Assembly (NCBI GenBank): GCA_030704615.1
Contig: CM060733.1
Span: 55,242,001 to 55,306,000 of the forward strand
DNA length: 64,000 bases
Direction: 5' to 3'
Source of the DNA: Takakia lepidozioides
Lineage: Eukaryota; Plantae; Bryophyta
Position numbers and translations under genes: made by a program. The notes under the pieces are model-generated. The model saw only the letters and a list, made by a program, of their open reading frames with translations. It ran no database searches and was not told where the DNA came from. Positions 1 through 64,000 of this stretch are shown in pieces. Every line of letters begins with the position of its first letter. Positions within the stretch are counted from its first letter, which is position 1.

Positions 1-1147
1 CTGTGGGCACTTGACGAGGTGCATAATCTACCTACTCAGCACAACCTGTCACGCAATCATGAAACTATTCATCCAGGGGATCGTAATCGCAAGTATCGGT
101 GCTAAGCATCAAAACCCTTTGCATAGGCAAGACCAATAAACTATTGATTTAAAATACCTCGATGAAAATAATTGTAATTAATATACTTTTGTTATCAGTT
201 TCAAATGCCCTCTAATGGAATTGCCTTCAATGGCTCCTAGACCCATGGGGTGCGCAACATTTGGCATGCAACAGTAAGAAAGTGATGCACAAATTTATCC
301 ATGGCTATTAAATGCCGAACGAGAAATATCACTAAATATAGTGGATGTCCGATGTCAGTGGTTATAACCAACTCTCCAATTCTTTTATTGTATGGTTTTT
401 AAGTTGTTTGTACTAACTCTTCTCTTTGCCCATTCAACTGTGACAACTTAGATTAAATGTGGTAACAGTTGGTTTGTGTGTATAGGTAATATAACTATGA
501 CACTAGAGTTGCAATAGGGTTTCACAAAGGTCATGGGAAATAAGCAAAACAAGTGGGTCAATTGGAGGAGAATGAAGCAGTGGTTGTATGGAGAGGAAAC
601 ACTTGTTGTAACTTTTGTTTTCTTAATTCCTAGGCATTCTCTTTTTCCAAGATGTGAAGAAGAATAATCCACATAGCTGAACTCCACTTATTAGTAAAAA
701 GACAAACTTCTTGCTTTGTGTTGAATTACTTGTAGTAACTCATACTTTCTAGAAGTTTGTAAGTGAAAAATAATATATATATACCAATGAAAATTTCATA
801 TGAAGTTGTCTACTATTTAAATGTAAATAGAAAATTTACATAACATACTAAAAACTCATAAATAGAGAACTATGTTATTATAAAATGTCCAAGCTGTTGA
901 TAATATTATCAAGTACTGCAAATAAAAAATAGAGTAATTAATACTCAACTCATCCATTGACCCAATGTTGCTTGTTATTCATAGTAATTATTTTAATATC
1001 TAGGGTTAATATCATATATTGTAAGTAGAGTAGTGACTAACTTATGTCTATTGGGGATATAAACATGAGAAATTAGGACCGATTGTTATTAGTTTGGTTT
1101 TCTAATTTAATAACAACTATTATTATTCCAGATCATACATCATAACC

Positions 1148-3254
1148 ATGGCCGGATGGATGGGAATGCGAGCACAAGAGGTGCTTGGAGCGTACATGGA
1201 TTGGACACTGTAATGTTATCAATTAATTTCCACTGATTGAAGTTATCAGGAGAAATATGTTGAATCTTGTGAATAAGAACTGCATACAAAATATGTTTAT
1301 TTTACCGATCCATTTCATAGTAATGATAAAAAACTCATCATGTCTGTAGCATTGAGATATTTTAATAGGAAGAGAAAATAAATATTTATTTTAATAAAAC
1401 AAATTTGAGATATGGCCACTCATTGTATTTGTATCACGATATAGGATTTGAAATTCAAAAGTTTCATCTGTATTTTGGATAACATTTAATTAGATTAAGA
1501 AGGATATGTATTTATTGTGACTTATATGGTGCAGTCAAGCAAAGCTACACTTCAAGGAAGAACTTGGTGCGACCGTGAAGATTCAAGTATGTCTGAAGTT
1601 CAATCAATGAATTATTCTATCTTATTCATTTATTTAATTATTTCATCTGACATTAAATAACAATGTAGAATATTGTAGCTGCCAACAAACCCATTCAATT
1701 ATTTCTAGATACTTAGCCACAACAATTATATTAAAAATTATGCAATTTTAATGGATGTTTGATGCCCAGTTTTGTTTATTATGCATATTTGGGAATCACA
1801 TAAATAATTCGTCCTATGTGTCCAAGTTGCAGACGGCATGGCGAAGACATGTTGCCAGAAAATTAATACAATTATGGAGGCAACAAGCGACAAATATTCA
1901 ACGATTTTTTCGCGGTCACCTAGGCCGCGAACGATTTCATGCAATCCGTAGACAAAGAGACAAGGAATTGCGCGTAGCCTATTTTCGTCATCATGCTACT
2001 ATCATCCAAAAGATTTATCGAGGCAATTGGAGCCGCAAACATAATTTGGATTTCTATGCACGTAAGGCATACATTCAATCATGCGTATTAGCCGGCCAGC
2101 GGATGCGCGAGTTGTTGGTTTTGAGCTACAAACTCCAATGTCGTGGCGAGCAAGAGGATGCCATTAAATGCGTCCAAGAACAAATCGAGTTTTTCTTCAA
2201 TTCGAACCATCATCGAGTATATTAATCCTTGTCCATTTAGCACACAATTCAAGAACCCAATGCATCATGTATATTGATATGTTCGTTTATATGATAACTA
2301 TCATAAGTATAGAATAGAATATAATAAAAATATTAATTTAAATTAAGTATGGTCAGATCTTAATATTAATGGTTAATGGTTAATGTTTATTGTTTATTGT
2401 TATTAATTTTCCAAGTTCACTTCTCATTTCTCGTTTTCTTTTTTCTTAAAAATAACATGGGACTCGGAAGCCTTGGACAACTTTATTTCTCATTTTGTTT
2501 GGTAGAGAAAAACAACCTTATGAAATCCATAGTATCTAGTAAAATATGAATTCCAATAACTGTTGAATGTTACCTTAAACATTGTTAGGTCAGCACGAAA
2601 TCTCGTAAGGGAGCATTTTATTCTCCATTTGTTGCAATTTTCGGAGGCGGGAGAAGCTATTTAGAGGAGAGCATACGCGATGCTAGAAGAAAGGAAATCA
2701 CAGGGATGGAGCTTGGAAAACTGGAAGGGCTTAGTGAGGAAGGGATTCCCATAAAACAAGCGGCAAACACATTCTTCATAAAATCAAGCAAAGTTCCGCA
2801 TAGCCGATTGAGTATGGATACATATAGGCGCGTGCAAGAAGCTGGCAATCTTAACACCTTCAAAGGCTCGTACCTGATGAGGGCCGGAAAATACCAAAGT
2901 GCTTATGACCGTCGTATTATAGAGGAGAAGAAGGGAGATGTGCTTGTAGTGGAAGATAAAAAATTCGTTGCTGTTGTTAGGCATGCTCCCGAATGGTGGA
3001 AAAGTTATGGCAAGAGTTTTCGCAATGACGAAATGTATGGGCTTCGAGAAATAAGGCGAAAAGAAGAAAAGAAACGGATTCTTAAAAAACACCCGAATAT
3101 GGTTGAAAACCCATGGAATGTTTTCATCCCATCTGGATATTTATTTGAAAGTTACATACCATTTGATAAGGTTTTTCCAAAGATGCAACAACATACTCAT
3201 TGGCCCAAGTATTCTGTTCGACGATCCATTCATGCAAACCATTACCATCATTGA
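1148..3254 (+). CDS. SPATA17: SPATA17-like IQ-motif (calmodulin-binding) protein; exons 1148-1209, 1535-1586, 1833-2216, 2589-3254
   Basis: GT-AG junctions join in frame: MAGWMG...DWTL/QAKLHFKEELGATVKIQ/TAWRRHVAR... This gives three IQ motifs (IQTAWRRH, IQRFFRGH, IQKIYRGN), followed by DFYARKAYI and HHR/VSTKSRKGAFYSPF, which resemble SPATA17 family motifs as I recall them. Confidence 0.7.
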
Positions 3255-4596
3255 GACTTATATATGTTAATTTTATAGATTATATTTAAAAATTCTCTAT
3301 ATGAAGTTCTAGCACCATCCCGCTTATGTCTGAAAGAGAAGGGAAGAGCAAATATAGCATGACCAGAAGTAACCTCTCGGACTACTGTGAGAAACACCAT
3401 CTGATTTTAAACAGGAATTTCACCTAATTGAGCATTATTGAAAAAAAAAACTTTTAAGTGTCTATTGTCTATTCCAAGTAACATATGCTATAGAAGTATT
3501 CTAGAAATTCCATCCAACAATGACACACTCCAATGTGACATCCCACGGATACAATGTTACTCAAACTTTTAAAAGGTACCAATGAGAACGATTTTTTTTT
3601 TCTTCACACTATTTTAAAATATATATCATTTGGCATGGCCTACAATGATCATAGCTTAAGTAAATCCTGTAAAAAAAAATAAAAATAAAAATCCTGTACA
3701 TAGTAGTAGCCATAAAAACTAAAATTTTAAATGGCTGATACAATATAAATCTAAATCTAAAATAAAATTTCAGGAATATGCAGTGGCAGAGCAAGATTTG
3801 GATATAAATCATTTTGTAAGCAATAATGGGTTCGCATCCACATATTTGTTGGCTCTGTCCCGCAAGGGATAGAGGCATTGTGGAGACTTCTTGCCTAGGC
3901 GGAGCTAGGCAGAGAACGGAGAACTAGGCTTATCCATTAAGCCCTATGGAGTGGGAACCGCAAGGGATAGAGGCATTGTCATGGTCCATGACTCATGGAG
4001 ACATCTTGCCTGGGCCAGAACTAGGCTTATCCATTAAGTCTAGTACCCTTACATGCCCAGAGGCAGCCATAAGGCAAATAACAAGTTTTGCTTCTTTCAA
4101 AAAAGTTTGTTATTTAATGCATTACCACACACACCTTGAATGTGTGGCACCTTGGAAGTGACTAGTTTCTTCCAAAACTGTTTGATGGTTACAGTACTTC
4201 CATTCGATGTAGGAGGTGGCAGAGCATGTTGGTTGGTTGGCCAGTGAGAGATAGATTCATCACAAGCTGCGAGATTTGGTAGAACTCACTCTTGAGGCCT
4301 TTGTAGCAGTGAAGTAACGACTGTAGCAAAGGAAATCTGGTGGTGGTGAGGCGTTGGTGTTGGTATGATTTAGGGAAGGAGGATTTTAGTACGTGTGGAT
4401 ATTGCGTAGTATTCTAATTTTATATAGGGGTTGTATTCCGTGCTCTTTCCAATCTGTCTGTCTGTCCATACTAGCCCATACTCATTCCTAGATCTTTTCA
4501 GGACACAAAAAGGTTTATTATGTAGTGACATAAGTGCACAAAGGTCGTCCTTTGGATTGAGTAGCTAACTGCCATGATACAAGGTCAAGGACAATC

Positions 4597-5732
4597 TGGC
4601 AGACCACCTCATGCTGCACATTGCCAATTTTGCAAACACCCAGTAGATACATGTACAACTCAATTGCAGAAGCAAACCACAGATTAGTCCTTATTAAGGC
4701 TACATCCCAATCGGCCTACACCTACGGTCGAGCTATCTAAGGAAGACCTATGCACCACTCAAGTCTTTCACTGAAGAACCGAAGTCAAATAATACAATTC
4801 TCAAAGTTTTAACCGTCAGGAGTCCACAATGTGTGTGCAGCTTAGCACACTGTGCAGAGATCTATTGTAGAGAACAAAACAGAGACTCATAACAAGCTAA
4901 AACATGATCATGCAAAATCAATTACAAATGATTGCCTTCTACCAAAGGAGAGACCACAAAAAAAAAAGACCACAAAAAAGGAAGGTGGGGAATCAAGCAG
5001 AAAGAGAAGAGTCCAAGATCACTCATCGCCAGCGATACTGAAAATTAGAAAGAAAGGCTATACAATTTACTGATGAAAATCTCACTGAAAGAGTTTTACA
5101 ACCATCGTACAGTCACGGACACAAGCCATTCAATGTATCGCTCGTCTTCATTGCTTTCACTACAACAAACGACTCTTTACTTTCCGAAGGCCTGCACACA
5201 CACATGGACACACAAAATCAGACAAGGTTTCAAAGCAATTACATGGGTTGAAGAAATCCAACTGATACTGTCCACCCAAAAGGTATGCCCTACAGAAAAA
5301 TATAACATCTTTTAGCAAAGCTATAAAGAAATTGGGTTTCTTACAGCAAAGATAGTGTTGTGGCCGGGGTCAGCAAGGTGGGCCAACAAGTTGTCAATGG
5401 GACCAGTGCCGGTGTAAAGAGCCTGGAAGGTGGTGCCCAAGACTGCCAACATAGCGAACCTGCCATTCTTGATCTCCTTTGTCCTCAGTTCCTTGATCTT
5501 CTCAGATGAGCCAGAGCCCCATCCGAGGCGGTCAAACCAGAAGCCACCTGGGTACCCCACGTCTGTTCCTGTCAACTTGTTATTGGGGAAGACAGGGTCG
5601 GTATTGACCGAGCCAGGCTTGATGATATCAGCCCATCTCCTTCCCTCGGCCCATGCAAACAGGATGATCTCAACGACAAAAAGAGTGGTTGAGTCCGTGA
5701 AGTAGTGTGCTTCTCCAGCAGTGTATCATGAA
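4597..5732 (-). pseudogene. Inverted partial genomic duplicate of Lhca2 (3' part of exon 4, intron 4, exon 5, 3' UTR and flank)
   Basis: Reverse complement closely matches about 43314-44496 and keeps the intron. TGG is changed to TGA at its 5' edge, FDP is changed to FDR, and the 5' exons are absent. Confidence 0.9.
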
Positions 5733-6085
5733 TTTCTCGGGCATGCTGATCTTTGGTTCTCTCGCAATCTATTGAAGATGAATCGTTGCAGTAGGAGTTG
5801 TTGCGGTAGAGACGCGTATGGTTGAAGATCCACTGTTCGACTCCTTTAATTCTGAAATTTGTTGTTGCAAATTGTGGAGAGCATTGTCAAGATCTTGAGA
5901 CTGATCAGCTTGTAATTGGGCGGTAGAGATACGAAGTTCTTGCATCTGGAGCTGAAAACTCCGCAATGTGGCGACCATTTCCGCAAAATGTGCCCTCCAT
6001 CTTAACTAACTAAGGAACAAACTTTAGTCTCGCCAAACTATCAAGGACGAGAACATGACTGAACACAAATAAGAGATCAGACTAG

Positions 6086-6626
6086 CACTACAGGAAAATG
6101 GGGGGGATTTTCGTCGCCGCAGCCACGCCGCGACGTCGTAAAACAGTCTTTTTTCGGGCAGGGGAGAAGAACCAAATTTGCGATGCTCGGGCGTCGCAAG
6201 CCCGTCGCAAAGGCGTCGCCATAAAAACGTCGCAAATTTACGACCAATGGGGGTCGCAAATAGGCAAAACCGCGATTTGCGACGCCCAGACGTAAAAAAA
6301 AAAAAAAAAAAAAAAAAACACGTACTCTGCAATGCAGAATTAGCACCGTCCGGGGGTCGCAAAGTGTGACGCCCAGACGTCACAATTTAAGGGGATACAT
6401 TTGAATTTAAGTGGGAAAATTTGAATTTGAAATTTGAATTTCAAAAACTTATTGACCATTGACTCCGGCGTTGACCATTGACTCCGGTTCTGTCTAATGG
6501 CGATATGTTTATTGTTCTACATATATCATGCAATGCATACTTGAACCTAAGACCTCCACGTTATAACATTTTTAAGACACTACAAACTAATCAACACACC
6601 TACGCTACATCTATGTATCACAAAAG

Positions 6627-6686
<60 letters not shown>

Positions 6687-7275
6687 ATTTTCTTCAAGTT
6701 CCTTCAAGTTCCTTGTAAGGGGGTCTTTCTTGTGACGCCGAGGAGTTGCAACCTCCACCGCCAGGCACCCCAAGCGACCTCCTTGTAATGACCTAAGCTG
6801 ACCACAACACCATTGCGACCCCCTGTGGCGACGTCGTTGTGACCCCCTGGCGTCGCAACGTTGGGCGTCCCAGCGCGGGGCGCCTACAACGACGCTTTTG
6901 TGAAGTTGAAGACCGCAAAGCCCAAAAAAAAAAAAAAAAAAAAAACTTCCACTGTGGTGATGCTGTTGCGACGCCTTGACATCGCAGAGGCGCTGGGGCG
7001 CCTTTAGTGACGTTTTTGCGACGCCGAGGCATCGTAATGTCCAAGTATATATATTTTGGATTTCCAACGCCGGGACGTCGCAAGAAAAAAAGAAAACCGT
7101 CGCAGCGAGGGCCCTCTTTCCCCCTTCATGCCACCTTACGAGGGCTGGGCGTCGTAATAATGTCGCAGCGAGGGATTGCGACGCCGGGCGTCGCAAAAAA
7201 ACGTCGTGGGCTAAGCGCCGCGCGGGGCGTGGGGGCGCGGCTGGCGTCGCAAACCCCCCCCCATTTGCTGTAGTG
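6086..7275. mobile_element. Non-autonomous CACTA (En/Spm) element
   Basis: TIRs CACTACAGGAAAATGGGG and CCCCATTTGCTGTAGTG; perfect 3-bp TSD TAG (6083-6085 and 7276-7278); many subterminal GCGACG/CGTCGC repeats. Confidence 0.95.
6629..6683. repeat. (TA)n microsatellite inside the CACTA element
   Basis: Uninterrupted AT dinucleotide run. Confidence 0.95.
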
Positions 7276-8361
7276 TAGACGTACAAGACTAGACAAGAAG
7301 TCAAGGTCGGCGTGGCCGAATGCATGGTGGGTAAACATGAATCAAGATGATCTTTATAACAATGGACAAGAGTATAAGATACTTGAACTCGACTAAAATA
7401 TTGGAATGTTGGAAACTGGACTGGAGTACCAGATACTGGAAACTGGACTAGAGTACTGGAACTGGAAACAAGAGTAGCTTGAACTTGTGTTGGCGAGACT
7501 GAAGAGTGTCCAGTCTCGCCTCATATATATACTGGCTACTATGAAATTCCCTAAGAAGCTTCCCCAATGGAGGTTTCTTGATGGAGAAGTTTCCTTAAAC
7601 AAAGGAGGTATCTTGATGAAGAAGTTTCCTCCAAATGAAGCTCCATGAGCAGCTTCCCAGGTTATTCTCAGTAATTTGATAAACTCCCGGTAACTTGGTA
7701 ACTAATGACAACTTATGGTAAATCACAGTAAATCATGATAACTTCCGATAACATGGTAATTTGATAATTTTTGGTATTTACTCCTGGTAAGTTCCTCTGG
7801 GCTATGTCGGTGACAGAAGGATATAGATATTTGTATGTAGCTCACTGATAAAATGGTGGCTAGATAGGATTAAAAAAATGAGAAGGAAGGCAAGGAGTAC
7901 GTGGGGGATATCACGACAGCCTATTGATCTCCTAAATAGACCACACCAGTTATGGTGTTATTAAACTACTTCTCAAAATCTAGAGGACAATTTAAATTCA
8001 AATATGATCATACCGACAACACGTGAGATGTAGACTCGATTATTAGTTCAGTCACTATGACTTTCGATAGAACGCAAAACGTTTATACTCTGAATGCTGA
8101 TGATGCGAATGCTTTAAATGAATTTATTTCAACCAAATAATACATTCAATTGTCTTGTAAAAAAAAATCTTTTATTGTATTATTAATATAGGGTGTCCAA
8201 TATTTGTTTGAAACAATAAATTATAATTAAAATAGCATGCAAAAAATTCACCATATTACAAAATTATGTAATTATAGGGTACTAAAAAATACCCAAAGTA
8301 AAAGTAATATGCCCCTACAAAATACCCATTTATCTCACGTGCCCTATACAAGTGATAGGGA

Positions 8362-9440
8362 GTGACTTCCCCGGGAATGAATGAAGAGAATAAGGAAAAA
8401 GCTAAGCAAGATAGAGACGAGAGAGTAGAAAGATATGCAACAGAAATGGAAGCTCGACTGAGAGTAGAATTTCCAGAATTACAGAATCTTGATATTCTTC
8501 AAGGAGAGACATCAAGACGAACTTACACCAATAATCCAGAAGATCGGGAGGTCAGATCTCCAGAAGCTGAGAATACTACACAGAAGGAGCTGCGAGTAAT
8601 ACAATCATCGAATGGTTACCACAAGAAAGATCTGAAGCACCTTCCACAGTAACAAACCCAAATCGAGGTTTTGAGGAATTATTGGAAGAGAAATTTGAAG
8701 ATCTCTTAAGTGAAGAAGGCGAAAGAATTGAAACTGCTTCTCCAGAAAAAGTAACCAGAACAGCACTCAAAGCTTTTAAAGATTCATTAAGTTCAGTGGA
8801 AACAGCAGCTAGCAGCGGCTATCTTTGAGACAAGGGCTTCCTAGTTTCAAATCTCTCTTTGGAAGATAGACACCAGCAACACCACTAGTATTGACAATCC
8901 CAACACCAACATTGTCAACAGCGGCTGGACCATTTCAATTTGGACAAACCATAGCACTAGTTGCAGCAGCAGCACCGATGGCTCTAGCAGCAAGTAGAAC
9001 CCGACCACCATTTCCTCTATATGATGGGAAATCTGATCCGGATATCCATCTTAATCAATTTGAGAACATGTGCACGATCTACAATGAAGCCACGGATAAG
9101 AAGAAGAGACAAACCCTTTGGACGCTCTAGGAGCGTTTCAGGCAAATTATGATCTTCCAGACTCTCTTAAATTATTTGAGACAGATGAAGAAGAAACAAC
9201 AGAGGATGGAGAATCCACAGATGAAGGAGAGACAATGTATGAACAAGACTCAGAACCAAAAGAAGATGACAAGGAAAATGAAGAGCCAATCTCTCAAGGA
9301 TTAACCAACATTAGCATGGGAACGTATGCAGTCACCACAAAAGAAGCAGAAGAACTTTCAGACCAAGATCAAGATGATTGGCGATGGCCAATCAAACATT
9401 ACCAGATAACCGGGAAATTCCCTCAAGAGTACACTAAAAC
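8362..9440 (+). mobile_element. Degenerate Ty3/gypsy gag and integrase-proximal fragments
   Basis: Gag-like FPLYDGKSDPDIHLNQFENMC, and WRWPIKHYQITGKFP resembling the segment before the integrase; frameshifted and internally deleted. Confidence 0.5.
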
Positions 9441-9441
9441 G

Positions 9442-9970
9442 CCTGGCAGCCCTGAAAAATGGTACAGAGGTCCACGGTGATATTGTCAAAGCTGGTATTG
9501 TATCTGATGTGATTCTGAACGTTGCCGTAGTGGACATGTATGCCAAGGTTGCAGGGTGCAACTACAAGGATACATGGCTGTTTTGATAATATGGCTGAAT
9601 GAGATGTGGTACCAGCCTAGCCCATAATTGCACTTAACTAGAGTAGGCAATGAGTGAAGACGGGGTTTGTGATGACATCGTCCAAGCTGGAATTAAACAA
9701 ATGTTGTTCTGAACTATGCCTTTGTGGACTTGTATGCCAAATTGGGGTGCATGGAGGATGATGATCCCAGGATATGCACAACAGCGGCGCGAGATGGAGG
9801 CCCTTTGGAGAGGTCTATGAGCAAGTGGTGTGGGAAGGGATACTGCAGCGCAACCACATCGCGTTTGTTACATTTGCAACATGTGTGCAAGCCTGGCAAC
9901 CCTGCAAAATAGCAAAGAGGTTCGTGGTAACATCGTCCAAGCTGGAATTGTACTAGATGTCGATCTGAAC
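9442..9970 (+). pseudogene. PLS-PPR repeat fragments related to the 29-31 kb gene
   Basis: For example GAGGTCCACGGTGATATTGTCAAAGCTGG...GTGGACATGTATGCCAAGG closely matches the L/S repeats at 29.6-30.9 kb, with indels. Confidence 0.8.
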
Positions 9971-9984
9971 TTTGATATGATGCC

Positions 9985-11020
9985 AATGTGACAACAGGAA
10001 AGTATCCAGAAACAGGTCACAGAGACGAGGAGAAGTTGTGGAATGGTGGGACAACCGAGGGAAAAAGGTTAATGCCTGTTAGATTATAGAGGGCAGACGC
10101 AATTCAACATAGGAACTAGTGTGATAAGCTGAGTTGGGTGTTTCCTAGAACAAATCTAGGCTGTCATTATCAGCTGCAAGGCAAGGAAGTATGCATGATT
10201 TGTGCAGAAGCAGTGATAGCTGAAAGAGCAGGGATAGAGTATGGGTCCAGATTCATCCAAGAGGGCCAGATTTCAAGCACATGATTACCTATGATTACCT
10301 GTGGATTTAGCTATAAGAAACCTGCATGGGTAGATGGTGAACTAGAAGCCGCAGGAGTAGCGGCACAATTGATAAAATCAAGCACTGCTAATAAAGGCAC
10401 CTTCTTCAACACATTTCACCCTGTTTTTCCCTCTTATCAGAACCGGCCCTAAATTTCAATGTCTGCAAGTTAGCTGGTTGAGTGAATCTAGTTTGGAGTG
10501 ACTTTGACATGATATTGCCAATGTGACAACATGAAAGTATCGAAAAACAGTTAACGGAGATGAGGGGAAGCTGTGGAATGAATACTTTTCTGACCCCAGT
10601 CAATGGTGGGACAACCGAGGCAAAAAGGTAAACGTCTGTTGGATTACAGAGAGTAGCAATGCAATTGAGAATAGGAACTAGTGTGGTAAGTTGAATTGGG
10701 TGTTTGCTGGAACAAATGTAGGCTGTCATTGTCAGCTGCTAACAGCAATGCAAGGATATATGCATGATCTGTGTAGAGGCATGGATAGCTGAAGGAGCAG
10801 GGATAGAGTGTGGGTCCAGATCATCCAAGAAAGCCGGATTTCAAGCTCCAGATTACCGAGATTCCCTGTGGAAGGATAGCTACAAGAAACCTGCATGGGT
10901 AGATGGTCATGGGTAGATGGTAGATAGTTTGGAGTGACTTTGACATGATACTGCCAAAGTGACAATAAAAAAATATCCATAAACAGGTAACAGTAGCAGA
11001 CGCAATTCAGCATAGGCACT
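9985..11020 (+). pseudogene. Two tandem ~570-bp units encoding intron-split OSB-type PDF motifs (degenerate)
   Basis: Exon A reads KLWNEYFSDPSQWWDNRGKK|gt (about 10568-10627). Exon B reads ag|IHPRGPDFKH...KKPAWVDG (10251 and 10820). Both units carry frameshifts. Confidence 0.8.
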
Positions 11021-11229
11021 AAGGCAAACTCTCCTTCCCCGGATGGGTGTGTTTTGGTATATGAGCGAATAAATATTTTATCTAAGAATATAATTTCAAA
11101 AATTCGTTATTTAATAATGTGCCACTGTCCCATGTTGGTCAAAAGTAATAATAATAATAATAATAATTATTATTATTATTATAGTAATTGTAATAACAAT
11201 AAATTAAATCCCCCAAACCCCCCCCCCAC

Positions 11230-11597
11230 AGCGACGTATGTCAATTGACATGAGGAACCACGTGTCAAAATCACGATGCGACACATGCTGACGTCTGATT
11301 CCCTCCTCTGCAGTCGGATGGCGTCGAAGTCTGACACGTGGCGTGTTCTGTAGAGAGCACGTGTCTCTCTTACACAGCGGCTGACATGGACCCGTTCAGT
11401 CATTCAGTAAAGCCAGCGTGTATGACTACCCCCACAGCTGCTCAGGCGCCACGTCACAGCCAGGCTGGCGAGTCATATCTGCCATGCCACAACTGACTAG
11501 GGTTTTACGATTGCAGAGTCATGAAGTCGTAAATGGCTTTCATAACTGCATTTGCAGTCATAACACAGAGTCGTAAAAGCCGCAATCTGTTGTAGTG
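11230..11597. mobile_element. CACTA terminal fragment
   Basis: Ends in ...AATCTGTTGTAGTG (reverse complement CACTACAACAGATT), with GTCGTAA/GTCATAA and CACGTG-type subterminal motifs. The partner end was not identified. Confidence 0.5.
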
Positions 11598-12106
11598 CAT
11601 GTGTGTTGTTCCAACAGCAATCAGCCAGTTCTCCTCTCTATGGGGGCCTTGGCAGGAAAAAAACGTGGGAGTCAGCTAGCATATATGTAGATGACATTGT
11701 TACCGTGTGTGGAAGTAGTTCTTCTGGAACCTCGGGTTGTGAGGGGGTTCATGAAGACTGGCTTAATAAATGGTGTTTTGCATTACAAGTGTTGCCACCC
11801 CGTTCTACTACCATGTTTTTACACATATCGTAGAGCAGCTTTAGGGATTTCTTGGTGTATGTCTGGAAATCGTCAATCATTCAAAAGTGGATGTGAATTG
11901 GGGGGAAAGAATTTCGTTGAAACTAAATCATTCTCGTTCGTGTTCATTACGCAATTGGACATTATACTCTGTGAAATTGCATGCGCCCATGCTTGAATAC
12001 CATTCACAGACCTCCCGTGATTTCTTGTACAAACAAGACTTTTCGCAAAATAAAGTTGGAAAATCTAGGGCGTGGCAATCGGCTTACGTTCCGCGGAAAT
12101 GAGCGA

Positions 12107-12690
12107 TATCAAGTTATTTTACCACTAGTGTGAAACTAGCTAGGAAATAGCTAGCTTTTACATATTGACATTTGGGATTGGCCCAAGTGTCAATCCAGGG
12201 GTCAAGGCAGATTTAGGCCCTGGAGTGGTTATCTTCACGGCAAGCGCGGGAGGCTCATCTTTCTCGAGTTGAGCCTCACCGCGCCTAGCTATGGCGCCGT
12301 AATCGTGCTTGCTCATGCATGTACACAATCTGAAACCATCAAGGTGCTCTGGAATTACCTGCAGCATGGTGCTTTCATCTCTGAAGCTGAAGATCGAATG
12401 CCAAGGTCTACCACCTCGTAACCCACATTGCCTCCGCTTCTAACAACCAAGAGCTCCACGGTGCTCCTTGCATAACAACTTGGTTTCTCTCATTCTCAAG
12501 CAAAAACCACAAGTGCTACAACTAACTCGTATCTTGGCACTCACAGATACGAGCTCATCTTTCTCGAGTGATAAAGAAGAAGAATACAAGCACGAGCTCA
12601 CAAATCTGAAGCATAAACTCATGCATATATAACCTCATCACTCAAATACAAGTCAAGCCAAGTGCACCCCACGCCATGGGGAATCCACAC
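12107..12690. repeat. LTR-like repeat also present, partly inverted, at 51492-51816
   Basis: 12107-12301 matches 51492-51686 directly; about 12570-12690 matches 51687-51816 inverted. Confidence 0.85.
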
Positions 12691-13303
12691 CGGGACATAA
12701 CGGTCCCCCTTCACTTCCCTCTCGACCCTCCACCTATTTGGGACTAGGAGAATTCCCTTTGGTAGATGGCAGTCCGGAACAGCTCCCCACTCTTTGGTCG
12801 CTTTCCGGCTCGCTCGCTTACTCACTAGTTTTTGGTCACCAACGGGCTTGCACCGTTCTCGGGGTTACTACTCCCTATATATACTTCTGTAGCTGTCCGC
12901 GGGGGTTTCACAACCAGCCATGCCATTTTATGGCGAACCACCACGAAGACCCTCGATTCCCGGTGGTGAGTCGCGGTGAGTCTTGGCCCACTCACCGCGG
13001 CCCCAATGGACCGTGATGAGTCCCAAGACTCCCCACGACTCCCACCTCGAGGTCTCCACCCCATGGTGAGTCCTATGCCACCCCCACTAAGTCCCGCTAA
13101 GCTACCACCACCCTTGTGGAGCCACCCCCACCGCAACCCGGTGTGCGGGGCTCCACCTAGTGAGCGCCTCCGCCTCCTTGAGTGCCTTGGGCACTCAAGG
13201 GTGCTTCAGCCCCCCCCCCATACCTATCGCTGTCGCTGCCCCCACCACAGGGGCAGCCCCTCATGTGTCCAACCCCCTGCCCTCAAGGCAAAGGGCCGCG
13301 ACA
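12688..13303 (-). repeat. 3' LTR of the chromovirus, lacking its distal ~111 nt
   Basis: Near-identical to 18939-19556. Confidence 0.95.
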
Positions 13304-14209
13304 CACACCCCTACCAACAGGGAGTCGATGTCCTCATCGACTTGTCCATTTTGTAGAAACGAACATCCAAGTTGTGGCGTCCCACATCAAGGAGTTTGTT
13401 TCCGTACCATGGCGTCCCATGGCAAAGAACCAAACCCCACACTTGACTCTACTCTCCACTAGCTAGTTCGGCCGACTTCCTCCAAGTCCCGGCCAAGGGT
13501 GGAGCCTCTCCAGCTCCTCCCAGTGCACTCTTCTTGGCCTACTTCAAGGCCAAGGAACGATCCTCCCCGAGGATCGAATCGCCTTACTGCAACAACATTG
13601 CTTGCGATCGCTCATGATGCCGCTTTTGGCATCACCTTGAGCAAGGGTTCACCTGGAACCCTCTTTGACTAGGAAGATAACCTTGAACCAACCGTGCGCC
13701 CCAATCACTACAATTGGGTCCGCCTTGGAATGCTGGTCTGAGGTACGGGAACACGCCGAAGCCGCACTACGACTTCGTCCCGAGGCTACACGATTATAGT
13801 ACGTGAACGGAAGTACGTAGCTTCCGCGTTAGCCCGCACTACAAGGCAACCCCCTCGGTAGCGCGGTTATAGTACGCGCACGCGCCAGGTGCGCACTAGC
13901 ACGTGAACTCCCAAAGAAGGCGCAAGTTTCCTTGCCCCTTGGATGGGGGTCACCCGATTTCGGCACTACGCAAACACACGATTAACCCAATTTACCTCTC
14001 CCACTTTTATAAGCTAGCATGCATTCTACACACTAGCCAACCATACCATGCATCACCATTCCAAACAAAATAGGACGCACAACATTTGGAACCCATTTCC
14101 TTTATAACAAATTTTTGTACAATACAAGTTTTTGTAATCGGATTCCTAAGCTAGCTAAGCCGGGCTAAGCATGCATTTCCTCCCCCACGCTCCAAGGTTG
14201 ATGTCCCCA

Positions 14210-15805
14210 TCAACGCTTCTTCCGCTTTTGAGGTCGCCCTTCGAAAGCTGCAACCGCCTCGGATGCGTTTCCCATTTCTGAGGCACGCACCCAAGATGCC
14301 TCCACATGATGATAGCCCTTCCATTTGACGAGATACTCCGTTTCTCGGTTCCTGAACCTCCTCGATTTAAGTATTGCCTCCACCTCGTACTCAGGTTCAT
14401 TTTCATGATCCAACAGCATAGGTGGCGGACGCAACACTTGATGTCGATTCGGACGCGCTTCATCTTTGAAGTAAGGCTTCAAAAGAGAGACATGGAATAC
14501 TGGGTGCACCTTGCTGTTTGCCGGCAGCTCCAATTCATACACATCCTCATTCATAACCTTCCGAATGCGAAAGGGTCCCGCATACGGAGGTACGAACTTT
14601 GGACTCACTTCCGGAGGTAGTCGGAAATTCTTGATGTTCAACCAGACCTCTGTGCCTGCCTCAAACTTCACTTCCCTCCGCTTCCGATTCGCCTGCCTTT
14701 CATACCGTTTCCTAGCTTTGGCAATGTTGTACTTTGCGAGCTTCAACAAACGCTCGCGTTCTTCCAGTACCGCCGCTACTGCCGGTTTCTCAACGTCCTG
14801 GGCGGCCCAACTTGTCGGCACCAGAGGTGCTTTTCCATAGACCAATACGAAAGGGGAAACTCCCGTTGCAGAGTGTTCTGTGTTATTATAACAGAACTCT
14901 GCCGCGTCTAAGTGTTCCATCCAGTCTGATTGGTCTGCCGACACGTAATTCCGCAAGAATTGCTTCGCTACGGAATTCACTCTTTCCGTTTGGCCGTCCG
15001 TCGTAGGTCGGAAGGCGGTTCTCATCTTTAGCCTCGTCCCCATCTTCTTCCAAAGTGTCCTCCAAAATTTACTCGTAAACTTTGGATCGCGATCCGAGAC
15101 AATATCCTTCGGGACTCCATGATGCTTTAAGACGTGGGCGAAGTAAAGTCGCCCTGTCTCCTGCGCCGTTACCGTCTCCTTGGTGGGGATGAAATGGCCC
15201 ATTTTACTGAACCTATCCACCACCACCATGATTGCATCGAATCCTTTTGACAGCGGCATAGCAGTCATGAAATCCATCGAGACGCTTTCCCAAGTCCCCT
15301 CTGGAATCGGCAAAGGTTGTAACAGCCCCGCTTGCTTTTTGTACTCACTCCGGTTTTGTTGGCATGTGGTGCATGTCTTGACATACTCCTCTGCCTCCTC
15401 CCTCAGTTTGGGCCAGAAATACTCTTTCTTCAAGAGTGCCGCAGTGCGCTTGGCTCCGCCGTGGCCCGCAAGCGGGCTATCATGGCATTCTCTCAAGAGG
15501 CTATCTCTGATCCCTCCCTTTGGCACGTAGAGACGCTTTTGCTTATACCGGAGCAGTCCATTTTGCAAGTGGAACTGCGATTTAACCCCCATCCTCAAGT
15601 CCTGCATCACGGACTTCGTCAGCTCATCCTTCCGGTAAGCCTTCCGGATCTTCCTTTGGAGCGCCGTCTCGCCCTTGTACACCAACAAGAGCTGTTGCTT
15701 TCTACTTAAAGCATCGGCCACCACGTTGTCTCGTCCCGGTTTGTACTGGATATCCACGTCGAACACTGCCAAAGTATCTTGCCACCTAAGTTGTTTTGGG
15801 GACAA
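14210..15805 (-). CDS. Retrotransposon integrase plus chromodomain (part of a disrupted pol)
   Basis: HHCC zinc finger, SMDF/SDRD/TER core, GPY/F motif and chromodomain. Confidence 0.9.
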   Translation of the reverse strand: MSPKQLRWQDTLAVFDVDIQYKPGRDNVVADALSRKQQLLLVYKGETALQRKIRKAYRKDELTKSVMQDLRMGVKSQFHLQNGLLRYKQKRLYVPKGGIRDSLLRECHDSPLAGHGGAKRTAALLKKEYFWPKLREEAEEYVKTCTTCQQNRSEYKKQAGLLQPLPIPEGTWESVSMDFMTAMPLSKGFDAIMVVVDRFSKMGHFIPTKETVTAQETGRLYFAHVLKHHGVPKDIVSDRDPKFTSKFWRTLWKKMGTRLKMRTAFRPTTDGQTERVNSVAKQFLRNYVSADQSDWMEHLDAAEFCYNNTEHSATGVSPFVLVYGKAPLVPTSWAAQDVEKPAVAAVLEERERLLKLAKYNIAKARKRYERQANRKRREVKFEAGTEVWLNIKNFRLPPEVSPKFVPPYAGPFRIRKVMNEDVYELELPANSKVHPVFHVSLLKPYFKDEARPNRHQVLRPPPMLLDHENEPEYEVEAILKSRRFRNRETEYLVKWKGYHHVEASWVRASEMGNASEAVAAFEGRPQKRKKR

Positions 15806-15811
15806 CTTGGG

Positions 15812-17191
15812 CTACGTGGCAAAATACTTCACCGTGACATTGTCCGTGAACACCTTCACTGGGTTGGAACCAACATAGTGGCGCCAAAGCTCAAGACAGT
15901 GCACCACCGCCTTCATCTCTTTTTCGTGCGTCGGCCACCGTCGCTCCACTTCATTCAGTTTCTTACTTTCGTAAGCCACTGGACGTTCATCTTGCATAAG
16001 TACACCCCCAATCACGAAGTCCGACGCATCTGTATGAATCTCAAATGGACGATTGAACTCCGGGATTTTCAAGACTGGAACTTCCGCCATCCGCTGCTTC
16101 AATTCAGCAAAAGCTTGGCCACAAAATGTGTTCCATACCCAGACTTTGGATTTACACAGAAGGTCCGACAGCGGCCCCGCGATCTTGGCGAAATTTCTCA
16201 CATACTTCCGGTAATAGGAGGCGAGTCCTAGGAAGGATCGCACTCCCGGGACCAAAGTCGGAGGCTCCCAGTCCAAGATCGCCCTCACCTTTCTGTCATC
16301 CATTTCGATCCCATCCTGTGTAATCACATGCCCCAAGAACTCCACTTTCGTGACCCCGAATTCGCATTTTGAAGCTTTGGCGTACAGCTTCCCTTCCCGC
16401 AACTTTTGGAACACCCTTTTGAGGTGCTCCAGGTGTTCCTCCTTTGTTTTCGAGTACACCAAGATGTCGTCGATGTACACGATCACAAAGTCATCCAACC
16501 ACTCCTGAAAAAGGCTGTTCATCAGCGTGCTAAAGGTCGCCGGTGCATTAGTGAGCCCAAAAGGCATCACCAAGAACTCATATGAACCATATCTTGTCCT
16601 GCACGCGGTCTTCTCCTCATCTCCTTCCGCCACCCGAATTTGATGATAGCCGGAGCGCAAGTTGATCCGGCTGAAATACTTCGCTCCTGCCAACCGGTCG
16701 AAAAGGTCGTCGATCCTTGGCAAAGGGTACCGGTTTTTAATAGTCACCTTATTCAAAGCCCTATAATCGACATACATCCGCAGCGTCCCATCCTTCTTGT
16801 CTGCGAATAGCACCGGGGCTCCGTAAGGTGACTTACTCGGCCGGATGTACCCCTTTGACATTAGATCCTTGAGCTGAGTCTTCAGCTCGACCAACTCTCT
16901 GTGGCTCAACCGGTAGGGCGCCTTGGCAGGCGGTTCCGATCCCGGTATCACCTCAATCTTGTGGTCAACTCCTCTTCGCGGTGGCAAGCCGCTTGGTAAA
17001 TCCTCCGGCATCACATCCTGGTATTTCTCCAAAATCCCCTTGATCCAATCTGGGCTCGGATCCCCATCGCCTTCTCCTTTCACTTCTCTAATGTAAAGCA
17101 AAAACTGGGACTCGTGTGCCTCCTCTACGGCCCACTCCTTTGCTGACAGAAGGTTTATTCGCCCTCCCACGGATTTGGGCGTTTCCGACAC
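15812..17191 (-). CDS. Retrotransposon RT and RNase H (part of a disrupted pol)
   Basis: [29 protein letters not shown]. The first RT aspartate appears mutated (SRINLRSG). Confidence 0.9.
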
Positions 17192-18813
17192 TCATAAAAC
17201 CTCGCCACCATTCCCACATGGCAGCGTGACTACTCTCTTGCGGCCATCTATGACCGCTCCGGATTTGCTCAAAAAGGTCATCCCCAAAATGAGATCCACT
17301 CCATCGATCTCGCAGATGGTGAAGTTCTCACGTCCCTCCCAACTCCCCAGTTGAAGAAGAACATCAAACGCCAACCTTGTCGCCAACTGAGGTTCTCCTT
17401 TGGCAGAGCGCACCTCAATAGAGGCCCCCACGTCACTTGTCGGGAGTCCCAACTTTCGCGCCGCCGCCGGCGTCATGAAGGAGTGCGACGCTCCTGTGTC
17501 CACCAACAACGACACGTTAGTTCCGGATATTATCCCATCCACGAACAATAACTGACTCCCTTTACGCAGGGCGTCAGTTTCCTGATACAACTCACAAGAA
17601 TAGTTGCCTACCTTGCAAGTCCTGGCGACCACCGCTTCCACCAAGCGACTGATGGTATCTTCCGACAGCTCCGTGGTTGCCCGAGTCATGTTCAATTGTC
17701 GAGGTTTTGTGCACTTCTTGGCCATGTGCCCGGGCTCCCCGCAATTGAAACACACTCCATCAAAGGTCGCCTTCTGTCCGCCATAAGCCGCTCCACCCGC
17801 TTTTCCTTTCGAAGCACCGGGTGCCGCCTTGACGTGTGAAGGCCCTCCCTTCGATTTCCACGTGCCATTGTCGCCGCGTGGCCTATCCCACTTCTTTTCT
17901 GGTCGGAAGGAGTCACCTTCCCGCCGGGTCTTCTTGTGGTTCAGCTCCGTATGGCCTTGTCTCTCACCCCTAGGGACATCCGAGAAACATTCAGCCCTCT
18001 AAATTGCCTCGTTCAAAGTCTTGGGTGGCTTCTCCTCCAACTTCCGCCTGGCCCATGGGGCCAGTCCCGCCACAAAGTTGAAGACCATTTCTGGTTCTGC
18101 CATGTCCGCGACTTCGAGCAACAGCACATTGAAAGCCTGGACATACCCCCGAACGTCATCTGTTTGCTTCAAATTCCTCATCTTGTCCCGGGCAAGCCAG
18201 GACGCGTTGAGGGGCACAAACTGTCTCTTCATCAATTCCTTGAACCCACTCCAGTTCAAGGTTTCCGGGCTTGGACCTCGGTCGTGAAGGCGTTTCTGCC
18301 ACCATTGTTGAGCATAGCCCCTCAAATAGGTGGGAGCCACTTCCACGCGATCCTCGTCACTCAACTTGGCCGCCCGGAAGTACTGCTCCAGCTCCAAGAG
18401 CCAGGTGTTGAGTGCCTTCCGATTTTGGACGCCCTCGAAGGTGCCGGATTCCTTAGGCTTCACCTTAAACTTTGCCTTAGTGGAAGTGGCATTAGCCGCC
18501 TTCAACACGTCTTTCAACGTCCCGCCAAACTGCGCCAACAACCCTTCCCAAAAGGCTGCCGGCATGGGAGGCATCTCTTGGTTTGTCGGAGCTCTCAAGG
18601 ATTCCTCGGGCTCCGACTCCTCAGATTCCTCCCGCTCTTGGGCGGCCTTGTTTTCGGAAACATGCATCGCTTCCTCAAACGGCCGCCTCGGTGACACGCC
18701 GCCCCCATCGAGCTCACCGGGATCATCATCTTTTGGGCCGTTCCGCTTTTGCTTCGGCTTGCCCGACCCCATGATGAGGCCAATCCCAAGGACGATCGCG
18801 TACTGAACTCTAA

Positions 18814-18825
18814 GCTCTGATACCA
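18814..18825 (-). promoter_or_regulatory. Primer-binding site (initiator tRNA-Met)
   Basis: TGGTATCAGAGC lies 2 nt inside the 5' LTR edge. Confidence 0.95.
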
Positions 18826-18827
18826 AG

Positions 18828-19556
18828 TGTCGCGCACCTCACTTCGATAAGCTCCCCTTCAAGTCATAGTTACTCGCTTTGATGCGCACGCCTGACTCCC
18901 AACCTGGCCACCCGGGCCAACTTGGAGCTTCGGCTGCTCACCGGGACATAACGGTCCCCCTTCACTTCCCTCTCGACCCTCCACCTATTTGGGACTAGGA
19001 GAATTCCCTTTGGTAGATGGCAGTCCGGAACATCTCCCCACTCTTTGGTCGCTTTCCGGCTCGCTCGCTTACTCACTAGTTATTGGTCACCAACGGGCTT
19101 GCACCGTTCTCAGCGTTACAACTCCCTATATATACTTCTGTAGCTGTCCGCGGGGGTTTCACAACCAGCCATGCCATTTTATGGCGAACCACCACGAAGA
19201 CCCTCGATTCCCGGTGGTGAGTCGCGGTGAGTCTTGGCCCACTCACCGCGGCCCCAATGGACCGTGATGAGTCCCAAGACTCCCCACGACTCCCACCTCG
19301 AGGTCTCCACCCCATGGTGAGTCCTATGCCACCCCCACTAAGTCCCGCTAAGCTACCACCACCCCTTGTGGAGCCACCCCCACCGCAACCCGGTGTGCGG
19401 GGCTCCACCTAGTGAGCGCCTCCGCCTCCTTGAGTGCCTTGGGCACTCAAGGGTGCTTCAGCCCCCCCCCCATACCTATCGCTGTCGCTGCCCCCACCAC
19501 AGGGGCAGCCCCTCATGTGTCCCGACCCCCTGCCCTCAAGGCAAAGGGCCGCGACA
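18828..19556 (-). repeat. 5' LTR of the chromovirus (729 bp)
   Basis: TG...CA ends with 7-bp inverted termini; matches 12688-13303. Confidence 0.95.
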
Positions 19557-19896
19557 AACAGATTGTGAATTTTGGAATTTCCAGAAGTAGGGTAATCGTG
19601 TGAATGAGCCAGATCTCGTTCGGCTCTGTGAGCACACACGCCGGTGACGATGATCAGGATAGTGAAATGGCGGGAGACCGTGAGCGCTCAAATGCGGCCA
19701 GTTTGCACCGAGCTTCAGATCGCGGAAGTCAGTTGTTTTCCTAGAAACAGATGGAGGCCTTAGGTACTTTGATTCAATCTGAGATACAAAAATTGGCCCC
19801 TGCACAAACTCAAACTGAAAAGCGATCTAGGGAGCTGCCTATGAGTGAGCCACTGAATGAGGGTGGGCTTGCAAATCCGGACTGGTTAGTGGTACC

Positions 19897-21326
19897 TTGC
19901 CCAACGGGAAGGGTTTCAATATCAAAGGTACTAGAGCTTTTCCCAATGTACCTGTCTTATCAGCTATTCAGATGAAGAGATGTATGCGGAGGGGAAATGC
20001 TCAGCTTTTTACTGTTAGCTTGCATGAGGTCTTGGAAACAAATCAGGGAGGAGGGAAGTCGCATCCCAGACTTGGCCTAATCCTGAATGAATATAAAGAT
20101 ATGTTTCCTGATGAGATCCCTGGGATGCCCCCTGAACGGGAGGTTGATCATGCTATCGAGTTGATGTCAGATGCTGTACCGGTTGCAAGGGCACCGTACA
20201 GGCATTCAATTATAGAAAGTGAAGAGTTAGAAAGGCAGTTGAATGACATGTTGGAAAAGGGGTATATACGTCCAAGTAAATGCCCTTGGGGTGCCCCTAT
20301 AATGTTTAAGAAGAAGAAAGACGGGACTTTGAGACTGTGTGTGGACTATAGATGGTTGAATAAGGTCACCATCAAGAATAAGTTTCATTTGCCTCGTGTG
20401 GACGATTTGTTTGACTATCTATATGGGAGTCAGGTTTTTTCAAAACTTGATCTTCGATCTAGATATCATCAGATACGGATCAAGAATTCTGACATACCAA
20501 AGACAAGATTTCGATCTCGTTTTGGTCATTACGAATTCTTGGTGATGCCATTTGGGCTCACGAATGCTCCAGCAACATTTACTCATCTGATGAATTCTCT
20601 GTTCCAGAAATATTTGGGGAAGATGGTCCTAGTCTACATGGATGATATACTAATATACTCGAAGTCTAAAGAAGAACATGAACAACATTTACACTTGGTC
20701 TTAGACATACTGAGAGAGAACCATCTGTTTGCTAAGAGAATAAGTGTGAGTTCTTTGTAGACCACATGGATTACTTGGGATTTTGCATCTCCAAAGACGG
20801 AATCTCAATTGATCCTAAGAAAGTCCAGACTGTGGTTGAATGGCCTAAACCAAGTGATAAGACTGAGGTCACGAGCTTTATTGGGTTTGCTAGCTTCCTA
20901 TGGAAGTTTGTCAAATCTTTTTCACAGATTGCAGCCCCATTGACTGACCTGCTTAAGGACTCGAGTCCTGTAAGCTTGAGGGATGTCTGGACAAGAGAAT
21001 GCGATAACAGTTTCGAGAAATTGAAGTTTGCCTTGACACATGCTCCTGTACTAAGATTGCTCGACCCTGCGAAGGGAGCAATCATACTGTGTACCGATGC
21101 AAGTGATCTTGCTATTGGGGCTGTGCTGATGCAAGATGGGCAAGTGATTGCCTACGAATCTCGAAAGATCAGTCCAGCAGAAAAGAATTACCCAACTTAT
21201 GAAAAAGAACTGTTGGCAATAGTTCATGCTCTGAAGATATGGAGGCATTACCTGCTTCCAGTTGATTTTGTGATACAGACTGACCATCAGAGTTTGAAAT
21301 ACTTGACCACACAACCTCATTTGAGT
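19897..21326 (+). mobile_element. Second Ty3/gypsy: RT and RNase H half (frameshifted)
   Basis: [54 protein letters not shown]; breaks at about 21326. Confidence 0.9.
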
Positions 21327-21989
21327 CAGGCGGTAAAGTCGTCGGAAAACAACTCCACGCATGACAGCGATGCCCTCCTCGAGTATTTGGCATCCGTTAT
21401 CTGTGAAAAGAGTATATATTCTCTTCTGTGCAACAACATATGAAGAGAATAAATTCTTACCACGATCAGGCACATGGATGACTCCCTTCAGAATGCCGTA
21501 AGTGGTGTTGTCATCCAAGGTAGATCTTGATAATGATATCACCAATGCCGCAAGCCTGAAGCATGATCCCACCGGTACCTTGGACTTGACGACGTTCGGC
21601 TGAAATGTCACGGTAGGTGGGAAAGGAGGGAGCGATCTTGGCACATATATTTCTGTGCATCCACTGTCAACGTACCAATAGCTTGATTTGTTTGGTGGAG
21701 AGACACTCTGTACCATCCTTCGTTCTTACCGGAATCATTAGACTTGCTCGTCTTGGCCGCTATTTCTTTAAGCTTCCTCTGAGCATTTTGCCACTTCTTC
21801 TGCTCGTCCTCCGAAGCAGTGCATTCGCGGCCCCAATGTCCTTCACCTCCGCACTTCCAGCAGCAGCTAGTCTTCTTATGATCGTTGCAAAGAACCTTGG
21901 CGATAATGGCTTTCTCAATGAAAGTCTTGTCACCGCGACTCTCTAGTTGGGTGATGATCACATCGATATCACCAAGATAGTAGCAATGT
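21327..21989 (-). mobile_element. Ty1/copia gag-protease fragment
   Basis: CWKCGGEGHWGREC knuckle, WYVDSGCT protease motif, VIHVP..KNLFS and LYRL. Confidence 0.85.
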
Positions 21990-24327
21990 TGTTATCAGTG
22001 CCTAAGCTACATTTGTAGAAGGCCTGATGCAAAGCATGGATGTTCTGGGAAGCGTCAACGCGCTCATGCAGGAGCCGCAGCTTAACCCGGATAGCATTAG
22101 AAGTGCGACAACTACTAACGTTCTTGAGATACTTCTTGAAAAGGATCTGACTCTCTTTCCTCAGTCCAACTACAGAACAAATTCAGGCCCTTTTCTTATC
22201 TTGCCGTTCATAGGGAATCTATCAGGATCCCAAGAAAATTGCTTGCTTGAATCAACGTCAATATGGACTCATGTGACCATTTTCTTTTATTCCAGTCACT
22301 GTTCATTGACTCAGATCGTAATAGAGATCACCCCACTCCACGATCGTTCACCCCTGTTCTTCACGAAAGCATATTCACAAGTCTTAAAGCGAACCTTTCT
22401 TGTTCCAAGCTATTCACAGGGTTTACACCATCACTCTATACAAAAGAGAAATCACAGTTCCTTCCGCTGCAAGGCATCAAAGGCCAGTGACGTCTATTCC
22501 AACATCAACCTACACTCTAAAAGCACAGCACCGGCTATAGCATCCGGTCCACCCAGCCACCACGCCGTGCTACAAATCAGCTTTTACGCGCATCCAGATC
22601 TGCTCCAGGCGCCTGTACGCCATCATCCCTTCTCCAACCATCTTGCCATCTCCACGCACACATCATTAAATCCCTAGTCCTGGATCTCTTCATGCACGCG
22701 AGACTGCTCCATTTTACCTGCAACTGTCAGTTCGGCGATATTCTAGCAGTCTCTTGTTATTCCAAACTGGTTGACAGGTCGATCTTCGTTCCTAGCACCT
22801 AACAAATTCCCCCTCCCAAAGACAGGTCATTGTCCTCAATGACAGAAAATGAGGGGTAACTCAATGTCAATTCATTTTCCTCCTCCCAAGTAGCTTCTGT
22901 CTCTGGGTAATGCAACCACTTAATCAAATGTTCTTTCCAAGAACGGTTGCGTAGTGATGGGTCTGACATATACCTCCGGAGAAGGCTGACATGGAAAGTT
23001 TTATGGATCTTCCATGTTGGAGGTAGATCCAACTCATAGGCCACTGTGCCATGGCGTTCCAGGATTTTAAACGGGCCACAAAACCTTGGTGACAACTTAT
23101 AGCACTTGCCCAGTGTTAGATTGCTTCTTTTAGGTGTAACTTTCAAAAACACCATATCACCAATGGCAAATTCACGAAAAGTCTTGTGTTTATCAGCAAA
23201 GAACTTGGTCCGTTCTTGTGCAGCCTACATACTACGCTTCACCAGATCTAGGACAGAGTGGATCTCTTTGATTCTGTCATTCACACTCTGCACATTTGAT
23301 GGTGGCGTAATAAGCGAAGCAGGAGCCAAGCAATCTCGTCCGTATAAAGCTTCAAATGGGCTCATGCCAATGGCACTATGGAAATGCTTGTTATAAGCAA
23401 ATTCCACCATATACAGATATTGTTCCCAAGAGGACTGTCTTTCACCAACGTACATCCTCAACATATCTTCTATTGTACGGTTGGTCCTTTCTGTTTGAGC
23501 ATCTGTTTCTGGATGAAAGGCCGTACTCAGTTTCACCTTGGTTCCCAATTTCTTGAACAAGTCAATCCAAAAATGACTTATAAACTTTGAGTCCCTGTCA
23601 CAAATAATCTCCCGAGGCAGACCATGGATCCTGAATATCTCTTTCATGTACAAGGATGCAACATTAGATGCCGTAGCACTCATCCTTGTAGGTATCAAGT
23701 GGGTTATCTTAGACAGCCTATCTACAACCACCATGATACTGTCATGGCCATTTCTGGTCCTGGGCAATGCCACAATGAAATCCATGCTAATGGATTCCCA
23801 ATTCCACCCGGGAACAGATAAAGGTTGTAATAATCCAAGAGGTCTGACTCTCTCTGACTTCAAAACCTGACATGGGAAACATTTCTGCACATACTCTTTA
23901 ATTTCTCTCTTCATACCTGGCCAAAAATAGTGCTTCTGTATTGACCAATAGGTTCTCTGAAAGCCCGGGTGTCCAAAGATTGGAATATTGTGACTGTCAT
24001 GAATAATCCGCAATCTCAAGTCTGGAATCAGGGGAACACACAGCCGACCATCATAAAATAACACCCCATCTCTCAAGAGGTATGGCCGGTACTTCTCTTT
24101 CTCAATAGAAGTCACGAGACAAACTCTTGAATGGCTCTTTGAAGAATTCATCGACCTCATACTGACCTTTAATGTCTTGAATTATAGTGCTACTGACGCA
24201 TGAGACTACATTAGCTTGTAATGGTCTCCTAGAAAGTGCATCAGCAATCACATTCTCTCTCCCCTTGATATACTTTAGGTCATAATGGAATTGCTGAAGC
24301 AGTTCTGACCACCTAATCTGCCATCTT
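21990..24327 (-). mobile_element. Second Ty3/gypsy: integrase and chromodomain half, PPT and 3' LTR, inverted relative to its RT half
   Basis: QIRWSELLQQF...ADALSR, integrase SMDF/CDRD/TER, PRFCGPF, HLIKW..YP..EATWE, PPT GGGAGGGGG (about 22809-22817), LTR TGTTA...TAACA 22804-21990. Confidence 0.88.
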
Positions 24328-25621
24328 GCCGCCGTTGCCTCAAGCCATGAATGATGGTCAGCTGATGGCTGAACCCGAAAAGATTCTAGATTGTAAGATC
24401 ATTGTTTGTAAGAGTGGAGATTGCGCCATGTAAGGCGCGTCAATATACACAACGCAATTCTCGGGTAGTTCTTTACGGACCAATAAACACTGTTTTTGAT
24501 ATCCGTGCTACTGATCGAGCTCAGATTCGGGCTCTTCTCGAAGGACTCGGAGGTGACGATAAATGAATTCTTTTGAGCAGCTTGTAATGGACACATGATT
24601 TACATTCTGTGTGGGTTCAGGAACATCATACATGTTGATGTCGAGAAATCACTCTGTGAAAGATATGAATATAACATTTTTCGAATAGCTGGCCTTGATC
24701 TCTAATTGTTATTGGAGTGTGTGAACATTTTGTGTAAGCGCTTAGTGGAGGATCAGATCAAAGTATTGATCTCAGAATCAGATTTGCGAAGATAATCATC
24801 CAGGAAGGCTAGATAACGTCATAGTCATCCACATTAGACTAGATGATAAGCATCCATGAAGCCAGGAAAAATGTCATAGAAGCCAGACAAGTGTTGTAGT
24901 CGTCAACACTGTATTCGTTCCCTTCGCTCCCTGCGGCACGAGCTTGGGCCATGCAACCGATGACCTTGGTTGAACGGCTTGTGCTTGGAGGTGCATGAAG
25001 GCGATCGCAGAAGATCGGGGTGGGAGGTCTTTTTGGACCACGATGTTGCGGTGTGGATTGCGTAAGCAGAGTCCGTCTTCGATAGCATCCAAAAGGCTGC
25101 TAATGTACCTCTCTTGGCCTAGCTTGAGAAGATCCTTGGATCTCCTGGCCTGGACTTGCAAAGGAAAGCCCCACTATTGGCGTAATCCTTCCACAATGGT
25201 AGTTACCCAAATTCTGCTCTCCCTCACTCCTGCTCATTTGGTTGTGTCCCATGTGTTTTTGTGTCTCGTATTCGTTGTAGGAGTGCCTGTTGGGCTTATC
25301 AGCAAAAAGCTTAACAACCTTGCTGGGAGGCTGAAGAAATGGATGATAAGGGAGGAAGTAAAATTTTGCTGTTTAATGCTGCTGATGTTGTTAGATAGAC
25401 CTGACGCAGAAAGGGTCGGTAAGGATGCAGGGTGCCAAGCTGATGAGCAAGTATGGAGGCGAAGTGCCCAAGGTTATTAAGGAGGTCGTCCCGGAGAACA
25501 AGGAGGTGACTTGCGGCTCTTATGCATGCCAGATGTTTTTCTAGATTTGCTTACGATTGAGCGCATAGGGTGGTCTTATTGGCAGGCTCTAATATGTCTG
25601 GACTGAGCCAACGCCGTCCAG

Positions 25622-25672
25622 GCGTGCGCGCGCGCGCACACACACACACACACTCTCTCTCTCTCTCTCTCT
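25622..25672. repeat. Compound (GC)n(AC)n(TC)n microsatellite
   Basis: Read directly from the sequence. Confidence 0.9.
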
Positions 25673-25917
25673 CCGAGCCTAAAGCCCTGGTCCTGTTGGG
25701 GTCTAATTGCTGGGAAACTCACGCCCAGCAGATTGATGCTTGTGTGAAGGGCTTTCTAGAGGATATCTGGAAAGCCCGAACTAATTGTTTATATCAAGGT
25801 AAGTCCCACTACCAGGGTGAGCTCCCCACACAAAGGTACTGTTTATTTCCTCTTGTTCCGCCCAAACTGGGCGTGGGGTCTATGGCCATAAGGCTACGGC
25901 AAACAACGTCTTATTAG
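25673..25917 (+). mobile_element. Possible 3' remnant of a non-LTR retroelement
   Basis: LLGSNCW...VKGFLEDIWKAR resembles the extreme C-terminus of LINE ORF2; weak evidence. Confidence 0.3.
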
Positions 25918-25931
25918 TACTCTCATCCTAC

Positions 25932-27899
25932 TTGTTTTCATCCCTTTTGGAGGTTGCAGGTCTCATCAATAGATTTCGCACTCTGCAGGGCATTGGAGAA
26001 CAGGTTACCTTTACTAGCCTCTTGAAGAGGCCTTCCATAAATAGGATTGCTCTACTCCCACTTTGCAGGCTTGGGACACAGCCACGTAGGGACTTCTCTA
26101 GTGAACGAGATGCTTTCATACTGAAAGCATTGCAGTCTATAGCCGACAGGAACAAAAGTGACCCCCATTATGTCAACCATAAACTCTACAGGCTCTTACT
26201 TGAAGCAGACCTGATCAGACTGGCGGACGAACGTCTCAACCGGATCCCTGGGCAAAGTATACTGGGGCATGATGGTGAATCATGGATACAGGAATTTGTT
26301 CAGGAACTTCAGTCTGAACAGTTTCAGTTTCAACCAGGTAGGAGACTCTTCATCCCCAAAAAGGCAGGAGACTCCGAAGGTCCACTTTCAGTGCCACCCT
26401 TTAGAGATCAGATTGTCCTGGAGGCAATGAGGATAATACTAGAGTCAATATTTGAACCAGTCTTCCTAGACTCCTCTCATGGCTCCCGACCATTCCGATC
26501 TTGCCACTCTGCCCTCCAGTCAGTTAGAATGGGGCTGCAAGATCACGTTTGGGCTTTTGCAGTGAATGTGAGTAAGTATTGTGACTCAATCGATCACCAT
26601 ATTCTGGTGGGCCTGTTGGAGAAAAAGGTTGATGATAAAAGGTTCATACGACTGGTATGGAAGGCACTAAGAGCTGGATACAGCAAGACTACCGAAAAAA
26701 GTTGGACCTTTAATAGCATCTTGCAGGCCACCCAACAAGGAAACAGCCTGTCCCCGTTGTTGGTGAACATCTATTTTCACGCATTGGACTGCTGGGTTCA
26801 TGACCACAGAGAAACTTTTCAGAGAGAAAAACTGAAGTCTGTTAATCCTCCATGGTTAAACCTGACAACCAGCGGGAGAGACTATGACTGGAAAGCGAAC
26901 GAAGCCAGAAAAAAGGAGCTGAGGGAGCAAGGAGGTCAAATCCCCAGCAGATTGGGAAATGATTCAGGATTTTACCGGATGTTCTACGTCCGATTTCAGG
27001 ACAACATCCTGTTAACCTTCATAGCCAAGAAAGAGGAAGTTGTCAACGTCCGAAAAGATTTGGAAGACTTCCTCAAAGATCACCTGAAAATTGATTTGAG
27101 GAGGGGAATCCCTCGAGTAATTCACCTTAGAGAGAGGCATGTTCTCTTCCTAGGGACTAAGGTAAGTGTTGTGAAAGCATCAGGCCAAGCTCGCCTCAAT
27201 GCTCCAGTGGATAAGATTATAGGTGAATTGGCTGATCTCAGCATAGTCTCACTTGGAGGGTTTCGACCTCGCCCCATCACTTTCTTGACTCAGTGCTCCC
27301 ACAACAATATTATCAAGTACTACAACTGGATTATGCAAGGGGTTTGCAATTACTACTCGTTCGTTGACAATTTCAACCGCCTAACGAATTATCTGAGACT
27401 TGCTATCAGGAGCAGCTGTGTCCGAACTCTAACGGTGAAACTCAAGCGTCGAAGAGCTGCAAGGACCTACAAAGATTTTGGGGTTGAGTGTGCGGCAAAA
27501 TACAGAGTGCCTGTTAAAGACGGCCAACCTGTCTATGACAAACTCTCAGAGGAAGAAAGAGCAATACTGAGGAACTGTCTGCGAATAGCAAATGCCTTAC
27601 GTGGAGAATGGGACACATTGGGACGGGTGGAAAAAGGGCTTCTGCAGAGATTCTATATCCCAGAAGTAATATGTGAGCCTAATGGGGACACGAATCTGGA
27701 ATTTAGAGGTGACTTTCTATTGTTCTGCAGTAATAGGAGCCAAAACAAGGACACTGTACAAGCCTCGAGGAAACTTGGACTTCTCCCCCCCTTACCCAAC
27801 CCATTGGATTTTAAAGAAAGCTTGGTGCCACCACCAAGACCACGCCTTTTCCCGAAGGCTAAGCAGCAGATGTATACTGGTACAAAAACAACAGCGTAG
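25932..27899 (+). CDS. Nuclear-encoded group II intron maturase-like protein (RT plus domain X, catalytically degenerate), probably organelle-targeted; true start likely in upstream exon(s)
   Basis: RRLFIPK, PLSVPPFRDQIVLEAMRIILESIFEPVF..SSHGSRP.RSCHSAL, IDH..L, QQGNSLSPLL.NIY..LD, YVRFQDN (the YADD position), FLG, and domain X IIKYYN...G..NYYSF.DN...SC..TL..K. N-terminal RRDFSS resembles a presequence cleavage site. Candidate acceptor ttgcag at 25954-25959. Confidence 0.88.
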   Translation: MFSSLLEVAGLINRFRTLQGIGEQVTFTSLLKRPSINRIALLPLCRLGTQPRRDFSSERDAFILKALQSIADRNKSDPHYVNHKLYRLLLEADLIRLADERLNRIPGQSILGHDGESWIQEFVQELQSEQFQFQPGRRLFIPKKAGDSEGPLSVPPFRDQIVLEAMRIILESIFEPVFLDSSHGSRPFRSCHSALQSVRMGLQDHVWAFAVNVSKYCDSIDHHILVGLLEKKVDDKRFIRLVWKALRAGYSKTTEKSWTFNSILQATQQGNSLSPLLVNIYFHALDCWVHDHRETFQREKLKSVNPPWLNLTTSGRDYDWKANEARKKELREQGGQIPSRLGNDSGFYRMFYVRFQDNILLTFIAKKEEVVNVRKDLEDFLKDHLKIDLRRGIPRVIHLRERHVLFLGTKVSVVKASGQARLNAPVDKIIGELADLSIVSLGGFRPRPITFLTQCSHNNIIKYYNWIMQGVCNYYSFVDNFNRLTNYLRLAIRSSCVRTLTVKLKRRRAARTYKDFGVECAAKYRVPVKDGQPVYDKLSEEERAILRNCLRIANALRGEWDTLGRVEKGLLQRFYIPEVICEPNGDTNLEFRGDFLLFCSNRSQNKDTVQASRKLGLLPPLPNPLDFKESLVPPPRPRLFPKAKQQMYTGTKTTA

Positions 27900-28588
27900 G
27901 CATCAACAGCGAACGAGGTAGACCATCTACGTGACATGCTTGTATGTTTCTCATTGTGTAGAGTCCAATGGAGCTCGCAGTGACTTGCATTGTTGTTGTT
28001 GAAAGCTACACATGCACTCCTCAAAGGAACTTGTCAAAGTGTTGATGCTCTCGGAGTTTCCAGGCACAAAGGTCTACCGTGGAGCATGGAGGGGCGCTGG
28101 CATGAGGTTCTTAAAGATCCATCACACAATGGTGTGACAACGCAATGGCAAGGTGTGACTTTCTTAATGTACGATGTGAAGTTTGTCTGTTGTGCAAAAG
28201 TGGGCTCTATCTGTCAGTATCATGATTTGTTCTATTTCCTGGTCTTTACAAGGTGCTTGGGAGGGTCAGCTTGGTCTTAGGAGCCAGTTTTTAATTTATG
28301 GCTGCTCAGCTGCTTCATGGCGCACCAATCCAAGATCACCCAACTACAGACACAAGCAGCGCACAATAGAGGTCGTTTGGGTTGATGGTTGGTTGAATCC
28401 TCCTTGGGTGAAAGAAAAGTTAGCTGCTTTCATGACACAACATCAAGGGTGATGTGGTGAGGGCACCTTCTTCTTCAACACATTTCAGCTTATCAGGATA
28501 GTCCCTAATTTTTCATGTTGAATTCTGCAAGTTAGCTTGTCGGGTGGGGCATCTATGTTGGATTGGTGATTTTGATGTGTTACTGCCA

Positions 28589-31500
28589 ATGGCAACAGGC
28601 AAATATCCGGAAACAGAAAATAGAAACGAGGAGAAACTTTGGAAGGAGTATTTTTTGGAGCCCAGTCAATGGGGGGACAATTCAGGCAAAAAGGTAAATT
28701 CCTGTTAAATTACAGAGAGGAGCAGCCAACAGGTGCATCGCAAAGCTTTCTTGGAATTTGTCATCCTCTCTCTCTCTCTCCCCCGAACGCATTTCTAGAG
28801 TCTTGGGAGCAATTCAGCATAGGAACTAGTGTGTGATACGTAGGGTTGGGGTGTTTGCTAGAAAAATGTGAGGGTGTCATTGGTAGCTGCTAGTCGCCAG
28901 GGGACGATCTATGTATGATTGGTGCTGAGGCAGGGAGAGCTGAAGGAGCAGGGGTGGAGTGTGGGTCCAGATTCATCCGAGAGGGCCGGATTTCAAGCAC
29001 AAGAGTAGCCATGATTTCCTGTGGATTGATAGCTACAAGAAACCTGCATGGGTAGATGGTCAACTGGAAGCAGCAGCAGCGATACGGTTGATAAAATCAG
29101 GCACCTCCACCATGTCCACAGCTTCCAAAAGGGAACCAAGAGAGGGAGTCCACAATACCTCTTCTGGGCGTAAGAGGACGCTATGTGAGGCGGGGCAACT
29201 GAAAGAGGCTCTACAGATTTTGCACCAAGGAGGCATTTCAGCAGAATCAGATACTTATGTCTGTCTCTTGCATAAGTGTATCAAGATGAAAGGTCTGGAG
29301 GCCGGAAAGCAGGTGCACGCTCACATTATACAAAGTGGATTCAAGCCAAATGTTTTCCTACACAACAACCTTGTCAACATGTATGTTAAGTGCGGGAGCA
29401 TCGTGGATGCACAGCAAGTGTTCGACAAAATGCCTGAACGAGATTTGATCACTTGGAATATACTGATGGCAGGATTTACCAAGCATGGGTGTGGTAAGAA
29501 TGCCTGGGAGACATACGAGCATATGATGTGGGAAGGGGTGAAGCCCAACCACATCACTTTTGTTTGCGTTTGCAATGCATGTGCAAGCCTGGCAGACCTG
29601 GAAAAGGGCAAAGAGGTCCATGGTGACATCGTCAAAGCTGGAATTGTACCAGATGTCATTCTGAACACTGCCCTCGTGGACATGTATGCCAAATGCGGCA
29701 GCATTGAAGATGCAAAGGGAGTGTTTGACAATATGGCTGAACGAAATGTGGTGTCCTGGAGTGCTATGACTGCAGGATATGTGCAGCATGGGTTTGGGAT
29801 GGAGGCTTTGGAAACCTACGAGCAAATGATGCGGGAAGGGGTGAAGCCCAACCACATCACGTTTGTTTGTGTTTGCAATGCGTGTGCAAGCCTGGCAGAC
29901 CTAGAAAAGGGTAAAGAGGTCCACGATGACATCGTCAAAGCTGGAATTGTACCAGACGTCATTCTGAACACTGCTCTCGTGGACATGTATGCGAAATGCA
30001 GCAGCATCAAAGTTGCAAAGGGAGTGTTTGACAATATGGCAAAACGAGATGTGGTGTCCTGGAATGCTATGATTGCAGGATATGCACAGCATGGCTGTGG
30101 GATGGAGGCTTTGGAGACCTATGAGCAAATGATGCGGGAAGGGGTGAAGCCAGACCAGGGCACGTTTGTTGGCATTTGCAATGCATGCGCAAGCCTGGCA
30201 GCACTGGAAAAGGGCAAAGAGGTCCATGGTGATATCATCAAAGCTGGAATTGTACCAGATGTCATTCTTAACACTGCCCTGGTGGACATGTATGCGAAAG
30301 GCGGGAGCATCAAGGATGCAAAGGTAGTGTTTGACATTATGGCGGAACGAAACGTGGTTTCGTGGAACGCAATGATCGCAGGATATGCCCAGCATGGGTG
30401 CGGGATGGAGGCTTTGGAGACTTATAAGCAAATGATGCAGGAAGGGGTGAAGCCGGACCTGGTCACGTTCGGTTGCGTTTGCAATGCGTGTGCAAGCCTG
30501 GCAGCCCTGGAAAAGGGCAAAGAGGTCCATGGTGACCTCATCAAAGCTGGAATTGCACCAGATGTCATTCTGAACAATACCCTGGTGGACATGTATGCCA
30601 AAGGCGGGAGTATCGCAGATGCAAAGGGAGTGTTTGACAATATGGCTGAACGAAATGTGGTGTCCTGGACCGCGATGATTGCAGGATATGCCCAGCATGG
30701 GCGTGGGATGGAGGCTTTGAAGACCTATGAGCAAATGATGCAGGAAGGGGTGAAACCGGACCGGGTCACGTTTGGTTGCGTTTGTAATGCATGTGCAAGC
30801 CTGGCAGCGCTGGAAAAGGGTAAAGAGGTCCATGGTGACATTATCAAAGCTGGAATTGTACCAGATGTCATTCTGAACAATACCCTCATAGACATGTATG
30901 CCAAGTGTGGGAGCATTGAGGATGCTAACGAAGTGTTCGGCAATATGGCTGAACGAGATTTGGTGTCGTGGAACACGATGATGGCAGGATATTCCCAGCA
31001 TGGTTGTGATATGGAGGCCCTGCAACTATTCGAAGAAATGCAAGTGGAAGGCTTGAAGCTGGACAACATCACTTTTATATGTGTTCTGTCTGCATGTCGC
31101 CATGCTGGCCTAGTCGATGAGGGTAGATACTACTTTGACTCCCTGCGTAAAGATCATGGTATCACTCCAGCGGTGGAGCACTTTGCTTGCATGGTGGATC
31201 TTCTTGGCCGTGCAGGGCGATTGGATGAGGCAGAGGACTTTATTAACAATTTGCCAATGAAACCAGATGCTGCGGTGTGGAGGGCCTTGCTTGGTGCCTG
31301 CAGAATTCATTGCAATGTGGAGATGGCTGAGCGCGCAGCAACGTCAATTCTCAAGTGGGATGAACAGGACCCCGCGACTTATGTGTTGCTATCCAACATC
31401 TATGCTGCAGCTGGTAGGTGGGATGATACTGCGAAGGTGAGAAAACTGATGAAGGTCAGAGGGCTTAGAAAGGAGCCAGGTCGGTGTTGTATTGAGGTCA

Positions 31501-31883
31501 GCAACAGGGTGCACACCTTTGTTGTAGATGACAAATTGCATCCAAAAATTGAGGAAATCCATGCTGAGCTGAGAAGATTGTATGGGCAGATGAAGGAGGC
31601 TGGGTATGTGCTTGACATGCGCTTTGTATTGCACGATGTGGGGGAGGAGCAAAAGGAATTTTCTCTTTGCCACCACAGTGAGAAGCTGGCCATTGCTTTT
31701 GGGCTTATCAGCACGACCCGTGGGACGCCTCTCCGTGTCATCAAGAATCTTCGCATGTGTGGTGACTGCCACACCGCCACCAAGTTCATCTCAAAGATTG
31801 TTGGCCGAGCAATTGTTGTACGGGATGCCAACCGCTTTCACCACTTTGAAGATGGGGTTTGTTCTTGTGGTGAATACTGGTAA
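28589..31883 (+). CDS. PLS-E-DYW pentatricopeptide RNA-editing factor with an N-terminal OSB-type PDF motif; exons about 28589/28599-28693 and 28971-31883
   Basis: Six L-S-P triplets, then L2-S2-E1-E2, PG box (KEPG), HSEKLA, KNLRMCGDCH and terminal EYW. A phase-0 GT-AG intron (28694-28970) joins LWKEYFLEPSQWGDNSGKK to IHPRGPDFKHK...LWID...PAWV. The 5' end is uncertain. Confidence 0.9.
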
Positions 31884-33709
31884 AATGATGCTTTTCTGGA
31901 TAGGTGGGAGTGTCTCGCTTCATTCATTGATGTGCGTAGCTACTACTTCATCCTCTAGTTCAGCATCTACAGCCTGACCCTTTAATATGTTGTAGGATCT
32001 GCAGCCTCTTCCCTGTTCCCACCAAGACAAGGCCTTTAGTATGGCCACAACATGAGCGCCCAGAACCAGCCATCATATGCACATTGTCATCCTCTGGCTC
32101 AAGGGAAGGGAAGAAGATAGTCAATATACAGGGAGAAAAAATGAACAACAACTTGTGGTGTCACTCAACCCCGAAGGGCTACTCCTCCCAATGGGAAGGT
32201 GGACACCTTTATGACATCAAACACATGTGTGTTTTTGAACCACATCCTTTGTCTTTGCATGCCCTAGACATCAGGTGGAGACTGGAGACATTGAATTTGT
32301 AAATTCCAGCTTCTGAGTTAACATTTTCTTAAAAAAAACTTAATGAAGAAATAGTTTAGGGTATATTCCTTGCTATACTTTGACCCTGAATGGCTGCCAC
32401 CTTCCGGTGGGAAGGTGGACCTCTTTATGACCTATATTGCTGAATAGTTAGTTTGTGTCAACCATTAAACCAAAGCTCAGGCAAGAGAAGACCTTTGCAA
32501 AATGGAGACCTTTAACAGTGAAACTCAGCCTGGAAAGTTTTAGTGGTGTCAATTGAGCAGCCCAAACCAGCCGGAGAGAGGCCTGGCCTTGCAAACAAAG
32601 AAACCTAGCTCTTTAGAACGTCTCCAGAAAGCTTTTCATGCTCATGTAAAGTTGAGGGTTAAAGGAATCAAATCTTCTTTCACAATAGAGGCCAAAGCTG
32701 TACGAAAGGTTGGTGATAGAGGACTGACAAGCAAAGTGCAGCAAGATTTCTGTAGCACAGCAGTATGTGGAAAAAACTTGGCAGCATACAGTGTACATGT
32801 CAAAATAAGTAAGGTTGCAAATGTATACACTGATGAACAATCAATGGAGACGGTCAATAGAATGCAACTTTAATGTGAGGTGACCACACTTGAAATAAAG
32901 GGCTTCAAGTGGACATAGGCTGGCATTCCAACCCATATATTAGCTGCCAAATGATGGCTTTCCAAACTACATGGTACATTGAAGTATGTGTGAAACATTA
33001 TTGGCTAAGTTAAGGGGATGAGCTTTTCTACGACAGAACTTCACCAGCACAGTGAAGCCTACCCTAAGCTGATCTATACCCCAATGGTGACTACTCGGGA
33101 GCCTTTCTCCTTCTCCCCAAACTCCATGAATTGTATTGCAAACCTACTGAATCAACCCTTTCTCAATCTCCCTTTCTCTGATGGGCGAAAACCTATAAAG
33201 TATGGCACTGCCTAACATGCTATGCACCTGTATGGGCTCTTACAGAAATAAAAATGCACTGGTGCACGAGGACAAAGGTCCCCAATCTTGCTCACAAGAA
33301 CGATGCCCTGATGGGAGTGGAGAACTCGTTACCTCCAGCTGCTGTATTTGTCCCAAAGATCCATAAGATCTTTTGTATGAATCCTCCTGCAGATGATTCA
33401 GGTCACTGAAAAGTGACTTCTCTATAAGACAATCAAATTGAACGCAATTGAACCCCATTAAACGTTGGAGTAGTGATCAGATAGCCTAGTCCTGCCAAGC
33501 TTGGACCAGCACCCCCTCACCATGTTGAGTGAAGACAGACAGCTAAGTGGCCAAGTGCAGTTGGAAGATCGAAGTTGGCGGAAGGAATGAAATGAAACCC
33601 CAAAAATGTGCTGTATTTCCACCTGTCCCAGATCTCACCAAACTGCTCAGCCTCGTAGCTCTCATTGTGTGAGCCAAAGGAACAGGGAAACAATCAGAGT
33701 AAGAAAAAG

Positions 33710-34108
33710 TCAGGGAATGAAAGGAACGCCTGATTGTGGCAGCCATAAAGACCCCTGGATAAAATTATCAACAGAAAAGGCTTGTGCTTGCTGTGATGAA
33801 AACTGACTTGACCAATACACGCGGCCTGCCAGATTGTTGGCCCCAGGACCATAGCTTCCATACTCTGCATCTAAGAGAGTGTCCAGAGCAAATGTTCCAT
33901 TCCATGGCAACCATCCTACAGGCTCAATTACCTGGTCCAGATATGTTGAGATGAAAATGGTTTGGGAATGCGTCTTCCAAGGCCTGCCTAAGTATGCCAG
34001 GCTTCCTGTCCGATTTGATAGAAATAGTGCCTCCTATTCCGGTGTCCCAAATACTGAGCATCTCTGGAAAACAAAGCCAGTTGTCTGTCCTGGATCTACC
34101 CTCCCCTG
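33710..34108 (-). pseudogene. Pectin methylesterase C-terminal fragment
   Basis: QGRVDPGQTTGFVFQRC, YLGRPWK, GWLPWNG, AEYGSYGPGA, RVYWS, FIQGSLWL. No PME N-terminal exons are recognisable upstream. Confidence 0.85.
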
Positions 34109-34272
34109 CAGCACAAAAATTTGTGATATTATGTCATTGTGGAAGTGCATGAGGATGCCAATAAGAACTTACCTGGTGTTGTTGAACATTCCACCTATGG
34201 AGAATGATGAGAGGCAGGTGACAGAAGAAAGATCCATGGGCAATCAAAGTTGGCCGGGGTGGGCAGGTTGGA

Positions 34273-34850
34273 CAGAGGGGGGTGCTGCAAGCATCTTGTT
34301 CCATGACACCAAATCTCGTTTAGCCATAGTGTTGAAAACTCCCTCCGCATCCTCAATGCTCCCACATTTGGCATACATTCCACCAGGGTAGTGTTCACAA
34401 TGACATCTGGTACAATTCCAGCTTTGACGATGTCATCATGGACCTCTTTCCCCTTATCCAGGGCTCCTCCCAGGCCTGCACACGCATTGCAAACACAAAT
34501 GAACGTGATGTGGTTGGGCTTCACCCCTTCGCGCATCATTTGCTCACCACATCAAGGTGCCCTCACCACATTGTCCTTGTAAATTCAGTATGCATCTCAG
34601 GGCCGAGCCTGATGAGGGCAAAACAGGCTGAAATAGGTCGAAGAAGAAGGTGCCCTCACCACATTGGCCTTGACCTTGTGGCACGACCTATGGAGGATTT
34701 GACCACCCATGCTTGGTAAATCCTGCCAACATTATATTCCACGTGATCAAAGATCGTTGAGGCATTCTGTTGAACACTTGGTGAGCATCAATGATGCTCC
34801 CGCACTTAACATACATGTTGACAAGGGTGTTGAGTAGAAAAACATTTGGC
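34273..34850 (-). pseudogene. Inverted PLS-PPR fragments related to the 29-31 kb gene
   Basis: MMREGVKPNHITF...[16 protein letters not shown], plus a copy of the first S-P repeat (NVFLLNTLVNMYVKCGSI), with frameshifts. Confidence 0.85.
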
Positions 34851-35479
34851 GTTTTCCAGCTTCAAGGCCTTTGTCACTGCAGACAAGTGCTTTTTGCGGA
34901 CACCGAACGTTGGGTGTGCCATAGCCATATGCCGCACCTCCACTGGGCGAGGGTCATCCATAAGGAGGAGCTGAACAAGGAGTGGCGGTTCATTTACTTC
35001 ACTCAAAGAAGAAACAACAACTTTCTCTGCTTGCTCCAGAGCATGGTTGGCTTCTTCCGTAGTATACTCCATGGAATAGAGATAAGGGACAAAGGGCCAC
35101 CTCCAGCCCGTTACAATGTGGTGCAGGTCACTGTACCAGTCCACATGGGCACTTGTGTCACCAATCCTGAAGCAGGGAAGTGTAGGATCCTCTGCGTTCT
35201 TCGGCGCCACCGGTAACGGCGATCTCCACACCCCAAAAATGCCCACAGTGGAGGGGAAATGGGCATAGTCTTCACCCTGTCCAATTGGCCCAGTCTCAGG
35301 TATGAGGTCTGTTGAGACGTGGTTCGGTCTGCCCAGGTGCGAGGAGTCCTACTCATGATTGCTGGCGTGTGCTTCACTCTGGTTTGGTGTGATGAGGTCT
35401 GTTGGGGTCTCTTGAGGTTTGTCGTGGTCTGATGTGGTCTCCTGAGGAGTGATGAAGTCAGCGGTCTGCTGAAGGGAAC

Positions 35480-36209
35480 CAGTGTTGGGCGGTTATGAAC
35501 TTTGACCGGTTATAACCACCTGTTATTAGACCGGTTATATATATATATATATATATCCGGAGGAGGTGCAAAAATAAAAAAAACGGATATAAACAGATCC
35601 GGCGGAGGCTAGGGGTTGAGATAACTGGCGGGCTTCAAGAACCGGCGAGCAAGTTTGGTTTTTTATTTATTGGTATCCGGCCATGGCCTTAAAAAAGGAC
35701 CCAGTTATCAATAAATAGTGTCAGCATATACCCTTGCTAAGATTAATGTGACACCAATCTGGTAACTAAGATGTCCATTATTGATCATCTGGATGATCCA
35801 GTTTCTAGGGCTAATCATCTTGCATGGCTGGTCAATCCCTGCTTGGCATTTATTTCAGCTTTTTTTTTTAAAAATATTTTCATCATTTCAATATATGTAA
35901 ATTTTTATTTTATAAATAGTTCATTTACATGACCGCAATATAACCGTTTTAAGGATCGCCAGTTATCTACCGGTTATAAAGTATATTGAACTTCCAGAAC
36001 CGGTTCAAAAAACCGCCTGTGCAAAGGTCTTTAATAATCGGAATTGAACTTAACCGGGTTTTTTTAAAACATCAAAGAACCGCCTCCGGTAGGTTATTTA
36101 ATTTTTTCTTTTGTCCATTTAACCGCCTCCGGAGGTTCTAAAGAAGGGGCAATTGGCAAAGAACCTGCACCGGAGGAGCTCACGAAAACCTGAGAACCAC
36201 CCAACACTG
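35480..36209. mobile_element. Non-autonomous hAT element (MITE-like, 730 bp)
   Basis: 15-bp TIR CAGTGTTGGG(C/T)GGTT; 8-bp TSD AAGGGAAC/GAGGGAAC (one mismatch); subterminal AACCG/CGGTT repeats. Confidence 0.9.
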
Positions 36210-39200
36210 GAGGGAACCTGCCGACTCCGTGTCAAGTTTGTCTATGGCGGCTGCTGATCCGGGGTATTACATAAAATGTACTCGCGAACCCGCTGCACTT
36301 CAAGCCGCACCTCACGCACTTGCAAAGGAGGTTCCTGACGTGGCATCCGCCAAGTTGATATGGCTTTGCGAATAAACTGAGCAGTGTGCTGTGCAGCAAA
36401 AGACAAATGAGCTTCGTCGGACAGACCGGATCCATTGGACTGACTGAATTTAATGACACTCAGTAGACAATCAACAGACCATCAGCAGCCCACAATCCAC
36501 ATTCAGCAAACCACAATACTCAGCAGACCATGATATTTAGCAGACACTCATATCTTAGCAGACAATCTGGACTTCAGCAGACAAAAACATTTCAGAAGAC
36601 CTAATTATGGACGTATACAGTCTGGTGAAGTCTTCCACAGATGAGCAGACTACGCGACAACACAAGAAATAGGTCTGTCGGTTTCACCACAAGTCGGTTC
36701 ATACGGGAGCTGGCTGCTATGCAGCAAAACACACACGATCCATTGGGCATTCGGAGCTCTAAGATGTCTCAGCAGACCACAAGACTCAGCAGACCATGGC
36801 AATGAGCAGACCACTGCCTTTAGCAGACTCCAGAGACTGGGGCAGAATAAGTGAGAGACCGAATTATGGACGTGCATAGTCTGCTAAAGTTCAGCAGACT
36901 AATCGACAGTAGTCCCAAAAAAATGCATAAAATTGCAGGAATGGTTTGATAGCATTACCTCGTCAAGTATGTTGCCCGCATCGCCATCACGCATGGCATT
37001 CAATCACTTTTCTTCGGCTTCCCGAATACTTGATGTTATCCATCCTGTCTGCACATATCTGAAGAAAAAAGGGAAGAACTGCGGATCGTCTTGGGGTGGG
37101 CAGACTGGTGGGAGAACGCCAAACCGAAGTAGGTGCACCGTTTCCGGGCAGGCTGGACCAGCAGACTTGTGGGTGGTCTTTTCAGGTTCCATATCTTCGG
37201 TCTGCCCAACCCGCAGACCAGGCTGCTGGGTCTCTTGGGCGGTGTGGGCAAGAGAGGTGTTGTCGTCGAGGCTGTCTATGAGCATGTCCAAGTTTGTCCT
37301 CTCAGATAAGGCAATATCCACTGCATTGGACAGTGGACCTTGCCCTTCGAAGTCATTATTTCGGATGATGTTGTCGGTACGCTCGGCAGACCGGCGGGGC
37401 TGAACATCGGCAGATTCAGACTCACTAGAGGAACTGATAGGTATAGTCTGCCGGGACCTTCTGGTCCGGTGCACATCGGGCGGACTCCCATGTAGGCCCG
37501 CAATGCTTGCATCTCGAGCAGAGCCTGCCTGACGCGCTTCGGACGGACCCCCCTGCAGGACTGACAGGTTTGCATCGCGAGCAGACCTTGCCGTTTTCGC
37601 TCCCGCTTTTTTTTTTGCCCCATCACTGAGTTTTCGCTTACGGGGAGGCACGGGCACTTTCTTCAGACTGCCTAGTTGCATCCTTCCAGCAGCCTGTCAG
37701 TACCGTTGGCGCAATTCCTCTGTACTTCACGGAATTGGGTTTGCGCCGCGGCTATTGAAAATAGCCTCATCTTTAGCTTTCTACGATACCGGTATGGGCC
37801 ACGGCTTGAAATTCGGTGGAATGGTGCCCTTGCAACCTATGTCCACACAATAGCGGTTCAACTGGATTTTGTCATTTATGGCTTCCTCACAGAAATGACA
37901 CCTGAGCCTATCCTTCTTCCATTCTGTGTTCTCCTTCTTGGCTACACGGAGATCAATACATGCTTCCATTGCGATCGTACTCATGTGGGGAGTACCAATA
38001 TCTTCGCAGCTTCTTCAAACGCGTGACGTGCACAAAGTCGATCCAGTCGGGTCCGCCCTTCGCGCAGGCTTCCTCCATCGCCTATACAACACAACACAAC
38101 AGAGAAAGGCAGATGACCCAACAAAAAGGGAGAAGTGCAAAGAATGGAGGAGTCCAGAAAGTGCGAGAACCGGCGAGAACGAGCACTACATACGAGGACA
38201 GACAGAGAAACGAGAACCAAAACTACAAGTACACAGCAGAAGACGAGAAACGCAACGGCCTACAGGAGCAACGGTCTTGGCGACTGTTGGGGTCTAAGAT
38301 GACTCTCCAAATCTGCGCGCGGAAAGAAGTCTGCGCAAGGAAGACAGACGTTGACATAAAAGCAGACCACAGCACCGGCGAGAAGGCGAAGTTGAAGTTG
38401 AAGTTGAAGTTGACCCGGGAGCGGAAATGCAGTACACCCACGGTACGACGTGGCGTACAATGATTGACGCCGCCACCGCCGCCGTTGCATTTACTAGGTC
38501 TACCCAGTGCACAGCAGACCGAGTGAATAGCAGACAGAGTCAAGCAGACTAGAATCAGCAGACTGATTTGAGCAGACCAACACGTAATCCACTAAGCAAG
38601 TCCACCCGACTGCAACAGGCTGACGACAAAACAGACTATACAAAACAGACAAACTGGCAGGTCGACAGACTGACAGGTCAACATGGTCATTGTTCCGTTG
38701 CCCTCTATAACAAGCTGCAGACAAACTAAACTGACGGTGCGACAGAGACAACAAACTAGCTGAAAAGACTGGCAGGACAACAGACTGACAGACGGAAGGG
38801 TGTAACGCCAAATTTTCGACGCGGCACCATGGTTTCATAGTTTCTCACAACAGACCAGCGTACACAGACGCCGCAAGACCGTTGTCAGGACAGACTAACA
38901 TCGCAACAGACTCACAAACATATTCCAGGCCGATGTGAGGACACAGCCTCCCGAAGAGGCTCCGATTACCACACCAACGAAGCAAGACTAACGAAGCAAC
39001 AGACATATGGGTATCCAGGCCGACAAGTATTGGCTGTTGAACCCGTCTTTTTTACAAAGAGACCCATACTGCAGATGTGAGATAATTCACGAGTCTCAGG
39101 CTAACACAGCCCAGCAGACACAATTGACAGATTGACAATAACTCTGCCCACGACACACATAACAGTTCATGGCTGGATATGGAATCTGCAATGTTTTTAC

Positions 39201-42103
39201 ACGCCCTCATGTGCATGTGCTTCGGCGATTTTCACTATCATCTTGCCCATGGTTACCGTTCCAGACTGAGGAGGTGATCTGACGGACGAATGCGGCTATC
39301 TCAACATGAATAATTATAAAATTGAACGACACCATATCCCAAATGTAAACTAAGGTCGTCTTTAGGCAGGCTTGTAATCGGTCGGCCCATTGGAATAAAC
39401 CCTAACAACACATTGGCCATTTTGCGATGACCGGACAGATGCCAAACCAAGTGGGCAAAACGCATTACATTACAATGAAATCACAAAAACGGCCCCGCCA
39501 GCAACAAAAAAATGACGAAAATAGTGTAAGCATATGCACGATGGTGGCTGTAAGGCTCCGACTCATCTCCTGCCCTTCCACATCATGACAAAATGTCAAG
39601 AAAACACAAAGACACGAACACTAGGCGACGACTACCGCCCGCACGCACCACAATTGCGTACAACAAAGAGCGACATCTTGATGGCAATGGCAAGGCCCTA
39701 AATTGGAGGGCTGCAATGGGATTCGTCGTGGACGTCCCAGATCTTGCGGGCGGGCGGACACGCGGACAAACGGACTAGAGGGAGCGGACCTACCGCAGCG
39801 GACTAGCCCCAGCAGACCCACCCCAGCGGAGCGGCCGCATCGGACAAGCCGGTGGACGGAGCCGGGAGAGGCAGCCGCGGCTGGTGCAACCGCGGCAGCA
39901 GCGGCGGGTGTGGGCGATCGCAGGCGGCGGCGGGCGGGTGGGTGCGGGTGGAGGGGCGCCCCTCGTCCGGACGAGGGGCCCACCGTCCTTCTCGCACGCT
40001 TGCGTTCATGACCCTATTATTGTAAAATGAGAGGCTATTTACTCAGCATATTGAATGCTACATACTTTTTGACGTACCTTGCCTGCCGGCAGGTGTAAAA
40101 ACAATTTGACCGCTCCACTTAGTCACAAATCCCATGGCCTCACTTGTGTTTGTGAGGTGCTTTAGAGCATGCCCAACAGAGGCTCACTAAACTGCCTCAC
40201 CATCACTATGTTAAGGAGGCGTATGGTGAGGCCCGTAAGCTAGATGGCGTGTGGCAAGAGCCCCAGCAGCAACCCATCATAACAAGAGGGGAGTAATGTC
40301 GTCGGGCTGAGGTGAGAGAGGCTAAGTGGTAGCTAGCGGGGGAGACTGCCACACACCAAAACTCGTGTAGATAGCGGGCGAGTGGGGCGAAACTTGGTGA
40401 GGCTCACCATTTTGAAGCGCGTGAAAGTGCTGCTGGGGACGCGCGATCTCGACGGCCGCGCTACTTTGACGATATCGCGCCAGATGGAGCGCCCGCTCTT
40501 AGTTTGCAACTCTGGAGCGGCATGCTGCAAGGACCTTGCCCTGCACAGCTTGGTTGCTAAGCGATTTCAGTGGCTTTCAAAACCGGCAGAGGGTGAGATA
40601 ACAGCTTTGTTTGGGCGTTTCTGCAGAAGTCACAAGCAAAATAAGATGGAGGAGGGCGCAAGGGGAGAAAAGAACATGCATAAGCCTGTCACTCCGCCTG
40701 TCACATAAAGCAACTACACTCAGCTTGAGCCCATGTGTGACTTTGGCGCAGAAACTTTTATTGAGAAGGGCCTAAGAGTGAAGAATTGGTAAGTAACTAG
40801 CTCAGTTGCAACACAAAGGACTCATTAGAATCAATTTGATGGCTAACAGGGGTTATGTCACAGGGGTGGTATCAACCGTATAGACTCCGACTCCCCGCTG
40901 GAGTATGAAGATCTCCGAATAAGACTCCGAATTCTTGTGGTTCTTCATATCCATCATCACATTTTCGTCCTTGACTACAATGAACCTAGTCTGATGAGAT
41001 AGGAAAGACTGAAATGCGCATCAACTACTTTCTCTCTGAGAGAAGGCTGCGCCCGCATCGTTTTTGCCGCACCAAATGGCAAGCTTGGAGCAAGACAAGA
41101 ACAACAAGTTTTGAGCATATTATATAAATGTTACCTGGTCACTGTGTTGCCCCTTGCTCAATTCCATTGCTTCATTCATTCAACTTCCGGCTGCCATAAT
41201 TTCCAACTTTCTGGCCATCCACGCTCATCCCCTCCACCGAAGTCAAAACAGGAGCACGTGCCTCTTTTTAGTTGCCACTGCCAACAAGAGTCCCAGATCG
41301 CACCAGCTCCACGGATGGACATCGACCTTCCCCTCTTCCACGAGACTGCCAGAAACAGCCACGGGCTGAGTAACAACCCCAGCAGTTTCACTTCCCCTAA
41401 AAGCCGGTGCAGCACAAGGTGACGATGAAAAATTTCCCGTTCCCATCGTCATCTCCCCAGCCATAAACTCCATCTCACCAAGCTCACCACCCCCTCTGCA
41501 TGCAATCCAGTCTCCTACACGAATCTGCTCCGCCATGCCAGACCTCACCGTCTCTGCAGAACAAACACACAACTCCAACACTTACCAAAACCCTAAAACC
41601 TGCTCTATGCCAGCCGTAAAGAAACTATTAGAAATTCAATAACACTTCCAATAATTAATAATTTGGAAGGAAAAAAAGAAACAACCTCTCTGCTCTCGTG
41701 GAAGAGGTCTGGAGCTCAAACTCTCTTACTCCTGAACGATGGGGAGACAAGGAGAGGGCCATCCAGGTGCTATTGGATAATGTGGGTAGAGACTAGAGAC
41801 TCTGGGCCAATGGGGGGAAGCGAAAGAGGAAGAATGGCACGGAATCAAAATGTGAGCGAATGGATGACTGCCACCGTGGAGAGAGCGGGAGAGGACGACA
41901 CCGAGGAATCAAGTGAGGGCCAATGACCGAGCGGGGCTGCAGATAGGGCGGCGCTCGCCCAATCGGGGCGGGGGGACCCTATCTCGGCTCCCGCTCGCCT
42001 TGTCTCTCTAATCCCGCGCTCGTTCCCACATCTGGCTGTATACTCTGGGGAGAAGAGAATCGTGGACAGCAGGAAGGGGTGCTCGAGCTTTTGACTTGGA
42101 GCA

Positions 42104-43870
42104 ATGGCGTCAGCTGTCTGTGCCTCGTCGAGCGTGGCTGCCATCGCTGCCGCCCCCTCCACCAGGTTTCTGGGCAGCTGGATCATTTGTTTGTGTTGCA
42201 TGCTTTGGGAGCTTGGATTTTGTCTGAGATGTGACTGTGCATGAAGACATTTTGACTCCGTGTAGCTGCCTGCATGGAGATGTTGTGTTCAGGCAATGCG
42301 CGTAGACTCAGATTTGATGCTTTGTGTTATGAATGTGCATTCGCGCTGCAATGTGCCGTGACAGTGGTTGTTGTGTTCACATTTGGAGCATGTTCTGTTT
42401 TCTAATTTGGAAGACCTCAGTGGACAATGATGGGCTGATCTCTAACTCGTGCTTTCCTCTTCTCTACTCGTTGGGCTCTTTATAGATGCTTCTCCGAGCC
42501 CGTATAGCTAACCGCTTGCTTGGGTATTGTATTCAGCGCTCAAAAGGTTGTGAGCAATGTAGGCTCTGCCAAGGCCTCCTTCCTGTCTGGCCGGGCTCTC
42601 CGTCTGTCTCAGATTCCTGCCTCGTTTTCTAAGGGATCGCTGACCGTCACATCAGCAGCTGCCACTGAGAGGCCCCTGTGGTTCCCTGGAAGCACCCCAC
42701 CTGAGTATTTGGACGGCAGGTATGTCATTCACTCCGAGAAGTGTTCTTCATCTGCATGGCTCATAATTCAGCTTATAGTCCTGCAACACTATGACCGAAA
42801 ACGTTGTATTATTTAAGTCCAGCATTCCTCGACAGAATCCTCAGCAGCATTGATGTTTCTGACAGTTTCAAGGGAAATTATGCATTATGTATGGGAGCTG
42901 ATTAACTGACAAATGATCCATTTGATTTCAGCTTGCCTGCAGATTTCGGCTTCGATCCTCTTGGCCTCTGTAAGTACCCTTCTTTTCCTACCTTTTCGCA
43001 TGACTTACGTAATTTGGAAGGGGAATGATTCGTTTTTCATGAATGAAAATTCAGAGCACCCGGTCTCCAGAGCTTGGTTGGTTTGCCCTAGGAAAAACTT
43101 TCAAGGGGTGACGGATCTGGGTTGCCATCTTGCTGTTGAATCTATGCTTCTATCCTGCCCTGACTTGCCTATCTGTATGCTGTAGCGTCTGAGCCCGAGC
43201 TGCTAAAGTGGATGGTTCAAGCCGAGATCGTGCATTGCCGATGGGCCATGCTAGGAGCAGCTGGGATCTTCATCCCTGAGGCCCTGACAAAGGCTGGAAT
43301 TCTGAACACGCCTTCATGGTATACTGCTGGAGAAGCACAGTACTTCACGGACTCAACCACTCTCTTTGTCATTGAGATCATCCTGTTTGCATGGGCCGAG
43401 GGAAGAAGATGGGCTGATATCATCAAGCCTGGCTCGGTCAATACCGACCCTGTCTTCCCCAATAACAAGCTGACAGGAACAGACGTGGGGTACCCAGGTG
43501 GCTTCTGGTTTGACCCCCTCGGATGGGGCTCTGGCTCACCTGAGAAGATCAAGGAACTGAGGACCAAGGAGATCAAGAATGGCAGGCTCGCTATGCTGGC
43601 AGTCTTGGGCGCCACCTTCCAGGCTCTTTACACCGGCACTGGTCCCATTGACAACTTGTTGGCCCACCTTGCTGACCCCGGCCACAACACTATATTTGCT
43701 GTAAGAAACCCAATTTCTTTATAGCTCTGCTGAAAGATGTTACATTTTTCTGCAGGGCATACCTTTTGGGTGGACAGTATTAGTTGGATTTCTTTAACCC
43801 ATGTAATTTCTTTGAATCCTTGTCTGAGTTTGTGTGTCCATGTGTGTGTGTGCAGGCCTTCGGAAAGTAA
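42104..43870 (+). CDS. LHCA2: Photosystem I light-harvesting chlorophyll a/b protein Lhca2; exons 42104-42165, 42537-42719, 42932-42969, 43186-43700, 43856-43870
   Basis: In-frame GT-AG splicing gives transit peptide [16 protein letters not shown]..., then [61 protein letters not shown] and [16 protein letters not shown]. Confidence 0.95.
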
Positions 43871-44934
43871 AGAATCGTTTGTTGTAGTGAAAGCAATGAA
43901 GACGAGCAATGAAGACGAGCGATACATTGCATGGCTTGTGTCCGTGATACATTGCATGGCTTGTGTCCGTGACTGTACGATGGTTGTAGAACACTTCTGC
44001 TAAAACTCTTTCAGTGAGATTTTCATCAGTAAATTGTATAATTGCTTTTTGATTCTCAGTATCGATGGCGATGAGTGATCTTGGACTCTTCTCTTTCTGC
44101 TTGATTCCCCACCTTCCTTTTTTGTGGTCTCTTTTTTGTGGTCTCTCCTTTAGTAGAAGGCAATCATTTGTAACTGATTTTGCATGATCATGTTTTAGCT
44201 TGTTATGAGTCTCTGTTTTGTTCTCTACAATAGATCTCTGCACAGTGTGCTAAGCTGCACACACACTGTGGACTCCTGACGGTTAAAACTTTGAGAATTG
44301 TATTATTTGACTTTGGTTCTTCAGTGAAAGACTTGAGTGGTGCAGACGTCCTCCTTAGATAGCTCGACCGTAGGTGTAGGCCGATTGGGATGTAGCCTTA
44401 ATAAGGACTAATCTGTGGTTTGCTTCAGCAATGGAATTGTACATGTATCCACTGGGTGTCTGCAAATTGGCAATGTGCAGCATGAGATAGTCTGCCAAAA
44501 AGAATTGAACATTGAATAGATACAAGTAATTGAGAAATTATATATAATACTGTAATAAAACTCCAGCAAAGGAAAAAATTCTTCTCATTGCTAATCTGTA
44601 ATGCTTAAAAAGTATACCCCAACCATTTTCCACTATAGTGAACAAAATGATTATTGACAAAAAGCACTCACCATACATTCATATCCACTCCCTCATTTGA
44701 CAAAAACATTTGATTCTGTAACCCTCCTCTCACAAACTTGCCATGAGCAGATCCATAAATTACAAACATGAATGTAAGAGTGTTAATGGAAATAGTAGAG
44801 CCCTTCAAAAATGAGACACAGAACCTACACCCTTCAATTACCCCATATGTGCCTGCAACTTCAATACTTAAACAGCAATAAAGTTAGAAATATTCTTCAA
44901 CATCTACTCTTGCTCTTGATTCTTGTTTCCTGTT

Positions 44935-45045
44935 CGCTCATTCCAATTTGCACATCATCCACTCATTCCAATTTACACATCATCCACTGACATATTTCGA
45001 CAATCGGTTCTCATTCCAATTTGCACATCATCCACTGACAAATTT
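44935..45045. repeat. Short tandem repeat CTCATTCCAATTT(G/A)CACATCATCCAC, three copies
   Basis: Read directly from the sequence. Confidence 0.75.
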
Positions 45046-46568
45046 CAACAATAGGTTCCCTCCACGACCATCATCTTCTACAAAATAATTAAAATCACAT
45101 ATCAAGATTGTGCAAACATGTATAGAAGTAAATAAAACGTTGACTCACTCAGTAGGACCCGCAGTTGGCTCTCCACTCTCGGAGTAGAACTGATATTCGA
45201 TCTTTGCGTGATCAAGACTCGAGCAGACAATGAAAGTTTGATGGATTGTGAATGGTCAACCCAGGTGTACCTCTACCACTGTGGACTCATCATAATAGTG
45301 GATGTCGTGCGACAGGAGCTTGAAAATTTTATGAGCTTCATAAAACTCAAGCTCCTCTTCAAGCTCCTCTCGTACGACATCTTCTATTATTTGAGATTGG
45401 ATCTCCTGAGGAACCCGTCTTACTTTGAGAGCAACTCCAAGGGTCCTCCTAAACTCTTGATTGCCCAAAGTCAGCTGACGGAGATTGGCTGTAATTCGAT
45501 TCCTTGACCCTATGGGCATTTGGAAACACAATTCGTAAACATTAATACAAGTGGAGTTCAAAATTATACACACACAAAGACTTCAATACATTTCAATTGT
45601 TGAGGCGCACTCACCCAAAGCGGAACCGTCAAGACTGTAGAATAAAACGATAGCATCCTCGCCATCCTCTCCGTCCTCAATTGAGCCTTCTCCAATTGAA
45701 TCTTCATCTCTGAGACCTTAGCAGCAAGGTCCTCAACCCTCTTGTCGGATGGTACATCCTTGGAGCTAAACACCCTAGATGGCACCAATCTTCGCAAACC
45801 CAAAGCATGAAAGCGCACTGAAATCTCGCGCATGGCCACCATCATCCTACAATTGCTTACACATGTCAATATGGAAAGCATAAGTGATGATTGAACATAG
45901 ACCCCTACTCTCAATCAAATTGCCGGTTATTGTCAAAGGTGAGGTCTAATTGGGTGTCTTCAATGCCTGGGTGGACAAAGGTCTTCGATAGGATGATACC
46001 ATTGGGCCTTTTGGTGAGGATGAGCTGAATTTCTAATGGAAGACGGTTAAATAAACTGTCCCAAAGAACTTCAACTTTCGACCTTGAATAATATGTCAAA
46101 AGAGAGGTGGATTCTTGGGAGAGTTTCTATCTCCTCTGTGGCTGACAAGATCATTGGGAGGACACTACTTGTCTGCGGTAGAGCTATTAATTGGTGGACC
46201 AATGAGATCAGACTCAAGATAGCCGAGAGACAAGGCTGCCGCAATTTGAAAGTTCTGCTGCAGCCGTGACTCGAGGAGCAGCACGAGTTCCTGAGCCACG
46301 AGGTGCAGAGGTGGAGTTGGATCCACAGCGTGGGGAGCAAGCTGTCAGGCTAGGCTTCCTCAGTCATTCACATTGGCGGAGACAGTGTCGACGCCATCCA
46401 TGGCACCTAGTTTTCGCCCGATTGTTACCGAGGCGGAGATTACTATGCCATTGGGGAGAGCTACACGGGTAGCACCACTACCTAGTGTTGCCAAGGCTAC
46501 GGCAGCTAGTGTGCTGCTAGGAGCGGCCATATCTGTGTGCCAGGCTCCATTGTTCTCGGGTACCATGA

Positions 46569-49500
46569 TTGCGACGCCGGGGGGTAAGACCAGCTGAGGT
46601 GTTCAGGCTGGCAGCTACACTTTGTGAGAGTGGGGAGGTTACTTCATCTTCTGCGGAGATAGTGGGAGGTGTAGTGCCAGAGGGATCCTCGGATTTGAGG
46701 GTCAAGACTGCCACGGCGGCGCCATGGCAAGCTGTAGCTGCCAGGTTGATGGAGCTGCCAGCTAGGCCAGCCATTGAGCGTGCCATGGTTACACCTGGAG
46801 TTGTCACGTTAGACAACCAGGATGACATTTTCTGTTTGAGTGGACCGGCAGGCAAGAGGTACCGGCCACTGCGGGTCTTGTTGGACTCGGGAGCTCAGCC
46901 ATTGATGCTGGGCAGAGCTACTATTACAGGCTTGGGCATCACGGAGGCGGATATGGAGCCTTGTCATTTCCAGATACAGACGTCTCTAGGAGGATCGAAG
47001 CAGGCTCGGGGCATGACACGGCGTGAGGTGGCTATCAGACTACGGCCGGATCATCCTACAAATGGCTCAGTGATGCAAGCCAAGGCCATTGTGACAGACG
47101 CGGTCTCATTCGATGTCCTGGTTGGTGGGGCAGTGTTGTACCCCATGGGCTTCACCTTGGATTTTTGGGAGGGGTCAGCTTCATATAGGCTTGCATGGCA
47201 GTCAGGGGAGGGCCGGGGCGTGTGCAGCTCCCTGTGACTTTCATAGGAAGAGTTGCGGTTGCCCAGCGAGGCAAGATGCCGACACTAGCAGCATTCACAG
47301 CGGCAGTGAGTTGGCCTGGAGAGTTGCTTGAGGGCAACGCTCATTTAGAGGATGACATACCTCCAGCAGAACAGGATGACATGTATGATATGGCGGAGTT
47401 GCCTGCCATGGTTGCTCAGACTCCATTGTGGGGCACGAGCAAGGATTTGCATCGGGTTGCTGATCGATGGGTGCAACAAGCCTGGGTAGAGGCTTTTGTA
47501 CCGTCAGGAGAGGAAGAGAGTGCGGGGATTGCACCAGGACCACCTCAGTTGTCTCCATTGGACACCACACCTATTGTGTGGCAGTATCCGGATGAAGGCA
47601 TTTGTCTTCTGGACTTGTTTGGCGGGATCAGCACCGGATTGGCTGCTGTGTTACAGGCAGGTGTACGAGTTTGGCGTTACCTGTATGTGGAGAGGGATAA
47701 GACTGCATGACGCGTTTCACTTTGCCATGTTGCTCAGTTGGTGCAGCGGTACCCTAAGTTGTTGCCGGTGTCTGCAGTTCATGGATATCAGCAGGCCTTG
47801 CCAGTAGACATTTCGTTGCTGGGGGCGCAGGATTTGGAGCGGGTTGGCTCCATTGATCTGGTAGTGGCAGGTTGGCCTTGCCAAGGGCATTCATCAGCCG
47901 GGCATGGCAATGGATTGCGAGACTCGAGGTCGGGTCTGTTTTGGGAGATGGTGCAGGTTTTGCGCCACTTGCAGCTTCATCAAGCTGTATCTCCAGCATA
48001 CATCTTGGAAAATGTGCCACTGATGGGCGATTCTCGGGCCAGGGTGATGGCCAGTGTGCATCAAGTCCAGTTGTGGCTTGGGTCAACAGTGTTGCTAGAT
48101 GCAGCTACAGTAGGGTCACGGGCTCATCGTCCACGGCTATGGTGGACTAACTTGATGCCACCCGCACTGCTCAAGCGTGCATTTGATGGGGTGCAGCGGC
48201 CAGCACATCTCACAGTGGATAGCATTCTGGACACAGGGAGGCAGTCTCAACGTGTGAGACACGATAACCGTTCGCCTTTGGCAGTGGTCAACAAGGTGGG
48301 TCAACCACGAGCAGCATTACCTACACTGCTCAGTTTCCCAGGATCGCATGCTTTTCGGGATAGTAGACCTGGCCTCATGTGGGATGCTCAGTTGCAGCAG
48401 TTAGTGGAGCCTAATGCTGACGAGCGTGAGCGGGCAATGGGTTTTACCACTGGTACCACGGCGGTGTCGTCTCTTTCTGAGGCATCACGTCGTCAGGTGT
48501 TGGGGCAAGCAATGGATCTCAATTGCTTGACCTGGATTATCAGCTTGGCTATGGCTGAGCAACGCAGAGTGCGGAGTACACTTCCTTCGATGGTCTCTCT
48601 GCCTACTGAGACGGTACAGGTAGTGAGTGGAGGCGAGCATGTAAGGACCACGGGGTGCAGGCATCCATGGCACACGGGGGAGGTGCTCGAGGTTCAGAGG
48701 GAGTTGGCAACCAAGGTGGCGGTGATAGATGAGGTTGGGGATTTTTCTCGGGTGGAGGAAGTCCTTGAGGATGAGATGATGGGGCAGGATGAGGCCTTGT
48801 CACTGACTGAGCAGGTAGGGAGTACTGCTCAAGAGGTTGCAACATAGCAACCACTAGACGCGTCCTCTACCTCTAAGCCCACTGGACTTAAGGTTGCAGT
48901 TACGGAGGACAATTGGGAGCCTGACATTGGACCCATTGTCACCGGAGGAGAGAGACAACGTATACGGCGGTTCCTGAGGGCTTACAGGAACTGCTTTGCC
49001 TTCAATTTGAAGGACTTGGGAGCACTGAAGGGTCAAGAGATCCATATTGAGTTGGCCACTGACACGCCAATCTTTCGGAGACCCTATAGATACAGTGACA
49101 TGGAGAGGTCTTTGATTCAGATGAGGACTCAAGATCTCTAGGAGGCAGGTTTGGTGGAGCTCTCTGGTGGAGAGTATGCTTCAGCCACAGTGATGCCAGC
49201 CAAGAAGGATGTCTATGGCAATTGGACGGAGAGACGTATGTGCGGTGATTACCGGCCTGTAAATCGTCAGACCGAGTCCGATAAGTATGCCATGCCAACA
49301 CCAGAGGAGATCTTTGATGCCATCAGGCATGCTAAGGTCTTTAGCACTTTGGATTTACGATCCGGATATCACCAATTGCCAATCAAGGAGGCGGACAAGC
49401 AGAAGACGGCATTCTGGGGGATCAATGAGCACGGCAAGGATTGCCTATATCAGTGGCGGTTCTTACCATTTGGGCTTAAGAATGCTCAGAGAGTCATGGA

Positions 49501-51489
49501 TAGGATTCTAGCAGGGGTGGACTTTGCTCGGTGCTACATAGATGCCATCATCATCTTTAGTGTTACGGTGGAGGAGCATGAGAGACACCTTCAGGTGGTA
49601 TTGGAGCGCTTGAGAGCGCACGGATTGAAGTTGCATCCGGGGAAGTGCAAGTTTTTCCACAATCAGATTGAGTATCTGGGTCACATGATATATCCTGGAG
49701 GATTGGGGGTACAACAGACTAAGGTAGAGGCCATTGCACAAATTCCACGCCCCACGGATGTGAGCCGAGTTTGAGCTTTCATGGGGTTGGCAAACTATCA
49801 TAGACGGTTTGTCAAGGGATTTAGTGCCATTGCAAAGGCTCTAACCAAGCTGACCAAGGTGGACTAGGAGTGGCAGTGGGAAGATGAGCAGGAACGAGCT
49901 TTTCAAGAGCTCGAGGCGAGGTTGACCTCGGCGCCTATCCTGAGACAACCTATCAGGGGGTGTCCCTTTCAGCTGCATACGGATTGGAGCATGCTGGGGC
50001 TTGGAGCGGTGCTCACACAGGTGGATGATGAGGGAAGAGAGTTTGTAGTGGCTTATGCTAGCCGCTCGAACAACGCTGCAGAGGCTAAGTACAGCTCATA
50101 TGAGGGAGAGTGCTTAGCTGCAGTGTGGGCCATGGCACACTTCAGGTGCTATCTATACGGCAATCTTTTCACCCTTGTCACGGATCACCAGCCACTCAAG
50201 TGGTTGATGGAGTCAGACAAGCTTACGGGGAAGCTTGCACGGTGGTCACTCATACTCCAGGAGTATGACTTTCAGGTTGTGCATCGACCGGGTTTGATCA
50301 ATCGGGATGCGGATGGATTGAGTCGCAATCCATGCACGAGCCAGCAGGATGACACTGGAGCTCGGTGGCATGGTGAGACGGACAAGGAGATGGTATCGGG
50401 ATGGCACGCATCTGCATTTTTGTGTATCTTGGCATCGGGAGGTCAGGTTGGACCTACAACAAGGATAACTGTAGACGGAGTGTCTGAGGACCCTAAGGCT
50501 AGTGTTGAGCCAGGTGGTGCCAGAGATATACATGAGGATTCGGCTGTGTTGGACTACCTCCGCACGGGAGACACGACAGCCACTGTGACTGCCAGGGAGA
50601 GGGATTGGATCCTGCAACAAGCCAAGAGGTTCAAGTGGGAGGGGATACACCTACTTCGAGTGTGGGAGGATGGTCGGGTGAGGATTGTGCCTCACCCCAC
50701 ACAGTGTGCATGGTTAGTGCGGCATGCCCATGAGGAGTTGGGGCATTTTGGAGTGCGACGCACTCATAGTTTACTGTAGGGGCAGTATTGGTGGCGTGGT
50801 ATGCATACAGAGGTGCAACAGTTTGTGGCTAGGTGCATGGTGTGTGACAGGGTGCGTGCTTCATTCAATGCCCATACACCACAGTTGCATCCTTTACCAA
50901 TCATGGGATTGGGCTACAGGTGGAGTCTTGACTTCGCAAGACCGTTGCCACTGACTATGCACCACCACAGATATGTGTTGGTGATGGTGGAGCACTTCTC
51001 CAAGTGGATTGAGTTGGTGCGGAGATTGGTTGTGTCCACACTGCTTGGGATAGTGGCAGTGGACATGACTGGAGGCAGCTAACAAGACATGGGAGGCCAA
51101 GCTCATAGGAGTCAATACATGAGATCCCAAGCTCAAGTTCACAGGTTGCAAGATGGCGACTAACGATGGGGCAACTCTTGCACCCGGCCTCTTGATCTAT
51201 CGAGTTTGAGTGTAGTAGGGATAGTGGTGGAGGACTTAGTGAGGCTATGGTCACTATCACATCTTGTGGCTACCTGGACTTAGAGGGACCTAAGCACCAG
51301 CTAGGGGGGCGATTGTGTGGACTAGTGACTGCCATAGTGGGCAGCATAGTGGCAGCCTAGTGACTGACTAGTTGTAGCCAAGTGGTTGGACTAGTGGTGG
51401 ACTAGTGATATACTAGTGTGTGGCGTGCACATGTGTTGTGTGGTTTTGGACAGCGATGTAGTTGTGTAGCGATATGTATGCGCACGACA
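46569..51489 (+). mobile_element. Degenerate Ty3/gypsy retrotransposon encoding a C5 DNA methyltransferase (protease, DNMT, RT, RNase H, truncated integrase, PHD-like tail, PPT, short LTR-like end)
   Basis: VLLDSGAQ protease; DNMT motifs; RMCGDYRPVN, TLDLRSGYHQ, PFGLKNA, YIDA; HTDWS, YEGECLA; H..GH..C..C, WSLDF; PPT AGGGGGGCGA at about 51303-51312. Confidence 0.92.
47600..48545 (+). pseudogene. DNMT3-like C5 cytosine methyltransferase domain inside pol (one TGA at 47708)
   Basis: Motif I LDLFGGI, II YVERD, IV DLVVAGWPCQG, VI ILENV, VIII AHRPRLWWTN, IX ERERAMGF, X RRQVLGQAM. Confidence 0.92.
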
Positions 51490-51996
51490 GCTGTCAAATT
51501 ATTTTATCACTAGTGTGAAATTAGCTAGGAAATAGCTAGCTTTTACATATTGACATTTGGGATTGGCCCAAGTGTCAATCCAGGGGTCAAGGCAGATTTA
51601 GGCCCTGGAGTGGTTATCTTCACGGCAAGCGCGGGAGGCTCATCTTTCTCGAGTTGAGCCTCACCGCGCCTAGCTATGGCGCCGTAGTGTGGATTCCCCA
51701 TGGCATGGGGTGCACTTGGCTTGACTTGTATTTGAGTGATGAGTTTATATATGCATGAGCTATGCTTAAGCTTTGTGAGCTCGCATGAGCTTGTGCTTGT
51801 ATTCCTCTTCTTTATCCATTATATGGACTAGTAACTGCCATAGTGGGTAGTATAGTGACAGCCTAGTGACTGACTAGTTGTAGCCTAGTGGTTGGACTAG
51901 TGGCTGGACTAGTGATATACTAGTGTGTGGCGTGCACATGTGTTGTGTGGTTTTGGATAGCGATGTAGTTGTGTAGCGATATGTATGCGCACGACA
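51314..51996 (+). repeat. Two ~176-bp direct repeats (51314-51489 and 51820-51996) flanking a ~330-bp rearranged LTR-like insert
   Basis: Both copies end ...ATGCGCACGACA; the first copy begins TG directly after a PPT. Confidence 0.85.
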
Positions 51997-52904
51997 AACA
52001 CTTTGGCGAGGGCTTTCTTACCTTCAGGACTGAGATCAGGAACAGGTGGTGGTGCAATTGCAGCAACAACATCTAAGGGGCCATGTTGTATGCCTATGGC
52101 CTCTAGTCCAAAGCCAACTTGCCCTCTTGTATTTCAGCAATGGGTAAGGCAGTGATGCGAGCCAGGACCTGCCCTTTCTTAATTGTCACATGGAAGCGCT
52201 CAGGGTTAGCAATTAGAATCTTGACTTCTTGCCACTAGAAGCATTCGTGTCTTTTCCGAATCGACTGCATATCCGCGACCACTCCGGGAACCACTTGGTA
52301 GTAAGCGGGACTACTGGAGAGTCGAAACAGACAATGTGGGCCCACGGGGGCATTTCGGACAGCGGACAGAAGTGGGGTCAACGACTCCGGAGTCGTAGCA
52401 GAATTCCGGACTATTTAACGAATTGCGTAAATACATAAAATTTGAAAAAGCCAAAATTACAAGTGGTTGTAATTACTACACATGCGACTACAAATTTTTG
52501 GCAGCACATTTGCTGACGTGGCTTTCACAAAAAGATGTAAACAAAATGTGGCCTTGGGGGAATAGATATTTTAATACGTGCTGTCTCCACCTGGCAGAGA
52601 CATGGATGCAAGTGTTGCGTCGGACATGGCTGGACATGGGAATGCGAATCCTGACACGACAAGGCCTTCGTATACTGTGAGCGCGCGTAGTGGCTTCTCA
52701 GAAGGGTGTGACATCGGGGTCTTGGTCATTCAACATTTACAGAATGCGCTGGATGGAGGCACGATGGAGCGCGCATACGGGCATGCCCTTCTGGCATCAA
52801 TTCCCAAGTATCCACGTAAGGTGAGGCTGCTGAATTGGGTTTTTGCCCGTCTAGTTTTCTGATAGCATGCTTGAAACGTTCATAGTGCCATTGAGTGGCC
52901 TTGC

Positions 52905-53870
52905 AATAATTTGATTTGTAGCTGCTTTTCCATTTCACAAGTTATGAAGAAGGCGTCACAGAAGAAGATCGCAAAGACGTCAAGGCTGAAGGATATGCCC
53001 TTTGGTTGTGAACTACAATCATATCATGCCAAACCCCATTTTCCCCACGCAAATGAGGGAGACATTCTGCATTTGCGAGTAGTGGGACTTAATTCCTTGC
53101 TTTAGCTTGAAGGCAGTTGTGACACCAGAGAAACTGGAAACTACCTCCAAGAAAGTTGAAACTCGCAAGATAGTCATGTATTCGTCTCATTATCTCCAAA
53201 CTGGGATTCCGAGTTATCAACCGACCCTTTACATGTGCGCTGGATGGAGTATAATTTTGGTTTAGGCATTTCCTACCACCAGACGTTCGCTTCTCCAATT
53301 TTTACATTTAAGGATGTGTCTGTGTTTATGGCACTCTTTCTCCCAATGAGGCCTGAGTACCCCCTGTACTTGCAAGAATTTGATGTGTAGCTGCTTTTCC
53401 CTTTCATAAGTTATGAAGAAGCAATCACAGAAGAAGATCGCAAAGAGGTCAAGGCTGAAGGCGTTCATTAATGGTTAGGATTCTAAAATCATATCATGCC
53501 AAACCAGCTTTTCCTGACGCAGATGGTGTCATGAGACATTTTGCGATTTGCGCGTAGGTGGACTTAATTTTGATGTTGACTTGAAGGCAGTTGTGACACC
53601 AGAGAAACTGGAAACTACCTCCAAGAAAGTTGAAACTCGCAAGATAGTCGTGTATCAATCTCGTCATCTCCAGCGATTCCGAGTTATCATCTGACCCTTT
53701 GGATTCGGACTGCATGGAGTATAATTCTGGGTTAGGCATTTCTTGCCACCACACGTTGGCTGTGACACCAGAGAAACTGGAACCTACCACCAAAAAAGTT
53801 GAAACTTGCCAGATAGTCATGTATTCGTCTCGTTTTCTCCAAACTGTGATTTTCAGTTATCATCCAACCC
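52905..53870. repeat. ~470-bp tandem duplication plus a third partial copy
   Basis: AAGTTATGAAGAAG...GAAGAAGATCGCAAAGA at about 52940 and 53410; TGTGACACCAGAGAAACTGGAA at about 53118, 53592 and 53761. Confidence 0.85.
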
Positions 53871-55112
53871 TGTATGCATGATTTGTGCAGAGGCATGCCT
53901 AGATGAAGGAGTAGGGATACAGTGTGGGTCCAGATTCTTCCAACAGAGTCGGCCTTCAAGCTCCAGATTACCTTTGATTCTCTGTTGGTTTTAGCTACAA
54001 GAAACCTGCATGGGTACCTGTTCAACTGGAATCTGTAGCAGCTGCGGCACAATTGAGCAAAATCAGGCGCTGCTAATGAAGGCACTTCCTTCGAGACCCA
54101 ATTCACCATGTTTTTCCCTCTTGTTAGATCCTGCCCTAAATTTTTATGGTTCAATTCTGCAAGTTAGCTGGTTGAGTGAACCTTTGATGGTTTGGAGTGA
54201 CTTTGACATGATGCTTCCAATGAGTCAACAGGAAAGTATCCAGAAACAGGTGACACATACGAGGCAAAGCGGTGGAATGAACACTTTTGTGACCCTGGCA
54301 GTCAATAGTGGGACAATCAAGGCAAATGGTGTATGCCTGTTGGATTGCAGAGAGTACCAGATGCAAGACAGCATAAGAACTAGTGTGATAAGTTGTGTTA
54401 GGTGTTTCCTAGAACAAATCTAGGCTACCATTATCAGCTACAAGGCAAGGATGTACGCATCTTTTCTGCAGAGGCAGTGATACCTGAAGGAGCAGGGATG
54501 GAGTGTGGGTCCACATTCATCCAAGAGGGCCAGATTTCAAGCACAAGATTACCTATGATTCCCTGTGGATCAATAGCGGCAACAAACCTGCATGGGTAGA
54601 TGGTCAAGTGGAAGCGTAACAGCAACCGGCTCATATCTGGAAATCAGGCACTGCTAATGAAGGCACCGCGTTCAACACATTTCAGGCGCTTTTCCCCTCT
54701 TATCAAAATTGGCCCTAAAATTTCATGTTCAATTCTGCAAGTTTGCTACTTCAGTTAATCTTTGACAATTTGGAGTGACTTTGAAGTGATGATGCCAATG
54801 TCACAACAGGAAAGTGAGGGGAAACAGGTAACACAGACGTCGTCAAAGCTGTGGAATGACTTCTTTTCTGACCCTGGCAGGCAACGGTGGGTCAACCGAG
54901 GCCAAAGGGTAAATGCACGTTGAAATACAGAGAGTGGCACATATCCATTGAGCGGGAATAGTGTGATGAGTCTGAATTGGGTTTTTCCTAGAACAAATGA
55001 AGGTAGTCATTGTCAGCTGCTAGCACCAAGGCAAGCATGTATGCATGATTTCTGCAGAGCATGGATAGCGAAGGTGCAGAGATAGAGTTTGGATCCAGAT
55101 TCATCCAAGAAA
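53870..55112 (+). pseudogene. Tandem ~583-bp units encoding intron-split OSB-type PDF motifs (degenerate)
   Basis: Exon B starts at about 53934, 54515 and 55099 (IHPRGPDFKHKITYDSLWINSGNKPAWVDGQ). Exon A reads LWNDFFSDPG..WVNRGQR|gt at about 54850-54908. Confidence 0.82.
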
Positions 55113-55984
55113 TGTACTGGGAATGCAGATTTCAATATGATGGCGTGCTGCATCGCGACATAAACTTGCATTTGACATTCAGGGTTAGGATTCATGCAAT
55201 TTGGTGCTGGTCAGCCCTGCACAATTCCTCCGCAAAAGTAGGAGCCCATCCAAGGGATGGGGACCTCGTAAGTGCTTCTTCATTTGGTACTCACCTTCTT
55301 TTTGCATCGCACTTGTGCTGCAAGGGGCAAAGCCATTCATTTGGCTGGAGGTTCAATTCCTCTTCAAGTGAGCTATTCCCGTGTCACTACAATCAATTAG
55401 ATGTGTGTGTGGTGGTTGGTGGATTTGCGGCTCTAGGGGGTCTTGCCAAGTGCTTGCAGGGATCAACGTTAATGTGGACGTGGCAGTACATGCAGCAAAA
55501 AAGCTCCTCCACTGGTGAAGAAGACCATGCTGCAACATATGTCATGCTTCGAGAGTGCTGCTACTGGGTAGGTGGGAGAATGCAACAATGGTGAGAAGGA
55601 AAGCAAAAGAAGCACGAAAAGGTGCCATCCGGTCCTGCTCCTTTGGAGACACCCCCCATTCCATTGGTCTTTGTTCCTTGAAAGCATGCAGATGTGCCAG
55701 AAAAGGCATGCACACATTCACGTCTACTTCCCGTATATGAAAACGATCCTCTCCTCACATGTCAGAAACAATATTGGCAAGTAAATATAGGTTTGTTCAC
55801 AAGTCAGTACGGACCACATTTCGGGACATTATCGATACGATTAACTGTCTCACCCTTGCGCACTTGCAGGACTGTACAAAATGGGTTCTAAGGACAGTAA
55901 GAGTCCTTAGCACAGCTCTCGTCTAAGAGCTGCCAGCTTAATGGACACTGAGATTCAGCTGGGCTCACTGTTCGTATCCGAAGA

Positions 55985-56136
55985 ATCTTCCACTTCATGC
56001 ATGGGTGTCATCTGAAAAGAAAACTTGCTCAACTTGCAATAGGAAGATGAATGGCTCTTCATCTGGTGGTAGCATTTTTCTGAAATCAGCAAGGAGGAAC
56101 CCGTACTCGTCCCGTTTCATGGTGGCATTCTCTCCC
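55985..56136 (-). mobile_element. CACTA transposase C-terminal (DUF4216-like) fragment
   Basis: MKRDEYGFLLADF..MLPPDEEPFIF..QVEQVFF, paralogous to 59050-59160. Confidence 0.75.
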
Positions 56137-58732
56137 ACCATATTGAACAACGGAATAGAATTGGCTTCACAAGACCATAGTCTACTTTAAGGATCTCTTT
56201 GATGACTCCTACATATTGCACAAGGCATGAAATTGGATTCCGATCTCACTAGAAGGAAAAACGGCTTTTTCCACGGCTCTGCCATCTCACACCTAGCACA
56301 TTCCACGGCTTTTATCACGGGTCTATACACTAAGCCAAGGTGTGGGTCTAAATATGCCCTAACTGTGGGGTGTCTGACATGTGGTCCACACCCCAGGCAA
56401 GAACGGTGTGAAAACAGCCATGAGCGTGGCAGGGGTTGGCTTAGTTTACATGGCATGTTACACACCTGTGTGAAATGGGAACATACAATTAACAAAAAAC
56501 ACAAGAAATGGGAACATACACAAGAAGGAGCCTGTGGCCTACTTTTGGTGCCTTGCAAATTGCAATAAGAGGCTCCGATCTGTTGGCAAGAAGTACCCGT
56601 TGCTCCACGATTACTCCCTGTGGTACACATTGACTGGCCTTCCATGCCCTCTCGGATGAGCACGATGTCATGGTGATCATGGATCGAGGTGAGCGAGGAT
56701 ATACATAGTGTCATTGACATACACCGCAATGTAGATTCATGCACTGTAGCTTCCCGCAATCGTCTCATGCATGACGTTTTTGCTTCAATTTTCAGCGTTG
56801 GTACTTGTGACGGTGTGATGGTTTGGGGGTGAAGCAGTAGCAATGCAGAGACTATCCACATTTCAGCCTGCGTACATTATCCTTTTGGGTTTTGCCTCAA
56901 GTTTATGTACTTAACTGGCCTCTCCTGTCAAAAACTGAGTGTCCCCTGTATGACGTTCAGCTTGCCTCTTGTTATCTACTTCTCAGACCTTTCAACCATA
57001 CTGCTTATGAATCTGTAATACTTTTGTTTCATGTGTGGTGCAACAACTTGGTAATGGGCGGTAAAATTACAAGTGCACATGTGGTGATGTCCACATTCAG
57101 AACAAATAACAGCACATCTGGATGGTTGAAGGCATAGCGCCCATGAGCTTCCAGCTCTAGCAAGAAAGAGTTTTATTTTCGGAAGGACCAAATAATGTGG
57201 GGGGTTGCAAATCCATGCAAAGTACACACCCATAATGTGGACTGGTAATTGGTGTCTGTAACACATAATGGTCTTTGGATTGCTCACCTCAAGCCCCCCA
57301 TACAAAGTATGTATGTTTTTCAAAGAAAGGTCATCTCTACAATTCCAACTCGCAATCATGACAAAGCGGGGTGGTACATGCAGAGGGATGAAGCACCGAA
57401 TCTCACAAACATGAGAAACAGAGAGAAATCACAAAGCAAAAGATCAACTTTGGCTATATATGAATCTGGAATCTCCATGATTCTGAATTCATGGGTTCCG
57501 AGGTGCCACATACCTTCTTGTGATTCATGAACATTCTCCTCCACCATCACATCGCCTCTAAATTGAGCAATGATAGAAGCCTCATCCCTGTCACAATGAG
57601 GGTTTTTAAACAAGCCAAAAAATAGAGTAACTGTGGAACGAGCCCTCTCTATGAGTAAGTCAAAGCCATCATAAATAGGGCCACATACTGTCATGTGCGG
57701 AGGAATTGAACCTGTAGCCAACTGAATGGCTCTGCCCCATGCATGGCTCTGCCCATGTGACCTGCAAGCACACAGTCAAAAAAGTGGGGGTTTACGAACT
57801 TGCCAAATCCCAAGCATGAACAGAGGGGTCCCATTAGTGGGGAAGACATGTGAATCAACATCCACAGTTGCAATGCCCATCAGATCAGACATGGAAAACT
57901 GTGACCTCCTTGTGTCTGGGATGATTACCCAAAACTGAGGATATGGCTTACTGGGGATGGAAGCCCAGAGTTGACTGGATTTCTCAGCATAAGTCTGACT
58001 GCTGGAGCAAGCATTCTGTGGTGCCTCCTTTCCCCCTTCCCCAGCTTGTTTGGTCTAGCCAAAATCAACATGGCATCCAGGCAACAAGTCCAAAGCAAAC
58101 AAAGTCTGATGATGACAGTATCATCTCTCTCTGTGTTCCACCTCCTCTTCACCTGTTTGGATAGGTTGTCCAGTGCTTTCACTTTTTCCTTCTAAATCTA
58201 CATCTACTCGCTTAGGCCCCTCTTCTGTAAGCATTGTGCAGATTGTCCCCCGACTGCACCAAACCAGAACAAACATTATAAAGAAGTACATCCCCAACAC
58301 ATTGCACCCAACCCCCACAATCTGAACACAGGGAAAATAGAGAGGGGAGGGGAGGAGCAGAGGCATCAGAATTCAGTTCGTCGCTAGAGAGTAAGTAAGG
58401 CATGGATGTGGGCAGGGGGGGAGATAGTAGAGAGGTGGACTAGCAACTGAAGCAACCCAAAATGCCAACATGACGCTATTGCCCTTTTACCAGGAATCAT
58501 CTTCCTCGCTGCTACATTCACAGGGAAAATAACCGCAACAAGTGGATGCTGCAGCACAGGATGTCCGCTGATTTGGGACTCAAAATGCGCCTCAGTGTGC
58601 CACTCAAAATGTCATATAATGCATATGTCATTTTACCAGGCCAGTGGCTGAAGCACAGGGTGTCCAGTGATTTGGAACTGAAAATGTCACTCAGTGTGTC
58701 AGTTAAAATGTCAACATGACGCTATTGTCCTT

Positions 58733-60702
58733 TTACCAGATGTAGTCATCTTCATCGCTACTACTTTCACTACACTCATGGTCAGTGTTGCAATCCTCAC
58801 TATCTTGGTGCCATGGTTCGTCCCTTTGTGGCGGCCTCATCATAGCAATAGTAGCCATCTCAGCTTCGGTAAGGGTCGTTGAAGGTCCAAATTCTGTGTT
58901 GGGATTCACATCCTCCAATGCCTCCGCCACTTGCATCCTTACGCATGACTCATTCTCACCCAAGCTGACACCAGTGACATCATGTACCACGCGCCATGAG
59001 CGCGGCTCCTTCTGAAGTACTACTTTCCAGTTACCAGCGTTGGAGGGCTCATCTGCAAAACAAACTTGCTCGACTTGCCATGGAAATGTGAATGGTTCAT
59101 CTCCCGGTGGCAACATGCGATCGAAGTCCACGAGTAGGAAACCATACTCATCCTTCTTCATGGTGCGGTTGCGACCTGTCAAGCTTGCTCTGACCCATTC
59201 ACATATGAATACTACAGGAGTGACAGCACCATACTGAAGCTGTAAAATTTCACGAACAACACCGACATATTGCAGCTGGTTCATGACAGGGTTACCATCC
59301 ACACCCCTTCCCATTGACTCTTCGGCAAAAATCTGTGCAACCCCAGAGTCGAATGTGACATGGTAATCAACCACACCTGTTTCCACCACTCTGTAGTGAT
59401 TTCCGTATGCCCACATAGACCGAAATGAACGAGCAACAAACCCTGGTGGCTTACACAGATGACGAATATTTGCATCATACGCTGCTCCTCTTGAAACAAC
59501 ATTTTGTACTGTCGACTGTATCCACATATGAAAAGCAGGCAAAGGCAACATGTTTTCGGGGTATGGAACGGTGCGTTGGTGTGCATTTCTCCCTTGGGTG
59601 GTGTATGTGGCTCGAAATTCGGCTCTGGCTGATTCTATGGTGGCCTTCTCAATATCATAAAGTCTGGTCATACTCAATTCACACTTAGTCAGGACCATAG
59701 TATGTACAAAGAGGTTGAGTGAAAATTGAGAATGCGCCAATTTTGTGTCCGGAAATGGTTCCCAGAGATAGCATGTGAAGCCAAATAAATGATGTATACT
59801 TACCTCAGAAACGGTCTCATGCACGCCGTGTTGTGAAGCACATAGTCGTGTGCACTAGCCCGAAGCTCAGCCGATAGTTTCCTTGGAGTTCCAAAGCCCT
59901 CTAATACTTCTCCCGCAACACTTTCTTCTTTGTTGCAATCCCAGACCCTTCTACGAGTTCCTGGAAATGCAGCTATGTACTCTGTGAGGAGGCCAAGAGC
60001 CTCATCAAGAGAATACCTCCTGGCCATGCAACCTTTTGGCCGGGCATAGCTCTTCACATATCCCTTCAAATTTTTCATGTACCTTTCGATGGGGTACATC
60101 CAACGCGAACTAGCAGGACCACAAACCTCCAATTCATTCACAAGGTGTAGCACAAGGTGGGTCATGAGATCGAAGAATGAGGGGGGAAACTCTTTCTCCA
60201 ACAAACAAAGCGTTACAACCACATCCTCCTTCAGGGCTGGTAGTTCCTCGGGATCCACTGTTTTCATGCACAATGCGCGAAATACACGAGATAGCTTCAT
60301 GATTGCGAGCCTTGGACCTTTGCCCAACAAACCTCGAATGCACAAAGGTAGAACTTGTTGCATCAGTAGATGGTAGTCATGACTCTTCATGTGTGAAAGC
60401 TTGTTCTTAGCAATATGCTTCTTAAATGAAGCACCATACCCTGTCGGTGTCTTTAGAGCACCCAAAGTTGCATAGAAGGTAGTAGTTTCCTGTCGATTCA
60501 ACACGTAAGGAGCCTGCGGCTTCACCAACTTCCTGCCATCTCCGGGTGGGGTTTTAACCATAAGTGAGGTCGTATGCCCTCATTCTCCATGTCCTAACTG
60601 CTCTTTACTGTGTCCTTTTCCCCCAATATGGTGCGCAATATGTTTTCATAAATGTTTTTTTCACAGTGCATAACATCAAGGGTATACCGTATCAACAAAT
60701 CC
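58733..60702 (-). mobile_element. CACTA/En-Spm transposase remnant (DUF4218- and DUF4216-like regions)
   Basis: LDVMHCEKNI, MKSHDYHLLMQ, LEKEFPPSFFDLMTHL..HL, GP...RWMYPIER, DEYGFLLVDF, EPF..P.QVEQV. Confidence 0.9.
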
Positions 60703-61129
60703 TGAAATCATGGAACCACCATCAATATGGTATACTTTGATGGTAAAGCCAAGAGATGACATCTTAATAATGGGAAAATGAAGAAACCAGCCTTGCATGC
60801 TGCAGACAGTATCCAGTGAGACAAAAGCCAGACATTTTCATGGAAACAACCATATTGCTGCTACATGTGCCATACATAGGCGACTCCAAACTTGCTTCAT
60901 GCAATTTGCATTAGGCTGAAATCTAAGTCGTGTGTGATGATCCTTACAACTATATCCATGCAACTATGAAATCAGCCCTGCCAACAAACAAACAATGAAG
61001 ACATACCCATGTCGCGCGGCTTTTACTCACCCATCCCTTCGCTATCCGAGGCGGAAACTCCAAGATAGAAGAGTTGGAAATCTCTAAGTACTCAGCCCGC
61101 GCAGAACAATCAGTCATGACCTACAGCTA

Positions 61130-64000
61130 GTGTATCATGGGGGTGTTTCCTATTTGTTTCCCTTTTCGCATTCATCTTAGCTACCTTACCATTGATAATT
61201 AAGTATTAGTTTGCTTCATCAATCTATCGGTTTTCTTCACTCATCCATTCAATCCACAGCTTCTCTCAGATCTCTCTACACAGTGTGATTGTATCTTATA
61301 AGTATCAGATTATGATTTATCAGGTATCAGGCCGAAGCCATTATGTCTCTAATCTGCTCTCCAATATCACTACAGCTTTGCATATAACAAGCATCTACTA
61401 ATCCTCTTTTCTCCTTCACCGTGCTCTCCATCTCTTGCCTCCGATCTCCGCTCCAGCCTGACTCAGAAGTCCTCCCCGAATAATGATGATCCTCCTTCAT
61501 TCCCCCTTTCTCCCTTTATCCTCCTATCCGCGGTTCTAACCGTTTCCCTCTCTAACCGTCGTCTGTGAACTAACATGTTCCCTTCACAGGTGTTGTTCCC
61601 CACAGTCGTTCCCTATTATCGTGACAGCTGTGTCAAGCGGTGACTGGCTGTGTTTGGCTGTGTCGGGCTGTGACTGGCTGTGTGGCTGTGCCGGGCTGTG
61701 ACTGGCTGTGTGGGCTGTGTCTGCTGTGACGACTGTGACGAGCTGTGTTGGCTGTGTGGGCTGTGACGACTGTGACGGGCTGTGTTGACTGTGTAACCCC
61801 CTCTACAGTGCGTTGCTGTCACCCCTAAGGCTCCTGTTGGTCTCAGTCTGTGCAAAAATTAAGGGTACCCTACAGATCCCGTATAAGTGTCTAAGTCTCC
61901 TACAGTCCTCTAACATTACCCCTTCCCCCTCAAAAAGCCGTGTCCTCACGGTTTACTGTTTCCGAGTAGCAAACCTTTGTGAGTGAGCACCTTGTTGACG
62001 TTGAGAGTTTCGTGGTGGACTGTGTGTACGAGCCCGAGGTCTGTCTCTGGTTGATGGAGATGGTTGATCACTACCTGGATAAGTGAGGCTTCTGGAGGCT
62101 GATATCGAGGTAATCTTTCCGGCATAGGAGATCCCTTTGTTTCTTCTCTTCCATCTGAATTGCATAGTCTTCTCCCATGTCAAAAGAATTCTGTGAAGAA
62201 ACAGTTGTATCAGAATCCTCATCGCCTCTCAGGTGTTTTAATTTTCGAACTTTTTGTGGAATCATCTGGGGCATACAATGCTGTCCTACCATGTCTGGAA
62301 GTTTGTATTTTACAACTTGGTGTAACCGCTGAACAGCAAAATTGGTGTAGGCACTGAGCTCCTTGTCTGTCCAGATGAGTGGGGTACCAATTATTGGTGT
62401 AGCGTGCAAGTACTTCCATGCCACATGTCCCTTATAGAAAATGTCATCAAGTCCGAATTTCTGTGTTGACAAATGGTTGCAGGCTGCTTGAAACCATGAA
62501 CGAATTTGAGAATCCTTCTGCATCATAACTTTTGGGTCATATAGGTACATATGAGGTGGCACCGAAGGTAATACCCAATGATCTCCACTGGAGTAACTTT
62601 GAAAGCGTGTTTGCATCTTTTGTTGCTCAATGTGGTAACGTACCAGAAAACAAGCAGCGTAGTATAGCCCGCACCCCATGACAATACTTGCTATCTCCTT
62701 GGTCTTGGTATAAATGAGTCCATGTACAACCTCCGGCTGTGGTGGCTGTGGTGTGGTTGTAGTAACCACAGGTTCAGCTACTGGTACACTGACCTGTTGT
62801 GGTGGTGGTGGTGGTACTGGCTCCTGTATCATTGGCATCTCCTGCACCTCCTGTGAAGACTGAAAAGCCAAAGTTCTGGCTTGTAAATAAGAAGCCATTA
62901 GCTGGTCCTGAGGGATATAGACTCTTTGGTCGATGTTTGAAGTGAGGTCTTCCACTTGAGTCTGGAGTCCGTCTACATCCTCTTGTAACTCTGCTATCCT
63001 ACTATAGACATTGTCTATAGTAGTTGTGGCAATGTTCTGCACCTGCAGCCTGAGCTCATTCATCTCGCTTTGGGTGAGCTTCCGTGGGCTTTTGCCCTCT
63101 ACTGGCCCTTGTGCTAACCAGACCTGCATAAGGCTGTTATCCACCAAGCTGCTTGTGGTTCCCCTGAGAGTTTGCTCCTCTCTTAGCTTGTACAATTCCA
63201 ACTGCTGTTGTAAAGCCTCCATGCGCTTCGCCTGTGGCTCAACCAATTGCGCATAGGCAGCAAGTAGATTATTGGCTTCCTTCGAAGCTTGTTACTAACC
63301 GCGATTTCATTTCTATTGGCCACGATGGTTTGTTGCAACTCCACGATGTGTTTCTCTTGATCAGCTTCCCTCTGCCTGTATTGCTTGAAAGTATCTTCAT
63401 GGCGACAGATTGTATTCTTCATATCGACAATGAGCTTCATTTGCTCAACATTCTCTTCTTCTGCCTTCGTACATTTTTCCGCTTGACTGTTTATTTCTTT
63501 GTTGTTGATTGGTCAAGCATAGTTGTAAATGTAGCACATTGTATCGCCATCCTGTTATGCACTGTCTGCAACTTCGTATGTAATGCATTCAGTTCTTGCA
63601 ACTTGCTCTCATGCTGCACCTGCATTTGGTATAGTTGTTGCTTATGTGCTTCGTGCAACTGGTCTTGCGCGAGGCCTGCCTCAATCAATTGTTGCTTGGC
63701 CAACTGCAAAGCCATTTCTGTATTGCCCAAGTCCTGCTTCATCTTGAGAGTGACCTCTTCATCGACCTTGTTTGCACACTCAGTGGCAAGTCGAGCCTCA
63801 AACTCCTTCCTGAGTTCCTCTTTCAAGGCTATCAATTGGGTAATTGGAACATGGGATTTGACATAAGTCCCCAACAAATTAAGTGTCCTGCCTATGGAAC
63901 TCATCAGCATTGCCTGTTGAGGGTCATCATGGTGAGGTTGCTGCTGTTCCTCCTGATCTTCAACAGTATGATGTATCACTAACCATTCAGGCCATTGTCC
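61130..64000 (-). mobile_element. 3' part of an LTR retrotransposon with a large additional ORF upstream of the PPT; LTR starts at 61915, its distal end is uncertain
   Basis: Minus strand reads ...GAGGACACGGCTTTTTGAGGGGGAAGGGGTAA (PPT) followed by TGTTAGAG. Coiled-coil ORFs 63979-63491, 63440-63183 and 63246-62071 lie in the same orientation. Confidence 0.6.
61620..61795. repeat. CTGTG-based minisatellite within an LTR-like region
   Basis: Repeated GGCTGTG(T/A) and CTGTGAC units. Confidence 0.85.

Follow-up and report, generated by a model that had tools for sequence, protein, structure and literature searches.

Readthrough RNAs, in which splicing joins one gene to the next, are known from Arabidopsis (Kurihara et al. 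2022, PMC9768141). In the accessible portions of that report, the first gene's 3' region is spliced into the second gene's 5' region, the RNAs carry two ORFs and NMD features, organelle-protein genes are enriched among the loci, and the second ORF is seldom translated in 7/8. Dispersed duplication of PPR genes in early land plants is described in the accessible part of PMC13386178, where the terms OSB and PDF have 0 occurrences. Organellar ssDNA-binding (OSB) proteins carry a motif of about 50 amino acids with a Pro-Asp-Phe (PDF) signature in one to three copies, as stated in the available sections of PMC6963530, PMC4166229 and PMC13393729, the last of which has 0 occurrences of PPR in those sections.

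The locus described here lies in a 64-kb stretch of Takakia lepidozioides DNA (the window; Table 1). It shares with the Arabidopsis loci the splicing of one gene's 3' region into the 5' region of another, the two ORFs with NMD features and the presence of likely organelle-protein genes. It differs from what the accessible text of PMC9768141 describes in the overlap of its ORFs, which are read in different frames, and in an alternative acceptor through which most of the first ORF is lost. We consider it likely that maturase RNA, spliced past its stop codon into an intact PDF-PPR-DYW frame, forms one two-ORF readthrough transcript that would yield two separate, probably organellar proteins and no fusion.

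Table 1. Features of the maturase/PDF-PPR-DYW locus, in window positions.
Feature	Position	Strand	Remarks
Exon 1 (5' end of RNA cover)	24953..25198	+	Joint 25198>25431; ATG 24995, second in-frame ATG 25043
Exon 2	25431..25505	+	Joints to 25989 and 27410
Dispersed repeat within intron 2	25726..25920	.	Present in many unrelated RNA contigs
Exon 3, main maturase exon (RT + X + moss-type tail)	25989..27899	+	Stop 27897-27899
Exon 3, short form (isoform B)	27410..27917	+	Joint 25505>27410
First coding stretch of PDF-PPR-DYW frame	27682..27917	+	Donor GT 27918, 18 nt past maturase stop
Exon 4, degenerate first half of PDF motif 1	28064..28152	+	Record 7; alternative ATG 28086
Skipped exon, second half of PDF motif 1	28310..28462	+	In-frame TGA 28450; absent from spliced contig
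Exon 5, linker and first half of PDF motif 2	28599..28693	+	Joints in record 7
Exon 6 coding: second half of PDF motif 2, PLS-type PPR array, E1/E2/E+, DYW	28971..31883	+	Further ATG 29112
3' UTR cover	31884..32336	+	X1 and X2 contigs

The maturase

The maturase ORF (25821-27899) combines an RT domain and domain X, as nuclear-encoded group II intron maturases do (RVT_1, 34.6 bits with a cut-off of 29.6; Intron_maturas2, 77.7 bits), and matches LtrA at E 5e-57. With exons 1 and 2 spliced in frame, it encodes 729 amino acids (isoform A). FQDN replaces YADD and Asn occupies the position of the Asp in the LtrA GDIKG motif, and the protein thus lacks both the intact YADD and the first catalytic Asp of a retromobile intron-encoded RT. 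The surroundings are nuclear in character, with GT-AG introns and no group II intron RNA; 0 Rfam matches at E<=1 were obtained in 24000-33000, a result on which a whole group II intron or a numt was rejected.

A quick tree places the window's maturase as sister to Sphagnum and other moss-type proteins with a support of 99, and the orthologues branch like the moss tree. Identity over >90% of the length is 53% to Sphagnum fallax BDL97_15G085900 and 48% to Physcomitrium XP_024378982; the latter accession was not found in the mat-nuc supplement text and differs from that given for mat-nuc1 in the accessible part of PMC10012718. The X domain, tail and end point are those of moss nuclear maturases, as is the arrangement of short 5' exon(s) followed by one long exon; the window's protein stops 16 residues past the PPPRPRL-like motif and eight moss-type orthologues 7-11 residues past it. 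Unlike the moss genes, the window's maturase is spliced to a PPR gene and keeps more LtrA-like RT motifs. Judged by its sequence, it is RT-dead and orthologous to a moss nuclear maturase.

The initial annotation had proposed that segments within 24995-25505 could supply a targeting peptide, and 24953-25198 and 25431-25505 are indeed 5' exons spliced in frame to the maturase N-terminus. This N-terminus is basic, acid-poor and amphipathic, with a net charge of +6/+7 over the first 40 amino acids, and resembles those of moss orthologues; exon 1 is predicted to encode a likely organellar presequence.

Spliced RNA across the locus

Junctions were taken from the contigs of RNA run X1 (one run of one study, with short contigs), listed at 98% likeness; X1 was classed as RNA on the basis of its joints. 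Six GT-AG joints were found: 25198>25431 (contig record 1), 25505>25989, 25505>27410, 27917>28064, 28152>28599 and 28693>28971. The last three occur together in a 297-nt contig (record 7) that leads from the last maturase codons into the PPR-DYW frame, so that, in this one study, the 3' region of the maturase gene is spliced into the second gene as in readthrough with intergenic splicing. Record 7 begins at 27825, and among the listed X1 pieces none covers the whole locus and none lies over 26245-26468. Observed bin depths in the skipped introns equal those expected from exon pieces alone (observed/expected 0.76/0.7, 28.8/29.3, 11.2/10.7, 11.5/12.0, 24.2/24.2 and 0/0), which indicates that X1 is spliced RNA.

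The phase-0 donor of exon 2 serves two acceptors, in the joints 25505>25989 (depth 11.8) and 25505>27410 (depth 13.4). The latter defines isoform B, in which the RT domain is skipped; its frame from ATG 24995 ends at 27487 (118 amino acids), and that from ATG 25453 encodes a 180-amino-acid C-terminal piece of the maturase. Intron 2 contains a dispersed repeat (25726..25920) with a summed depth of 6,000-13,000 at 90% likeness, heterogeneous loose ends and a fold z of -2.3. LTR- and CACTA-type elements neighbour the locus.

Cover at the maturase 3' end and in intron 3 is explained by spliced pieces, with no unspliced maturase 3' UTR seen in X1, and 0/7 types of poly(A)-like hexamer occur in 27897-28600, which is a weak criterion in plants. 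Both genes of the Arabidopsis loci usually also have their own mRNAs (PMC9768141, accessible text), whereas here no separate maturase 3' end was seen; transcripts with a poly(A) site right after 27899 were what the initial annotation had named as evidence against linkage. The 3' UTR cover is exact in both runs (31844-32220 in X1, 31844-32336 in X2). Run X2 has no maturase cover; its 3' UTR contig depth is 8.9 compared with 55 in X1, and this blank is therefore uninformative. With junctions lying 107 and 202 nt past the maturase stop, isoform A would count as an NMD target.

The maturase, PDF and PPR-DYW modules recognized previously are real, and record 7 confirms that splicing links them, although by a route that had been foreseen only in part. 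Donor 28153 is used, in joint 28152>28599, which skips the exon at 28310-28462 with its confirmed TGA at 28450; 28693>28971 had been overlooked. On paper, the proposed joins 27879/28006 and 28152/28310 would be frame-preserving, but donor 27880 and acceptors 28005 and 28309 (rough consensus scores 1.5, -0.7 and 2.1) appear in none of the six joints listed for X1 at 98% likeness. Because X1 contigs lose rare variants, minor use of these sites is possible.

The PDF-PPR-DYW reading frame

The PPR-E-DYW ORF spans 28944-31883. Along the spliced path from ATG 27682, a single frame is kept through three junctions and 1110 codons (1110 amino acids); it lies at +1 relative to the maturase and overlaps its last 72 codons. 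The frame has P-L-S triplets of 303 nt, E1/E2/E+ and a DYW deaminase with HxE and CxxC that ends in EYW, as do PLS-class PPR-DYW:PG editing factors, and differs from these in its N-terminal PDF motif and in a start inside the coding sequence of another gene. What we take to be the PG box reads PGRCCIEV. No stop interrupts 979 codons of the PPR-DYW frame, HSE and CGDC are intact, and dN/dS is 0.15-0.45 in 10/10 pairs of five PPR triplets. This dN/dS signal may be older than the landing of the gene behind the maturase.

When the maturase codons are shuffled synonymously 20,000 times, the overlapping +1 frame remains open in 47-54% of cases, and in Sphagnum-type loci it contains two stops; the overlap thus shows no selection. 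Selection on the overlapping frame was rejected by this shuffle, in which only 4 codons are at risk.

PDF-type halves were located by profile at 28321-28410, 28637-28693 and 28971-29054. The profile (47 positions, with PDFKHK) agrees with the published description of the OSB motif and was set against that description only. The motif presumably also resembles the OSB consensus. Joining exons 5 and 6 yields a PDF motif 2 that scores 68 bits with a profile built from Diphasiastrum. A degenerate first half had been suspected near 28005-28153, and 28065-28151 is matched by 5/95 PDF-PPR N-termini at E<0.01; the skipped second half (28310-28462) is matched by 87/95. The GC donor at 28463 would be the ancestral donor of the skipped exon, its AG|GCAC context recurring at 4 other copies in the window, which also holds three further decayed PDF/PPR sites. 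DNA alignments of PDF unit 1 with unit 2 (scores 37 and 37) did not beat shuffles (maxima 39 and 60). None of the short PDF or 5' exon pieces matched a Pfam family, and the ESM Atlas yielded no usable match for the PDF region. In OSB proteins an OB-fold-like domain precedes C-terminal PDF motif(s); here no OB/SSB family match was found at the locus, and the motif is N-terminal and fused to PPR-DYW.

The same PDF1-linker-PDF2-PPR layout occurs in hypothetical proteins of Diphasiastrum complanatum (e.g. the O6H91_05G046900 cluster), the best of which is 57% identical to the window's PPR-DYW part. PDF-PPR fusions account for 88/200 candidates (clusters), all from Diphasiastrum and all with PPR Pfam matches; the Diphasiastrum protein P0116, unlike the window's, opens with its own long N-terminal extension ahead of PDF1. 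By these sequence matches, PDF-PPR fusions are a large family, of which we found no description, nor any of maturase-PPR fusions, in literature listings and the openings of abstracts; such descriptions may stand in subscription papers about the evolution of PPR proteins and maturases in these lineages. No report on moss bicistronic genes was found either. The PDF-PPR(-DYW) architecture has dozens of members in the lycophyte and, judging from the maturase tree, in a moss-side lineage.

Expression and origin of the locus

Under the favoured reading, a duplicate of the PDF-PPR-DYW family, 5'-truncated and without its own targeting exon, would have landed some 100-160 nt past the stop of the maturase. 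Recruitment of a donor from the maturase 3' UTR would then have let the duplicate capture the maturase transcript, and PDF motif 1, with an altered first half and the TGA in its second half, would have decayed and come to be skipped with the frame kept. Isoform A would encode the RT-dead maturase, which probably acts as a cofactor of group II intron splicing. From shorter RNAs, translation of the editing factor would begin at an ATG of its own, most probably 27682, the furthest upstream; the leader there is basic, and its hydrophobic moment (0.25) is the weakest of five candidate starts. Isoform B would shorten the path to this ATG, which stands at position 2015 of the covered RNA behind 30 upstream ATGs in isoform A and at 594 behind 11 in isoform B; an internal start site could serve equally. 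The PPR tract is predicted to pick an organellar RNA site for C-to-U deamination by the DYW domain, and the editing factor may be kept near single-stranded organellar nucleic acid by its PDF motif. By the PPR code, the predicted site would read about UYnAAnGUnAUnYGnUU upstream of the edited C.

It is possible, though we think it unlikely, that the PDF-PPR-DYW gene is driven by a separate promoter within the maturase coding region. A monocistronic mRNA from upstream of 27825 would then overlap the maturase at its 3' end, and the editing factor would owe nothing to readthrough from the maturase promoter. The upstream-ATG problem would vanish, 202/271 second genes of the Arabidopsis readthrough loci have own start sites (PMC9768141, accessible text), and X1 contig depth, although it cannot rank parts, is 7.9 in the RT part and climbs to 37.7 at record 7. 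However, the depth step at 27408 coincides with the 25505>27410 junction (depth 13.4), 27200-27700 holds no TATA-like word (a weak test), and the maturase RNA would still be without a 3' end of its own in X1. We are also doubtful of a far-reaching version of the two-ORF reading, namely an obligate nuclear bicistronic gene of an early land plant for organellar splicing and editing factors in overlapping frames, with one alternative acceptor switching output from maturase to editing factor, and with the latter in an undescribed, widely expanded PDF-PPR-DYW class whose OSB-type ssDNA-binding motif would serve co-transcriptional RNA editing at the nucleoid.

The many upstream ATGs, the lack of a convincing presequence on the PPR-DYW frame, the decay of other PDF/PPR copies in the window and the 1,399 X1 records at 99%+, which reflect many close paralogues in RNA, would suit a young, untranslated passenger carried as a long maturase 3' UTR. 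This is improbable: despite the decay of PDF motif 1, one frame persists over three junctions and 1110 codons, and the catalytic motifs of DYW are intact.

We give little credence to the reverse history, already raised in the initial annotation, in which a PDF-PPR gene was there first and the maturase, on inserting into it, took over its 5' exons; this history is compatible with the RNA structure described. In Sphagnum-type loci tblastn gave no match to exons 1-2 (E<=1), the Sphagnum 5' intron lies about 12 codons from the window's, and a strong phase-1 donor at 25799 would suit a PDF first-half acceptor. However, that donor sits in the dispersed repeat and in no listed joint, and the exon 1 and 2 donors are phase 0 whereas PDF first-half acceptors need phase 1 or 2. 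Paralogue cover of exons 1-2 is 7.6-19 versus 1,415 for the PDF1 exon bin, and these exons match 0/88 PDF-PPR N-termini, although presequences diverge fast. The orthologues of the maturase branch like the moss tree, while the three further decayed sites in the window mark the PDF-PPR family as the mobile partner. Decayed PPR pieces occur 2.4-4.7 kb behind the Sphagnum-type maturase orthologue; such remnants could mean an older maturase-PPR linkage, which counts against the favoured reading.

A sizeable isoform encoding a maturase-PDF-PPR-DYW fusion protein is very improbable: 27879>28599 would preserve the frame, the maturase ORF holds 15 donor-like sites in phase with one of the three used acceptors, among them a strong site at 27162, and all parts appear, from the joints, to share one pre-mRNA, but X1 records 3 and 7 run unspliced across 27162 and 27880, stop readthrough would enter 28064 out of frame, PPR or PDF occurs in 0/262 proteins from the maturase searches, and maturase sequence in 0/97 PDF-PPR proteins. 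An assembly frameshift concealing a fusion was rejected on 0 gaps in X1 pieces over 27408-27917. None of the six joints (0/6) links the maturase and PPR frames in frame; since the donor used lies 18 nt past the maturase stop and the downstream exons are in another frame, these joints give no fusion protein, and the idea that splicing and editing modules form one fusion protein is not upheld by the evidence to date.

The two-ORF readthrough reading makes the locus a concrete case of expanding PPR-DYW copies gaining expression by capture of a neighbour's transcript. The captured transcript is that of a conserved organellar splicing factor, and its capture would place splicing and editing factors under a single promoter. 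The PDF module of the editing gene is likely to be DNA-binding, and the PDF-PPR(-DYW) architecture makes it testable whether editing factors are tethered to organellar nucleoids.

Spliced RNA joining the maturase tail to the PPR-DYW reading frame

The locus lies in a plant nuclear region where Ty3-type and CACTA-type elements are abundant, and carries two long same-strand ORFs (see table). A search with Rfam found no group II intron RNA in 24000-33000. Elsewhere in the window, a stop-broken Ty3-type element (14210-18838, minus strand) retains gag, protease, RT, RNase H, integrase and chromodomain sequences, and a C-5 cytosine DNA methylase ORF (47711-48847) is flanked by retroelement ORFs of protease-like and RT/RNase H type. 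Positions 32850-33300 show ~95% likeness to 1.5-1.7 kb contigs of both RNA runs used here, X1 and X2; the transcribed relative is situated elsewhere.

Features of the locus, its decayed copies and the Sphagnum-type comparison loci
Feature	Position	Strand	Content
ORF 1	25821-27899	+	RT and domain X
ORF 2	28944-31883	+	PPR array, E and DYW domains
Decayed PDF/PPR copies	9441-10960 (~9.4-11.0 kb)		PDF intron-exon unit in tandem (2-3 units), PPR fragments
Decayed PDF/PPR copies	34285-34850 (~34.3-34.9 kb)	minus	as above
Decayed PDF/PPR copies	53873-55110 (~53.9-55.1 kb)		as above
Sphagnum-type locus L001	14673-16480	same as maturase orthologue	heavily decayed PLS-type PPR fragments
Sphagnum-type locus L003	14203-16159	same as maturase orthologue	as above
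Sphagnum-type locus L004	14202-16062	same as maturase orthologue	as above

Contigs of X1 were aligned at 98% likeness to 24850-29260, and the pieces listed yield six GT-AG joints (last exon nucleotide>first nucleotide of the next exon): 25198>25431, 25505>25989, 25505>27410, 27917>28064, 28152>28599 and 28693>28971. The last three are carried by a single 297-nt contig that starts at 27825 within the maturase ORF and includes its stop. Depth in intron bins equals the value predicted from the exon pieces (6/6 bins checked), indicating that X1 represents spliced RNA, and bin depths across the skipped introns reveal no unspliced maturase 3' UTR in X1. These junctions come from short contigs of one study, none locus-spanning, and such contigs omit rare variants. 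X2 covers the PPR 3' UTR exactly and the maturase not at all. The initial annotation had proposed a spliced maturase/PDF/PPR/DYW chimera. The 297-nt contig bears out the linkage, but no observed joint fuses the two frames, and the joins proposed, although frame-compatible on paper, are absent from the X1 joints.

The first PDF motif is dead. Exon 4, which encodes its first half, is degenerate, and its second-half exon carries a TGA at 28450 (CAA in a decayed window copy) and is skipped in X1 RNA. This explains why the initial annotation had found no strong in-frame junction after that exon.

Positions 25726-25920 are a repeat that occurs in many RNA contigs with differing flanks, is predicted to form several hairpins (z -2.3) and contains a strong donor at 25799; Rfam has no match for it, and the window holds no other copy.

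Reading frames and their predicted translation

With acceptor 25989 (isoform A), ATG 24995 opens a 729-aa maturase ending at 27899, 18 nt before donor 27918. Isoform B (acceptor 27410) lacks the RT domain, and its first frame stops at 27487. Traced back via exons 6, 5 and 4, the PPR frame runs into the maturase tail, where it is +1 to the maturase, and is open from ATG 27682 (1110 aa); the later ATGs 28086 and 29112 would give 1024 and 923 aa. ATG 27682 arises from an Asn-Gly codon pair and lies at position 594 in isoform B versus 2015 in isoform A, preceded by 11 versus 30 ATGs. Selection on the overlap is not demonstrable: when synonymous codons were shuffled 20,000 times, the +1 frame remained open in 47-54% of cases, with only 4 codons at risk. 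The equivalent frame of L001 and L003 has two stops. Two differences, each read by one X1 contig, are probably alleles: C>T at 27679, which lies 3 nt upstream of ATG 27682 and changes Pro to Leu in the PNGD motif, and G>A at 28628.

The structure matches that of readthrough transcripts known from Arabidopsis and formed by intergenic splicing; these are targeted by NMD, and their second ORF is seldom translated (PMC9768141). The main tension is between these analogues and the present locus, where isoform A, with junctions 107 and 202 nt downstream of the maturase stop, is the sole maturase RNA observed in X1, and the PPR frame stays intact over three junctions. On balance we lean towards a two-ORF unit in which the editing factor would be produced from shorter RNAs, its translation beginning at its own ATG, and we hold it, with moderate confidence, above the following alternatives. 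An internal promoter alone seems unlikely. It is quite improbable that the PPR frame is a silent passenger. A sizeable fusion isoform is very improbable, although by frame computation donor 27880 joined to used acceptor 28599 would fuse the frames, leaving the locus one cryptic donor short of fusion.

Maturase ancestry and direction of events

The best of 72 maturase matches are from Sphagnum (53%), Physcomitrium (48%) and further moss-type proteins, and all eight moss-type relatives end within a few residues of the end of the window's ORF. In a quick tree with 33 rows, made up of the window protein, its top 30 matches and two other named proteins, it branches as sister to a group of Sphagnum and the remaining sequences (support 99); mitochondrial maturases of Ostreobium and Bryopsis come next outward. 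This suggests vertical inheritance and an early-branching moss-side host. The protein is RT-dead: FQDN replaces YADD, and Asn takes the place of the first catalytic Asp. The moss-type nuclear clade is closest to the green algal mitochondrial maturases, which share its tail after domain X (P0009, P0010, P0214; L005, L006); P0214 begins with apparent cox1 exon sequence. A search without a length limit, with the X-plus-tail part as query, matched 368 proteins, 150 of them listed. None of 262 proteins from the maturase searches carries PPR or PDF sequence. Several nuclear maturases are present in Physcomitrium (PMC10012718).

The initial annotation alternatively had the maturase landing in a PDF-PPR gene and borrowing its 5' exons. 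We favour the reverse, in which a PPR duplicate would have landed behind the maturase, because the maturase is conserved and the neighbouring family highly mobile, and because the 5' exons are out of phase for the PDF acceptors and lack family-level paralogue cover. The retained introns point to a DNA-level copy rather than a retrocopy. PPR expansion in early land plants is attributed to dispersed duplication (PMC13386178). Two observations count against this direction: nothing in the Sphagnum-type loci matches exons 1-2, and decayed same-strand PLS fragments, which could reflect an older linkage, lie 2.4-4.7 kb downstream of the maturase orthologue in 3/4 of these loci, which represent one orthologous locus (the fourth sequence stops too early to show them). 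The fragments have no PDF match and resemble the window's PPR no more closely than the Diphasiastrum one.

The PDF-PPR-DYW family

Of 74 candidates, one is matched by the first 95 residues of the PPR ORF: a Diphasiastrum complanatum protein with two PDF-type motifs ahead of its PPRs. A search with that PDF region matched 88/200 candidates, every one a Diphasiastrum PPR protein, 25 of them with a DYW-like terminus. By a profile built on 70 motifs from these proteins, which makes the counts partly circular, 59 carry one PDF copy, 23 two and 6 three. The window's second PDF motif, interrupted by intron 5, scores 68 bits. The PPR array that follows is built of 303-nt triplets with dN/dS of 0.15-0.45, and its HSE and CGDC motifs are intact. 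The inferred GC donor context of the first motif's second-half exon recurs in four other copies, and a GC donor following the PDF second half appears to be used across the family. The OSB PDF motif binds ssDNA (PMC6963530, PMC4166229 and PMC13393729), and the window motif agrees with its published description, the comparison being by description rather than alignment. The family is apparently undescribed, in a search that covered openly accessible papers, and is a more general lead than the locus itself.

Follow-up and report, generated by a model that had tools for sequence, protein, structure and literature searches.

The 64,000-nucleotide stretch of Takakia lepidozioides DNA analysed in this study (the window) carries, at positions 46242–51996, a dead and 5′-truncated copy of a Ty3/gypsy-type retroelement family that is very abundant as judged from summed contig depth, a measure which is not equivalent to copy number. 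Based on Pfam matches and motif reading, the domain order of this family is protease (PR), DNMT3-like methyltransferase (DNMT), reverse transcriptase (RT), RNase H (RH), integrase (IN) and PHD finger. We consider it on balance probable that the DNMT ends the Gag-protease frame ahead of a stop that is likely leaky, is made at the level of Gag, is packaged, and likely methylates the element’s own new cDNA.

An element of this kind is already known, namely KnitGypsy-Dnmt3 of Klebsormidium nitens, a Gypsy-type retroelement with a DNMT3-like domain (de Mendoza et al. 2018, PMC5890265), and the benefit that such an element draws from carrying a cytosine methyltransferase has been a standing question since 2018, the Gypsy-type case being in print from Klebsormidium only. 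Relative to the literature searched, the new features are (i) a conserved stop with a readthrough context; (ii) a split-repeat anatomy with an internal junction and 4-bp target duplications; (iii) pairing between repeat A and the bases that follow it. The search for reports of land-plant Gypsy-DNMT elements or of their anatomy returned nothing beyond PMC5890265, which is a weak absence given its thin cover of subscription papers and Repbase.

Extent and decay of the window copy

Features lie on the + strand unless indicated otherwise. The copy opens with a remnant of the Gag-to-protease linker (46242–46856), where contig depth climbs and where tblastn matches of P0004 and P0006 begin (46242); gag and the 5′ repeat are absent through the 5′ truncation. 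The limits originally predicted (46569..51082) were too narrow, as the element reaches 5′ to approximately 46242 and 3′ to 51996. The aspartyl protease (46857–47201; LLDSG; Pfam Asp_protease_2, E 0.0046) belongs to an ORF (46569–47237) that is out of frame with the DNMT, with a break near 47215. Since most aligned contigs lack this break (indel table, X1 120,808/177,682 depth), it is private to the window copy, and in relatives L001 and L019 PR and DNMT occupy one frame. Downstream lie the DNMT (47591–48562; Pfam PF00145, E 2.4e-12; catalytic Cys codon at 47879), followed by the RT (49142–49771; RVT_1, E 2.5e-26), RNase H (49868–50299; RT_RNaseH, E 7.5e-36) and the zinc finger and core start of the integrase (50690–51018; Integrase_H2C2, E 2e-06), the last three each being recovered by Pfam in the window copy itself.

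Decay is evident throughout. The catalytic YxDD motif of the RT reads YIDA, a deletion at 51018/51021 (positions that coincide with contig loose ends) removes the rest of the integrase core, and a C-terminal PHD-finger remnant (GDWLCPHC, 51021–51050, by motif reading) is all that is left of a domain that is intact in L019 (Pfam E 2.6e-10). Stops occur at 47708 (within the DNMT and not found in relatives, the domain being naturally intact in L001, for example, at L001:3258–4229), 49139, 49772, 49865 and 50777. The original prediction had described a single frame broken by point stops: the ORF pieces at 47195, 47738, 49151, 49922 and 50801 are indeed in the same frame, but the protease ORF is in another, and a further TAG, at 48845–48847, is family-wide and not a product of decay.

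Downstream of the ORF, a conserved non-coding stem-loop is predicted at 51150–51195 (97% of cells paired), with weak covariation (both-side changes in 2 of 12 pairs); an Rfam search of 45500–52500, which includes it, yielded zero matches. A second, rearranged fragment of the family (12104–12690, no strand assigned) comprises repeat A, partly inverted, and approximately 270 nt read as 5′ leader, within which a putative primer-binding site lies on the minus strand (12553–12568). For the nuclear maturase, the closest named relative comes from Physcomitrium (48%), a match that does not place the host lineage.

The methyltransferase domain and its relatives

The C5-methyltransferase motifs occur in canonical order between 47609 and 48510 (LDLFGGI, ERD, AGWPCQG, ENV, AHRPRLWWTN, ERERAMGF, RRQVLGQA), as was first read from the sequence. 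The DNMT3-like assignment was likewise confirmed: DNMT3A/B were the top matches in a PDB sequence search, and the predicted structure of the L001 DNMT matches DNMT3A (E 1.4e-20), so that DNMT3A/B represent the closest predicted folds, yet identity to animal DNMT3A/B or host DNMT3/DRM is only about 21%. Unlike DRM, the domain is not permuted, and, unlike host DNMT3/DRM, it is intronless and located inside a retroelement. PWWP, ADD and UBA domains were not found by Pfam in the proteins scanned, while an ESM Atlas search retrieved generic C5-methyltransferase clusters only.

Across 123 rows of the DNMT alignment, the catalytic Cys is kept in 118, the motif VI Glu in 122, and the motif VIII Arg residues in 116 and 118. 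For the four between-lineage or near-intact pairs in which dS is unsaturated, dN/dS ranges from 0.09 to 0.17; between the window copy and its relatives DNMT dS is saturated (pN 0.19–0.22, pS 0.75–0.78), and decayed moss-like copies give 0.38–0.59 for the DNMT versus 0.26–0.47 for the RT. The DNMT is fixed in the family and under purifying selection. The two outcomes that would have spoken against the original prediction, namely family members lacking the DNMT or neutral evolution of the domain in all copies, were thus not encountered, as the DNMT is common to the land-plant clade. Concerning derivation from a spliced host mRNA, the nearest relatives of the intronless domain are retroelements, in trees that contain no host DNMT3.

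DNMT-bearing relatives were identified in Marchantia, Calypogeia, Sphagnum, Klebsormidium, Closterium and chlorophytes, while 46 of 80 metagenome loci (L035–L080) were excluded as short, low-identity matches and viral contigs gave short matches only (32–61% identity, 17 loci). DNMT and RT trees, which include no host DNMT3 outgroup and two non-DNMT RTs only, recover the same main clades, and in these a land-plant clade falls inside a wider green-lineage group, to which the Klebsormidium element known from print presumably also belongs. The proposal of a land-plant retroelement lineage therefore stands insofar as a land-plant clade shares the DNMT, but the lineage is not special to land plants. 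The RT is distant from that of the chromovirus in the window. K. nitens protein KFL_009030040 has the order PR-DNMT-RT-RH-IN, with a DNMT 44% identical to that of the window, and is presumably a copy of KnitGypsy-Dnmt3. With the latter element (PMC5890265) the window family shares a DNMT3-like domain that is free of introns and of rearrangement and lies in a Gypsy-type polyprotein, as well as purifying selection and a DIRS-like repeat layout, but it belongs to a clade of its own, found in land plants. PMC5890265 describes the DNMT as having been captured within the K. nitens lineage, whereas the relatives identified here range from chlorophytes to bryophytes.

CpG loss was also considered as a mark of self-methylation, the element having an observed/expected ratio of 0.53 against 0.91–0.93 for a young chromovirus. 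This candidate was dropped, as other old repeats and the whole window have ratios of 0.40–0.60 and the element is no lower.

The stop between methyltransferase and reverse transcriptase

The TAG at 48845–48847, which with the following CAA CCA (48845–48853) forms a CAR-YYA readthrough context, is present in 28 of the 29 relatives covering the site, and produced no difference row in four contig alignment runs, while the control stop at 49139 does give one. The codon 3′ of the stop is almost always CAR; three contexts occurring in divergent lineages (CAA CCA, CAG TTA and CAA TCA) all match CAR-YYA, and the full UAG-CAR-YYA hexamer match is found in the window, L001, L019, L020, L021 and L033. 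After 22 of the 28 stops the sequence is CAA CCC (one moss-like family, duplicates included), the last base being off consensus, and L023, with TAG CCA, departs from CAR-YYA. The conserved stop is the only one that interrupts the Gag-to-PHD frame of L019 (2,328 codons) and the PR-to-PHD frame of L021 (1,702 codons). Stop-bearing elements form one clade (support of 97 in the DNMT tree and 99 in the RT-RH tree). From these comparisons the stop at 48845 is not the result of decay and is likely read through.

UAG-CAR-YYA is the readthrough signal of TMV (PMC2754532), with which the element shares the stop and 3′ hexamer; it differs in that its site lies 3′ of the DNMT rather than at the gag/protease border, in the CAA CCC of the moss-like family, and in that readthrough is here putative. 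Since the stop is family-wide and has a readthrough context, the land-plant layout would be Gag-PR-DNMT, leaky stop, RT-RH-IN-PHD. The DNMT was originally viewed as an integral pol domain; it does belong to the element and not to a neighbouring gene, but it ends the Gag-PR ORF, with a stop before the RT. Several algal-type ORFs and the K. nitens model differ in running through the DNMT-RT border without a stop. As algal relatives either lack the stop or carry the DNMT 3′ of RNase H, Gag-level dosage is not required everywhere.

Split-repeat termini, replication and function

The termini of the element are split repeats in the arrangement A-body-PPT-B-GC-A-B, of which the window copy shows the 3′ portion (B1-A2-B2) and L018 the complete form (A1...B1-A2-B2). 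A polypurine-tract-like G run (PPT; 51299–51311) abuts B1 and occupies the same place in L003, L007, L008, L015, L018, L019 and L021. Repeat B1 (51312–51489) ends in GACA and is 95% identical to B2 (51818–51996), which forms the 3′ end of the element and also ends in GACA, while repeat A2 (51492–51817) starts with TGTCA, A also forming the 5′ end of L003, L018 and others. The B1/A2 junction (51484–51496) reads GACA-GC-TGTC, a copy of the element’s two joined ends (TGTC...GACA), and is kept in the window, L003, L018 and L021, with a GT spacer in place of GC in L019. All three loci with both ends are flanked by 4-bp target duplications (AAGG, CACA and ATGT), none of which corresponds to NCGN, the target preference of the REXdb Phygy clade.

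Within the DIRS order, Ngaro/PAT elements have the layout A1-body-B1-A2-B2, in which the joined ends recur as an internal copy, and the window family resembles them in both respects. DIRS-order elements as described carry split direct repeats (PMC8557442), but the present element differs from that order in its protease, TG...CA ends, 4-bp target duplications and PPT, and in a DDE integrase that carries a zinc finger and a PHD; in the window and L019, Pfam gave rve and H2C2 integrase matches and none to a tyrosine recombinase. With canonical Ty3/gypsy LTR elements it shares PR-RT-RH-IN order, TG...CA ends and a short target duplication, but there are no two equal LTRs, the repeats are split and the PPT adjoins B1 rather than A2. 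Troyka elements were ruled out, being described with CG...CG termini and a 3-bp duplication and from animals only (PMC12440569), as opposed to TGTC...GACA and 4 bp here.

The 16 nt directly 3′ of A are complementary to a stretch inside A (putative self-primer at 51638–51653 in A2), this pairing (15–16 nt) being present in three distinct sequence versions. It passes in seven of the ten cases tested and fails in L004, L005 and L012; the window’s primer and binding site derive from two different copies, and those of L019 from a collapsed assembly. In Tf1-type LTR elements, the bases 3′ of the 5′ repeat are likewise complementary to a stretch inside the repeat. The pairing observed here suggests self-priming, as predicted for Tcn1 elements (PMC6317226), although Tf1 and Tcn1 are chromoviruses with ordinary LTRs while here the RT is far from that of the window's chromovirus and the repeats are split. 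The text of PMC5890265 available to us makes no mention of a junction palindrome, target duplication or self-priming.

In the replication cycle that we propose, transcription would start inside A1, and the RNA 5′ end would pair with the site after A1 and prime minus-strand synthesis, in the manner of Tf1/Tcn1-type self-priming. After strand transfer to A2 and priming at the PPT, the product would be a linear cDNA with a terminal B-GC-A repeat, whose ends would join into a circle with a blunt A2/B2 seam. The integrase would then cut the palindromic GACA-GC-TGTC and insert the element with a 4-bp duplication, a step for which integrase cleavage of palindromic 2-LTR junctions offers a precedent (PMC1180852). 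A circle would carry two identical junctions, and 5′ ends that read A-B-GC-A, a permuted form, are therefore also expected; none was found among six independent intact 5′ ends, which counts against the circle route. RT-RH-IN-PHD would arise from readthrough only, while the DNMT would be plentiful in the particle, where cDNA is its nearest substrate. The bulk presence of the DNMT that is predicted from a conserved, probably leaky stop ending its frame at Gag level points to cDNA as the substrate, and of the two targets originally proposed, the element's cDNA or its target site, the enzyme would probably methylate the former; a methylated new copy may pass as host DNA or have its silencing pre-set. 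It is possible, though doubtful, that these elements constitute an ancient green-lineage class apart from LTR and DIRS elements, which self-primes, carries a B-GC-A terminal repeat and integrates from a circle via a DDE integrase at an internal palindrome, land-plant particles being loaded with Gag-level DNMT3 that methylates each copy before insertion.

An unlikely alternative in our estimation is that the chief substrate of the DNMT is chromosomal DNA rather than cDNA in the particle, the integrase-PHD directing the enzyme to the insertion site and its surroundings or to other host loci in trans. Most relatives indeed have a PHD finger on the integrase and the chlorophyte DNMT directly precedes the integrase, but the conserved stop means that the land-plant clade would make most of its DNMT without IN-PHD, and the element shows no extra CpG loss relative to other repeats of the window. 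Slightly less probable still is a mainly structural or DNA/RNA-binding role (e.g. holding cDNA ends in circle formation), or RNA methylation, any DNA methylation being incidental. Dosage at the level of Gag would fit a structural protein, 31 of 123 rows have EC in place of PC in motif IV, and in yeast the Klebsormidium enzyme failed to methylate DNA de novo, an outcome its authors regard as inconclusive (PMC5890265); DNMTs of SymbioDIRS-Dnmt3 are described in the same article as active in de novo CG methylation in yeast. Against this role stand the near-invariance of the catalytic Cys, Glu and Arg across the green lineage and the predicted proximity to the DNMT3A/B DNA enzymes.

That the conserved stop is instead the true ORF end, with RT-RH-IN-PHD expressed via splicing or re-initiation, appears improbable and would leave the role of the DNMT unchanged. 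Five NCBI gene models (Marchantia, Sphagnum) join DNMT to RT by linkers shorter than the genomic ones, and the moss-like family is off CAR-YYA; however, these models are predictions that probably skip the stop by means of an intron, the frame is maintained past the stop in near-intact loci, and CAR-YYA follows it in three synonymous versions. The decayed state of the window copy would suit a host DNMT3 captured only once, or a gene lying next to the element, in neutral decay, but this reading is already refuted and scarcely credible: contig depth is even over PR, DNMT and RT, a single 2.3-kb record spans PR-DNMT-linker, and the same arrangement is maintained from liverworts to Klebsormidium under purifying selection.

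The relatives in Marchantia and Sphagnum bring the question of what the DNMT confers into a genetic model. The split repeats and their internal att-like palindrome are suggestive of replication by way of circles, which LTR finders would miss, and annotations of bryophyte genomes can wrongly list retroelement DNMT domains among the methyltransferase genes of the host. If the more doubtful reading of an ancient class of its own, whose Gag-level DNMT methylates each copy before insertion, is true, this family, very abundant in the genome studied, would provide bryophyte-type genomes with de novo methylation that originates from a transposon.

The methyltransferase of the window copy

Six-frame translation located the C5-methyltransferase motifs at 47609-48510 in the order originally predicted, and the Pfam search proposed as a check matched DNA_methylase (E 2.4e-12) together with RVT_1 (E 2.5e-26), RT_RNaseH (E 7.5e-36), Integrase_H2C2 (E 2e-06) and, weakly, an aspartyl protease. 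The supposition that the polyprotein shares one frame holds for the DNMT3-like methyltransferase (DNMT), reverse transcriptase (RT), RNase H (RH) and integrase (IN) zinc finger, but the protease (PR) lies in a different frame, a break that is not present in most of the aligned contigs. The window copy is dead, as it carries several stops, reads YIDA at the RT active site, lacks gag and the 5' end (homology begins at 46242) and has lost its integrase core at 51018/51021, where a PHD remnant remains.

In the intact, 67% identical metagenome locus L001, the DNMT scored better against DNMT3A (E 1.3e-11) than against DRM-type (5e-05) or HhaI/HaeIII (about 1e-4 to 1e-3) enzymes, and its predicted structure (pLDDT 94.5) best matched DNMT3A/B (E 1.4e-20, TM 0.74, 21% identity). 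Of 123 DNMT domains, 118 retain the catalytic Cys and 122 the motif VI Glu; the motif VIII Args are present in 116 and 118 of them. The dN/dS of the DNMT was 0.125 (L019/L020), 0.110 (L019/L021), 0.093 (L020/L021) and 0.170 (L001/L003), and 0.38-0.59 among decayed moss-like copies; dS was saturated for pairs of the window with its relatives.

The DNMT tree placed the window in a clade of 23 rows (support 100) that also includes Calypogeia, Sphagnum and Marchantia and is nested in a 52-row clade (support 97) containing nearly all ORFs that terminate soon after the DNMT; the related protein P0062 also terminates there but groups with Klebsormidium. The main clades recur in the RT-RH tree. As the two trees were built by a quick method and with no host DNMT3 as outgroup, a single capture of the DNMT is likely rather than proven.

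Several other features occupy the window. A young chromovirus-type Ty3/gypsy element (12688-19529, minus strand; Gag, PR, RT, RH, IN and chromodomain; LTRs about 98% identical, a few point stops, high CpG content with o/e 0.91) is inserted at the edge of a second DNMT-family fragment, and additional Ty3/gypsy RT-RH and integrase pieces, all decayed, occur at 19861-24181 and 58736-60579 with CACTA-like DUF4216/DUF4218 transposase pieces. A nuclear group II intron maturase-like gene with RT and domain X (25821-27899, plus strand; closest named relative Physcomitrium, 48% identity) precedes a PPR gene of the PLS type, which has E and DYW domains and 303-nt periodicity (28944-31883, plus strand); several related PPR-like pieces, decayed or inverted, lie near 9400-11100, 34300-34850 and 53700-55100. 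A light-harvesting chlorophyll a/b-binding gene region is present in two inverted copies (4629-5732 and 43313-44466), about 95% identical and separated by ~38 kb. On the evidence of the PPR, light-harvesting and maturase genes, the host is a land plant.

A conserved stop between DNMT and RT

The original prediction attributed all stops to decay, a reading contradicted at 48845 by family-wide conservation. Among 34 family loci inspected of 80 fetched, TAG or TAA occupies this site in 28 of the 29 spanning it; L034, outside the clade, has no stop there. Four sequencing runs aligned on 48640-49180 gave no reported difference at 48845-48853 (threshold 30%), whereas in run X1 652,722 of a depth of 657,459 lacks the stop at 49139. 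The stop at 48845 is the sole one in 2,328 codons of L019 and in 1,702 codons of L021.

CAR directly follows the stop in 27 loci. The window and five loci, in three versions (CAA CCA, CAG TTA and CAA TCA), fit CAR-YYA, described as the TMV readthrough signal and as functional in plants (PMC2754532); 22 loci, which represent one moss-like family with duplicates included, have CAA CCC, and L023 has TAG CCA. We infer a major Gag-PR-DNMT product, with readthrough yielding RT-RH-IN-PHD. In five NCBI models fusing DNMT to RT, the linkers measure 32-135 aa, as opposed to about 170-210 in genomic loci, and these models probably bypass the stop via predicted introns.

Split terminal repeats and a proposed replication cycle

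The window copy ends in B1 (51312-51489), a GC spacer, A2 (51492-51817) and B2 (51818-51996), an arrangement of split repeats named A and B. The complete anatomy is seen in L018, where AAGG flanks A1, Gag to PHD, the polypurine tract (PPT), B1, GC, A2 and B2; 4-base duplications surround all three loci having both ends (L018, L024 and L008, the last ending at B1 with a shortened A). The GACA-GC-TGTC junction is conserved in the window, L003, L018 and L021, and with a GT spacer in L019, despite DNMTs down to 50% alike. A G-rich tract adjoins B1, and the blunt A2/B2 seam is located where primer site and PPT would terminate linear cDNA. This anatomy points to integration from a circle.

The 16 nt 3' of A1 are complementary to an internal stretch of A in 7 of 10 cases, representing three unrelated sequence versions, a level matched by 0-2 of 2,000 shuffles; the test was negative in L004, L005 and L012. 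The window pairing is that of A2 with the second family fragment (12104-12690), in which repeat A is split and partly inverted, with a 5' leader. In L019 (8810-8850) a TATA-like box precedes the putative self-primer of repeat A by ~26 nt and would fit a transcription start there; the box is weaker in other lineages.

In the cycle that we propose, self-priming would start cDNA synthesis, the terminal repeat B-GC-A would be formed, a circle would arise and integrase would cleave its internal palindrome, for which foamy virus integrase offers a reported precedent (PMC1180852). If a circle with two junctions were cut at random, permuted copies should arise as well; none was found among six independent intact 5' ends (L003, L005, L012, L016=L018, L024 and L029), an absence that the proposed cycle does not account for. 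DNMT would be packaged in bulk and would methylate the cDNA; CpG content gave no support for self-methylation.

Abundance, distribution and significance

Alignment of 64,214 X1 contigs on 45500-52500 gave a summed depth of ~10^6, even over PR, DNMT, RT and the 3' repeats (left flank ~400), which shows that the family is very abundant, summed depth being no measure of copy number. A single 2,325-nt record of run X8, aligned at 46799-49066 with about 95% identity, covers PR-DNMT-linker unbroken; its ends resemble a cloning-vector polylinker, so the record may derive from cloned genomic DNA.

Protein searching retained 81 relatives among 3,667 candidates, with Calypogeia fissa (74%) and Marchantia polymorpha (70-72%) top-ranking and Sphagnum at 52-57%. 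Profile searching yielded 58 long proteins, including those of Klebsormidium nitens (KFL_009030040), Closterium, Haematococcus and Scenedesmus; P0072 derives from Hariotina. With clustering at 50%, 202 representatives, inspected in part, reach E<=1e-30. Two layouts occur. DNMT lies ahead of RT in relatives named as streptophytes and in some without a name, and between RNase H and integrase in every named chlorophyte relative. The latter, chlorophyte-type relatives (Haematococcus, Scenedesmus, Hariotina) make up most of P0060, P0065-P0076 and P0088-P0125, and about half have EC rather than PC in motif IV. L034/P0091 and P0121 are DNMT-first, yet their DNMT groups weakly with the chlorophyte-type clade.

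DNMT capture by a Gypsy-type element is not new: KnitGypsy-Dnmt3 is described as carrying DNMT3 within Gypsy Pol, with DIRS-like repeats, Ka/Ks <0.2 and no activity seen in yeast, and cDNA methylation was already proposed there (de Mendoza et al. 2018, PMC5890265). Prior reports cited in the consulted portion of a 2025 survey concern streptophytes and dinoflagellates only (PMC12344493), and our literature search found no publication on land-plant copies, the conserved stop, the junction or self-priming. The breadth across the green lineage, a land-plant clade with a conserved, putatively leaky stop and the split-repeat anatomy are substantial additions, and they make DNMT function testable in Marchantia.
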